Source: a candidate division FCPU426 bacterium (lineage in GTDB: Bacteria > Oederibacteriota > JAAXVQ01 > JAUVAV01). From it: DNA of 37,079 bases. The notes beneath the pieces were generated by a model. The model had not been told where the DNA came from, ran no database searches, and was given only the letters and a program-made list of their open reading frames with translations. The DNA is taken from NCBI GenBank assembly GCA_016929575.1, contig JAFGIQ010000148.1:1-37079 (forward strand). The letters run 5' to 3'. The translations under genes and the position numbers were made by a program. This document shows, one piece after another, positions 1 to 37,079 of this stretch (its first letter is position 1; the number at the start of each line of letters is the position of its first letter).

Positions 1-1668
1 TATCTGGAGCGTGGTATTTTGATTCCAGACATTTTCCGATGCATGCCCGACAATATCAACCAAATTATTCATCTCTATTTCCTCCGCCCGGGCGGCCATG
101 CCGAAAGCAATGGCATCACATGCACGCCGTTTCTCATCTTCCACTTTGAATTTCAGGTGTTTCTCCCCGACCACACGCGGCGGCAGGCAGACCCGAAGTC
201 CCGGCCAGGCGAACAAAGGCCTGGCATTCCGGAATCCGTGCGGTTCAAAGCGCTTCAATTCACGTACCAACCGCGGATTAAGGCTTTTTAAAGTCGTGCA
301 GGCGTCTATTTTGAGCATCGGCTGCCTGTCTTCAGCCCGCCCACGTTCTCCGGCATACTTTTGCATTGCCTCTTGGAAGCGCTCCATATTGCCGACAGCC
401 AGGGTAATGCCGGCAGCCAAATCATGCCCTCCCCAGTTTTCCAATAATTTGGAATTCTGTTTCAACGCCGCATGCAAAGATACGCCTTCCACACTTCGTC
501 CGGACCCTTTGGCAAACCCGTTTTGCACACACAACACAAAACACGGCCGTTGGTATTTTTCACAAAGCCGCGAGGCTGTCAAGCCCACCACACCAATGGG
601 CCATGCTTCGCCGTGTACAACGAGGAATTCCGGCAGGGAGTGCAAGGACTGTATCTGTAACTCGGCTTTTTCCAGCACATCTTGCTCCAGTGTTTGCCGT
701 TTGCTGTTTTGTTGACACAAAAATCGTGCCCGCGCTTCCGCGGTTTCCGCATCCTGGGTCAGGAGCAGATCAAAAGCAGCTTGGGCGTCACCCAGACGCC
801 CGGCGGCATTGATTCGCGGCGCCAAGCGGAAGGCAAGATCCATCGAGGTCATGGTTCCTGGTCCCAACCCGGCCGCATGCGCCAAAGCCCGCAAACCGAG
901 GCGCTGTCCCCTGTTGATGACTGCCAGCCCGGCCCGGGTAAGCAAACGGTTTTCTCCTGTCAGCGGCACAACGTCTGCCACCGTACCCAGCGCCACCAAG
1001 TCCAGGTACCTGCGCAAATGCTCCTCGTTTTGTTCCCCCAGTGCATGCGCTGCCGCCCTCACTACCTGCAGCGTCACTCCAACCCCTGCCAGGATCTTCA
1101 TCTCCTCCGGACCCGTCACTTTTGGATTGACAATAACGGTTGCCTCCGGAAGCCCCTCGCCCGCTTCGTGATGATCGACGACCAGCACGTCCACTCCCTG
1201 GCGGCGGGCATAAGCGATTTCTTCCTGCGCGGTTATGCCGCAGTCTACCGTGATCAGCAGCCTTGTCCCCGCCTGTACGGCGCCTGCCACCGCCTTTTGG
1301 CTCAATCCGTATCCTTCCAGCAAACGGTTGGGCAGCAAGACCCCGCAACCGCCGCCTTGGCGCCGGATGAATTCCGCCAGCATGGCCGCGGAAGTAATGC
1401 CGTCGACATCATAATCGCCAAAAACCATGATCTGCTCTTTGGCCTGAATGGCGCTTTTAATCCGCTCGCCAGCCAGCGCGGCTCCGGGCAGATCGGTGAA
1501 ATGCCTAAAGCGCAAACCCGTGGCATCCCAGAAATGCTTGGCATCTTCACCGTCATATCCGCGATTCGCCAGCACGGCCGCTGTAAGCGGCGATACATCC
1601 AGTGCGTGCATCAGGGACTTTATTTTTTCATCCCCTATGGGCGAGGGGAAAATCCAACGCTTGGTCAT
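1..1668 (-). CDS. recJ: RecJ single-stranded-DNA-specific exonuclease, partial (C-terminal end lies beyond the left window edge; 556 codons visible)
   Basis: It is absent from the ORF track because no stop codon lies in the window. I checked every frame-1 triplet from 1 to 1668 and found no tta, cta or tca, which would be minus-strand stops. The ATG at 1668 has GAGG at 1677-1680 and an in-frame upstream TAG at 1672-1674. The translation MTKRWIFPSP... contains DHH-family motifs (VFGDYDVDGITS, ITVDCGI, VVDHHE) and the DHHA1 motif GGHDLAAGIT. Confidence 0.9.
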   Translation of the reverse strand, partial: MTKRWIFPSPIGDEKIKSLMHALDVSPLTAAVLANRGYDGEDAKHFWDATGLRFRHFTDLPGAALAGERIKSAIQAKEQIMVFGDYDVDGITSAAMLAEFIRRQGGGCGVLLPNRLLEGYGLSQKAVAGAVQAGTRLLITVDCGITAQEEIAYARRQGVDVLVVDHHEAGEGLPEATVIVNPKVTGPEEMKILAGVGVTLQVVRAAAHALGEQNEEHLRRYLDLVALGTVADVVPLTGENRLLTRAGLAVINRGQRLGLRALAHAAGLGPGTMTSMDLAFRLAPRINAAGRLGDAQAAFDLLLTQDAETAEARARFLCQQNSKRQTLEQDVLEKAELQIQSLHSLPEFLVVHGEAWPIGVVGLTASRLCEKYQRPCFVLCVQNGFAKGSGRSVEGVSLHAALKQNSKLLENWGGHDLAAGITLAVGNMERFQEAMQKYAGERGRAEDRQPMLKIDACTTLKSLNPRLVRELKRFEPHGFRNARPLFAWPGLRVCLPPRVVGEKHLKFKVEDEKRRACDAIAFGMAARAEEIEMNNLVDIVGHASENVWNQNTTLQI

Positions 1669-1840
1669 CAACTAAACCTCCAGCCCGTTAAAAGCAAAAA
1701 TAGGCAATAAGCCAATCAGACATGGAATGTGAAAGAGAATCATGCGGCGTAGGAAACTGAAGGGATATTTTTCCATAAACAGCAACCCAGCAAAGGCCTT
1801 GGTTTTGCGCCGCTGCTGGCATGCAGCAGTTGTCTGCGGC

Positions 1841-3667
1841 TCAACTGGCCACGCGCAGGAGTTCGTCGTAGGAGGTGACTCCCGCCAGCACTTTTTTCGC
1901 CATCTCCACCTTTAAGGAAATGAATCCCGGTGTATCCGCAATGGCCTTTTTCATGACCGCTGCGGGGGCCTTGTTGATGATCATATCCCGTATTGCTTCT
2001 TTAATGTGGACAATCTCGTATACCGGCTGCCTTCCCCGGTATCCTGTACGCGAACACTGGTCACACCCGCGGCCCCGGGTGAGCATGGCTTTGCGCCCGG
2101 CCTGAGCACCAAGATACTTGGCAATTTCCGGCGGGGCCTCATATGTCTCCCGGCATTGCGGGCACACCACCCGCACCAGGCGGACATTGACAATGCAGGT
2201 CAGGGCCACGCCCGCCAGATAAGGCTCGATGCCCATGTTCACCATGTATTGTATTGCCGAAACCGGATCGTTGGCATTCAGCGTGGAAATGATAAGATGT
2301 CCCGAGGGCACCGCATCCAACAGCATGCGGGCGATCTCCAGGTCAGTGATTTCCCCCACCAATAATACATCCGCGTCCTGCGCCAACATGGCGTGCACCC
2401 CTGCACGGTAAGAAAGCCCGCGTCGTTCGTTGACCACCACCTGGTTGATGCCCGGCAGCGAGTAGTCAATGTTTTCATCGATTGCCGATACATTGCGGGT
2501 TGGTTGGTTTAAGGCGTTGAGAGTCGCATAAGCAGTGGTGGTACGCCCGCTCTGCCTCGGTCCGGTGATCAGTATCAAACCGTGCGGTTGCTGAATAATT
2601 CTCCGGTAAAGATCATATTGCCCGGGTTCCATGCCGATCTTATCCAGATCCAATATGGCGTTTTCGGTGTTCATGATATGTAAAACAACTTTTTCCCCCC
2701 ACATGGTGGGCGCAATTAAAAGCGACATGGATACGTCTTTTCCCGGTATTTTGAGTTTCAGGCGCCCTTGTTGGGCTTGTCCTTTTGTCTGCGTGTCCAT
2801 TTCCGCCATGACTTTCAAGCGGGTGGAAAGCGCATTGGCCAATGACCGCGGAGGCGACTGGACTTCCTGCAAAATGCCGTCTATCCGCCAACGGATGCGG
2901 AAATTTTTCTCATAGGGTTCAAAGTGTATGTCCGTGGCGCCGACTTTATTGGCTTCCACCAAGACGCTGGTTAAAAAATTGATCACCGGCGTATCTCCCG
3001 CGCCCATGGCGGTGGCAGTGGGAATGGCGGAAACGGGTTCGGGAGTGTTGTCGGCATGGGCGGCGGCGGCGGAAGCGGCGGAAGCCATGGCATTTAAACC
3101 AGAAGCGCCTGGGGGCGTATGCATGGACGCGGCCGGTGCCGGTTTGCCGGCTGCCATGCCCTGGGGCGCCGAACCAAAAGTATCATCCATGGCCGAAGCT
3201 TTGACCAGTTCACCGGTATCTTCCTCGCGGTAGCCGAAATATTTATCCAGGGCGGATTTAATCTCTTTTTCCGAAGAAAACCGCAATTCCAAATCACAGC
3301 GCGTTGTCATTTTGATGTCATCGGTGACAAAGACATTGGTCGGATCAGCCATGGCCAAAAGCAGGGTGTTCCCTTTTTTACTGACCGGGATGACATTCTG
3401 GGTGCGCATCAATTGTTCGGGGATGAGTTTTAATAAGGCGGGTTGAATATTCTGCATCTCGGAAAGAGATATATACGGCACTCCCATCTGGGTCCCCAGA
3501 AAAGCATTGAGGACTTCCAGGGTCACATATCCCTTCCTGACCAATATTTCACCCACTTTTTCTCCGGTTACCTTTTGTTCCTGCAAACATTCCTTTAATT
3601 GTTCCTGACTAATAATATCTTCATCCAGGAGCATTTCGCCGATGCGATGCCCTTTGCCGGTCGCCAT
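1841..3667 (-). CDS. GspE/PilB-family secretion-ATPase homologue with an N-terminal MshEN-type domain; catalytic motifs are degenerate (probable pseudo-ATPase)
   Basis: 608-aa ORF with ATG at 3667 and AGGAGG about 7 nt upstream. Family landmarks are present: TDIHFEP, FRIRWRIDG, VLLVGE (Walker B), SGHLIISTL, and a C-terminal tetracysteine CPQC...CDQC. The Walker A reads GPRQSGRT where the family has GPTGSGKT. Residues 8-60 match the tandem MshEN motif. Residues about 160-225 form an Ala/Pro-rich linker. Confidence 0.85.
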   Translation of the reverse strand: MATGKGHRIGEMLLDEDIISQEQLKECLQEQKVTGEKVGEILVRKGYVTLEVLNAFLGTQMGVPYISLSEMQNIQPALLKLIPEQLMRTQNVIPVSKKGNTLLLAMADPTNVFVTDDIKMTTRCDLELRFSSEKEIKSALDKYFGYREEDTGELVKASAMDDTFGSAPQGMAAGKPAPAASMHTPPGASGLNAMASAASAAAAHADNTPEPVSAIPTATAMGAGDTPVINFLTSVLVEANKVGATDIHFEPYEKNFRIRWRIDGILQEVQSPPRSLANALSTRLKVMAEMDTQTKGQAQQGRLKLKIPGKDVSMSLLIAPTMWGEKVVLHIMNTENAILDLDKIGMEPGQYDLYRRIIQQPHGLILITGPRQSGRTTTAYATLNALNQPTRNVSAIDENIDYSLPGINQVVVNERRGLSYRAGVHAMLAQDADVLLVGEITDLEIARMLLDAVPSGHLIISTLNANDPVSAIQYMVNMGIEPYLAGVALTCIVNVRLVRVVCPQCRETYEAPPEIAKYLGAQAGRKAMLTRGRGCDQCSRTGYRGRQPVYEIVHIKEAIRDMIINKAPAAVMKKAIADTPGFISLKVEMAKKVLAGVTSYDELLRVAS

Positions 3668-3746
3668 ATCCTTCCCTCCTGCCAGGAAATCAGTAAACTG
3701 ATGCCGTCTGATTTTTTAAATATTTCTCCAGCCGATACTTTTCTCT

Positions 3747-3776
3747 ATTTTATGATATATCCCCACATGTGTCCAA
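3747..3776 (-). promoter_or_regulatory. Candidate sigma70-type promoter for the PilB-like gene
   Basis: On the minus strand the sequence reads TTGGAC (3771-3776), an 18-nt spacer, then TAAAAT (3747-3752), about 75 nt upstream of the ATG. A 6-2-6 palindrome ATCAGTTTACTGAT (3689-3702) lies in the leader. Confidence 0.45.
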
Positions 3777-3793
3777 ATTAATTTCTGAAAAAC

Positions 3794-3980
3794 TGAAACC
3801 TCTGAAAAAGATTTTATAGCCATCCGCCTGAATGGATGTTTGGGATGGGGATGAGACGGCGTTCAGCGAAAAAGACTGGTATTGCTACTTTTTCGCTGCC
3901 GAGGCCGCCCACCCACTGGCGGCCGTCCGGCGAAGGCCCATACCAAACATCCGTTTGCAATCAATTTTTCAGAGGTTTCA
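3794..3980. repeat. 187-bp element bounded by perfect 16-bp terminal inverted repeats (MITE-like element or structured RNA)
   Basis: TGAAACCTCTGAAAAA at 3794-3809 is the exact reverse complement of TTTTTCAGAGGTTTCA at 3965-3980. AAC flanks both ends (3791-3793 and 3981-3983). Two internal hairpins are present: CAGCGAAAAAG/CTTTTTCGCTG (3864-3874 with 3888-3898, 11 bp) and GGCCGCC/GGCGGCC (3903-3909 with 3918-3924, 7 bp). The inverted repeats are directly visible; the classification is inference. Confidence 0.6.
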
Positions 3981-4294
3981 AACTGTTACTATCCGGTCTG
4001 CTGAAATCCGCGCCATCATGTCTCATGGGAAGCGCCACCCCCAAAACCAGCAATTGACGCTGATGACACCCGCAACAGACAATGCCACCTGCGCGCGGAA
4101 GCAAAATACTGTTTGCCGTTATTCTATGGTGTTTTTACAGAATTGCAGCCAATGGTATACCTGGCCACCCGCGAGCATCAACACATCCATTGATGCTATG
4201 CAAACTATTTGGGGCAAGGATGGGTTCATGTTCCATGTGAATTTCCCCAATGCCGGCGTTACTCCTTTGGGGTCATGCCTGCAGGCAAAAATAA

Positions 4295-5983
4295 TTATCC
4301 TCCAAAGAGGCCAAACAGGCCCTTTTTCTTGTTGGTTTTGCGAAGTTCGGCTTCGTCGGCCGGCTTATCGCTGGTGACTTCGTCATACTCAACATTTTTC
4401 TGTTTGGCGGCCTCGGGTTTGGCCACTATTTTTGCCTCTGACTGTTCCTTTGCATACTGGGTGATTTCGGTCTCGGTCAGACCGGAATTGGGGGTTATTT
4501 TGATGGCCTGCTCTTTCCCAGTTCCCAAATCTGTCGCTGAAACACGGACAATACCGTTTGCATCCACATCAAAGGAAACCTCGATCTGCGGGACCTCACG
4601 TGGAGCAGCCGGAATGCCCACCAAGTCAAAGGTTCCGATCAATTTGTTGTCCGCCGCCATGGGCTTTTCGCCCTGGTATACCTGTATGCGCACAAAAGTT
4701 TGGTTGTCCTTGGCAGTGGAAAATATTTCTCCCTTGCGCACCGGAATGGTTGAATTCTTCTCTATGATTTTGGACATCATGCCCCCCTCGGTGCGAATGC
4801 CCAGCGAGAAAGGCGTGACATCCAGCAGGAGGATATCGCGGATGTTTCCCTTTAAAACCGAAGCCTGGATGGCGGCGCCGCCGGCTACCGTTTCATCAGG
4901 ATTGACGCCGGGATACGGATCCTTGTTGAACAGCTTCTTGACCGTCTCGCGGACCTTCGGCATGCGCGTCATCCCGCCTACCAGCACCACTTCGTCAATG
5001 TCCTGCGGTTTTAAGCCCGCATCATGCAGCGCCTGTTCACAGGGAGGAATGGTCATCTCAACCAGCTTTTTGGTCAAATCCTCCAGTTTGGCCCGGGTCA
5101 GTTTGGCATTTAAATGTTTCGGTCCCGAACTGTCAGAAGCAATGAACGGCAAAGTGATTTCAGCCACCGGCTTATCGGAAAGTTCGCATTTGGCTTTTTC
5201 CGCCACTTCCTTAAGCCTTTGCAGTGCAATCCGGTCTTGCCGCAGGTCTAGTCTTTCCTTTTTCATAAAATCCTCAATAAGCCAGTCTATGATTTTCTGG
5301 TCAAAATCATCGCCGCCCAAATGGGTGTCGCCGGAAGTCGATTTGACTTCAAAGACGCCGTTGCCCAATTCCAGAATGCTGATATCAAAAGTACCGCCGC
5401 CCAGGTCATAAATGGCGATCTTGCGCTTGGTTTTGCGGTCAAAACCCGAAGCCAGGGAAGCGGCCGTGGGCTCGTTGATGATGCGCAAAACATCCAGCCC
5501 GGCTATTTTCCCGGCGTCTTTTGTGGCTTGGCGCTGGCTGTCATTAAAATACGCCGGACAGGTAATGACCGCCTTCTCGATCTTTTCCCCCAGGAAGGTT
5601 TCGGCGTCACGTTTCATTTTACCCAGAATCATGGCAGATATTTCCGGAGGGGAATATTGCCTGCCGTGCACCTCCACCCGGACATCGCCGTTGGCAGCTG
5701 CCACCAGTTTGTACGGAATGAGTTCCTTGTCTTTGGTGACAGACGGGTCATCCAGTTTCAACCCCATGAAGCGCTTAATGGAAAAAATGGTGCTTTCCGG
5801 ATTGATGACTTCCTGGCGCTTGGCTGGTTCGCCCACAACGATCTCGCCGTTTTTCATAATACTCACCACCGAGGGGGTGGTGCGCATGCCTTCGGTATTT
5901 GGAATAATGGCCAGGTCATTGTCCTGCATGATGGCAGCACAGGAATTGGTGGTGCCCAAATCGATGCCGATTATTTTAGACAT
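4295..5983 (-). CDS. Atypical Hsp70 (DnaK paralogue, HscC-like, helical lid largely missing)
   Basis: 562-aa ORF. Hsp70 signatures are present: [66 protein letters not shown]. The substrate-binding beta-domain is present ([12 protein letters not shown]). The sequence ends about 55 aa after the GLTETEI position, so most of the alpha-helical lid is absent. Confidence 0.93.
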
Positions 5984-6005
5984 ATGAATCGCCTTCCCCG
6001 TTAGG

Positions 6006-6551
6006 CTACTTCTTGCTCAATTCATCCAGCCTTCTCAACGTGCGGTGTATCTCCTGGTCTTTGGGATTCAGGCCCATGACCTTTTTAAAATAGTTGCGGG
6101 CCTCGTCATATTTATGCATATCCACCAAACATAAGCCGATATTATACAGCGCCTCCGGAAATTTCGGCCATTGCAGGACGGCATCCCGAAATTTGGCCAT
6201 GGCTTTGGCTTTTTGCCGGTCAAAAAGCATCACCCCGGCTTTGAAGTGCGCCACTGACAATTCCCATTGTTTTTTCTGTTTGCCTTGAAAAAACATGAAT
6301 CTGCGTTCAGGCGCTTTTCTTTTCACCTGGCAATATATTTGAAAATTATGCAGTTTGCGCTTTTCCGGGTTGGAGAGCCACTGGAACGCTTCCACGACTT
6401 TGGCCGTCATTTTATGCGCCCATTCTGCCCGGTCAGGATTATGATCCGGATGGTATTTGTATAAAAGCATCCTGTATGCAGTCTCAATCTCCTGCAACGT
6501 CGCAGCCGGATATACTTCCAGTATCTCGTAATAATTTTCATTCACAGCCAA
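6006..6551 (-). CDS. J-domain protein with C-terminal TPR repeats (dedicated Hsp70 co-chaperone)
   Basis: 181-aa ORF ending 22 nt upstream of the Hsp70 start. The J-domain reads YYEILEV...[16 protein letters not shown], with the HPD tripeptide. The C-terminal part ([45 protein letters not shown]) has a TPR-like pattern. Confidence 0.9.
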
Positions 6552-6560
6552 GCTCCAGTT

Positions 6561-8015
6561 TTAAAATTTTGCGCCCGTCACCCGATACACTTCCAATGTC
6601 TCGCCTGTATCCGGCATCTGCAAATCTTCCACTTTTTCCCCCCGTATCAGGTTGGTAACGCGCCGGAAAATATCCCCGGCCACCATCACCACGGAAAAAG
6701 GCTGATTGCTCATCTTTTGGGTGAATTGCAGGTAATCGCGCACGACTTCCATGGCACCCATGCCGCGGGGTGAAATCAGCGAGCCGATTGCCTCGCCGGA
6801 AGTAATGCCCAGGGAAATATACAGGGGTGATTTTTTTTCCGTCATCCGTCTTTTGTTCATTTCTGCCAGGGCTTTTTGAATGTTGACCGCCGATAAAACT
6901 GCGCGCCGGTCGTCATCCTGATGGGGCTGGGGAATCCCAAATACCGCAATAAAAACATGCTCGGTGAATTTATATACCTGGCCTTCGTACTCAAACAAAA
7001 TCGACATCAATTTGCGAAAATACAACTCCAGGGCCGAGGCCAGGGAGGCTGCGTCCTGCGTGGAGGCCTGTTGCGCAATCTGGGTAAGATCCGCAAAGAA
7101 AATGGTCACCGGGAAACGTTTGCCCTCGCCTTCCAAATGGATGGACGAACTGTCCACAAATCTTTCCTGCACCTCGTTGCTGACATACAGCTCAAAAGAC
7201 GCCTTTATTTTCTCCACTTCCTTCAATTCGTCGGCCACGACGTCAAAAGCATCCTTGATCCGTACTTTTTCCTTCAACTCCTGGACCATTAAATTAAAAC
7301 TTTGCGTCAACAGCCCGATCTCATCGCTGCTTTTGACTGCAGCGGTGACGCCGAGATCCCCTTTGGCCACCCTGGCCATGGCTTCTGTCAGTTCGGCAAT
7401 GGGGCGGGTGATGGTTTTGGAAACCCAAAACGCCCCGCCCAACCCCAGGATCATCATCACCAGGGTCAGTAAAATATTTCTGACTTTCGCCATCATGATT
7501 TCCCGCCTCAAGCTCAGCAGGGAAAAACGAATGTTTACAGTGGCGACCCGCCGCTCTTCTACGATAATATCCCCTGAAATTTTGGCCGTGTTGCCGGGGA
7601 CAAACTCATGCTGGACCAGTTTTTGCAATGCCTCCTCGGTTTCGTCCATGCCTTCCAGCGCGGGATCCAAAGCCGCGGCGGCTGCGGGATTGACAGTGAA
7701 GGCCCGCACGTCCCCTTCATTGCCTATAATGGAAATATACAATATGTTTTCATCCAGATTGCGCACCACTTTGATAAATTCACGAAAGATCGGCCAGGCC
7801 ACCCGTTCCCCGGCCAGCGGTTCGATCAATTTTAAGGCGGCAATCATATTGGCCACATCGGTCATGCGCTGATCCATCTCTTTGTTTTTCAGCAGCTCTT
7901 CCTGGTAAATGGAAAAATATGAGACCACCACCATGATCAGCGCGACCAGGGAAATCACCAGCAGGGTTATTTTATAGGTCAGACCAAACTTGGTCTTGGT
8001 GTTTTTTTTTGCCAT
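6561..8015 (-). CDS. Membrane receptor: two TM helices, an extracytoplasmic sensor domain, HAMP, and a class III nucleotidyl-cyclase-homology domain (apparently degenerate)
   Basis: 484-aa ORF. TM helices lie at about residues 15-37 and 178-197 and flank a segment of about 140 aa. The HAMP domain reads RPIAELTEAMARVAKGDLGV...SDEIGLLTQSFNLM. A coiled coil follows. The cyclase-homology landmarks are VTIFFADL, AVFGIP and SLGITSGEAIG. Confidence 0.85.
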   Translation of the reverse strand: MAKKNTKTKFGLTYKITLLVISLVALIMVVVSYFSIYQEELLKNKEMDQRMTDVANMIAALKLIEPLAGERVAWPIFREFIKVVRNLDENILYISIIGNEGDVRAFTVNPAAAAALDPALEGMDETEEALQKLVQHEFVPGNTAKISGDIIVEERRVATVNIRFSLLSLRREIMMAKVRNILLTLVMMILGLGGAFWVSKTITRPIAELTEAMARVAKGDLGVTAAVKSSDEIGLLTQSFNLMVQELKEKVRIKDAFDVVADELKEVEKIKASFELYVSNEVQERFVDSSSIHLEGEGKRFPVTIFFADLTQIAQQASTQDAASLASALELYFRKLMSILFEYEGQVYKFTEHVFIAVFGIPQPHQDDDRRAVLSAVNIQKALAEMNKRRMTEKKSPLYISLGITSGEAIGSLISPRGMGAMEVVRDYLQFTQKMSNQPFSVVMVAGDIFRRVTNLIRGEKVEDLQMPDTGETLEVYRVTGAKF

Positions 8016-8030
8016 CAGCGCTTTGTTTCC

Positions 8031-9428
8031 TTAAGGAATGTAGGTAAAGCTGTATACACTGCGGTCATCAGAACCAACGACCAACAAGGATTCGGCAATG
8101 ATCGGCGAAGAATTGATCGCATCCCCGGCCGAATAACTCCACTTCTCCTTGCCGTCGTTGGCACGCAAGGCGTATACCGTCTGCCCCGCGCCAATATAGA
8201 CAATACCGTTAAACTCCACGGGCGAGGAAAGCACCGAACCCTTCAGTTTTACTTTCCAGCGGATCCCGCCGGTCTGGCTGTTGACCGCATAGAGGTTTTT
8301 ATCCTTGGAACCGACGTAGAGATATTTCCCGGCCAGGCAGGGCGACGAGGACACCCATCCTTGGGTGGCGCATTTCCAGGCAATTTCACCATTATCCAGA
8401 TTCAAGGCATAGACGCTTTTGTCATCAGAACCGAAGAACACTTTGTCATCACCCACCGCGGCCGAAGAGAATATCTGCCTTTCGGATTTAAATTTCCATT
8501 TTTCTTCCCCGCTGGCTGCATTCAGCGCAAAGAAAGTCCCCCCCAGGGTTCCGATATAAATGATCCCGGATTTAATTTTGGGGCTGGCAGCCACCGGGCC
8601 ATCCAGGGCCTTCTTCCACAGCAAGGCGCCGTTGCCGGCATTATAAGCATACAAGGCGCCGTCCATGGCGCCGATAACCGCCACTCCTCCCACCACTGCC
8701 GGACTGGAAAAACTGATGGCACCGCCGGTCATGGCGCGCCATAAAAGATCCCCCGATTTTGCGGCCAAACAGTACAAATAGGAGTCCTGGGAGCCGATAT
8801 ATACTTTACCCGCTACAATGGAGGGCGAGGACGAAATCGGACCGCCGGTGGCCTTTTCCCATATCTGCCGCCCTTCCTTAGCGGAGATGGCATATATTTT
8901 CCCGTCACCCGAACCGATATAGACAACGCCACCCACCAATGCAGGCGAACTATCGACTTTTTCACCGGTGCGGTGTTTCCATTGCAAATCCAGGGGCGGG
9001 GTGATGGGGGTCCCGGAGGCCGGTTGGCTCTCTGCATTTTGTCGAAACATGGCCCAGCCTGTGGCTTTGGCCGAAGAGATAACCTGAGGGGCTGCCGCCT
9101 TCTCAGGCTGGGCGGCAACCGGTGCGGCTTGTATTTTTTCCTCAACCGCCGCTATCTGTTTCTTTATTTTTTCCACCTGCTTTTGTGAGGTGCGGCCTCC
9201 TGACTGCCTGGCATCAACCAAGGCCCGGCGCAGTTCCTCCAGCTTTTGTTGCTGTTCTGCGATAATCCGCTGTTGTTCGGCGGCTTTTTGCTGCGTTTGG
9301 GCGTTTCCCGAAACATTAAACTGGATCTTAATCTCTTTCTCTTTGCTCGGTTTGCCGCATCCCAGACCCAGTCCCAAAATGACTGGAATGCATACCAGTG
9401 AAAGCACGGCTCCTCTGCGTATGGTCAT
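8031..9428 (-). CDS. Secreted (probably lipid-anchored) PQQ/BamB-like 8-bladed beta-propeller protein with an N-terminal Gln-rich coiled coil
   Basis: The ORF track gives 8031-9455. I prefer the ATG at 9428, which has GGAGG at 9439-9443. That start gives MTIRRGAVLSLVCIPVILGLGLGC, a signal-peptide-like N-terminus with Cys directly after the hydrophobic core. Eight repeats are visible of the type VYIGSGDGKIYAI...G...W. Confidence 0.85.
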   Translation of the reverse strand: MTIRRGAVLSLVCIPVILGLGLGCGKPSKEKEIKIQFNVSGNAQTQQKAAEQQRIIAEQQQKLEELRRALVDARQSGGRTSQKQVEKIKKQIAAVEEKIQAAPVAAQPEKAAAPQVISSAKATGWAMFRQNAESQPASGTPITPPLDLQWKHRTGEKVDSSPALVGGVVYIGSGDGKIYAISAKEGRQIWEKATGGPISSSPSIVAGKVYIGSQDSYLYCLAAKSGDLLWRAMTGGAISFSSPAVVGGVAVIGAMDGALYAYNAGNGALLWKKALDGPVAASPKIKSGIIYIGTLGGTFFALNAASGEEKWKFKSERQIFSSAAVGDDKVFFGSDDKSVYALNLDNGEIAWKCATQGWVSSSPCLAGKYLYVGSKDKNLYAVNSQTGGIRWKVKLKGSVLSSPVEFNGIVYIGAGQTVYALRANDGKEKWSYSAGDAINSSPIIAESLLVVGSDDRSVYSFTYIP

Positions 9429-9477
9429 TTTGTCGTAGCCTCCAAAAATAAACATATTATCCCATTATTTTCATCAA

Positions 9478-9507
9478 ATTCTAGCATGTGTTAATTTGAT
9501 ATGTCAA
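9478..9507 (-). promoter_or_regulatory. Near-consensus sigma70-type promoter of the propeller/receptor/J/Hsp70 operon
   Basis: On the minus strand the sequence reads TTGACA (9502-9507), an 18-nt spacer, then TAGAAT (9478-9483). It sits in the 108-nt gap downstream of the smc stop, about 45 nt upstream of the preferred ATG at 9428. Confidence 0.6.
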
Positions 9508-9563
9508 TCTTACTTTATATATTTCGTCACATTATTGCCAGGAAGGGAGTCGCCGGCGGGCGG

Positions 9564-12500
9564 TTAATTCAAGGAAACTTCCTCAGTCATGGCTGTAACC
9601 GGTTGAATGGATTTTTCTTTTCCCTGGTCTTTGAATTTCACGGAAATCAGACTGGATACGCCTGATTCCTGCATGGTCACGCCGTAGAGCACATCCGCTG
9701 TTTCCATCGTGATTTTATTGTGGGTAATGATAATAAACTGCGACCGTTGGGCAAATTCCCTGAGAATGCGTCCAAAACGCAAAGTATTGGTATCATCCAA
9801 AGGAGCGTCCATCTCGTCAAAAATGCAAAACGGGCTTGGTTTGATCAGGAAGATGGCAAACAGCAGGGCAATGGCGGTCAAGGCCTTTTCCCCGCCGGAC
9901 AACAAAGAGATGTTTTGCAGGCGTTTTCCGGGAGGCCGGGCAATGATTTCTATTCCGGTTTCCAGCAGATTGGTCTCATCCACCAGGATCAGGTCGGCTT
10001 CTCCGCCTTTAAACAGCCGGCGGAAAACCTCCTTGAATTTTTCCCTCACTTGCACAAACGTAGCAGCAAACCGCTCACGGCTTTCGTGGTTGATTTTTAT
10101 GATCAAACGCTGCAGGTTTTCCTTGGCATCCCTTAAATCCCCCAACTGTTGGGATAAAAATGCGTGGCGTTGTTCGAGCTCGTCGTATTCCTCCATGGCC
10201 ACCAAATTGACCGAACCCATGGAATTGATTTTATCCTTCAAGGCCTTGATCTTGGCCTCTGTCTCTTCCGGTGCTGCCGCCGCTTCCGCCTCTATGCCCT
10301 CCTCGGCGGCAGGTTCCTCATCCTTTTCCATGGTTAAATCCAGCTTGTATTCTTCCACCAGATAGGATTCGAGGGACTTTAAGTTCATGCGCACTTTGGT
10401 TTTTTCCAGTTCCAATTGATGCAATTCCAGTTTGTTGTCGTCCAGCCGCTGTTGCATTTGCCTCAGGGTTTTATCCTGTGCCTGTTTCCGGGTGATCAGT
10501 TCCTCCCGCTGCTGACGCAGGTTTGCAACTTGGCCTTCCTGGTTTTGTTTTTGTCCGTGCAGCCGTTCCTGCAGCGACTGTTTTTCCTTCACTTGATAAT
10601 CCAAGTCGGCCAGACGTTCCTGGTCGCGTTTGCCCGTGGCGATCTTCTCGGCCTTTTGTGCGGCCAACTCTTGTATCTCGGACATGACCCGCCCGGCCTC
10701 TGCGCTTAATCCGCTTAATTGCTGTTCGAGGGAGGCTGAATGCACGCGCAGCTCGCCGGCCCGCAGGGACCGCTCATCATACTCCCCGCGCATGGCCTCG
10801 ATATCACTTTGATGGTTGGTGAGTTCCTCCTGGGTCCGCCGGTCCGTCAATTCCAGGTCCCTTAATTGTTGGACGGTCCGGTCGTATTCCGCCAATGCCA
10901 GCCGCAGCATATCCTGCACTTGGGCATGCTCTCCCTGCGCGGCTGCGGTCTGCCTTTGCATTTCATCGTGCTGCGCATGAACCCGCTCCAGGGATTTCTC
11001 CGTTTGGGCAGCTTTGATATCCAGCTCGTGCAATTGCGCATTCACTGTCTCCAAACCGCCGCTGGTCGACTCCAGACGCCTGATCGTATCCGCCTGCTCT
11101 TGCTGGGTTTGGGCCAGATTCTTTTCCAGAATGCCGCATTCGGCTTTCAATTCTTCAATTTCACGTTCGCGGCCTAAAAGGCCCTTTTCCATGATGTCCT
11201 GACTGCCGCCGGTCAGCCAGTGCTCGGCTGTCTGTATTTCGCCCTGCAGGGTGACCAGGGTGCAGCGGGCGCCTGCCCGGCGCGCCTGTTCCAAAGCCGC
11301 CAAATCCTGGACAATGGCCACCGGCGCCAACAGCCGATCAATGATCCCGCGGAAACGTTCGTCCACGCGGACCAAATCCTTGGCCCACCCGCAGGTGCCG
11401 GGCGCATACAGCCAGGATGCGGTCGTGGGATTTTCAACCCCGGGCATTTCCGCCTCCGGGCCGGCGAAGCAATCCAGCGGAATGAATGTTGCCCGCCCCC
11501 TGTTTCCTTCTTGCAGGAAGGCCATGGCCTGCAGGGCATCCTCCTGTGTTTGCACCAGGATATATTGCAGCCGGTGCCCCAGCATGGCCTCAAAGGCGAA
11601 CTCGTATTTTTGCTCTGTGCGGATGAAATTGGCCAACGGACCGACCAGGCCCGGAAACCGTTCCGGCTGGGCATTGTGCGCCAGTAAAACGGTTTTCGCC
11701 CCCAGTTCATAGCCGTCCAGACCGTTTTTCAGTTCTTCAATCCAGGTCAATCGTGAAGTCAGCTGTGTGATGGTCTTGTTGAAACTCTCCAACATGGAAT
11801 TCAAGGTTTTTAAAACCTGTTCCAGGCGTTCTTTCTCCGTACCCAATTGGGTTTGTTCCGCCCTGAGGGTGTGCAGGGAGTCGGCGATAAAACGGTTTTC
11901 ATGCTCCAGGCCGTCCTTTTCCTGTTGTACTTCCCGGCTCTGGTCCAACAGATTCTCCAGTTGCAACTCCAGCTTGGCCCTCCGTTGTTCCTGTTCTCCG
12001 CGCCGGATTTCCAGATTTTTAAGGGTGCCGCGCAACGTTGACATTTGATCCACAAGCTCCAGCAGGCGGTTCTGCTGGTCCTGGATGAAAGCGGCTTTTT
12101 CCTTCAATCCCCTTTCCAGTGCATTGAGCCGCTCTTCTTCCTGGAGCAGCGCCTGCCGGCAATTTTCGAGCTCGCGCTCCTTCTGCCCGCAGGCTTCGAG
12201 GGCGCCGGCATTTTGCTGGCGCAACTGGCTTTCCTTGTTGTCCAGCGCGGCCAATTCAGTGTCCAGCCTGGCCAGGCTGATCAGCAGGTCATTTTTCCTC
12301 AACTCGGACGACGAGATGAAATTTTCAGCCGTGATGATTTCCTCATGGAGTGCATGGACTTCATCTTTGGCCTGGGCCAGACCGGCTTCAGCCGTTTCCA
12401 GCTCCTGGGCCAAGGCCAGGAGATTCTGCTCATAGCTGCGGCGGTCGGCTTCATTCTCTTCTATGCAGGCCTGGCGTGCTTCCCATTCCTGCTCGATCTT

Positions 12501-13226
12501 CCTCAAATGGCGCCGCCTTTCCTTGAGGTCGCGGCGTCCCTGCGTCACTTCCAGGGTGGTCAGTTCCTGTTTGAGCGCCTGATAGCGGCGTGCTTTTTGC
12601 ACCTGGCGTTCCAAGGAGTTGATCTGCCGGCGCACTTCAACGGCGATGTCGTTGACGCGCAAATAATTCTGCTCAGCCGCTTCCAGTTTGCGCAGGGATT
12701 CGTCCTTGCGGGCCTTGTATTTGGAAATCCCCGCCGCCTCTTCAAAGACAAATCTCCGGTCCGCGGGTTTGGTGGAAATGATCAGATCGATCTTTCCCTG
12801 TTCCAGAATGGAATAGGAATTGGTGCCAATGCCGGTATCCATAAACAAATCATGGATATCGCGCAAACGGCAAGGCGCTTTATTGATGAGGTATTCACTT
12901 TCTCCTGATCTGAAATTGCGGCGGGTGATCGTTATTTCTTCATGCGCGCTTTTCAGCTGTTTATCGTGGTTGTCGATAATCAGGGAAACTTCGGCCATGC
13001 CAACGGCCTTGCGCTGGTCAGTCCCGTTGAAAATAACATCCTCCATCCGTGTGCCGCGCAATGACTTTGCGCTTTGTTCTCCCAGGACCCAGCGGATGGA
13101 GTCTACAATATTGGATTTGCCGCATCCATTTGGACCTATAATGGCGGTAATCCCAGCCTCAAAATCAAGAGCTGTGGAATCTACAAATGACTTAAACCCT
13201 TGCATTTCCAGACGTTTAAAATGCAC
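9564..13226 (-). CDS. smc: Chromosome partition protein SMC
   Basis: 1220-aa ORF with a GTG start at 13226 and GGGGGAAG upstream. The N-terminus reads HFKRLEMQGFKSF...GPNGCGKSNIVDSIRWVLGEQS. Long coiled-coil arms with a hinge follow. The C-terminal signature is LSGGEKALTAIALLFAIF, with Walker B FCIFDEMDAPLDD. Confidence 0.95.
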   Translation of the reverse strand: MHFKRLEMQGFKSFVDSTALDFEAGITAIIGPNGCGKSNIVDSIRWVLGEQSAKSLRGTRMEDVIFNGTDQRKAVGMAEVSLIIDNHDKQLKSAHEEITITRRNFRSGESEYLINKAPCRLRDIHDLFMDTGIGTNSYSILEQGKIDLIISTKPADRRFVFEEAAGISKYKARKDESLRKLEAAEQNYLRVNDIAVEVRRQINSLERQVQKARRYQALKQELTTLEVTQGRRDLKERRRHLRKIEQEWEARQACIEENEADRRSYEQNLLALAQELETAEAGLAQAKDEVHALHEEIITAENFISSSELRKNDLLISLARLDTELAALDNKESQLRQQNAGALEACGQKERELENCRQALLQEEERLNALERGLKEKAAFIQDQQNRLLELVDQMSTLRGTLKNLEIRRGEQEQRRAKLELQLENLLDQSREVQQEKDGLEHENRFIADSLHTLRAEQTQLGTEKERLEQVLKTLNSMLESFNKTITQLTSRLTWIEELKNGLDGYELGAKTVLLAHNAQPERFPGLVGPLANFIRTEQKYEFAFEAMLGHRLQYILVQTQEDALQAMAFLQEGNRGRATFIPLDCFAGPEAEMPGVENPTTASWLYAPGTCGWAKDLVRVDERFRGIIDRLLAPVAIVQDLAALEQARRAGARCTLVTLQGEIQTAEHWLTGGSQDIMEKGLLGREREIEELKAECGILEKNLAQTQQEQADTIRRLESTSGGLETVNAQLHELDIKAAQTEKSLERVHAQHDEMQRQTAAAQGEHAQVQDMLRLALAEYDRTVQQLRDLELTDRRTQEELTNHQSDIEAMRGEYDERSLRAGELRVHSASLEQQLSGLSAEAGRVMSEIQELAAQKAEKIATGKRDQERLADLDYQVKEKQSLQERLHGQKQNQEGQVANLRQQREELITRKQAQDKTLRQMQQRLDDNKLELHQLELEKTKVRMNLKSLESYLVEEYKLDLTMEKDEEPAAEEGIEAEAAAAPEETEAKIKALKDKINSMGSVNLVAMEEYDELEQRHAFLSQQLGDLRDAKENLQRLIIKINHESRERFAATFVQVREKFKEVFRRLFKGGEADLILVDETNLLETGIEIIARPPGKRLQNISLLSGGEKALTAIALLFAIFLIKPSPFCIFDEMDAPLDDTNTLRFGRILREFAQRSQFIIITHNKITMETADVLYGVTMQESGVSSLISVKFKDQGKEKSIQPVTAMTEEVSLN

Positions 13227-13274
13227 TTTGTGCTTCCCCCTGCGAAATCTGTCTGACCACTATATATTGTGGTG

Positions 13275-13303
13275 ACTATACTATTTTATTTTTATGCTGT
13301 CAA
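13275..13303 (-). promoter_or_regulatory. Near-consensus sigma70-type promoter for smc
   Basis: On the minus strand the sequence reads TTGACA (13298-13303), a 17-nt spacer, then TATAGT (13275-13280), about 45 nt upstream of the smc GTG. Confidence 0.55.
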
Positions 13304-13335
13304 GCGCAGAAAAACAAAAAAACACAAAATTTTGT

Positions 13336-13364
13336 TTGCCGGCATATTTTAAATACTATATAAT
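13336..13364 (+). promoter_or_regulatory. Candidate sigma70-type promoter for the divergent small outer-membrane protein gene
   Basis: On the plus strand the sequence reads TTGCCG (13336-13341), a 17-nt spacer, then TATAAT (13359-13364), about 40 nt upstream of the ATG at 13405, in an AT-rich divergent intergenic region. Confidence 0.45.
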
Positions 13365-13404
13365 GGATATGTGCTTAATTATCACTTAAAAGGGCGGACA
13401 CAAT

Positions 13405-14040
13405 ATGTTGATATGCAATTTTTCGAGTTTTTTGCATAAATTATGTTACACATTCCTCGGCTTTCACCTTTTCTTCCTCTTTACCTTCACTTTTTGTTTT
13501 TTGCAGCCCAGGAATACGGAGGCCGAGCCCCTAAAAAATCAGGTTTTATTCAATCCTATGGCTTTGGCAGGTAAAAACATATCCTTGGAATATGAAAGAG
13601 CCTTCACCTCCAGTATGGGGCTTGCCATCCGTTCCAATATTGTCTCGGATTGGGAATGGAAAGGCGGCAAGAATGAAAACGAGGCTGGCGACGACTATGA
13701 TTGGATTTATTCGGTGGATGGTTACGGGGCAGGACTGTCAGCCAGGTTTTATCCCTGGGGCAAAGCCCCTGAAGGCTTTCATATCGGCCCGCGTTGTGAT
13801 TACATCTCTTTTTATGGAACTTATGAAGACCGCGCCCGTAACCGTGAAACCGTGGACACTTCAATGACACTGGGAACAGCCCATTTCGAAATCGGGTATA
13901 AAGATGTACTCGGCGGCTTTTTAGTGATGGGCACCTTTGTCGATTTTGGTTATGCTTTTGCCCGGTCGGTGGATGCCTCCTCGTTATTGGCGCTGACGTA
14001 TATCTTTGGCGGCGGCATTTATATTGGGGCAGCCTTTTAG
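13405..14040 (+). CDS. Small hypothetical outer-membrane beta-barrel-like protein
   Basis: 211-aa ORF and the only confident plus-strand gene. It has a hydrophobic N-terminal leader, alternating hydrophobic and Gly/aromatic-rich strands (GTAHFEIGYKDVLGGFLVMGTFVDFGYAF), and a C-terminal ...GGGIYIGAAF ending in Phe, as in many OMP barrels. No specific family was recognised. Confidence 0.6.
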   Translation: MLICNFSSFLHKLCYTFLGFHLFFLFTFTFCFLQPRNTEAEPLKNQVLFNPMALAGKNISLEYERAFTSSMGLAIRSNIVSDWEWKGGKNENEAGDDYDWIYSVDGYGAGLSARFYPWGKAPEGFHIGPRCDYISFYGTYEDRARNRETVDTSMTLGTAHFEIGYKDVLGGFLVMGTFVDFGYAFARSVDASSLLALTYIFGGGIYIGAAF

Positions 14041-14077
14041 CGCTTTCCACAAGCCGGTCATCAGCCGGCAAGGCGGT

Positions 14078-14902
14078 TTACACCGCAACCAGCGCTATTT
14101 TATAGGCATTAGCCCTGGCAATGGTCTTGTCCTTTTGAATAAAGAGCGTTTTACCGGCATCGAAAGCCAAAACCGCGGCTTTCGCCTTCCGCATTGCGTC
14201 TATGGTGTGCGGGCCGATGACAGGAGTGTCAAAACGGTAGTCCTGATGCGGTTTTACCACCTTCACCACGACCGCCCCGCCTCTGGTCAATTCTCCGCTG
14301 CGTAAAATACAGGCATCTGTTCCTTCCATGGCTTCCACGGCCACCACCGCCTTATCCCTGACGACTACGGTCTGACCGATGTCCGCCTCGGCCACATGTT
14401 TGGCTAAACGGTAACCAAAATGGATGTCGGCTTTCTCCTTGGGAGTGGGGCGCCTTTTGGTCAACACACCCCTCTGGGGAAGGTGGTCCGTCAAATAAGG
14501 CAAAGGGGCGACAAGTTTGATCCCCGCCTTCCCCAGTTTTTCCGCCACTGCCCTGAGAATGGTATCAGCGCGTTTATCCTTCACGCCGGCTAAAAGCGCC
14601 ACAGCCTTCAGATCCAGCTTGATATTGGCGAAAAGCTGTTTGTGCCTGATCATGCCGGCCATGACGGCCTCCCCGGCTCCGGCGGATTTAAAAATGCTGA
14701 TCATCTTTCCCAATTGGCCTATGCTGATCCAGTGGATGTCGTCAACGTGTTGCTCAAGGTCCTTATAGGTCTCACCCGGAAAAGCCACGGCCACCACCTG
14801 CCTGCCCTGGGCTTTCAGCGCCCTGGCCACCAAGTGGGGGAATTCACCCCAGCCGGCAATCAGGCCGCATACATTGTCTGGTTTTTTATTTGGCAATGCC
14901 AC
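14078..14902 (-). CDS. lpxI: UDP-2,3-diacylglucosamine hydrolase LpxI (DUF1009 family)
   Basis: 274-aa ORF overlapping the lpxA stop by 17 nt. The LpxI-like pattern is GLIAGWGEFP..., ...DIGQTVVV.DKAVVAVEAMEGTDACILR..., VVKVVKPHQDYRFDTPVIGPHTI. Confidence 0.85.
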   Translation of the reverse strand: MALPNKKPDNVCGLIAGWGEFPHLVARALKAQGRQVVAVAFPGETYKDLEQHVDDIHWISIGQLGKMISIFKSAGAGEAVMAGMIRHKQLFANIKLDLKAVALLAGVKDKRADTILRAVAEKLGKAGIKLVAPLPYLTDHLPQRGVLTKRRPTPKEKADIHFGYRLAKHVAEADIGQTVVVRDKAVVAVEAMEGTDACILRSGELTRGGAVVVKVVKPHQDYRFDTPVIGPHTIDAMRKAKAAVLAFDAGKTLFIQKDKTIARANAYKIALVAV

Positions 14903-15662
14903 GTTCGGATTCCTTGATGAATTGAACCATCATTTCGACTTCAGGGTGTCCCTTGGCCTCCTCCTCGAGTTTTACCAGGGCCTGGGAAATATTCATTTTT
15001 GATCGGTACAACAGGCGGTAGGCTTTTTCAATAACGGCGATTTGCTCCGGGGTGAATCCCTTCCGTTCCAAACCTACTTTGTTGATGCCGGCGATGCGCA
15101 AGGGCGAATCAGCACACATGATATACGGCGGCACGTCCTTGGGCACCCGTGAGTGGCCGCCAATAATGGCATAAGAGCCTATGCGTACGTATTGATGAAT
15201 GGCGACCAGCCCGCCGATATTGGCATGGTCCATCACGGTAACATGCCCGGCCATGGCCAGGGCATTGGCCAGTATGTTGTTATCGCCAATCCGGCAGTCA
15301 TGTGCCACATGGGCGTAAGCCATGATCAAGTTGTTGCTCCCTACCACCGTGCATTTATCCTGGCCGGTGGCGCGATTGAGGGTGGCATATTCCCGGATGG
15401 TGTTTTTATCGCCAATTTTTAAAAAGGATCTTTCTCCCTTGTATTTCAAATCCTGGCATTCCGATCCGACAATGGCGCCGGTAAAAATCCTGTTTTCCCT
15501 GCCCATGGTCGTCCACTTGTCAACCAGGGCGTAAGGCCCGATCTTGGTACGGTCGCCGATTTGCACCTCCTCCCCGATAATGGCACCGGGGCCGACTTCA
15601 ACATCCTCTCCCAACTGCGCCCGGGGATGCACGATTGCCGTCGGATGTATGGTTACAGCCAC
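14886..15662 (-). CDS. lpxA: Acyl-ACP:UDP-GlcNAc O-acyltransferase LpxA
   Basis: 258-aa ORF with a GTG start and AGGAGG 8 nt upstream. The left-handed hexapeptide repeats read IHPTAIVHPRAQLGEDVEVGPGAIIGEEVQIGDRT.... The C-terminal helical domain reads GLERKGFTPEQIAVIEKAYRLLYRS. Confidence 0.93.
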   Translation of the reverse strand: MAVTIHPTAIVHPRAQLGEDVEVGPGAIIGEEVQIGDRTKIGPYALVDKWTTMGRENRIFTGAIVGSECQDLKYKGERSFLKIGDKNTIREYATLNRATGQDKCTVVGSNNLIMAYAHVAHDCRIGDNNILANALAMAGHVTVMDHANIGGLVAIHQYVRIGSYAIIGGHSRVPKDVPPYIMCADSPLRIAGINKVGLERKGFTPEQIAVIEKAYRLLYRSKMNISQALVKLEEEAKGHPEVEMMVQFIKESERGIAK

Positions 15663-15728
15663 AATGAACCCTCCTTTAAACCTCCCGCCGTTTTTAGGCG
15701 GCCAGCGGTCGACAACGTTTGTTTTTGT

Positions 15729-17033
15729 TTACTGCCGTTCAACAATGGTGGACATCAAATCCGCTTCGCATACCAAATCCTCGCCGACAAAGGCCCGGCC
15801 GTGCATGCGCGCAACCCTGGAGCGGATTTTTTCCACCTCCAGCTCAAAACGCAGCTGATCACCGGGATAGACCGGTTTGCGAAATTTTACATTGTCTATA
15901 CCCATAAACAACACCACCTTTTCCTGCGCATCCGGCTGGCTTTTCATGAGCAGCACCCCGCCGCATTGCGCCATGGCTTCCACAATCAGCACTCCCGGCA
16001 TGATGGGATGCCCCGGAAAATGCCCCTGGAAAAACTGTTCGTTCATGCTTACATTCTTTATCCCAACCACCCTTTTTCCCACTTCCAAATCAATCACCCG
16101 ATCCACCAACAACATGGGATAGCGGTGAGGCAGCATCTGTTCTATTTCCCTGGCTTCAATAATCAATTTTCCCTCCCCCCTTTCTCCGGTATTTTCGCGC
16201 TGCATTTGTGCCTTTACAGCGTGCACAAAACGTGTGTTCATTTCATGCCCCGTGCGTCTGGCGACAAAATGGCCTTCTATTCTTTTGCCTAAAAGGGCCA
16301 AATCGCCTATAAAATCCAGGATTTTATGCAATGCCAGTTCGTGTGGGTGGCGCAGGCTCGTATTGACGGGGCCTTCCTTGCCAATGACCACCGCATTCTC
16401 CTGCGTGCCTCCTTTTGCCAACCCCTGCTCCCGCAACCATTGCACTTCATGCTCCATGCAAAAAGTCCGGCAGGGGGCCACCAATTTCTGAAAGGTCTCC
16501 GGCGTGAGATCAACATCCACTCTCTGGGATTCCAGCCAGGGGTGGTCATATTGCAGAAAATAACTGATGCGTAACCCCGGATATGGCCAGGCGACAATGT
16601 CCTTTTCCCCGTCGCGCAGCACTATCGGAGACTTCAGCCGATAGCTCTTTCTTTCGCTTCCCGGAATATCCTTGATACCAGCCGCCAGGAGGGCTTCCAC
16701 AAAGGGACGGGAAGAACCATCCATGATCGGGGGTTCAGGGGTATCAAGCTCAATATAACAATTATCAATCCCCAATCCGGACACTGCCGCCAGGATGTGT
16801 TCAATCGTATTGACCTCCACCCCCTTATCCCTGAGCGTGGTTCCACGCACGGTCTGCGATACGATTTCCACCCGCGGATGAATTTGGGGCTCCCCGGGAA
16901 GGTCCTTGCGGATAATGACATATCCTGTGTCTGCAGGGGCCGGTGCAAAGGTTATCGTGGAAGGAGTACCCGTATGCAATCCCACTCCCGACAAAGTGGC
17001 GGCTGCGGCCATGGTCCGCTGGCAAGTAACCAT
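15729..17033 (-). CDS. lpxC: Bifunctional LpxC (UDP-3-O-acyl-GlcNAc deacetylase) / FabZ (3-hydroxyacyl-ACP dehydratase) fusion
   Basis: 434-aa ORF. The N-terminal approximately 280 aa are LpxC-like (GVGLHTGTPSTITFAPAPADTGYVI, HKILDFIGDLALLG). The C-terminal approximately 150 aa are a FabZ hot-dog domain (LPHRYPMLLVDRV, FFQGHFPGHPIMPGVLIVEAMAQ). Confidence 0.93.
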   Translation of the reverse strand: MVTCQRTMAAAATLSGVGLHTGTPSTITFAPAPADTGYVIIRKDLPGEPQIHPRVEIVSQTVRGTTLRDKGVEVNTIEHILAAVSGLGIDNCYIELDTPEPPIMDGSSRPFVEALLAAGIKDIPGSERKSYRLKSPIVLRDGEKDIVAWPYPGLRISYFLQYDHPWLESQRVDVDLTPETFQKLVAPCRTFCMEHEVQWLREQGLAKGGTQENAVVIGKEGPVNTSLRHPHELALHKILDFIGDLALLGKRIEGHFVARRTGHEMNTRFVHAVKAQMQRENTGERGEGKLIIEAREIEQMLPHRYPMLLVDRVIDLEVGKRVVGIKNVSMNEQFFQGHFPGHPIMPGVLIVEAMAQCGGVLLMKSQPDAQEKVVLFMGIDNVKFRKPVYPGDQLRFELEVEKIRSRVARMHGRAFVGEDLVCEADLMSTIVERQ

Positions 17034-17035
17034 AC

Positions 17036-18100
17036 TTATGATTTCTCCAACTCCTTCAGCCGGGACTCCAAGTCCGCTACGCGCTTGCGCAATTCTGGCA
17101 GCCGGGCGGTTTCAGCCTGAAGGCGCAGGGACTCCTGATGAGGACGCGCCGGATACCCGGAGACAAAAACCCCGGCCGCGACATCCCGGGTAATACCCGC
17201 TTGGCCGCCCAATACCGCATTGTCCCCGATGTGGATATGCCCTTGGGTTCCCACTTGCCCGGCTATCATCACGTGCTTGCCTACTTTCGTACTGCCGCTT
17301 ATTCCTGCCTGCGCCGCCACCACGGTGTCTTCCCCGATCCAGACGTTATGCGCCACTTGAATAAGGTTGTCCAGCTTGGCTCCCCGCTGTATGCGGGTCT
17401 CCCCCAAGGCAGCGCGGTCGATGGTGGTGTTGGCGCCGATTTCCACGTCATCTTCAATGACCACTTTTCCGATCTGGGGTATTTTCAGGTATTTTTCGCC
17501 ATCCGGAGCAAAGCCGAAGCCGTCCGCCCCGATCGCCGCGCCCGGATGAATGATGACATGATTGCCGATGGATATCCCTTCCCTGATGATCACGCCAGGG
17601 TAGATGCGGCAATCATCGCCCACGGTCGATGCCTCCCCCACGAACACCTGCGCCACCAGCACCGTGCCCTGGCCGACACGCGCGCCTTTGCCAATCACGC
17701 ACAAAGGGCCGATGGCGGCACCTTCATGGATGACCGCTTCAGGATCCACGTAGGCGGTAGGATGAATGCCCGGGGGCGGCGACGGTTCCCGCGGGGCGAA
17801 GAGATAGACAATCTTGACAAAATCAAGATACGGATTCTTGCTCCACAAACAGGGGCGGCCATACGGCGTGTCCGGCGGCAGTATAACCGCAGCCGCCTTG
17901 GTATTTTTAAGCTGATCACGGTATTTTTTGTTCGCCAGAAAACTGATGGTTTGTGAATCCGCCTGTTCCAGCGCCCCCACCTTGGATATGACAATGTCCC
18001 CGGCGTTTTCCCCCTGCAACAAAGCCCCTGTATAGTCCGCCAGCTCCTTTAAGCTTTTTTCCGTTCCCATGGGCAGCATCCCTACCGCCGCGCAGATCAT
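17036..18100 (-). CDS. lpxD: UDP-3-O-acylglucosamine N-acyltransferase LpxD
   Basis: 354-aa ORF ending 2 nt before the lpxC::fabZ start. It has an N-terminal LpxD-type domain (LKELADYTGALLQGEN), long hexapeptide repeats, and a C-terminal helix. Alternative ATG starts lie at 18079 and 18070. Confidence 0.93.
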   Translation of the reverse strand: MICAAVGMLPMGTEKSLKELADYTGALLQGENAGDIVISKVGALEQADSQTISFLANKKYRDQLKNTKAAAVILPPDTPYGRPCLWSKNPYLDFVKIVYLFAPREPSPPPGIHPTAYVDPEAVIHEGAAIGPLCVIGKGARVGQGTVLVAQVFVGEASTVGDDCRIYPGVIIREGISIGNHVIIHPGAAIGADGFGFAPDGEKYLKIPQIGKVVIEDDVEIGANTTIDRAALGETRIQRGAKLDNLIQVAHNVWIGEDTVVAAQAGISGSTKVGKHVMIAGQVGTQGHIHIGDNAVLGGQAGITRDVAAGVFVSGYPARPHQESLRLQAETARLPELRKRVADLESRLKELEKS

Positions 18101-18112
18101 TCCCGGCGGAAT

Positions 18113-18622
18113 TTATTTTGCGTTTAACCTGTCCAGCACCTTGTAGGTGATATCATCGCCGTTATAATAGAGGATTGTTTCCTTGTCCAGCACCAGGTCG
18201 TACTTTTCCTTTTTGGCGATCTCCTCCACGATAGTCTTGACGTCATTGACGATGCCTTCCAACAGTGTTCTTTGCTTGTTCATCAGGGCGTTTTGCGTCT
18301 CCCGGTATTTTTCCCGGAAAATATCCTGTTTTCCTTCAAATTTTTCCGCCATTTTTTCGTACTTTTTTTCGGATACAATGCCCTTTTGCTTGTCCAAATC
18401 GTTCTTTTCTTTTTCCAGATCTTCGTTCATTTTTTTCAGTTCGTTCTTTTTATCTTCCAGTTCTTTCTCCAGGCGGGTTTGCGCTTCCTGTGTTTTTTTG
18501 TACTCCTTAACCACTTTGGCCGTGTCCACCACGGCTACCTTCGACCAAGCCGAGGTTGACAGTCCCAAAACCGCAACGGCCGCCAGCAGCCAAAAGCCGA
18601 GCATTGCTTTATTCCGCATCAT
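18113..18622 (-). CDS. skp: Periplasmic chaperone Skp/OmpH
   Basis: The ORF track gives 18113-18637. The AAGGAGG inside the first codons fits as the SD for the ATG at 18622, which gives MMRNKAMLGFWLLAAVAVLGLSTSAWS, a signal peptide. The mature part is a Lys/Glu-rich coiled coil typical of OmpH. Its position between bamA and lpxD is the classical one. Confidence 0.85.
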   Translation of the reverse strand: MMRNKAMLGFWLLAAVAVLGLSTSAWSKVAVVDTAKVVKEYKKTQEAQTRLEKELEDKKNELKKMNEDLEKEKNDLDKQKGIVSEKKYEKMAEKFEGKQDIFREKYRETQNALMNKQRTLLEGIVNDVKTIVEEIAKKEKYDLVLDKETILYYNGDDITYKVLDRLNAK

Positions 18623-18669
18623 TATTTCCTCCTTCAATTTTTTTCCCTAATCCCATGTATATATCATGT

Positions 18670-21048
18670 TTAAAAAATATTGCCAATGTTAAAGTGATAC
18701 TGCAGGGAAGGCGGGGTGCCGTCCGGATCTGAATCAAGGGGATAGCCAAAATCAAAGCGGATTAAAATAACGGTTCCAGGGACAGTAAGCCGGAAACCAA
18801 CACCAGCGCCTTTATACAAAGAAGGGTAATCCAGGAAAAACTTGTCATCCGGGTCCAGATTATCCCCTCGCTCAATGCCGCTCCAAACATTGCCGGCGTC
18901 AAAAAAGGCCACTCCTTTAAGCGGGCCTATGATGGGAAAATGCAGTTCAACATTACTGCCAATTTTAAACCGGCCTCCTCCTCCTGGCAGATCGCTGCCA
19001 AAATCACCCTCCCCGTAACCGCGCACCGAATCCGTGCCGCCCAGACGGTATCTCTCGTTGGGGGGAACATCCGTGAACCCGGTCACACCAAATTCAAATC
19101 CATGTGCATATCCGGTTTCGCCGTGAAGGGCCAGGACAATTTTCCATATCAGCGGCAGGTAATAGGTCGTGTCAAAATTATATTTCAAATAATTATTATC
19201 CCCGCCCAATATTCCTCCGGCAATTTCCACGGATAAACGCTGATACTGCCCTTTGCTGGGATCAAAAATATTATCGCGCGAGTCGTAAATAAGCGTGGGG
19301 ATCACTGAACTCGTATCGCTGCGCCCTTCCGCAAACACATCCGCCACCGAGCTGTCAAGATTTGAGTATTCATTGCTCTCCAGCTTATAGGTCAGGTATC
19401 CCTTCCATTGGTCGGTGAAGCGCCTGCCCAGGCGGATGTCTCCGCCCTGGGAGAGCAGATCGTAGCTCTGACCGGCATACCCCCTGTGTTTGTTGATGTT
19501 CCATACATCCACGCCAAAAGAAACAGGCGAATCAAAAAGCCAGGGTTCGGTGAAAGACATCTGCCAACTCTGGCGCAGGGATCCCAATTCCCATTGCAGA
19601 CTCACGGACTGGCCGTTGCCGAAAAGATTGGCCTGGGTTAACTGCAAGTAACCCATGAGATAATCCACCGAGGAATAGCCGGCCCCCAGACTGATCGTGC
19701 CGGTATGCCGTTCGTCCACTTCAAAAACCAAGACCTGCTCCGAGGGAGAAGAGCCTGGTTCGGTGTTGACTTTAACATCCTGGAAGAATCCCAGATTGGT
19801 TATTTTTTCGCGGGAGCGCTCAATTTTTCGGGAATCAAAAGGTTCGCCCGGTTTTACCACAATTTCCCGGCGGACGACTTTGTCCTTGGTTATGGTATTG
19901 CCGCGGATATCCACCCGCTCGACCCTGGCGATGGTTCCTTCACGCACAATAACCGTAATCAACACTGCGCCATCGTCATCGTTGTATTCCATTTCCGGCG
20001 AAACATCGGCGAAAATATACCCTTTTTCCGAATACGCCAACCGGATGCTGTGCAAATCCTTTTCAAAAGTCAGGCGGTTGAGAATCGCCTCTTTTTTCAG
20101 TTCCATACGGTTGAGCAGTTCTTCTTCGGAATAAATAATATTGCCCTTGATGGAAACCTCCGCCACCCGGTACTGAATGCCCTCCGTCACCTCCAGGGTA
20201 ATGGTCATTTCCTTTTTGATCTCATCCACATACAAGGCCCGGCGAATAATTTCCTGGCGTTTAAGATCCAGATCCTGCAGGCCAAATCCAAACAGTTTTG
20301 CCTTTAAATATCCTTCCATGGAATAGTACCAAAGCACTTTTTTCAAATCTTCAATGAAGGTCTCCTCTTTATAAATACCGCCGACAAACCAGCCGGCTTC
20401 CTTGGTCTCCATGACGCCTTTGATCTTGCCTTCGGAAAATGCCTGGTTGCCCGTGACTTTTATCTTGGTAATTTTCACTTTCGTGCCTTCATGGACATCC
20501 AAAGAAAGGACAACACCGCCGTCTTGCTGCTGCACCTCCTGGGTGACGACAGCCTGATAGTACTCTTTTTCCTTATAAAAATTCTCTATTTTTTTAATGG
20601 CCGTATCGACGGCAAAAGAGTCATAAGGGATTCTTTCCGCCAACCCCGATTCCTCCAGCAATTTTTTCTCATTAAAGGCCTGATTGCCCTTAAAATGAAT
20701 TTTCAGCAGCAAAGGTTTTTCTTGGACCGCAAGTAAAAGCCGGACGGTCCCGTCTGATAAAGGGATCAAGGAAAAAGAAATGTTTTCAAATTTTCCGGTA
20801 TCCCAGAGGTTTTTGAGGTCGTGATGGACGACAATGGTTGCGTCCTGGACTTCGGTGCCGGTTTTGACTTTCAGCCAGGAAAGGATGTCTTCCCCGGCAA
20901 TGGTCTGGTTTCCCTGCACGCGGATGTCCGAGATGATCTTTTGGTCAAAATTGGCAGCCAGAACCTGGCAGAAAAACAAAACGGCAAGCGCAATTTGGCA
21001 GACGGATATCTTAAAAAGCCTTAAAAACACAGGCTGTCTTTCCTCCAT
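18670..21048 (-). CDS. bamA: Outer-membrane protein assembly factor BamA (Omp85)
   Basis: 792-aa ORF with a signal peptide. POTRA-like repeats are present (IRVQGNQ..., IKVTGNQAFSE..., VSIKGNIIYSEEEL..., VDIRGNTITKDKVVRRE). The C-terminal Omp85 barrel ends ...YHFNIGNIF. A GTG at 21030 is an alternative start. Confidence 0.93.
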   Translation of the reverse strand: MEERQPVFLRLFKISVCQIALAVLFFCQVLAANFDQKIISDIRVQGNQTIAGEDILSWLKVKTGTEVQDATIVVHHDLKNLWDTGKFENISFSLIPLSDGTVRLLLAVQEKPLLLKIHFKGNQAFNEKKLLEESGLAERIPYDSFAVDTAIKKIENFYKEKEYYQAVVTQEVQQQDGGVVLSLDVHEGTKVKITKIKVTGNQAFSEGKIKGVMETKEAGWFVGGIYKEETFIEDLKKVLWYYSMEGYLKAKLFGFGLQDLDLKRQEIIRRALYVDEIKKEMTITLEVTEGIQYRVAEVSIKGNIIYSEEELLNRMELKKEAILNRLTFEKDLHSIRLAYSEKGYIFADVSPEMEYNDDDGAVLITVIVREGTIARVERVDIRGNTITKDKVVRREIVVKPGEPFDSRKIERSREKITNLGFFQDVKVNTEPGSSPSEQVLVFEVDERHTGTISLGAGYSSVDYLMGYLQLTQANLFGNGQSVSLQWELGSLRQSWQMSFTEPWLFDSPVSFGVDVWNINKHRGYAGQSYDLLSQGGDIRLGRRFTDQWKGYLTYKLESNEYSNLDSSVADVFAEGRSDTSSVIPTLIYDSRDNIFDPSKGQYQRLSVEIAGGILGGDNNYLKYNFDTTYYLPLIWKIVLALHGETGYAHGFEFGVTGFTDVPPNERYRLGGTDSVRGYGEGDFGSDLPGGGGRFKIGSNVELHFPIIGPLKGVAFFDAGNVWSGIERGDNLDPDDKFFLDYPSLYKGAGVGFRLTVPGTVILIRFDFGYPLDSDPDGTPPSLQYHFNIGNIF

Positions 21049-21179
21049 TTCATGGACCGCCCCGGTAAAAAACCGGGTTCCCGCTTCCTGATTTTATGTC
21101 CTGTTTATATTTACACCAAAGCCCACAAGCGGTTTGTTTTTGCGCCAAATCCTGCAAGCAGAGGTTAAAAATTCGACCG

Positions 21180-21208
21180 ATTCTATCAAAAGTCCCATAC
21201 GCCGTCAA
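21180..21208 (-). promoter_or_regulatory. Near-consensus sigma70-type promoter for bamA-skp-lpx genes
   Basis: On the minus strand the sequence reads TTGACG (21203-21208), a 17-nt spacer, then TAGAAT (21180-21185). This leaves a leader of about 125 nt before the bamA ATG. Confidence 0.55.
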
Positions 21209-21273
21209 GTTAATCTCAATGATCCCGTAATATAGCCATGCACATCCGGCAAAGGCGCCAAGTCCAGGCCGGG

Positions 21274-21322
21274 AATAAAAATCCAGGCACAGAATCCGAG
21301 AGTGCCGAAAATCTGTGCCTGG
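21274..21322 (-). terminator. Rho-independent terminator downstream of tamB
   Basis: The minus-strand RNA reads CCAGGCACAGA-(18 nt)-UCUGUGCCUGG, a perfect 11-bp stem (21312-21322 with 21283-21293). It is immediately followed by AUUUUUAUU (21274-21282), about 70 nt after the tamB stop. Confidence 0.7.
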
Positions 21323-21391
21323 TTCTACAAGAGGTGAAAGCATTTACGGTATTTCGTCATCCGTCAATGCATTTGACACGCGGGAGCCGAT

Positions 21392-24300
21392 TTAGTTCAT
21401 GATATTCTGGTGTATTATCGGAGTGGGGGTCGGCAACAAAGGCCGGGATTTTGTGGGTAAAACGGTCTTTTCCTCTTTGGTGTCTTTTTCAGGATTCCAG
21501 CCCTCAAATTGCACCCGCCCCTCGATGCCCCAGAACAACTCCTGATCGGAATCCACATCAAAATTTTTGTAAATCTTGAATTTTTTGGAAGAATCGAGGT
21601 TGTATTCCAAGCCCAGGTAGGACTGCCAGGCCAATCCGCCCTTCTCCTCCCCGCGGTCCTTTAAAATTCCCCGATAATTTAAAAAAAGATCATCTGTCAG
21701 ATACTTGCCCACGTCTATTTGGGTATCCTGCAATAGGCTGGTTCCGGTGATATCGGAATTCCCGCCGCTCTCCGCTGAAACGGTATTGCCGCCGGACATA
21801 ATATTATCGGCCAATTTTTCCACCCCTCCCAGACGAATGTCAATGACATCCAGCGGAGTGATTTTTTTAATGCTCTTTTCAATCTCCCTCCCGATCAGAT
21901 TTCCGGCCAGGCGTCCCAATACGCGTGCTCCGGCAGCCTGCACTTTTTGGTCTATCTGTTCCTGCGACCAGTTGGAATAATCCTCTCCCAGGGTGAGCAG
22001 GGACATGATCTGGGCCTGGGTCAGCGCCGGTTCTGATTCCAGGGTTATTTTTAAAGCGCCCAGGGCGCCTCTGACGCGCAAATAAATGGTCACATCCCGC
22101 GAAAGGCCTTCATCCTTGAGATGCACGTTGCGGATGACTGTTTTGGCCAGGGCGTCCAAGCGCGGTTTTTCCCTGCCCTGGCAGCTCAAGGCCGTCTCCT
22201 CATTGGGATCCAGGGTGAAGTCCGTTTCCAAATAAGTAAAGGATCCCTTGGAGACCATGACCCTCCCTTCCGCTGAAAACATATGCCGGTTGCCGTTTAA
22301 TACCACCGCCTGGTCGGGCTTTATTTGGGCGCGGACCATATCATTATAATACCAGATGTTTTTACGCGATATCATTTTGAATTGATCGTAGCCCATGTTG
22401 GAAGGTTTTGATTCCTTGGTAAACTTGGTTAACGCCTTCGCCGGAAAGGTGAACTGCCCGTCGGACAATTCCAGCGTCCCCCCCAAAACCGGCGATTCCA
22501 TGGTTCCGGCAAGGACAAGATTGACTTTGGCATCCGCCGTGACAAACTCAACATCCTCCGTGGTATCCAAGCGTATTGGTTTTTCCCCTGATTCCAGCCG
22601 CAGGTTGAGCTCGTGCGGTTGCAGGCGGCGGAAGACAGACACCCAATCCCCCGCAGGTCCCGGCATGATGAGCAGGCGGCCCTTGCCGATCCTCCCCTCC
22701 AATTTGTTCACATACATTTTGTTGTCCTCAAAGCGGATGTCCGCATCCAAATGGGTAATCTCAGGAGTATAGAGGCGCGGCCATAAAGTCCCCTTTTCCA
22801 CGCTGGCCCGGCCGTTTAAACTGGGATAATCCATGGTCCCTTTCACACGCAGGTCCAGCGTGCTTTTTCCAGTGGCATGGGCGAAATAAGGGATAAAAGT
22901 GATATACGACAAATCCCCTTCGGCCATCTTGACGCGCAGATCCATCTCCGCACCCTTGAGCGCTTCGGCTGCTTGGTCGGATTGCGGCAGCGGCAGCTTG
23001 CCGCTCAGCAGAATCGTATATTTTCCAAAGCGGCGTAAAACGCAGGAGCCTTCTGCTCCTACAAAATTCAGCCAATCATTATCGACCACAATCTGGCCGA
23101 AGAAAGTGTCAAACGGCAGGTTGAGCACGCTGCCGTTGTCAATCTTCACGTTGATATCAAACCGGGTTACGTGATTCGGATCCGTGTAGCGAAAACTGCC
23201 ACTGACCATTCCTGTCCAGGGTTGCGGCCACCCCAATGAACGCGCCAGGACGTCCGCCGGCACATTCTTCACCTTGACCAGCAAATCTGACTTTCCCTGC
23301 CCCTCAATTTTCCCCTGAACATCAACGTATACTTGCCGCTGGTCGGAAATGGTCAGGCGCCGGAATATGACATCCCCGCCCGGCGGCAACCCGAGATCTC
23401 CGTAGATTTGGTACGGATAGTCCGCCGGCGTTCGGATGGACAGGTTTTCGCCGTAATAACGGACATGGGCCCGAAAATCGTTGAAGGGATACAAATTCAA
23501 CTGAAAATCAGAGCTGGCCACCGCAAGCTGCAAATCAAAAGGTGATACCTCGAGCTTTCCCGCCACGGTGAAATGCCCGTGATACCGCCGCGAAAAAAAG
23601 AAAAAATTGTCCGCCAACAATTGGAGGGAAACGTCCAGCGAGCCATCCGCTTTTCTCAGGATCAAACCCTTTTCCGACTGCAAGCTTCCCCGGGGTTGGA
23701 TTCCGTGCAGCTCTGTGATAACGATATTGGTGCCGTTGCTTTCCCAGGCGGTTTTCAGGGTTTTAAAATTCCAGCGCCCAAAAATAAAATCAGTAAATTG
23801 AAGATTCCCCGCAAAATTATCCAGTTTGCCCTGTCCTCCGGCAAAGGCCAGCTGGCCGGTTATTATTCCCTGCGGGGCATGCTTGGGCTCGGCGAGCAGG
23901 AAAAGATCGAAAAGGGTCGGGGTGTTGATGTCCTGTAATTGCAGCTGCCCTTGGAAACGTTCCATTTTATTTTCCCGCGAAAGTTTCCCTCCCGCCTGTC
24001 CTTGTAATAAACCCTGCGCGGTCTCCAGACGCCAATTCACGCCGACCTGCTGGTCCTGTAAAGACGCAGTGACAATTCCGGTCACAAATTCGGTCAAGGC
24101 TTCGGGTTTGGAGGCAAATACCGTTCTTAACGCGCGTAGATTCGAGTGGGTAAACGCAATCTGCGCCTGTCCCTGCCTTACGCTGCCCAGGGAATACGCG
24201 CCGGAGCAGGAAAAATCTTTGCCCCAATAGAAATGGGTGAGTTTTACCTTGTTTCCTTCCAGCATGACTTCACCGTGTGCTGCCGGCAGCACCTGCCCGT

Positions 24301-27016
24301 CAACCTCCAGATTATCCAGTGACAAATCAGCGGTATATTTTTGTTGTTTTTTTACATCCTCATAAGATCCTTTGACTTTCAGATCTCCTGTCCAGAAACG
24401 TTTGCCTATGGCAAATGTCTTCATCCAAACCAATATCTGGAAAGGGCCGGCGTTTTTACCCAATTCCGTTTCCAAGACCGCATTGAATTTACCCTGCGGT
24501 TGCACCAATTCCATCTCTTTTATCCACACCCGCCAGCCGTTGGTTGAAAAATCAAGGGATCCGGAGGAAGCGTGGATATTCCCATATTCAAACCGGTCCA
24601 GGTGGATGTCGCCGCTTGACTTCAGTTGTTTGAAACCTCCGGACAGTTTGATGCTTCCCCGGATAGTGCCGTCGGTCTTCTTGGGCGGTTCCCAACCGCC
24701 CAAGAAGGCGATGTGCTTGACCGGCATTCCGTTAAAAACGATGTCGCCGGCAATATGGGATTGTTTTCCAAACCCCAATTGTCCGTTGAAGGCAAGCCGG
24801 CTGCGATCTATGCCGATGTTGGAAAAACGTATTGCCTGCAAGCTGACATGCAACTCTCCCCGGGCGTCCAGATTCTTGCCTTTTTTTAAAATCAGCGCCG
24901 GAGTATTAAAACGCCCGTTCAAATGAGGATCCCGCCAGGTTCCCGTGACTTCGCCGGTAAAATTAACCGTGCCATTCAAATGCCGGAGTTCCGAGGGCAG
25001 CAGGGGTATGGTCTGGATGGGCAATTCCTGCGCCTGTATTTTTCCGCGCAATGCTTCGGGTTGCCCGACATTCCAGTCGCCGCTGGCTTGCAACAATTGC
25101 CGTTGGCCGCGCGTCATACTGAATTGTTTCAACCACCATCCGCGCTCACGTTTTTTGATTTCCATATTTACTTGGGCATTTTGCAGAGGACCCCAATCGG
25201 TGTTGAAATACAATTGCAGGGATTCGTCGTTGTAGGCCAAACGGCCTTTAATATTCCGCAAGATGGTCTTTGACACCGACACCTGCGGCGCGGTCAATTC
25301 AGCATACAAGCTGGGATGCCTCATCGACCCTGATATGGTCAGCAGCCCTCCCAGGCGGCCTTTCATGCCTTCCAAGCCCAGCAGGCCGGTAATATCTTCC
25401 ACGGACACATTCCTGGCGTCCCCGCGAAAAGCCACGATGGCCGGTTCTTGCTCATTTTCCGGTAACAGAATATGGCCGCGTCCCTCGAGCCAGCCTTGGG
25501 CGATGATGCCGCGGGCCAAAAGCAGGCGCAATTCACGGGCATGGTAGCGCGTGATAACTTCCACCCGCCGGATCTCCATCTTGCCTATGCTGCCCGTCGA
25601 CATGTTGAAATTCGCAGTCACCGCCAGATCGGGAGCCTGGCCTTTTATCAAAATGGCCGCCTTGCCTGTCCCGCTGGCATGCAACTGGGCCAAGCGGGGG
25701 AAAAAACCTATCAAATCCGAAAGTTCAAGTTCATCGCTTTCAACACGTATGTTAATGGCCGGAGTCTGGATATTTTGAATTTTCCCTCTGGCCGTCCAAG
25801 CGGTTTTGCCTAAAATGGCCTGCATGCTCTTGAGGGTAATGTCGCGGTCCTGTAAAAAAACCACACCGAAAATATTTTGCAGGGACTCGCGCAGCCAATG
25901 GGTTTTAAGGGACAGGTCATACAGTATCAGTTTTCCTTTGACGCCAACCCCGGGGATCAGGTCTTGGTCCGTGGGCGGGCGTGTGGCCAGACTCAATTCC
26001 AAATCCGCCTGACCGCCGGTAAACTCAAAATATTCCGATAGATGGGCGACACGGCCAAACGGGGATAAAGCCATGCGGCTGGCCTTCATGTGTAAACGAA
26101 AGGAGTTTCCAGGCACATCCAAAATCCCTGACATCCTCACATTTTGACGCCGGTTGTCGTCCGTTCTCCCGGACAAATACAGACGGGCAGCAGCAGGGTC
26201 CTTGAGATTCAACAATCCTTTCAACCGCCGGATGCTGGCGGTATGCAGGCCGTCGGTGAATCTGATCTCCCCTCCAACCAGGGAGAAGCGAATCGGCGGC
26301 ACAGCGGCCGGCGCGGCCGGACCTGCCGTCAATGCCGGCGGGAAGCCAAAAACCAAATGGGGTGTCCGCCATTTGCCGGCCGGCGTTCTTTCAAATTGTA
26401 TCAAGGGGTGAATGAGCTGGATGGAGTGGATGCTGTCCGCCAAGGATCGTTTGCGGACCAAAATGTCCCACAGCGAGTATTGCACCACCACCCGCCGAAT
26501 GGTGATATCCAGGGATTCCGGCACCTGCGTCCGGGTGGACAGGAGTATATCCCGCAGCACCACGCGGTCAAAAATCCCCCCCTCCAGGTGGCCCACGCTT
26601 ACATGGCGCTGGAGGGCTTTGGAGAGCTCTTGCTCCAGTTGCGGTTTATATCGGTTGGCTACCACTCCGCTTGAAGAAGCAAGCCAAAATCCGCCCACGA
26701 TGATAAAAGCAACTCCGAATGGCAGGAACAATGAAAACAACGGATGGCGCGCTTTTTGAATGCGGCCCGGCGGCAAATGCAAATGCATGTGCGCCGGTTT
26801 CGGCCGTGCTGGCAACTGCACCCTGCTTTTGCCCGTTCCCGGGGCGATCGGCCCTGACGCCCCCTCCCGCTTTACAACCGGGGCCGCGTGCACCTTTGTC
26901 AAAGCAGATTTTTTTGCCTTGCCCGTGGCCTGTCCTGGTTTTTTGCCTACCGGGCGTTTCTTTTTTTTCGGCCGGTGTGACCTTCCTGATTTTGTCATTC
27001 TGCGGACAAGGGGCAA
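21392..27016 (-). CDS. tamB: Giant TamB/AsmA-like translocation-and-assembly-module protein
   Basis: 1874-aa ORF with a TTG start 5 nt after the clpC stop; an ATG lies at 26998. A polybasic N-terminus is followed by one TM helix (LFSLFLPFGVAFIIVGGFWLASS). A very long beta-rich region follows. The C-terminal segment is DUF490/TamB-like (...GLEYNLDSSKKFKIYKNFDVDSDQELFWGIEGRVQFE). It sits directly upstream of bamA, the conserved tamB-bamA arrangement. Confidence 0.85.
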   Translation of the reverse strand: MPLVRRMTKSGRSHRPKKKKRPVGKKPGQATGKAKKSALTKVHAAPVVKREGASGPIAPGTGKSRVQLPARPKPAHMHLHLPPGRIQKARHPLFSLFLPFGVAFIIVGGFWLASSSGVVANRYKPQLEQELSKALQRHVSVGHLEGGIFDRVVLRDILLSTRTQVPESLDITIRRVVVQYSLWDILVRKRSLADSIHSIQLIHPLIQFERTPAGKWRTPHLVFGFPPALTAGPAAPAAVPPIRFSLVGGEIRFTDGLHTASIRRLKGLLNLKDPAAARLYLSGRTDDNRRQNVRMSGILDVPGNSFRLHMKASRMALSPFGRVAHLSEYFEFTGGQADLELSLATRPPTDQDLIPGVGVKGKLILYDLSLKTHWLRESLQNIFGVVFLQDRDITLKSMQAILGKTAWTARGKIQNIQTPAINIRVESDELELSDLIGFFPRLAQLHASGTGKAAILIKGQAPDLAVTANFNMSTGSIGKMEIRRVEVITRYHARELRLLLARGIIAQGWLEGRGHILLPENEQEPAIVAFRGDARNVSVEDITGLLGLEGMKGRLGGLLTISGSMRHPSLYAELTAPQVSVSKTILRNIKGRLAYNDESLQLYFNTDWGPLQNAQVNMEIKKRERGWWLKQFSMTRGQRQLLQASGDWNVGQPEALRGKIQAQELPIQTIPLLPSELRHLNGTVNFTGEVTGTWRDPHLNGRFNTPALILKKGKNLDARGELHVSLQAIRFSNIGIDRSRLAFNGQLGFGKQSHIAGDIVFNGMPVKHIAFLGGWEPPKKTDGTIRGSIKLSGGFKQLKSSGDIHLDRFEYGNIHASSGSLDFSTNGWRVWIKEMELVQPQGKFNAVLETELGKNAGPFQILVWMKTFAIGKRFWTGDLKVKGSYEDVKKQQKYTADLSLDNLEVDGQVLPAAHGEVMLEGNKVKLTHFYWGKDFSCSGAYSLGSVRQGQAQIAFTHSNLRALRTVFASKPEALTEFVTGIVTASLQDQQVGVNWRLETAQGLLQGQAGGKLSRENKMERFQGQLQLQDINTPTLFDLFLLAEPKHAPQGIITGQLAFAGGQGKLDNFAGNLQFTDFIFGRWNFKTLKTAWESNGTNIVITELHGIQPRGSLQSEKGLILRKADGSLDVSLQLLADNFFFFSRRYHGHFTVAGKLEVSPFDLQLAVASSDFQLNLYPFNDFRAHVRYYGENLSIRTPADYPYQIYGDLGLPPGGDVIFRRLTISDQRQVYVDVQGKIEGQGKSDLLVKVKNVPADVLARSLGWPQPWTGMVSGSFRYTDPNHVTRFDINVKIDNGSVLNLPFDTFFGQIVVDNDWLNFVGAEGSCVLRRFGKYTILLSGKLPLPQSDQAAEALKGAEMDLRVKMAEGDLSYITFIPYFAHATGKSTLDLRVKGTMDYPSLNGRASVEKGTLWPRLYTPEITHLDADIRFEDNKMYVNKLEGRIGKGRLLIMPGPAGDWVSVFRRLQPHELNLRLESGEKPIRLDTTEDVEFVTADAKVNLVLAGTMESPVLGGTLELSDGQFTFPAKALTKFTKESKPSNMGYDQFKMISRKNIWYYNDMVRAQIKPDQAVVLNGNRHMFSAEGRVMVSKGSFTYLETDFTLDPNEETALSCQGREKPRLDALAKTVIRNVHLKDEGLSRDVTIYLRVRGALGALKITLESEPALTQAQIMSLLTLGEDYSNWSQEQIDQKVQAAGARVLGRLAGNLIGREIEKSIKKITPLDVIDIRLGGVEKLADNIMSGGNTVSAESGGNSDITGTSLLQDTQIDVGKYLTDDLFLNYRGILKDRGEEKGGLAWQSYLGLEYNLDSSKKFKIYKNFDVDSDQELFWGIEGRVQFEGWNPEKDTKEEKTVLPTKSRPLLPTPTPIIHQNIMN

Positions 27017-27021
27017 TCGAT

Positions 27022-29454
27022 TTACGCCTCGACTTTCACCTCAAACTTGACAACATCATTCAGCGGGCGGGGTTCCACCACGTTCCCATCCTTGATCTCG
27101 CCTTTGAGTATCAGCTCGGCCAGGGGATCTTCAATCAAGCGTTGAATGGCGCGTTTCAAGGGGCGTGCGCCCATCTGGGGATTGTATCCTCTTTCTATTA
27201 AAAAATCCTTGACCTCGATGGTGACATGCAGACTGACATTTTTTTCTTTTAAGCGGAGATTGACATAACCCAGCAAAAGGTCCACGATCTTATCCAGGTG
27301 GCTCCGCTCCAGGTTGTGAAACACGATCACTTCATCCACCCGGTTGAGAAATTCGGGATTAAAAACCTTCTTTACCTCTCCCATCACCTTGTCTTTCATG
27401 CTGCGATGTGTCATTTCGGCCGTCGAGGGTTGAAAACCAATGCCGCCCCCCCCTTTGTCAATAAGGCGGGCGCCGATGTTGCTGGTCATGATGACAACCG
27501 TGTTTTTGAAATCCACCACGCGGCCGTTGTTGTCCGTCAACCGCCCGTCTTCCAGAACCTGCAGCAGGATGTTAAAGACATCGGGATGCGCCTTTTCAAT
27601 CTCGTCAAAGAGAATGACGGAATACGGATTTCGCCTTACCTTTTCGGTCAATTGGCCGCCTTCATCGTGGCCGATGTATCCCGGAGGCGCGCCCACCAAA
27701 CGGGAAACGGCGAATTTTTCCATGTATTCGGACATATCAATCCGGATCAGGGTGTTTTCGTCTTCGAAAAGAAACTCCGCCAGCGCCCGGGCCATTTCCG
27801 TCTTGCCTACGCCGGTCGGCCCCAGGAAGATGAATGACCCGATGGGCCGTTTGGGATCCGCCACACCGGCACGGGATCTGCGCACAGACCGGGAAATGGC
27901 GTTGATGGCCTCCTCCTGTCCGATGATGCGCTTGTGCAGTTCAGCCTCCATGCGCAACAATTTTGCGGATTCCTGTTCTTCCAGCTTGAAAACAGGCACG
28001 CCCGTCCACTTGCTGATGATCACAGCGATCTCTTCCTCGTTGACGCTGACGACGTTTTGGTTTTTGGATTGCTCCCACAACCGCTTTTTCTCCTCTTTTT
28101 TCTGCCGCAGCGCCTTGATCTTGTCCCGCAGATTGGCTGCCCTTTCAAACTCCTGCATTTTGATGGCCGCCTCTTTCTCCTTGTTGATTTCATCAATTTC
28201 ATCCTCGGTTTTTTTAAGGTCAGGCGGCAGAATGGCGGAGGATAAGCGCGCCCTGGCTCCGGCTTCGTCCATGACATCGATAGCCTTGTCGGGCAAAAGC
28301 CTTCCGGAAATGTATCGTTCGGAAAGTCTGGCTGCGGCAACCAAGGCATCATCCGTATAATGCACCCGGTGATGCGCCTCATAGCGGTCGCGAAGTCCTT
28401 TCAATATCTGGATGGTTTCCTCCACACTGGGAGCAACCACCTTGATGGACTGGAAGCGCCTTTCCAGGGCGCCGTCCTTTTCGATATATTTCCGGTACTC
28501 ATCCATGGTGGTGGCGCCAATGCATTGCACCTCCCCTCTGGCCAACGCGGGTTTGAGCATGTTGGAGGCGTCGATGGCTCCCTCGGCCGCGCCGGCCCCC
28601 ACCAGGGTATGCAATTCGTCGATAAAAAGGATAATGCTGGCCGAGGCGGTCTTGATCTCCTGCATAACGGTCTTGAGGCGTTCCTCGAATTCCCCGCGGT
28701 ACTTGGTGCCGGCAACCACGGCTGCCAGGTCCAAGGTGACAATCCGTTTGCCCAGCAACAACTCCGGGATATTGCCCGTCACGATCTTCTGGGCCAGCCC
28801 CTCGGCAATGGCGGTCTTGCCCACGCCGGGTTCGCCGATCAGCACGGGATTATTCTTGGTGCGCCGGCACAATATCTGGATCACACGTTCAATTTCGTCC
28901 TCCCGGCCGATCACCGGATCCAGTTTTCCCTCACGGCTGAGCTGGGTCAGGTCCCGGCCGAATGCATCCAGGGTCGGGGTGTTGGTTTTCGCCTGGCTCT
29001 GCATGTATTTGGGCAAATTCCCGCCTAAAAGATAAATAGTCATCTCCCGCGCCTTTTCAATTCTCAGGTTGAATCTCTCCAGCACCCTGGAAGCCACGCC
29101 CTCGCCTTCGCGAACAAGCCCCAGCAAAATATGCTCGGTGCCAATGTAATTGTGCCCTAGCGCCTGTGCTTCTTCCAGTGCCAGTTCCAGAACTTTTTTA
29201 GCCCGCGGGGTGAAGGGTACTTCACCCAAGGTCATGGTGCCGCCGCCCATGTTGATGGATTTTTCCACCTCCAGCTTGATGCGTTCCAAATCCAATCCCA
29301 AATTTTCCAGTACCGCGGTGGCCACGCCCCCGCCCTCTTTAATCAACCCCAGCAGAAGGTGCTCGGTGCCGATGTAGTCATGTCCCAGGCGCGCCGCTTC
29401 TTCACGCGCCAGATTGATTATTTTCTTTGCCCGTTCGGTAAATTTATCAAACAT
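27022..29454 (-). CDS. clpC: ATP-dependent Clp protease ATP-binding subunit ClpC
   Basis: 810-aa ORF. The N-terminal Clp repeats read [37 protein letters not shown]. The two AAA+ modules carry [13 protein letters not shown] and [20 protein letters not shown]-like middle domain is present ([15 protein letters not shown]). Confidence 0.95.
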
Positions 29455-29678
29455 GATATCTTCCCTCCTGCGCGATGCTTCATTGCTAACCAGGCCAGAT
29501 CACCCAGCCCTGGTTTGCGTACTGATGCCAGCCTGCAAAAAATCCTCTTTAACCCGGCAGCATGCGCGGCCAAAGCCGGCTGCCGGCAAACCTTCACGCC
29601 TTGCCTCTTTCATCCAAACAATCATCGTGAGTGCAAAATTCCACACCTGCTCCCAACCTCTTTTTGCCTGTCCTTATT

Positions 29679-30737
29679 CTAACCGCCCGGCAAGCATCCT
29701 TTCAAGCGTTTCTGCACCCATTCAGCCCGGCGCAAATATTCCTCTTTGCCGCCGAGGGTCTTTTTCGTCAATAATTGCAGATGGGCGGGCTGTATCTGCA
29801 GCAGCAATTCGTTCAAAATGGCCCTGGGCAGGTTTTTGAGCAATCCCAGTTCCGAGCCCAAGCGGAGGGTGGACAACAAATCCAGCGCCTCCTCGAAACC
29901 CAGCAACCGGCAACGGCTGACAATGCCGACAGCCCTGCCGATCTTATCCTCGAGCAGCTTGGGGTCGTCCTTAAGCAGCTTTTGCCGCGCTTCATTTTCC
30001 CGTTCGACGATTTGCCTGGTTACGCCCAGCAAATGGCGGATGATTTCCTCTTCTGTCCGTCCCAGTGTCATTTGGTTGCTCACTTGAAAAAAAACGCTGC
30101 GCAGTTCCGTGCCTTCGCCGTAGAATCCCCGTACCGCCAGCCCCATATGCAACACGGCCTGCAGCACCTGGACAATCCCTCTGGTGAGAGTCAGCGCCGG
30201 CAAATGCAGCATCACCGAGGCCCTCAGTCCTGTACCCACGTTTGTGGGGCAGGCGGTTAAAAATCCGAATTCCCGATGGCTTGCCAAATCAAAGCCCCTG
30301 CTGACCAACTCGTCCAGCAGCTGCGCGTCCTTCAGCGACTTTTCAAGATTCAGGCCCTCATGGATGACCTGCAATCGAAAATGGTCTTCTTCATTGATGA
30401 TGACAGAAGTGGTTTGCCCCGGGCCGGTGGCCAGTCCCGTGAAGTCGGGTTCCCGGGCCGACTCCATATGCACCAGCCCGCGTTCGGCCAAAACGCCGCG
30501 GTAGACATTGTCCAGATCGCGCAAGCGGTTGAACATCACCAATGGTTTGCCCTCATGCGCGCGCATAAAACTTTCCACTTCCCCCAAAAACTTTTCGCGC
30601 TCTTTTTTTTCCATGGCATGAGGAAAACGATAGGTTTTCACATTCCTCGCCAGGCGCACACGCGTTGAGATGACAATGTTTTCCTTCGCCTGGATTTTTT
30701 TCAACCAGGCGGGAAAAGCCATTCTCTTCCCGGTCAT
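29679..30737 (-). CDS. mcsB: Protein arginine kinase McsB
   Basis: 352-aa ORF abutting the mcsA stop. It has a phosphagen-kinase-like domain with IVISTRVRLARNVKTYRFP and FLTACPTNVGTGLRASVMLHLPAL. Confidence 0.92.
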   Translation of the reverse strand: MTGKRMAFPAWLKKIQAKENIVISTRVRLARNVKTYRFPHAMEKKEREKFLGEVESFMRAHEGKPLVMFNRLRDLDNVYRGVLAERGLVHMESAREPDFTGLATGPGQTTSVIINEEDHFRLQVIHEGLNLEKSLKDAQLLDELVSRGFDLASHREFGFLTACPTNVGTGLRASVMLHLPALTLTRGIVQVLQAVLHMGLAVRGFYGEGTELRSVFFQVSNQMTLGRTEEEIIRHLLGVTRQIVERENEARQKLLKDDPKLLEDKIGRAVGIVSRCRLLGFEEALDLLSTLRLGSELGLLKNLPRAILNELLLQIQPAHLQLLTKKTLGGKEEYLRRAEWVQKRLKGCLPGG

Positions 30738-31238
30738 TTATTTTTCCCTGCCTTCCAAATGGCGGATCCGGTCCCGCAATTGGGCCGCCAGTTCAAACTG
30801 CTCGCCGGTAATGGCATGATGCAGTTGATCCTTGATCTCTTTTAGTTCCCTTTGTTTCCTCTTTTTTTCCAGCTCCTGGCTGTACTGCCGGCGTCCCCGG
30901 TGTTCCTCCGATTTATGAAATTGACGGAAAAGCGGCAACAGATTCTCCCGAAAGGCATCATAACAGTCGGCGCAACCAAAGCGCCCCACTTCGCGGAAGT
31001 GCGCAAAAGTCGTGCCGCAGCGCGGACATTTTCCCACTGCCTCGGTTACAGCGGTCGCACCCAATTCCAGGATGGAAGCCAATATATCATGAATAGCCAT
31101 TGCGGGTTTGGCCAACATCTCGCCCAGATGGCGTTTTTGGGCGCACGTTTCGCAAATGTGCATGGCGGTTTGCTTGCCGTTGATCGTTTCGATCAGGTAG
31201 ACGTTAGCCTCTTCCTGATGGCATAGCTGGCATTGCAT
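30738..31238 (-). CDS. mcsA: McsA, activator of protein arginine kinase (zinc-finger plus UVR motif protein)
   Basis: The ORF track starts at a TTG at 31265. I prefer the ATG at 31238, which has GAGGAGGAAG about 9 nt upstream. That start gives MQCQLCHQEEANVYLIETINGKQTAMHICETCAQK, matching the McsA N-terminus. A second zinc motif CPRC...CADC is present, and the C-terminal UVR motif reads EQFELAAQLRDRIRHLE. Confidence 0.88.
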   Translation of the reverse strand: MQCQLCHQEEANVYLIETINGKQTAMHICETCAQKRHLGEMLAKPAMAIHDILASILELGATAVTEAVGKCPRCGTTFAHFREVGRFGCADCYDAFRENLLPLFRQFHKSEEHRGRRQYSQELEKKRKQRELKEIKDQLHHAITGEQFELAAQLRDRIRHLEGREK

Positions 31239-31932
31239 GTCCGTCTGCTTCCTCCTCGCTGACAATCAATCCGTCTTCCAAAGTGATGATGCGGTCGGCT
31301 GATTTTCCCAATTCCGGATTATGGGTGACAACAACAATGGTTTGTTTGTACATCCGGTTCAGTTCCCTGAACAAAGCATGGATATCGCCGGCTGTTTTTC
31401 CGTCCAGGTCCCCGGTCGGCTCGTCCGCCAGCAGAATTTCCGGTTCATTCATCAAGGCGCGGGCAATGGCAACGCGTTGTTGCTCCCCGCCGGACAACTC
31501 CCCCGGCCGGTGCTGGCTGCGTTTGGCCAAGCCCACCTGTTGCAGCAACAACCGTCCCCGTTCGGCCGCCGGCCCGCGTGCCGCTCCCGCGATCAGGGCC
31601 GGCATCATGACGTTTTCCTCGGCCGTAAACTCAGGCAACAAATGGTGCATTTGAAAGACAAACCCGACATGGCGGTTGCGGCTGCGGGACAGGGTTTCAT
31701 CATTTTGCAAAAAAAGCTCCTGGCTTGCTATTTTCACCGAACCGGCGCTGGGGTGCATCAGGCCCCCGGCAATGTTTAAAAGCGTGGTCTTCCCTGCTCC
31801 GGAAGGGCCCATGATCGCCACCACCTCGCCTTTGGCCACGGACAGACTGACGCCTTTGAGCACAGACAACGTCTGCGGGCCTATCAAAAAAGACTTCCGG
31901 ATGTCCCGTATTTCCAGGATGGGTTCATTCAT
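31204..31932 (-). CDS. lolD: Lipoprotein-releasing ABC transporter ATP-binding protein LolD
   Basis: 242-aa ORF. Walker A is GPSGAGKTT. The LolD-type motif is FVFQMHHLLPEFTAEENV. The signature is LSGGEQQRVAIARAL and Walker B is LLADEPTG. It overlaps the lolC/E stop by 8 nt. Confidence 0.9.
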   Translation of the reverse strand: MNEPILEIRDIRKSFLIGPQTLSVLKGVSLSVAKGEVVAIMGPSGAGKTTLLNIAGGLMHPSAGSVKIASQELFLQNDETLSRSRNRHVGFVFQMHHLLPEFTAEENVMMPALIAGAARGPAAERGRLLLQQVGLAKRSQHRPGELSGGEQQRVAIARALMNEPEILLADEPTGDLDGKTAGDIHALFRELNRMYKQTIVVVTHNPELGKSADRIITLEDGLIVSEEEADGHAMPAMPSGRG

Positions 31933-33232
31933 AGCGTATCGCTTCCACCGGATCCAACCGCGAAGCCTGCCAAGCCGGATAGACGGTTGATACCAGGCAC
32001 ACCAAAAGGGATAAAACCGTGATCAGCAGTACATCCATTGCCTGCGTAGCCACCGGAAGCTTTTCAATATAATACACGCTGCCGCCTCCGGGAATTTGCA
32101 GGGGATACAGTTTTAAAAAAAGGCAGGTGATAAGCCCCCCGGCCAAACCCAACAGGGTCCCGCCCACGCCGATATTCGCCCCTTCCATGATAAACAGGCG
32201 GAGGATGAACCGGCGGCTGGCGCCGATCGCCTTTAAAATGCCGATGTCCCTTTTTTTCTCCATCACCACCATGATCAAGGTGGAGGCGATGTTGAAGGCC
32301 GCCACCATGACAATCATAATGAGGATGATGAACATGACGATCTTTTCGGTTTCCAGGGCAGTGGCCAGGTTGCGGTTCAGGGCCATGAAATCCCGGGCCC
32401 AAAAATCGTTTCCAAGCTTTTGTAAATCCCGGGCCACACTGCCGGCCCTTTCCAATTGATCCACGCGGACGGCCATGCCGTTTACTGCAGCCGGTTGTTC
32501 AAAAAGCAATTGTGCGGTCTCCAAAGAGACATAGGCAAAAGTGGCATCATATTCATACATGCCGGCCTCGAAAATACCCACCACCTGAAAGGTTGCCACC
32601 TTGGGCACAGTTCCCGCAGCCGTGACTTTAAAAACCGGAGCCACAATGGTTATTTCGTCCCCGGTCAAAACCCCCAACTTGCGGGCCACTTCCATGCCGA
32701 CGACCACGCCCCGCCCGCGCAGCGGGTTATCACCCGGTTGGGAAGGCTGGTTGAGTTTGTCCAGCGACCCGCTTTTCATCATCTGCCCCAAACGCGTCAC
32801 CTTTTTCTCGCGTTGAACGTCTATCCCCCAAATCAATACCCCCTCGACGTGGTTGTCCCTTTTCAACATCACCTGGTTGGCCAGATAAGGGGCAACCGCC
32901 TGGACATGCTTTTGCTGTTCGACCTGCCGCATCAGGTCCTGCCAGCGGCTTATTCCGCCTTGGTCATAGCTGGCGAGGACAACATGCGCCTGGGCGCCGA
33001 TAATTTTTTTCCGTATATCCTCCCGGAATCCGTTCATGACCGACATCACCACAATCAACGCCATCACGCCCAGCGCAACTCCGACCACGGAAATCACGGA
33101 AATCAGCGAGATAAAGGTCTCCTTTTGCTTGGCACGCAGGTAGCGCAAAGCGATGTGATACTCATATGGCAGAGGCACTATTGGTTTCCTCACGCGGCTG
33201 GTCCTGCAACGACAGGGCACCCGCCAGCTCAT
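31925..33232 (-). CDS. Lipoprotein-releasing ABC transporter permease, LolC/LolE family (FtsX-like)
   Basis: 435-aa ORF. Motifs include IALRYLRAKQKETFISLISVISVVGVALGVMALIVVMSVMNGF, a periplasmic loop, and the C-terminal FtsX domain (GILKAIGASRRFILRLF). A GTG at 33178 preceded by GAGGAAA is a plausible true start (MPLPYEYHIALRYL). Confidence 0.88.
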   Translation of the reverse strand: MSWRVPCRCRTSRVRKPIVPLPYEYHIALRYLRAKQKETFISLISVISVVGVALGVMALIVVMSVMNGFREDIRKKIIGAQAHVVLASYDQGGISRWQDLMRQVEQQKHVQAVAPYLANQVMLKRDNHVEGVLIWGIDVQREKKVTRLGQMMKSGSLDKLNQPSQPGDNPLRGRGVVVGMEVARKLGVLTGDEITIVAPVFKVTAAGTVPKVATFQVVGIFEAGMYEYDATFAYVSLETAQLLFEQPAAVNGMAVRVDQLERAGSVARDLQKLGNDFWARDFMALNRNLATALETEKIVMFIILIMIVMVAAFNIASTLIMVVMEKKRDIGILKAIGASRRFILRLFIMEGANIGVGGTLLGLAGGLITCLFLKLYPLQIPGGGSVYYIEKLPVATQAMDVLLITVLSLLVCLVSTVYPAWQASRLDPVEAIRYE

Positions 33233-33256
33233 TATTCATTGACACGCATGGGCCGC

Positions 33257-34795
33257 CTAGGGTTCTTGCGTTGGCAATGCATTTTCCTCATCTGTGTCCG
33301 GGGTTTCATCCCTGTCTGTTTCGTGGTGCATTACTCGACGAAGCTGGGGGAAAAGGATGACATCTCTGATAGAAGGCGAATCTGTCAGCAGCATGACCAA
33401 ACGGTCTATGCCTATTCCCAGACCGCCAGCCGGAGGCATGCCATATTCCAAGGCGCGCAGGTAGTCCTCATCCATCGGTTGCGCTTCCTCGTCACCGCGG
33501 GCGCGTTTTTGCATCTGTTTTTCAAACCGTTTTCTCTGCTCCTGCGGATCATTCAGTTCGGTAAACCCGTTGGCGAATTCCCGGCCCGCAATAAAAGGCT
33601 CAAAGCGGTCCGCCAGCTCGGGCGCGTCTTCCTTCTGTTTGGCCAGGGGTGACAATTCCAGCGGAAAATCAATCACAAATGTCGGCTGCTGCAACTTCGG
33701 CTCCACCAGATGTTGAAAAAGCAGCTCCACCAGATCGGTCTTGGCAGCATTTTCTGCAAACTCCAGGTGGTGCTCGCGGCAAACCGCCTGCAACCGTTCG
33801 GCGGTTTCGTGCCAGACATCAACGCCTGTCTGTTCGTTGACAGCTTCCAGGTAAGACAGGCGCCGCCAAGGCAGGGTGAAATCCAACTCCTGGCCCTGAT
33901 AGGTCATTTTGATGCCGCCGGTGATGTTTTTCACCAGATGTAAAAATATTTTTTCGGTCAAATCCATCATGGCTTGTCCGTTGACATAGGCCTGATAGAT
34001 TTCCAACATGGTGAATTCGGGATTATGGATGGTGCTGATGCCTTCGTTCCTAAAATTGCGGTTTAATTCATAGATCTTTTCAAAACCGCCCACCAACAGG
34101 CGCTTGAGAAACAGTTCCGGAGCAATGCGGAGAAACCAGTCGCAATCCAAGGCATTGTGGTGCGTGATGAAAGGCTTGGCCGCGGCTCCGCCGGGGATGG
34201 GTTGCATCATGGGCGTCTCCACTTCCGTGAAGCCCAAATTGTCCAGGAAATTACGGATTTCCTTGATAATCCGGAACCGGGTGCGAAACACGTCGCGGGT
34301 CTTTTCATTGGAAAGCAGATCCAGATACCGCTGGCGATAGCGGACCTCCACGTCTTTCACCCCATGCCATTTTTCAGGCAGGGCGCGAATGGATTTGGAC
34401 AAGAGGGCGAAGTCCTCCACGCGTATGGTCAATTCCCCTGTGTGGGTGCGGAAAACCACGCCTTTCACGCCCAGGAAATCACCCGCATCCAACCGTTTGA
34501 CCAGTTCATACCGTTTTTCCCCCAGTTCATTGGACCGGAAATATATCTGGATCTGCCCGCTCTCATCCTGCAAATGGGCGAAAACGGTTTTCCCATGCAG
34601 ACGGACGGTTTTAATGCGTCCGGGAATATGAATGGAAACATCGGATTGTTGTTCACCTTCCAGGCGGGCGAAAGTCTCTTGTATTTTTGCTGCTGTGTGC
34701 GTACGGGGATACTGGTAGGCATATGGCTCGATCCCTGCCTGGCGTAGAGCAGTGACTTTCTCCAGCCGTTGCTGTATGATCTCTTTTTCAGACAC
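33257..34795 (-). CDS. lysS: Lysine--tRNA ligase, class II
   Basis: 512-aa ORF with a GTG start and AAAGGAG upstream. It has an OB anticodon-binding domain. Class II motifs are present (FRNEGISTIHNPEFTMLE, GGLGIGIDRLVMLLT). An acidic extension of about 22 aa follows the usual ILFPQLR end. Confidence 0.95.
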   Translation of the reverse strand: MSEKEIIQQRLEKVTALRQAGIEPYAYQYPRTHTAAKIQETFARLEGEQQSDVSIHIPGRIKTVRLHGKTVFAHLQDESGQIQIYFRSNELGEKRYELVKRLDAGDFLGVKGVVFRTHTGELTIRVEDFALLSKSIRALPEKWHGVKDVEVRYRQRYLDLLSNEKTRDVFRTRFRIIKEIRNFLDNLGFTEVETPMMQPIPGGAAAKPFITHHNALDCDWFLRIAPELFLKRLLVGGFEKIYELNRNFRNEGISTIHNPEFTMLEIYQAYVNGQAMMDLTEKIFLHLVKNITGGIKMTYQGQELDFTLPWRRLSYLEAVNEQTGVDVWHETAERLQAVCREHHLEFAENAAKTDLVELLFQHLVEPKLQQPTFVIDFPLELSPLAKQKEDAPELADRFEPFIAGREFANGFTELNDPQEQRKRFEKQMQKRARGDEEAQPMDEDYLRALEYGMPPAGGLGIGIDRLVMLLTDSPSIRDVILFPQLRRVMHHETDRDETPDTDEENALPTQEP

Positions 34796-34972
34796 AGTTA
34801 TTCTCCTTTAATATCAAGGCTTTTATTCGCTTTTGTTGCTGGTCTTACAATGATACCCTCATACACCCACAGATTCCTGATATCATTTTTTTTAAAATAC
34901 CGCCTTGCGCTTTATCATGCATAATACACGCGTGGTATATGCATCTTCAGATCACAGGTTGTTTCCGGCGCT

Positions 34973-35002
34973 AGTCTAGCAGTCCGGGCAAGGTTTTGTC
35001 AA
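34973..35002 (-). promoter_or_regulatory. Candidate sigma70-type promoter for lysS (would give a leader of about 170 nt)
   Basis: On the minus strand the sequence reads TTGACA (34997-35002), an 18-nt spacer, then TAGACT (34973-34978). Weaker alternatives closer to the gene cannot be excluded. Confidence 0.35.
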
Positions 35003-35162
35003 TGGCGGATTCCATGATTGTTTCTTCCGCCCTGAACCGGGCATGAAGGAAAAGCTTTATTGTAAAAAAGCCGTGGAAACCAGGAAAATACAGCGGCCAG
35101 GGGCGTCCTTTTTTCATCAAAACGCCGCCAGGGTTGAAAGGCAACAAAGCAGAACATGTCTA

Positions 35163-36725
35163 TTATGGTGCAGGCTGCTTGCTTGTGCTTTCAGAAGGCG
35201 TTGGCGCCGGCCGGGGCCGTGTTGATTTTGTTTTTTTTCGGAGGGCATCCTGCTTGATGGCCGCATTTCGCGCTGAGCGCGCGCCGGATTTTGCCTTTTT
35301 GGCGGGAGTCTTCAGCCGCTTTTTGGAAGGCGCATTCTTTTTTTTCATTTTACCGGAACCAGCCGGAACCGGCTTGATCCCCGGTTTTCTCTTAAACACA
35401 ATAACGCCGGCATCTTCCTTCCAGGCTTCATACCGTGGATCCTTGTGCATTTTCTTTAAAATCCGCAGATAATTGGCGCGCGAAAAAGGCCAGATATTGG
35501 CCTTGATGTTGAAAACCACAAAATGCGGCAATTGGCGATAGGAATTCACGCCCAAGACCCTGATCCGCGCAGGCCGGGAAATATGCGGTGCCATATTGGC
35601 CTGAGCCAGCACCTGTCCCCGGGCAGGTATGGTTTGAACGATCTTTTTCGCGGTTTTATGCGCCGTGGTAACCGTACGCGGTGCAATCCAGGAAAAATTG
35701 AAGACTAAAAGATATGCCCCTAGCCCCCATAGTATCAGAAATTTCAACCGGCTGTCTTGAAGCCAGCGGTCCCGGAAGGCTGACCAGCCCGCTGCCGCTG
35801 CCGCAAAAAGAAAGGGGATGACCGGTGCGGCATAATACATTTTCAAACCCGCCTGGGAAGCATGCTGCGAGGACAATTGTATCCATGCCGGCGCGCAAAG
35901 AACCAAGCCCCAAAAGGTTAAAAACGGCAGAAAAGCCAGGGAGACAATTGTTTGTATGAAAACAGAATTAAAGAATACTGCCAGCGATGTCACGGGTTTG
36001 AGCACTGCGCCGCCGACAATGCCGAAAATGCCGCTACCAAATTGAGACCAATAATTCAAATAAGGATAAACACCCTTATTGGCCGGCAATAAAAACATCA
36101 GTGAAAATATGCCGGCTGCGAAAGACAAGGCGGCGGTCACCAAGGCCGGCGTGCGCTGTTCTGTTTTGAAAATGCCGATCAACAGCGCCCAGCAAAAAAT
36201 ATAAAAACCCACATCTTCTTTTATTGTCAAGCTCAGCAGCAATGCTGTCCAGAATTTCCAGTCCTTTTTCATGAAAAAAAGGCACAGCACCGTAAAAAGC
36301 GCAAGCGGTATCAGGTTTTCCACATAAAAATCGCCGAAAGCCATCCGGCGGGTGAAACTGTGGTTTAAATATACCAATGCCAGCAACAAGGCCGCTTCTT
36401 CCTCCATGCCCAGGCGCCGCGCCAAATAATAGCACGGAATGCATGCTGCCGCCAGCATGAGGGCCTGCAGGACAAAAAGCGTGGTTGCATAAGGCAGCCA
36501 GGTGACCACCGGAACAAAAAGATAAAGGATGGGTGAAAAATGATATTGTAAGAGGCTTTTGCCGAGGATGGGGCTGAAAAGGCCCCAATGGGAAAGGGCT
36601 TGCAGATAGACCGTGGTGTTAATCGCAAAAGTGCCCAAGCTTGCGTGGCGTGTGGCATTGCAATAAAAATACAGTAAAAAATAAACGGCAGCCAAAAAAA
36701 TAAGCAGCATTTCCTTTTTTGGCAT
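35163..36725 (-). CDS. Polytopic integral membrane protein, DUF2079-like (GT-C-like fold family), with a polybasic C-terminal tail
   Basis: The ORF track gives 35163-36974, from a TTG. I prefer the ATG at 36725 (MPKKEMLLIFLAAVYFLLYF...). That start places one TM helix before the ...LGTFAINTTVYLQALSHW...QYHFSPILYLFVPV... segment, which resembles DUF2079 proteins as I recall them. There are at least 10 hydrophobic helices. The functional call is weak. Confidence 0.65.
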   Translation of the reverse strand: MPKKEMLLIFLAAVYFLLYFYCNATRHASLGTFAINTTVYLQALSHWGLFSPILGKSLLQYHFSPILYLFVPVVTWLPYATTLFVLQALMLAAACIPCYYLARRLGMEEEAALLLALVYLNHSFTRRMAFGDFYVENLIPLALFTVLCLFFMKKDWKFWTALLLSLTIKEDVGFYIFCWALLIGIFKTEQRTPALVTAALSFAAGIFSLMFLLPANKGVYPYLNYWSQFGSGIFGIVGGAVLKPVTSLAVFFNSVFIQTIVSLAFLPFLTFWGLVLCAPAWIQLSSQHASQAGLKMYYAAPVIPFLFAAAAAGWSAFRDRWLQDSRLKFLILWGLGAYLLVFNFSWIAPRTVTTAHKTAKKIVQTIPARGQVLAQANMAPHISRPARIRVLGVNSYRQLPHFVVFNIKANIWPFSRANYLRILKKMHKDPRYEAWKEDAGVIVFKRKPGIKPVPAGSGKMKKKNAPSKKRLKTPAKKAKSGARSARNAAIKQDALRKKTKSTRPRPAPTPSESTSKQPAP

Positions 36726-36921
36726 TGCCACTTTTATCTCTTTTTTCTCAAGAATATATCCCAGGTAAAGCAGGCCGCCCCACACCAGGGCTTTAAGAAG
36801 AAAAATCAATGTCCCCTCCGCAGAATAGACACGATCAATTTTAATCAGTCTACAGTAACTTCCGCTCATTTTCCACAGAAAATATTGGCATGAAATGTGG
36901 CTGGAACGCACAGGTGTCCAA

Positions 36922-37079
36922 ATGGGGATTGAGAAAGACGCGGCAACTATTGATACAGTGGTGCCGGCAGGCAACCAGACTGCCGGAGATATCTCCGGCA
37001 GCCCTGACCGGATAGATTATCGGAAGAACAAGGACGCCTCCGGCAGCCCTGACCGGATAGATTATCGGAAGAACAAGGA
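36922..37079 (+). CDS. Possible 5' end of a plus-strand gene encoding 15-residue tandem repeats (hypothetical, partial)
   Basis: Frame 1 is open from 36859 to the window end. ATG codons lie at 36895 and 36922, the latter with AGGTG 5 nt upstream. The translation is ...GDISGSPDRIDYRKNKDASGSPDRIDYRKNK. The repeat period equals 15 codons and stays in frame. There is no family recognition, and the region overlaps the long form of the minus-strand ORF. Confidence 0.3.
   Translation, partial: MGIEKDAATIDTVVPAGNQTAGDISGSPDRIDYRKNKDASGSPDRIDYRKNK
36993..37079 (+). repeat. Tandem direct repeat with a 45-bp period, two copies, truncated by the window edge
   Basis: CTCCGGCAGCCCTGACCGGATAGATTATCGGAAGAACAAGGA at 36993-37034 is repeated identically (42 of 42) at 37038-37079. 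The three nucleotides preceding each copy are related. Confidence 0.85.

Follow-up and report, generated by a model that had tools for sequence, protein, structure and literature searches.

The DNA analysed here, a stretch of 37,079 nucleotides referred to below as the window, encodes a homologue of PilB in which the Lys of the Walker A motif is replaced by Arg. In P-loop NTPases, this replacement usually leaves nucleotide binding and stops hydrolysis. PilB/GspE-type ATPases are generally treated as obligate motors, and the locus raises the question of what a PilB-derived protein does with an active site altered in this way. An earlier note on this DNA had proposed a non-hydrolysing scaffold that binds nucleotide or another ligand. 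The main clues to function are an MshEN-type cyclic di-GMP (c-di-GMP) motif in the same protein and a conserved gene cassette, of which the PilB-like gene is the last member (Table 1).

Table 1. Features of the PilB-like gene and of the cassette to which it belongs (positions are those of the window; aa positions are those of the PilB-like protein)
Feature	Positions	Strand	Remarks
PilB-like gene, putative pseudo-ATPase	1841..3667	-	ORF, 608 aa + stop; Pfam T2SSE and MshEN matches
Tetracysteine zinc motif, C502, C505, C535, C538	2054..2164	-	Retained; invariant or near-invariant in the family alignment
Degenerate His box, aa 455-466	2270..2305	-	SGHLIISTLNAN, including STLNAN
VHAMLAQDAD (aa 424-433) and GEITD (aa 438-442)	2342..2398	-	Atypical Walker B
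Degenerate Asp box DENID, aa 397-401	2465..2479	-	Mg-binding Glu E357 replaced by D401
Degenerate Walker A GPRQSGRT, aa 369-376	2540..2563	-	Reverse complement ggaccgaggcagagcgggcgtacc
N2D domain, aa 225-345	2633..2995	-	Holds AQQGR, S315 and H330; from alignments
Arg finger R286 replaced by H330	2678..2680	-	From alignments
Arg finger R271 replaced by S315	2723..2725	-	From alignments
AQQGR, aa 298-302	2762..2776	-	Inside the N2D domain
Linker, aa 151-224	2996..3217	-	Acidic motif continued up to aa 168; beyond it, a disordered stretch rich in Ala, Pro and Ser
Rest of the GSPII/MshEN domain, aa 61-150	3218..3487	-	Pfam MshEN, aa 61-149
Putative tandem MshEN c-di-GMP-binding motifs, aa 8-60	3488..3646	-	RIGEMLLDEDIISQEQLKECLQEQ, 5-aa spacer, KVGEILVRKGYVTLEVLNAFLGTQ
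Spacer between the Hsp70 and PilB-like genes	3668..4294	.	627 bp, unusually long
Cassette Hsp70, 562 aa	4295..5983	-	Pfam HSP70, 754 bits
Cassette J-protein, 181 aa	6006..6551	-	J domain with HPD, TPR domain
Cassette membrane protein, 484 aa	6561..8015	-	Pfam HAMP 62.7 bits, Guanylate_cyc 27.6 bits
Cassette lipoprotein	8031..9455	-	Signal peptide with GC lipobox, coiled coil, PQQ/BamB-like beta-propeller

Identity and domain organization of the PilB-like protein

The assignment of the gene product to the PilB/GspE family in the earlier note, with fold and tetracysteine motif retained, is borne out. Indeed, (i) the protein matches the Pfam profiles T2SSE (PF00437; 314.2 bits against a cut-off of 24.9, spanning aa 224-605) and MshEN (62.4 bits), (ii) among proteins of solved structure, the Geobacter PilBs match it best (E ~1e-126; core identity 37-38%), and (iii) the core of its AF2 model reaches a target-normalised TM of 0.86-0.87 against PilF and PilB (Foldseek). 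The profile score and the bilobed N2D/C-terminal-domain fold place it in the PilT-like/T2SSE secretion ATPase superfamily, and the N-terminal GSPII/MshEN domain and C-terminal tetracysteine zinc motif of PilB are both present. With PilB of Geobacter metallireducens and G. sulfurreducens (PDB 5TSG/5TSH/5ZFR) and with Thermus PilF it thus has in common the GSPII/MshEN domain, the N2D domain and an ATPase domain with tetracysteine motif. In contrast to canonical PilB, it is devoid of both Arg fingers, the Mg-binding Glu, the Walker A Lys and the His-box His, is encoded outside a pil operon, and its linker is long and disordered, with an acidic motif peculiar to the family. This motif (aa 144-168) starts at the C-terminal end of the MshEN domain, continues into the linker and is conserved in both clades of the family described below; the linker (pLDDT <50 at aa 150-217 and 219-224) differs in length and sequence among orthologues. 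The NCBIfam PilB equivalog profile (TIGR02538) gave 479.2 bits, below its cut-off of 675.65, which leaves the protein outside the equivalog; across 60 family members scanned, the best E-value with this profile was 2.4e-159. The window protein is probably still able to bind nucleotide, since it preserves the three domains of the PilB fold, the shape of the P-loop and the zinc motif.

Active-site residues

Residue roles were taken from the work on PilB of McCallum 2017 (PMC5424180), with G. metallireducens numbering. The Walker A sequence GPRQSGRT reported in the earlier note was recovered from the reverse complement of 2540-2563, and the Arg that takes the place of the canonical Lys K331 is R375 (codon CGT at 2543-2545). 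The other substitutions listed there (DENID, VHAMLAQDAD, GEITD and STLNAN) were each found in the same ORF; AQQGR is also present, but it falls outside the span 2270-2563 in which it had been placed. In the segment VHAMLAQDAD...GEITD, the catalytic Glu (E439) is retained, whereas the two motif arginines and R397 are gone, and in the His box the gamma-phosphate-contacting H420 is replaced by N464. The losses of both Arg fingers, the change from E357 to D401, the MshEN motif and the cassette of Hsp70, DnaJ, HAMP and propeller genes were absent from the earlier note.

The catalytic set of PilB comprises the Walker A Lys, the Asp-box Glu, the catalytic Glu, the His-box His and two Arg fingers, and the window protein keeps only the catalytic Glu. 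It deviates at 16 of 21 motif positions in an alignment with 148 diverse nearest cluster representatives, of which 92 show no deviation at these positions and 33 show one; the Walker A Lys is invariant in these representatives (148/148) and in canonical PilBs (129/129). The Walker A glycines, Ser and Thr are retained, together with H457 and the inter-chain Arg R499. Judged from these alignments, the protein has lost the residues by which ATP is hydrolysed and adjacent subunits are coupled; it would be a pseudo-ATPase derived from PilB or, at best, an ATPase that is badly impaired, the loss of hydrolysis being deduced from residue identities.

A small family with stepwise loss of the active site

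The PilB-like family is small and consists of clade A (FCPU426 and Firestonebacteria) and clade B (Goldbacteria-like); it was found only in these three candidate phyla. At 50% clustering it collapses into two representatives (1075 and 981 bits), and an exhaustive profile search retrieved no third clade, the next match scoring 666 bits. A scan of a genome collection with the window protein returned a single family member (locus L005, FCPU426) and otherwise canonical PilBs, because its search patterns were derived from the query alone. Database names for the family proteins are "PilB" or "TadA".

Members of clade A (27) and clade B (45) were compared with 129 canonical PilBs at positions invariant in the latter. 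The Arg finger R271 is lost in all members of both clades (27/27 and 45/45), as are the Arg of LRQD and the Asp of QDGR throughout the family. The second Arg finger, R286, is His in 18/27 members of clade A, and Lys (24/45) or Thr (1/45) in clade B. The Mg-binding E357 is Asp in all 27 proteins of clade A and Ser in most of clade B, and R397 is kept in 2/26 members of clade A and in none of clade B. Clade B furthermore has fixed changes of the catalytic Glu to Asp and of the His-box His to Arg, and its members mostly have no Mg-binding Walker A Thr (GPTNSGKA). P-loop position 3 is basic (Lys or Arg; R371 in the window protein) throughout clade A (27/27), which is not so in clade B. The hexamer-contact Arg R455 (R499 in the window protein) is kept in 27/27 and 44/45 members, respectively.

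The Walker A Lys, on which the earlier note had laid its emphasis, is kept in 23/27 relatives in clade A and in 45/45 in clade B; the change to Arg is therefore late and lineage-specific, and that emphasis was misplaced. In a neighbour-joining tree of clade A, the Walker A Lys changed to Arg twice, the His-box His was lost four times and the catalytic Glu changed three times; in close relatives of the window protein, this Glu is Gly or Ser (P0006-P0009) or Gln (P0025). As read from the alignments and the tree, the active site of the family was remodelled long before the Lys-to-Arg change, and the Walker A Lys, catalytic Glu and His-box His were later lost repeatedly and independently. That most family members have kept the Lys points to a continuing need for nucleotide binding and perhaps for slow turnover.

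The Lys-to-Arg change itself is not a sequencing error. Indeed, the two nearest orthologue clusters (81% and 79% identity), which come from independent samples, also have Arg at this position. The codon is CGT in the window but CGG in loci L088 and L005, and orthologues further away have AAA (Lys). Between the window gene and its closest orthologue, pN is 0.115 and pS 0.815 overall, and pN is 0.13 in the ATPase domain alone; the gene is under strong purifying selection. Loss of catalytic residues, purifying selection and conservation across lineages (two clades, three candidate phyla), which together mark a pseudoenzyme, are thus all present.

The c-di-GMP motif and the inverted pattern of constraint

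The MshEN motif has been described as two tandem 24-residue sequences, RLGxx(L/V/I)(L/V/I)xxG(L/V/I)(L/V/I)xxxxLxxxLxxQ, with 5 residues between them (Wang 2016, PMC5013675). The window protein carries both, at aa 8-31 and 37-60, with the 5-residue spacer, and scores 60.9 bits against a cut-off of 38 with NCBIfam NF053729, a profile matched by all 60 family members scanned. The sole departure from the relaxed motif is an Asp at the turn Gly of motif I, a position that is Asn in Geobacter and Myxococcus PilBs and Asp or Glu in the PilB-like proteins; the first residue of motif II is Lys instead of Arg, which the relaxed motif permits. Of the 12 key c-di-GMP residues given by Wang 2016, both clades conserve 11, 10 of which are invariant, and the twelfth, the first Arg of motif I (Arg 8), is kept in the clade of the window protein and is Leu in clade B. 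The Asp at the turn Gly and the missing first Arg of motif I in clade B count against a c-di-GMP reading.

The segment aa 8-60 is the most conserved of the family. Identity within clade A is 0.88 in the c-di-GMP motif and 0.67 in the ATPase domain, and between the two clades it is 0.58 and 0.40, respectively; in canonical PilBs the corresponding values are 0.58 and 0.70 at 60-85% overall identity, and 0.40 and 0.52 at 35-50%. The constraint pattern is inverted in the PilB-like family relative to canonical PilBs. The motif of the window protein most likely still binds c-di-GMP.

A conserved five-gene cassette

The PilB-like gene follows genes for a lipoprotein beta-propeller, a membrane protein with HAMP and pseudo-cyclase domains, a DnaJ-TPR protein and an Hsp70. 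The same five genes occur in the same order in 7/7 loci, i.e. the window and six related loci (four of clade A and two of clade B). In the window, the first four genes are separated by gaps of 9-22 bp; the genes that flank the cassette differ in the two loci of clade B. The 37-kb window and the four clade-A loci retrieved contain no pilT, pilC, pilMNOPQ or pilin-like gene, and in the two loci of clade B none is adjacent to the cassette; the gene linkage of PilB is missing at all seven. In one clade-B locus (L085), a gene with a weak N_methyl match (pilin-type signal) lies ~6 kb downstream. The nearest canonical PilBs are encoded in pilB-pilT-pilC(-pilMNO-pilQ) operons.

The cassette Hsp70 has an intact nucleotide-binding domain (NBD) and substrate-binding domain (SBD) but is devoid of the C-terminal lid, the DnaK model being matched only to position 526 of 625. 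It ends in a conserved 11-aa tail that resembles the membrane-targeting sequence of MinD (KGFLKRLFGG; PMC5471200) and is a probable membrane tether. The NBD motifs and LLLDVTP are present, the interdomain linker motif differs in clade B, and the HPD of the J domain is found in 7/7 loci; on these motifs, the Hsp70 and J-protein look like functional partners. The membrane protein consists of a transmembrane segment (TM), ~140 aa outside the cytoplasm, a second TM, a HAMP domain and a degenerate class III cyclase-homology domain. A class III nucleotidyl cyclase has two metal-binding Asp and an Asn/Arg transition-state pair. Here, only the first Asp remains (FADL): where Cya2 (2w01) has FMGDG with the second, the membrane protein reads KFTEH. 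The C-terminal half of the domain does not align, and the orthologues show the same pattern. For the lipoprotein, the orthologues suggest that the true start is Met10 (nt 9428).

A search for a wider distribution of the cassette with the HAMP protein retrieved only clade-A orthologues and unrelated cyclases; the one distant match followed further, P0264, was rejected as a cassette member, as it is an ordinary HAMP cyclase outside any cassette. A defence system was also rejected: in PADLOC, four of the cassette proteins had no match and the dead cyclase domain matched PycC only weakly, and the cassette stands in a conserved core-genome setting (smc, recJ and lpx genes).

The spacer upstream of the PilB-like gene has a counterpart of 4-185 bp in the six related loci. 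It has no Rfam match and resembles neither the related loci nor any other part of the window; a promoter-like site within it (3775-3747, - strand, 10/12 match) is not above chance, and a + strand ORF that overlaps it (3832-4377) has no Pfam domain.

Possible role of the PilB-like protein

A signal-sensing switch is more likely than a motor, because the fold and the c-di-GMP motif are kept, most residues of catalysis are lost and the Hsp70 cassette is constant. The non-hydrolysing scaffold proposed in the earlier note fits the losses of the Arg fingers, Mg-binding Glu and His, the losses in sister lineages, the selection and the c-di-GMP motif, the absence of hydrolysis itself being what we infer. 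We regard it as rather probable that the window protein is a c-di-GMP-sensing, hydrolysis-impaired switch or scaffold derived from PilB that works with a dedicated Hsp70. The cassette products would span the cell envelope, with the propeller in the periplasm, the HAMP/dead-cyclase protein in the inner membrane, and the J/TPR protein, the lid-less Hsp70 and the PilB-like protein completing the set. The PilB-like protein would act as a ligand-controlled conformational switch or scaffold: c-di-GMP and bound nucleotide would determine its state, the dedicated Hsp70/J pair, placed at the membrane, would sense or remodel this state, and the Hsp70 would be the only energy-consuming enzyme of the module. 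It is gene order that suggests physical interaction of the PilB-like protein with the Hsp70, the J-protein or the HAMP protein; the direction of signalling is a proposal as well.

The retained E439, H457 and Walker A glycines, Ser and Thr count against a pseudo-ATPase. A working ATPase with a non-canonical site, in which R371 and the kept catalytic Glu compensate for the Arg fingers and which powers a membrane process with the HAMP protein and the propeller, would account for them, for the Walker A shape GxxxxG[KR][TS], for the kept inter-chain R499 and for the strong purifying selection on the ATPase domain; the basic residue at position 371 in 27/27 members of clade A could compensate for the lost arginines and allow a non-canonical slow hydrolysis, and the Asp-box change amounts to a conservative swap of ED to DE, with Glu to Asp at the Mg-binding site. 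We nevertheless consider this reading unlikely: 16 of the 21 motif positions deviate, both Arg fingers and the gamma-phosphate His are absent, a Walker A Lys-to-Arg change usually blocks hydrolysis, and clade B has no basic residue at position 3 and mostly misses the Mg-binding Thr and Glu. Moreover, the catalytic Glu is lost in close relatives, which is hard to square with selection for catalysis.

Less likely still is a regulatory or poison subunit of a type IV pilus motor, which would form mixed hexamers or compete with the canonical PilB of the same cell and make extension responsive to c-di-GMP, the linkage to Hsp70 being secondary. The conserved linkage is to Hsp70, DnaJ-TPR, HAMP and propeller genes, and a pilus gene adjoins the cassette in 0/7 loci; these observations stand against such a role, even though the protein is derived from PilB, the hexamer-contact Arg R455 is kept in almost the whole family (27/27 and 44/45), dnaK/dnaJ immediately precede related canonical pilB operons, and a dependent secondary ATPase has a precedent on the retraction side, where PilU depends on PilT.

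An error of sequencing or assembly in the Walker A codon, or a duplicated gene that drifts as a pseudogene, is highly improbable and was rejected, for although numerous catalytic residues are gone and the DNA is that of an uncultured organism, presumably from a metagenome assembly, the reading frame is intact, the Arg is common to independent assemblies with differing synonymous codons (CGT and CGG), two mutations away from AAA, pN is much lower than pS, and the family is conserved over three candidate phyla in a fixed gene cassette.

Comparison with known systems

The closest analogy to the proposed switch is the PilB-StkA-DifA pathway of Myxococcus xanthus, in which the Hsp70-like StkA and the HAMP receptor DifA act downstream of PilB, and in which the ATPase-dead PilB K327A gives a gain-of-function signal, signalling being independent of ATP hydrolysis (PMC5544727, PMC4319316). 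There a PilB protein acts via an Hsp70 paralogue and a HAMP-containing membrane protein, as is proposed here. However, PilB of M. xanthus doubles as a working pilus motor and the genes of the pathway are unlinked, whereas here catalysis has apparently been given up naturally, the PilB-like, Hsp70, J-protein and HAMP genes lie in one cassette, and no Dif-type chemosensory genes accompany it.

Other parallels concern parts of the module. Vibrio cholerae MshE (PDB 5HTL; PMC5013675) shares the tandem 24-residue motifs with their 5-residue spacer, but it is an active pilus ATPase, whereas the ATPase attached to the motif in the window protein is degenerate. In M. xanthus, the PilZ-DnaK fusion chaperones CsdK1 and CsdK2 (PMC10313047) likewise couple a c-di-GMP receptor module to a specialised Hsp70 paralogue; there PilZ is fused to DnaK, and here the putative MshEN receptor is on a separate PilB-like protein encoded beside the Hsp70. 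FimX, with its inactive GGDEF and EAL domains, is an example of the degenerate signalling enzymes that serve as receptors; it resembles the PilB-like protein in that a fold which no longer catalyses is retained to bind a ligand and regulate, although its fold differs from that of PilB. The cassette HAMP protein, too, carries a dead cyclase domain.

According to a 2024 review of PilB, every extension ATPase has the catalytic Glu and Walker motifs, and neither this review nor the literature searched was found to describe a PilB/GspE-type ATPase family that is degenerate by nature. We would suggest, with due reserve, that the cassette is a previously undescribed trans-envelope system, restricted to FCPU426, Firestonebacteria and Goldbacteria, in which a former pilus motor, now gated by c-di-GMP, serves a dedicated Hsp70 as client or regulator.

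The names "PilB" and "TadA" under which the family proteins stand in databases would falsely imply a capacity for pili in these candidate phyla, an annotation error. The question of how the conformation of PilB reaches an Hsp70 dates from the placing of PilB and StkA in one pathway of EPS regulation in Myxococcus, and the linkage of an Hsp70/J pair and a HAMP protein makes the cassette a compact system for it. If the reading of the cassette is true, it would represent, in natural and hard-wired form, the route from PilB to StkA and DifA that was deduced by genetics in Myxococcus, and if catalysis has been given up while the fold and the c-di-GMP site were kept, the PilB/GspE fold would be reusable purely as a signalling module.

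Active site and later losses

The largest ORF near the Walker A site encodes a PilB/GspE homologue, as the earlier note had claimed, with a T2SSE match of 314 bits over aa 224-605 and an MshEN match of 62 bits in Pfam, and the Geobacter PilBs are its best solved relatives (E about 1e-126). The reverse complement of the Walker A codons indeed translates as GPRQSGRT, which confirms the reported replacement of the Walker A Lys by Arg, and the four cysteines of the tetracysteine motif are kept. The other substitutions put forward in that note (DENID, VHAMLAQDAD, GEITD, STLNAN and AQQGR) were all found in the protein, although AQQGR falls outside the span 2270-2563 to which it had been assigned. 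The losses extend further than that list, for example to both arginine fingers, when the residue roles described for PilB of G. metallireducens (McCallum et al. 2017) are transferred by alignment. All nine mapped positions are invariant in 129 canonical PilBs obtained from two homology searches.

Residues of G. metallireducens PilB (roles of R271, R286, E357, E395 and H420: PMC5424180), their counterparts in the window protein, and independent changes within clade A placed on a neighbour-joining tree, with the clade B states (P numbers are protein handles; P0001 is the window protein)
Residue and role	Window protein	Clade A	Clade B
R271, arginine finger	S315		
R286, arginine finger	H330		
T327, Walker A Thr	R371		
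K331, Walker A Lys	R375	Arg twice (P0001-3; P0026)	Lys kept
E357, Mg-binding Asp-box Glu	D401		
E395, catalytic Glu	E439 (kept)	three changes: Asp (P0002, P0003), Gly/Ser (P0006-9), Gln (P0025)	fixed Asp
H413, His box	H457 (kept)		
H420, His-box His contacting gamma-phosphate	N464	four losses: Asn (P0001-3), Pro (P0013), Ala (P0025), Pro (P0026)	fixed Arg
R455, inter-chain Arg	R499 (kept)		

An exhaustive profile search covered 1.84 billion proteins, and 21 motif positions were scored in its 148 nearest cluster representatives: 92 showed no deviation, 33 showed one and none of the 148 had replaced the Walker A Lys, against 16 deviations in the window protein. Four other PilB-like representatives (P0287, P0366, P0413, P0358) deviate at 7-13 of the 21 positions; being degenerate and unrelated to this family, they point to independent origins of degenerate PilB-like proteins elsewhere.

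The Lys to Arg change, central to the earlier note, is shared by the two closest relatives of the window protein and, separately, by P0026 only, whereas Lys is kept in 23 of 27 clade A members and in 45/45 of clade B; the change is thus late and lineage-specific. The Arg codon is CGT in the window and CGG in two related loci (L088, L005), while Lys-bearing orthologues use AAA, which indicates that the Arg is old and rules out a read error. The Walker A Thr is absent from most of clade B (GPTNSGKA). The main rival reading is an ATPase still active through a non-canonical site, in which a basic residue specific to clade A, at P-loop position 3, could make up for the missing arginines. Repeated and differing losses at residues fixed in real motors are what is expected under relaxed selection on catalysis.

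Family extent and ancestry

Homology searches recovered 26 clusters at 59-81% identity to the window protein, followed by a sharp break to canonical PilBs at 41% or less. These clade A sequences carry source names including candidate division FCPU426 and Candidatus Firestonebacteria (taxonomy from MAG labels), and L005, a GTDB representative, is an FCPU426 MAG. One 41% match, P0028, is likewise degenerate, and a search with it yielded clade B, a sister group with about 45 clusters, labelled Goldbacteria or Goldiibacteriota where MAG names are given, whose best matches outside itself are clade A proteins (about 540 bits, versus 464 or less for canonical PilB). In the exhaustive profile search no third clade was found, and at 50% clustering the family comprised two representatives (1075 and 981 bits), the next match scoring 666 bits.

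R271 is absent in 72/72 family members. In both clades the Arg of LRQD is missing from all members and is Asp or Glu in most, R397 is absent in nearly all, T421 is Ala, the Pro of DPD and the Asp of QDGR are absent, and the Asp box has its first Glu changed to Asp and lacks the Mg-binding Glu. These shared derived states imply that the active site was already remodelled in the common ancestor. The family is small and old.

Selection, fold and c-di-GMP motif

Compared with its closest orthologue, the PilB-like gene has a non-synonymous divergence of 0.115 (pN 0.13 for the ATPase domain alone) with saturated synonymous sites (0.815); it is under strong selection despite the catalytic losses. An AlphaFold2 model based on the family alignment has the expected architecture, namely a four-helix bundle with GSPII domain that a disordered linker (pLDDT below 50 over aa 150-224) joins to N2D and the C-terminal domain, and its core matches PilF and PilB with target-normalised TM of 0.86-0.87.

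Identity in the c-di-GMP motif (aa 8-60) and the ATPase domain (aa 346-608) is respectively 88% and 67% within clade A, and 58% and 40% between clades A and B. Canonical PilBs that have diverged to a similar extent overall show the reverse order (58% and 70% at 60-85% overall identity; 40% and 52% at 35-50%). Constraint has moved from the ATPase domain to the N-terminal motif in this family.

This motif (RIGEMLLDEDIISQEQLKECLQEQ, a five-residue spacer and KVGEILVRKGYVTLEVLNAFLGTQ) agrees with the MshEN motif as defined by Wang et al. 2016 (PMC5013675). The window protein scores 60.9 bits against NCBIfam NF053729 (cut-off 38), which matched 60/60 family members scanned. Of the twelve key residues, ten are identical throughout both clades and an eleventh is Val/Ile only. 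There are two deviations: the turn Gly of motif I is Asp or Glu (Asn in Geobacter and Myxococcus PilBs), and the first Arg is Leu in clade B. The linker opens with an acidic motif common to both clades, F[KR]EED[TA]GE[LI]..A...D[DE]..[FL]..AP, which is absent from the canonical PilBs aligned with the window protein and may serve the TPR or Hsp70 partner as a docking site.

Five-gene cassette

Four tightly spaced genes lie upstream of the PilB-like gene. The five occur in identical order in clade A loci L001, L003, L087 and L088, flanked by smc and recJ, and in clade B loci L085 and L094 with quite different flanks. The identities to clade B indicate that all five are orthologous and, since their order is kept despite the different flanks, that the cassette is a functional unit.

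Features of the window and of related loci (L numbers), with identity of window proteins to clade B
Feature	Position	Strand	Description	Identity
PilB-like gene	1841-3667	-	608 aa	43-44%
Walker A site	2540-2563	-	GGA CCG AGG CAG AGC GGG CGT ACC	
AQQGR	2762-2776			
Acidic linker motif	3164-3238	-	aa 144-168	
Hsp70/PilB-like spacer	3668-4294		627 bp	
Promoter-like site	3775-3747	-	single in spacer	
ORF	3832-4377	+	no Pfam domain	
Hsp70 tail	4295-4330	-	11 residues	
Hsp70	4295-5983	-	562 aa; nucleotide- and substrate-binding domains intact, no C-terminal lid	64-68%
J-domain + TPR protein	6006-6551	-	HPD present	45-46%
Two-TM HAMP protein	6561-8015	-	cyclase-homology domain without second metal-binding Asp	28-29%
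Lipoprotein beta-propeller	8031-9455	-	signal peptide with GC lipobox, coiled coil, PQQ/BamB-like propeller	33-34%
ORF	13405-14040	+	211 aa, no Pfam match	
LpxC-FabZ/FabA-like fusion	15729-17033	-	one ORF, 434 aa	
clpC, mcsB, mcsA-like	27022-31265	-	mcsB, arginine kinase; mcsA-like, UVR motif	
mcsA-like ORF	30738-31265			
ABC ATPase ORF	31204-31932		upstream of mcsA-like ORF	
FlgD_ig/Big_1-like	L085 8352-10094; L094 12068-13771		567-580 aa, weak matches	
pilB-pilT-pilC operons	L090 5075-9743; L091 3555-9734		nearest canonical	

The cyclase-homology domain of the HAMP protein keeps the first metal-binding Asp, has KFTEH in place of the xxGDG of active cyclases and is unalignable in its C-terminal half, so that the cassette holds a pseudo-cyclase alongside a pseudo-ATPase. 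The Hsp70 tail, also present in L001, L003, L087 and L088, closely resembles the membrane-targeting sequence of E. coli MinD (KGFLKRLFGG; PMC5471200), which suggests that the clade A Hsp70 is membrane-tethered; the clade B C-terminus is KKK(K)SIFDIFKKKE[DR]. The Hsp70/PilB-like spacer, only 4-185 bp in six related loci, has no Rfam match and no similarity to those loci. A FlgD_ig/Big_1-like gene comes next after the PilB-like gene in clade B and may be a sixth member there, and in L094 MCP-signal and PilZ genes lie just upstream of the cassette. PADLOC gave no support for a defence system.

Genomic surroundings

The window belongs to the chromosomal core. Its genes, listed along the minus strand, are recJ, the PilB-like gene, the rest of the cassette, smc, lpxI, lpxA, lpxC-fabZ, lpxD, skp, bamA, a tamB-like gene, clpC, mcsB, mcsA-like, lolD/E-like and lysS. 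The 211-aa ORF is the sole sizeable plus-strand one; in L003, a 201-aa gene without Pfam match lies between lpxI and smc as in the window, on the strand opposite to its neighbours. The clpC, mcsB and mcsA-like genes, beside outer-membrane biogenesis genes, make up a McsB/ClpC module of the Firmicute type, here in what seems to be a diderm organism; the mcsA-like and ABC ATPase ORFs, as listed, overlap by 62 nt.

No pilus genes were found in the window or in L001, L003, L087 and L088, and none adjoin the cassette in L085 and L094; in L085, a gene with a weak N_methyl (pilin-type signal) match lies about 6 kb downstream. In contrast, the nearest canonical PilBs (P0036, P0030) are encoded in pilB-pilT-pilC(-pilMNO-pilQ) operons. 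In L090 and L091, the pilB-pilT-pilC operons are directly downstream of (grpE-dnaK-)dnaJ-rsmE, and the Hsp70/J/PilB-like linkage could stem from duplication of such a region.

Proposed role

Judging from its sequence, the PilB-like protein probably binds nucleotide and c-di-GMP, with little or no ATP hydrolysis. Its role could be that of a scaffold or conformational switch that a dedicated Hsp70/J pair would read or remodel at the membrane, beside the HAMP pseudo-cyclase and the periplasmic propeller that would partner it, associations proposed from gene order. There are precedents in M. xanthus, where, in the control of exopolysaccharide, the Hsp70-like StkA and the HAMP receptor DifA act downstream of PilB and the ATPase-dead PilB K327A is a dominant gain-of-function signal (PMC5544727, PMC4319316), and where PilZ-DnaK fusion chaperones occur (PMC10313047).

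A 2024 review of PilB regulation places the catalytic Glu and Walker motifs in all extension ATPases and makes no mention of naturally degenerate paralogues, and the literature searched yielded no account of either the family or the cassette. The protein is read as a pseudoenzyme that stems from a secretion ATPase and has new gene surroundings. What the sequences show is a protein of PilB descent, its active site remodelled, that is conserved within a five-gene module. The database names given to its members ("PilB", "TadA", "GspE/PulE family") are misleading for this family.

Follow-up and report, generated by a model that had tools for sequence, protein, structure and literature searches.

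We describe a conserved five-gene operon from a candidate division FCPU426 bacterium which may encode a membrane-associated signalling complex with a DnaK-type Hsp70 as a working part, a reading to which we assign a probability of roughly 45%. The presence of the Hsp70 in such an operon suggests that a chaperone may be wired into envelope signalling, and this model holds equally if these bacteria keep the Hsp70 as a dedicated paralogue or have it as their sole DnaK.

Organization and conservation of the operon

The DNA analysed (hereafter the window) is a stretch of 37,079 nt comprising positions 1-37,079 of contig JAFGIQ010000148.1 (assembly GCA_016929575.1), in which the feature under study was first given as positions 4295-9507. 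The minus strand of this region encodes, in order, a propeller lipoprotein, a two-transmembrane (2-TM) HAMP receptor, a J-domain protein with TPR repeats, and a 562-aa Hsp70, separated by gaps of only 15, 9, and 22 nt. The highest-scoring promoter site of the region is a sigma-70-type TTGACA-N18-TAGAAT sequence with a TG extended -10 element (TGcTAGAAT; positions 9507..9478, minus strand), which lies upstream of the propeller gene and matches 11 of 12 consensus positions, so that both the promoter and the gene spacing proposed in the initial annotation agree with our coordinates. A TTGACA-N17/18-TG-TAxxAT element also precedes the propeller gene in all 14 related loci checked (eight from the FCPU426 lineage and six from a second lineage); judged from these sequences, promoter conservation across both lineages is far beyond chance. 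Profile searches likewise recovered the domains expected for the four proteins (PQQ_2, HAMP, Guanylate_cyc, DnaJ, TPR, and HSP70), and neither grpE nor dnaJ was present across the 37-kb window, as had been noted.

The unit was originally regarded as a self-contained operon of four genes. These four are indeed conserved together, but a conserved fifth member, a PilB/MshE-like gene (positions 3667..1841, minus strand), lies outside the originally noted coordinates and belongs to it too. The five genes occur in identical order in the genomes of eight FCPU426 species and in approximately 19 loci of a second, Goldbacteria-like lineage, both phyla being uncultured. In the former, where the module is fixed in every genome rather than patchy, the locus is surrounded by core genes for envelope and chromosome functions (SMC, Lpx, BamA, and RecJ) and the wider neighbourhood (LpxC..SMC..RecJ..LeuA) is syntenic as well. 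In the latter, the flanking genes are unrelated, yet gene order, orientation, promoter, and tight spacing (gaps of 3-65 nt inside the unit) have been kept; these clusters carry genes for an MCP-signal protein and a canonical PilZ protein upstream and for an exported Ig-like protein downstream. Protein identity between the lineages is 31-35% for the propeller protein, 27-30% for the receptor, 45-46% for the J/TPR protein, 65-67% for the Hsp70, and 38-40% for the PilB-like protein. Because contiguity, co-orientation, and promoter linkage have survived 27-46% protein identity and unrelated flanks, these comparisons support the view that this is a conserved functional unit and not a chance neighbourhood. 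The lineages may, however, be phyla related to each other, in which case their shared arrangement may amount to less than two independent observations. By comparison, none of more than 70 canonical dnaK loci contained the four partner genes, and about one-third of them had only a canonical dnaJ as a J-domain match downstream. No published description of the module was found in the literature, in line with the earlier impression that this architecture does not correspond to a described system.

The Hsp70 and its J-domain partner

The Hsp70 (562 aa; positions 5983..4295, minus strand) matches the HSP70 profile with an E-value of 1e-226, the match ending at profile position 530 of 599 (positions 1-530). 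Its nucleotide-binding domain (NBD), linker, and beta substrate-binding domain (SBDbeta) are canonical, and only one helix of the lid is left (residues 504-516), after which comes a disordered acidic tail; this bears out the lidless character first attributed to the protein. The tail ends in an invariant 11-residue C-terminal motif (positions 4298..4330, minus strand; KKKSIFDIFKKKE[GDR] in the second lineage) with the basic and hydrophobic pattern KKKxΦFxΦF, and is disordered in the AF2 monomer (pLDDT of about 30). In contrast, the sequence does not demonstrate the suggested specialised, HscC-like nature of this Hsp70: the core is 65% identical to DnaK, with nine clade-specific substitutions, all conservative, and scores 844 bits against NF001413 (cutoff 648). 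Since the core cannot be told apart from that of housekeeping DnaK and shows no difference in evolutionary rate, the protein may serve general proteostasis, and being encoded in the operon does not necessarily imply that it is exclusively dedicated to it.

The class C J-domain protein (181 aa; positions 6551..6006, minus strand) was recovered as first described, with an HPD-containing J domain (DnaJ, 9.6e-17), a conserved F-x-x-F linker, and a TPR domain in which K114, K120, N137, and K147 are conserved. Translation probably starts at the GTG at position 6545, giving the 179 aa reported by gene callers. Outside the two lineages that carry the module, no homologues were found. An adaptor role fits this protein because it lacks the client-binding domains of class A/B DnaJ proteins (G/F, Zn-finger, and C-terminal) and has TPR repeats only.

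These properties of the Hsp70 raise the question of whether the locus simply holds a housekeeping chaperone in a conserved neighbourhood, in which the lid-less Hsp70 is the DnaK of these phyla, the J/TPR protein is a general co-chaperone, and the propeller, receptor, and PilB-like genes are unrelated neighbours retained through inherited synteny. Besides the canonical core with its few substitutions and the conserved FCPU426 surroundings, such an explanation could draw on the inter-lineage Hsp70 identity of 69%, which is typical of inter-phylum DnaK, and on the lack of a second Hsp70 on any contig retrieved. We nevertheless consider it unlikely: the flanks in the second lineage all differ while the five-gene arrangement and its promoter persist, the J protein is devoid of the client-binding domains of a general DnaJ, and no CIRCE element was found. 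Moreover, each non-chaperone partner shows a module-specific catalytic loss, and their independent working is therefore hard to reconcile with the data.

The PilB-like protein

The fifth gene encodes a T2SSE-family protein with degenerate ATPase motifs (Walker A GPRQSGRT, in which Lys is replaced by Arg; Asp box DENID; Walker B GEITD; His box TLNAND). Its tandem c-di-GMP-binding MshEN motifs (residues 8-60; positions 3488..3646, minus strand) are near-invariant in alignments throughout the family and score 60.9 bits against NCBIfam NF053729 (cutoff 38). Because the ATPase motifs have decayed, the protein is probably a sensor or scaffold and not a motor, and it appears to be the most obvious partner or client of the module. 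Residual ATPase activity is possible in the family since members L003, L011, L013, and L014 retain Lys in Walker A and Glu in Walker B. A point against its membership in the signalling operon is that, in the window, a non-conserved spacer of 627 nt (positions 3668..4294) with its own promoter-like site (TGGACA-17-TAAAAT; positions 3775..3747, minus strand) separates it from the Hsp70 gene; in most relatives, the two genes are 3-94 nt apart.

The proximity of the two genes, which are only 3-21 nt apart in the second lineage, might also be expected if the J/TPR-Hsp70 pair were a dedicated assembly chaperone for the PilB-like hexamer, or for type IV pilus or T2SS-like parts encoded elsewhere, with the receptor and lipoprotein being purely regulatory and neither clients nor docking sites. 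The upstream canonical PilZ gene and downstream exported Ig-like protein of that lineage are compatible with this idea, and PilZ is an established example of a PilB cofactor (PMC11656802). However, a review of PilB cofactors names no Hsp70 (PMC11656802), the PilB-like protein has catalytic motifs that are variable as well as decayed, which argues against a working motor needing assembly, and no pilin, PilC, PilM-Q, or GspF genes were detected in the flanks of any locus retrieved. On balance, this second explanation appears rather improbable.

The propeller lipoprotein and the receptor

As initially annotated, the first gene (474 aa; positions 9455..8031, minus strand) encodes a secreted, periplasmic lipoprotein with an 8-bladed PQQ/BamB-like beta-propeller: a signal peptide and lipobox (LGLGC) are followed by an I-x-I-x-F-N-V-S motif, a charged coiled-coil linker, and eight propeller repeats (Beta-prop_ACSF4, 4.7e-68; PQQ_2, 1.9e-52). 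Its score against the BamB model TIGR03300 is 186 bits, under the cutoff of 285. The gene probably starts at the ATG at position 9428, which has a GGAGG ribosome-binding site and gives a protein of 465 aa. Orthologues share 59-72% identity among FCPU426 loci.

The receptor (484 aa; positions 8015..6561, minus strand) consists of a periplasmic alpha/beta domain (approximately residues 70-165), a HAMP domain (residues 197-249; positions 7269..7427, minus strand; PF00672, 4e-17), a signalling helix, and a cyclase-homology domain (positions 6564..7124, minus strand), with TM-containing helices at residues 12-67 and 167-217 in the AF2 model. Whereas the predicted 2-TM topology, HAMP domain, and cyclase homology were recovered, the last as a class III fold, the output domain has lost the second metal-binding Asp and the catalytic Asn and Arg. 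Foldseek placed it closest to Cya2 (2w01), CyaB (3r5g), and CyaC (1wc1), with TM-scores of 0.66-0.79, and the Guanylate_cyc Pfam match is weak (2.7e-6). Its motifs are degenerate (FADLTQIA, KFTEHVFIAVFG, GSLIS, and VRDYLQFTQK): the second metal-binding Asp, GFT motif, and GNIGS loop are replaced in the receptors of both lineages, as are the catalytic Asn...Arg of GDxVNxAxR. Some 60 full-length relatives, which are class III adenylyl cyclases linked to HAMP and carrying 2-TM sensors, share its architecture and fold with 25-33% identity over all 484 residues but retain all of these motifs, and the loss is limited to receptors linked to the Hsp70 module. The extreme C-terminus (...G[AT]KF) has an invariant KF, whereas the ends of the active relatives are variable. 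In the three active-cyclase relatives examined, a lipoprotein gene adjoins the cyclase gene, and its product shares the short post-lipobox motif of the propeller protein but differs in its C-terminal domain; because of this shared adjacency and motif, the receptor-lipoprotein pairing is suggested to be ancestral.

On the basis of motif comparison, the cytoplasmic domain of the receptor has a class III cyclase fold but is catalytically dead and cannot be a cyclase. Active cAMP/cGMP signalling, in which a functional HAMP-regulated cyclase produces an output that the chaperones respond to or support, is consistent with the fold and with a Guanylate_cyc score above the gathering cutoff (27.6 versus 21.9 bits) but, given the replaced residues, is very improbable. 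An anti-phage or conflict system around the Hsp70 is least credible of all: the weak matches of the receptor to Pycsar cyclase models (PADLOC, 33.7 bits) reflect the common cyclase fold only, PADLOC gave no matches for the other four proteins, and the module lacks an effector domain and is stably and vertically inherited in its core-gene setting.

Proposed mechanism

The characters that appear derived specifically in the module are the pseudo-cyclase, the decayed PilB motifs alongside intact MshEN, the loss of the Hsp70 lid together with its invariant tail, the combination of J and TPR domains, and the KF end of the receptor. In the signalling model that we favour, the lipoprotein and the periplasmic domain of the receptor would sense an envelope or surface cue, which HAMP would pass to the pseudo-cyclase dimer, a regulated docking surface with no enzymatic function. 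The TPR of the J protein could bind a conserved C-terminal peptide, the best candidate being the receptor ...G[AT]KF-COOH and the alternative being the Hsp70 KKKxΦFxΦF tail. Such docking would place the J domain to trigger ATP hydrolysis by the Hsp70, and the adaptor would recruit the Hsp70 to the receptor/PilB-like complex at the membrane. The missing lid may favour folded or oligomeric partners, which the Hsp70 would clamp and remodel; the likeliest are the PilB-like c-di-GMP sensor, whose oligomeric state or docking at the membrane would be affected, or else the receptor. In this way, the envelope signal and the level of c-di-GMP might be integrated to control surface behaviour (pili, adhesion, or exopolysaccharide), and information could flow from the receptor to the PilB-like protein or in reverse.

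Comparison with known systems

The closest precedent may be the PilB-StkA-Dif pathway of Myxococcus xanthus, in which type IV pili and PilB act upstream of the Hsp70 StkA, and StkA acts upstream of the DifA/DifC/DifE receptor complex in exopolysaccharide regulation; StkA is a 540-aa DnaK homologue that is not heat-induced, and PilB is still able to signal when a Walker A change has made it ATPase-dead (PMC4319316, PMC5544727). The likeness would be one of role, with a short DnaK homologue standing between a c-di-GMP-binding PilB ATPase and a transmembrane chemoreceptor-like complex, and the MCP-signal and PilZ genes upstream of second-lineage clusters add to it. In contrast, the Myxococcus components are encoded by unlinked genes and defined by epistasis, include no J protein, propeller lipoprotein, or pseudo-cyclase, and have an MCP signalling domain where the module has a dead cyclase fold as receptor output, and stkA is followed by an SCP2-like stkB and then stkC.

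HscA-HscB and HscC-DjlB/DjlC also pair an Hsp70 gene with an adjoining class C J protein lacking general client-binding domains, in operons without grpE, but HscA and HscC keep the lid and differ strongly from DnaK, showing deletions or insertions in NBD and SBD (Mayer 2021, PMC8215388). The module Hsp70, unlike these, is close to DnaK, lid-less, and equipped with a new conserved C-terminal motif, and it has a membrane receptor and a PilB-like protein as partners. DNAJC7/TPR2 is a eukaryotic co-chaperone that, like DNAJC3, combines TPR repeats and a J domain in one protein; the module protein differs in having J before TPR in just 181 aa. DNAJC3/C7-type architectures have been reported only in eukaryotes (PMC10410713). 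The EEVD-TPR interaction of Hsp70 (PMC8913300) offers a further parallel, as the disordered tail of the module Hsp70 likewise leads to a short, invariant linear motif at the C-terminus and the TPR Lys/Asn residues are conserved, although EEVD is acidic, the module motif is basic and hydrophobic, and TPR-tail binding in the module is putative.

With MshE and the PilB-PilZ-FimX system (PMC11656802, PMC10519070), the module shares the N-terminal tandem MshEN motifs on a T2SSE-family protein and, in the second lineage, a nearby PilZ gene; it differs in its decayed ATPase motifs, the absence of pilus genes nearby, and the linked Hsp70/J pair. Finally, the PilZ-DnaK fusions of M. xanthus, which act with CdbS, likewise tie c-di-GMP receptor domains to DnaK-type chaperones, but they do so within a single polypeptide directed at chromosome organisation during heat stress (PMC10313047), whereas the module proteins are separate and have a membrane setting.

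Organization of the operon

Four minus-strand genes lie in close succession in the window, namely those of a PQQ/BamB-like propeller lipoprotein (9455..8031; likely true start at ATG 9428 with a GGAGG ribosome-binding site), a 2-TM HAMP receptor (8015..6561), a J/TPR protein (6551..6006; likely true start at GTG 6545), and a 562-aa Hsp70 (5983..4295). The gaps of 15, 9, and 22 nt given by the initial annotation agree with these ORF coordinates, and Pfam and NCBIfam profile searches returned the domains that it had assigned to the four proteins. The near-consensus promoter that it placed ahead of the propeller gene was also recovered (TTGACA-N18-TAGAAT with a TG extended -10, minus strand, 9507..9478) and is the best such site in the region. 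A TTGACA-N17/18-TG-TAxxAT promoter directly 5' of the propeller gene is shared by the window and each of the 14 related loci checked; because it is conserved at this place in both lineages that carry the genes, the operon starts ahead of the propeller gene.

The four genes are indeed contiguous, but the unit is not self-contained at four, since a PilB-like ORF on the same strand (3667..1841) keeps its place in the gene order of relatives and is a conserved fifth member. In the window, the Hsp70 and PilB-like genes are 627 nt apart (3668-4294), the longest such spacer in the family; this gap is 3-94 nt in most relatives, variable within the FCPU426 lineage, and 3-21 nt in the second lineage. 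It contains a promoter-like TGGACA-17-TAAAAT site (3775..3747, minus strand), has no Rfam match to an RNA, and shows no similarity to related loci by blastn or tblastx. The local absence of grpE and dnaJ-type partners held across the 37-kb window, where nothing similar was found, and neither gene was detected in any retrieved flank of related loci. We also looked for a CIRCE element as a sign of heat-shock control and found none in the window.

Conservation of the module in two lineages

Close homologues of the receptor (62-79% identity) were found only in MAGs labelled candidate division FCPU426 or Firestonebacteria. In FCPU426-lineage genomes, synteny extends over the entire neighborhood between LpxC and LeuA, with SMC and RecJ included, and conservation of the module within this lineage therefore proves little. 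Searches with the Hsp70 reached further: the first group of matches comprises FCPU426 proteins (79-88% identity, 558-570 aa), the next comprises similarly short proteins (566-578 aa, 63-68% identity) of a second, Goldbacteria-like lineage, two of them carrying the labels Goldbacteria and Aerophobetes, and full-length DnaKs rank after both. Three second-lineage loci have unrelated flanks and the same order of lipoprotein, HAMP receptor, J/TPR, short Hsp70, and MshEN/T2SSE genes, and tblastn supported orthology of all five (lipoprotein 31-35%, receptor 27-30%, J/TPR 45-46%, Hsp70 65-67%, and PilB-like 38-40% identity). A metagenome scan added 16 further second-lineage loci with the same gene order. 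Co-location of the four genes in other genomes, on which the initial annotation depended, was thus found by neighborhood comparison in both lineages. Among more than 70 canonical dnaK loci, none had any of the four partner genes, and about one third had only a canonical dnaJ as J-domain match downstream.

Upstream of the module, second-lineage loci usually have a canonical PilZ gene (RxxxR and DxSxxG motifs) and a gene for a DifA-like MCP-signal protein (2-TM, ~409 aa, without HAMP); downstream lies a gene for an exported Ig-like protein of ~560-580 aa whose C-terminal domain is FlgD_ig/T9SS-like. The FCPU426 version has none of these three genes. Between the operon and the PilZ and MCP-signal genes there is sometimes an inserted helicase gene or repeats. 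At one second-lineage locus (L097:7400-8420), two ~280-nt repeat copies with near-identical spurious minus-strand ORFs lie between the PilZ and propeller genes; another (L101) has a DEAD-box helicase gene in their place.

Receptor and lipoprotein

Profile searches of the receptor returned HAMP and a weak Guanylate_cyc match (PF00211, 27.6 bits vs. a cutoff of 21.9), pointing to a cyclase-homology fold, and the AF2 model (pLDDT 74) retains this fold, with Cya2, CyaB, and CyaC as the best single-domain Foldseek matches (TM-score 0.66-0.79). An exhaustive search identified ~60 full-length relatives with 25-33% identity over residues 5-484. These active-cyclase relatives keep the class III motifs FxDIRGFT, KFIGDAxMAVFGA, GNIGS, and GDxVNLAxR, whereas the receptors of the window and of all other module-linked loci carry instead FADLTQIA, KFTEHVFIAVFG, GSLIS, and VRDYLQFTQK. 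The first metal Asp (D309) is retained. The second is replaced (KFIGD to KFTEH) and neither the catalytic Asn nor the catalytic Arg is kept (GDxVNxAxR to VRDYLQFTQK) in both lineages, so that the module receptor lacks the complete class III set of two metal Asp residues and transition-state Asn and Arg. Because the fold is kept but these residues are lost, the output domain is, judged from its motifs, a pseudo-cyclase; the cyclase-homology output first described stands with respect to fold and falls with respect to catalytic competence. The extreme C-terminus (...G[AT]KF) is invariant in both lineages; active-cyclase relatives end variably.

A Spirochaete relative of the receptor (29% identity) was considered as a further module bearer and rejected, as it has no Hsp70 nearby and sits on the active-cyclase side of the family. 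A defence system was also dismissed, since PADLOC gave only weak matches that reflect the cyclase fold.

The lipoprotein has a lipobox, a short strand-like motif (KEIKIQFNVS), a coiled-coil linker, and then a PQQ/BamB-like propeller whose eight repeats can be read from the sequence. It scores below the cutoffs of BamB models (TIGR03300, 186 bits vs. 285; NF008351, 140 bits vs. 423) and, unlike BamB, has the additional coiled-coil linker, while in the second lineage its gene accompanies the module and not bamA. At three active-cyclase loci, a lipoprotein gene adjoins the receptor relative on its 3' side (L111:3098-3799, L112:2286-2951, and L113:7631-8563), and its product has a similar post-lipobox motif (KITIQFNVS, IVITLQTE, and QVFTLQTE). 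Based on this similarity, these few cases suggest that the receptor-lipoprotein pairing is ancestral. The lipoproteins beside active-cyclase relatives differ in their C-terminal domain, which may be TPR, NTF2-like, or BamD-like. At L112 and L113, there is also a putative beta-barrel OMP gene directly upstream, and the three loci together hint that cyclase sensors spanning the envelope form a larger family.

J/TPR protein

The J/TPR protein matches PF00226 (9.6e-17) and otherwise TPR families only; it has no G/F region, Zn-finger, or DnaJ_C domain and is thus a class C J-protein. Searches detected homologues in the two module lineages and nowhere else. HPD is invariant, and K114, K120, N137, and K147 of the TPR region are conserved, which may recall, by analogy, the carboxylate clamps with which some TPR domains hold C-terminal peptides. 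We also looked beside the active-cyclase relatives for an ancestral TPR partner in the cytoplasm and rejected this idea, because the TPR proteins there are exported lipoproteins unrelated to the J/TPR protein.

PilB-like protein

The PilB-like protein has the T2SSE domain with an N-terminal MshEN/T2SSE_N domain (PF00437, 1.1e-93; PF05157, 4.2e-17), and its best structure matches are Geobacter PilB (5tsg/5zfr, 1e-126). Its score against the PilB equivalog model is 479 bits, below the cutoff of 675. Walker A, Asp box, Walker B, and His box are the hallmarks of the secretion-ATPase superfamily, and the protein does not have the four intact, including Walker A as GxxGxGK[ST]. The canonical Walker A GPTGSGKT reads GPRQSGRT in the window and GPTNSGK[AED] in the second lineage; the Asp box EDPVE reads DENID and DDTxSN, respectively; Walker B, GEIRD in canonical PilB, is GEITD in the window and GSLND, GGLND, or GDIANK in relatives; and the His box TLHTND is TLNAND in the window and xRAND in the second lineage. 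The Walker B Glu is lost at three related loci (L001, L010, and L012), and the second lineage combines GDIANK with a His-box Arg. Since these motifs vary freely, hydrolysis seems not to be under selection.

The tandem 24-residue MshEN c-di-GMP motifs (NF053729, 60.9 bits vs. a cutoff of 38) are nearly invariant across 23 family members, and the protein is a predicted c-di-GMP receptor of the MshEN type. It thus resembles a c-di-GMP sensor or scaffold more than a motor. Residues ~150-225 form a long Ala/Pro-rich low-complexity linker (Pro/Gln-rich in the second lineage) that joins the N-terminal domains to the ATPase core; PilB does not usually have such a linker, which could serve to bind a chaperone.

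A short Hsp70 with a canonical DnaK core

The initial annotation regarded the Hsp70 as a specialised, HscC-like protein, which the profiles do not support. The best models are those of DnaK (NF001413, 844 bits vs. a cutoff of 648; TIGR02350, 817.5 bits, just below 822.55); HscA models gave 557-559 bits, well under the DnaK models and their own cutoffs, and no HscC model was among the NCBIfam matches. The NBD, the conserved linker motif, and SBDbeta are all present, and residues 1-505 are canonical DnaK with just nine clade-specific substitutions, all conservative. On average, the protein shares 65% identity with DnaKs of at least 6 phyla, and the Hsp70s of the two module lineages, which form one clade (100/100 NJ bootstraps), share 69% with each other.

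The C-terminal part is different. DnaK profile matches end at about position 526 of 625, and the AF2 model (pLDDT 79) has the NBD, SBDbeta, one helix (504-516), and then disorder; the helical lid (SBDalpha helices A-E) and the acidic C-terminal tail of DnaK are absent. In their place, every member has a variable acidic linker followed by a conserved terminal motif, of which the FCPU426 form ends in [GS] and the second-lineage form is KKK[SA]SIFDIFKKKE. A hydrophobic core flanked by basic residues is the classical DnaK-binding motif, and because the tail has this pattern, it could be a pseudo-substrate in cis or trans, or a TPR ligand. A membrane anchor is a less likely, minor alternative given the low helical hydrophobic moment (0.08 for the FCPU426 motif and 0.22 for the second-lineage motif, compared with 0.27 for what we take to be the E. 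coli MinD sequence); a membrane-targeting helix was rejected on these values.

Whether this protein is the sole DnaK of its genomes is close to an even question, and the possibility is live because the core is canonical and the evolutionary rate DnaK-like. A pattern-based scan returned only the short Hsp70 locus in each of 8 FCPU426 genomes, and the best full-length DnaK matches (proteins P0098 and P0110) come from assemblies other than the module-bearing ones. Among the top 120 matches, no full-length protein lay on a contig equal in length to one that carries the module. Codon bias of the Hsp70 gene (Nc 46.4) lies within the range of all 20 window genes (43-52). If it is the only DnaK, the claim of a specialised Hsp70 is weaker, but the conserved wiring that joins J/TPR adaptor, receptor, and PilB-like protein is unaffected; general proteostasis in whole phyla would in that case depend on an Hsp70 without a lid, a notable result in itself.

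Possible mechanism and relation to known systems

The conserved operon, two apparent pseudo-enzymes, the intact c-di-GMP motif, an adaptor-type J protein, a lid-less canonical Hsp70, and two invariant C-terminal peptides lead us to infer the following mechanism. The lipoprotein/receptor pair would sense an envelope cue, and HAMP would alter the pseudo-cyclase dimer. The TPR region of the J protein would dock on a C-terminal peptide, with the receptor's -KF-COOH as the favored candidate, and the J domain would trigger the Hsp70, which might then remodel either the receptor or the PilB-like c-di-GMP sensor, thereby setting the state of a downstream surface process. We give this scheme as a whole, from sensor pair through J/TPR and Hsp70 to the PilB-like protein or receptor, a probability of somewhat under one half (about 0.45).

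The closest precedent is genetic. In Myxococcus xanthus, the DnaK homologue StkA (540 aa) acts downstream of PilB and upstream of DifA/C/E, and a Walker A-dead PilB still signals (PMC4319316, PMC5544727); the module resembles this pathway in function and architecture only. One review of the Hsp70 machines of bacteria names no types beyond DnaK, HscA, and HscC, another, on PilB cofactors, mentions no Hsp70 (PMC11656802), and a large J-protein survey treats DnaJ-TPR as a generic class C architecture without the module context (PMC10410713). A full-text literature search for the Hsp70/J-domain/TPR/HAMP/PilB/MshEN combination found no description of the module.

The module extends the known themes of dedicated J-protein/Hsp70 pairing and of Hsp70 in signalling, and a substantial minority reading is that it represents a new kind of transducer. 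In its fullest form, this reading is unlikely: the dead cyclase receptor and a dead, c-di-GMP-binding PilB hexamer would be conformational substrates of the Hsp70, the TPR-J adaptor would read a C-terminal peptide, and ATP hydrolysis would replace enzymatic output in passing the signal across or along the membrane, offering the physical link so far lacking for the PilB-Hsp70-receptor relay known from Myxococcus genetics. Since 2015, the way in which StkA connects PilB to the Dif receptor has lacked an explanation; if the proposed mechanism is true, five proteins and two short peptides could be reconstituted to test a relay of this type. The operon also fixes a DnaK that is canonical apart from its natural lack of a lid, and that has a new conserved motif at its C-terminus, beside a TPR-J adaptor, a receptor, and a predicted c-di-GMP sensor, and within this one unit both a class III cyclase and a PilB ATPase have apparently turned pseudo-enzyme.

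Other genes in the window

The module lies between SMC and RecJ, and the remainder of the window consists of housekeeping genes, with all annotated genes on the minus strand; neighbors include LysS and a Lol-like ABC transporter. An outer-membrane biogenesis supercluster (14078-27016, minus strand) encodes a TamB-like protein (1874 aa), BamA, Skp/OmpH, LpxD, an LpxC-FabZ fusion, LpxA, and LpxI, and its presence confirms the diderm envelope of this candidate phylum. Adjoining genes for ClpC (UVR motif), a McsB-like guanidino kinase, and a McsA-like protein (UVR) occupy 27022-31265 on the minus strand, a Firmicute-style arginine-phosphorylation quality-control set that here occurs in a diderm candidate phylum. 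The sole plausible plus-strand gene in the window is a 211-aa ORF (13405-14040) without a Pfam match; a related locus (L003) has a 201-aa opposite-strand gene, also without a Pfam match, in the same LpxI-SMC gap, and the ORF may be a conserved orphan.
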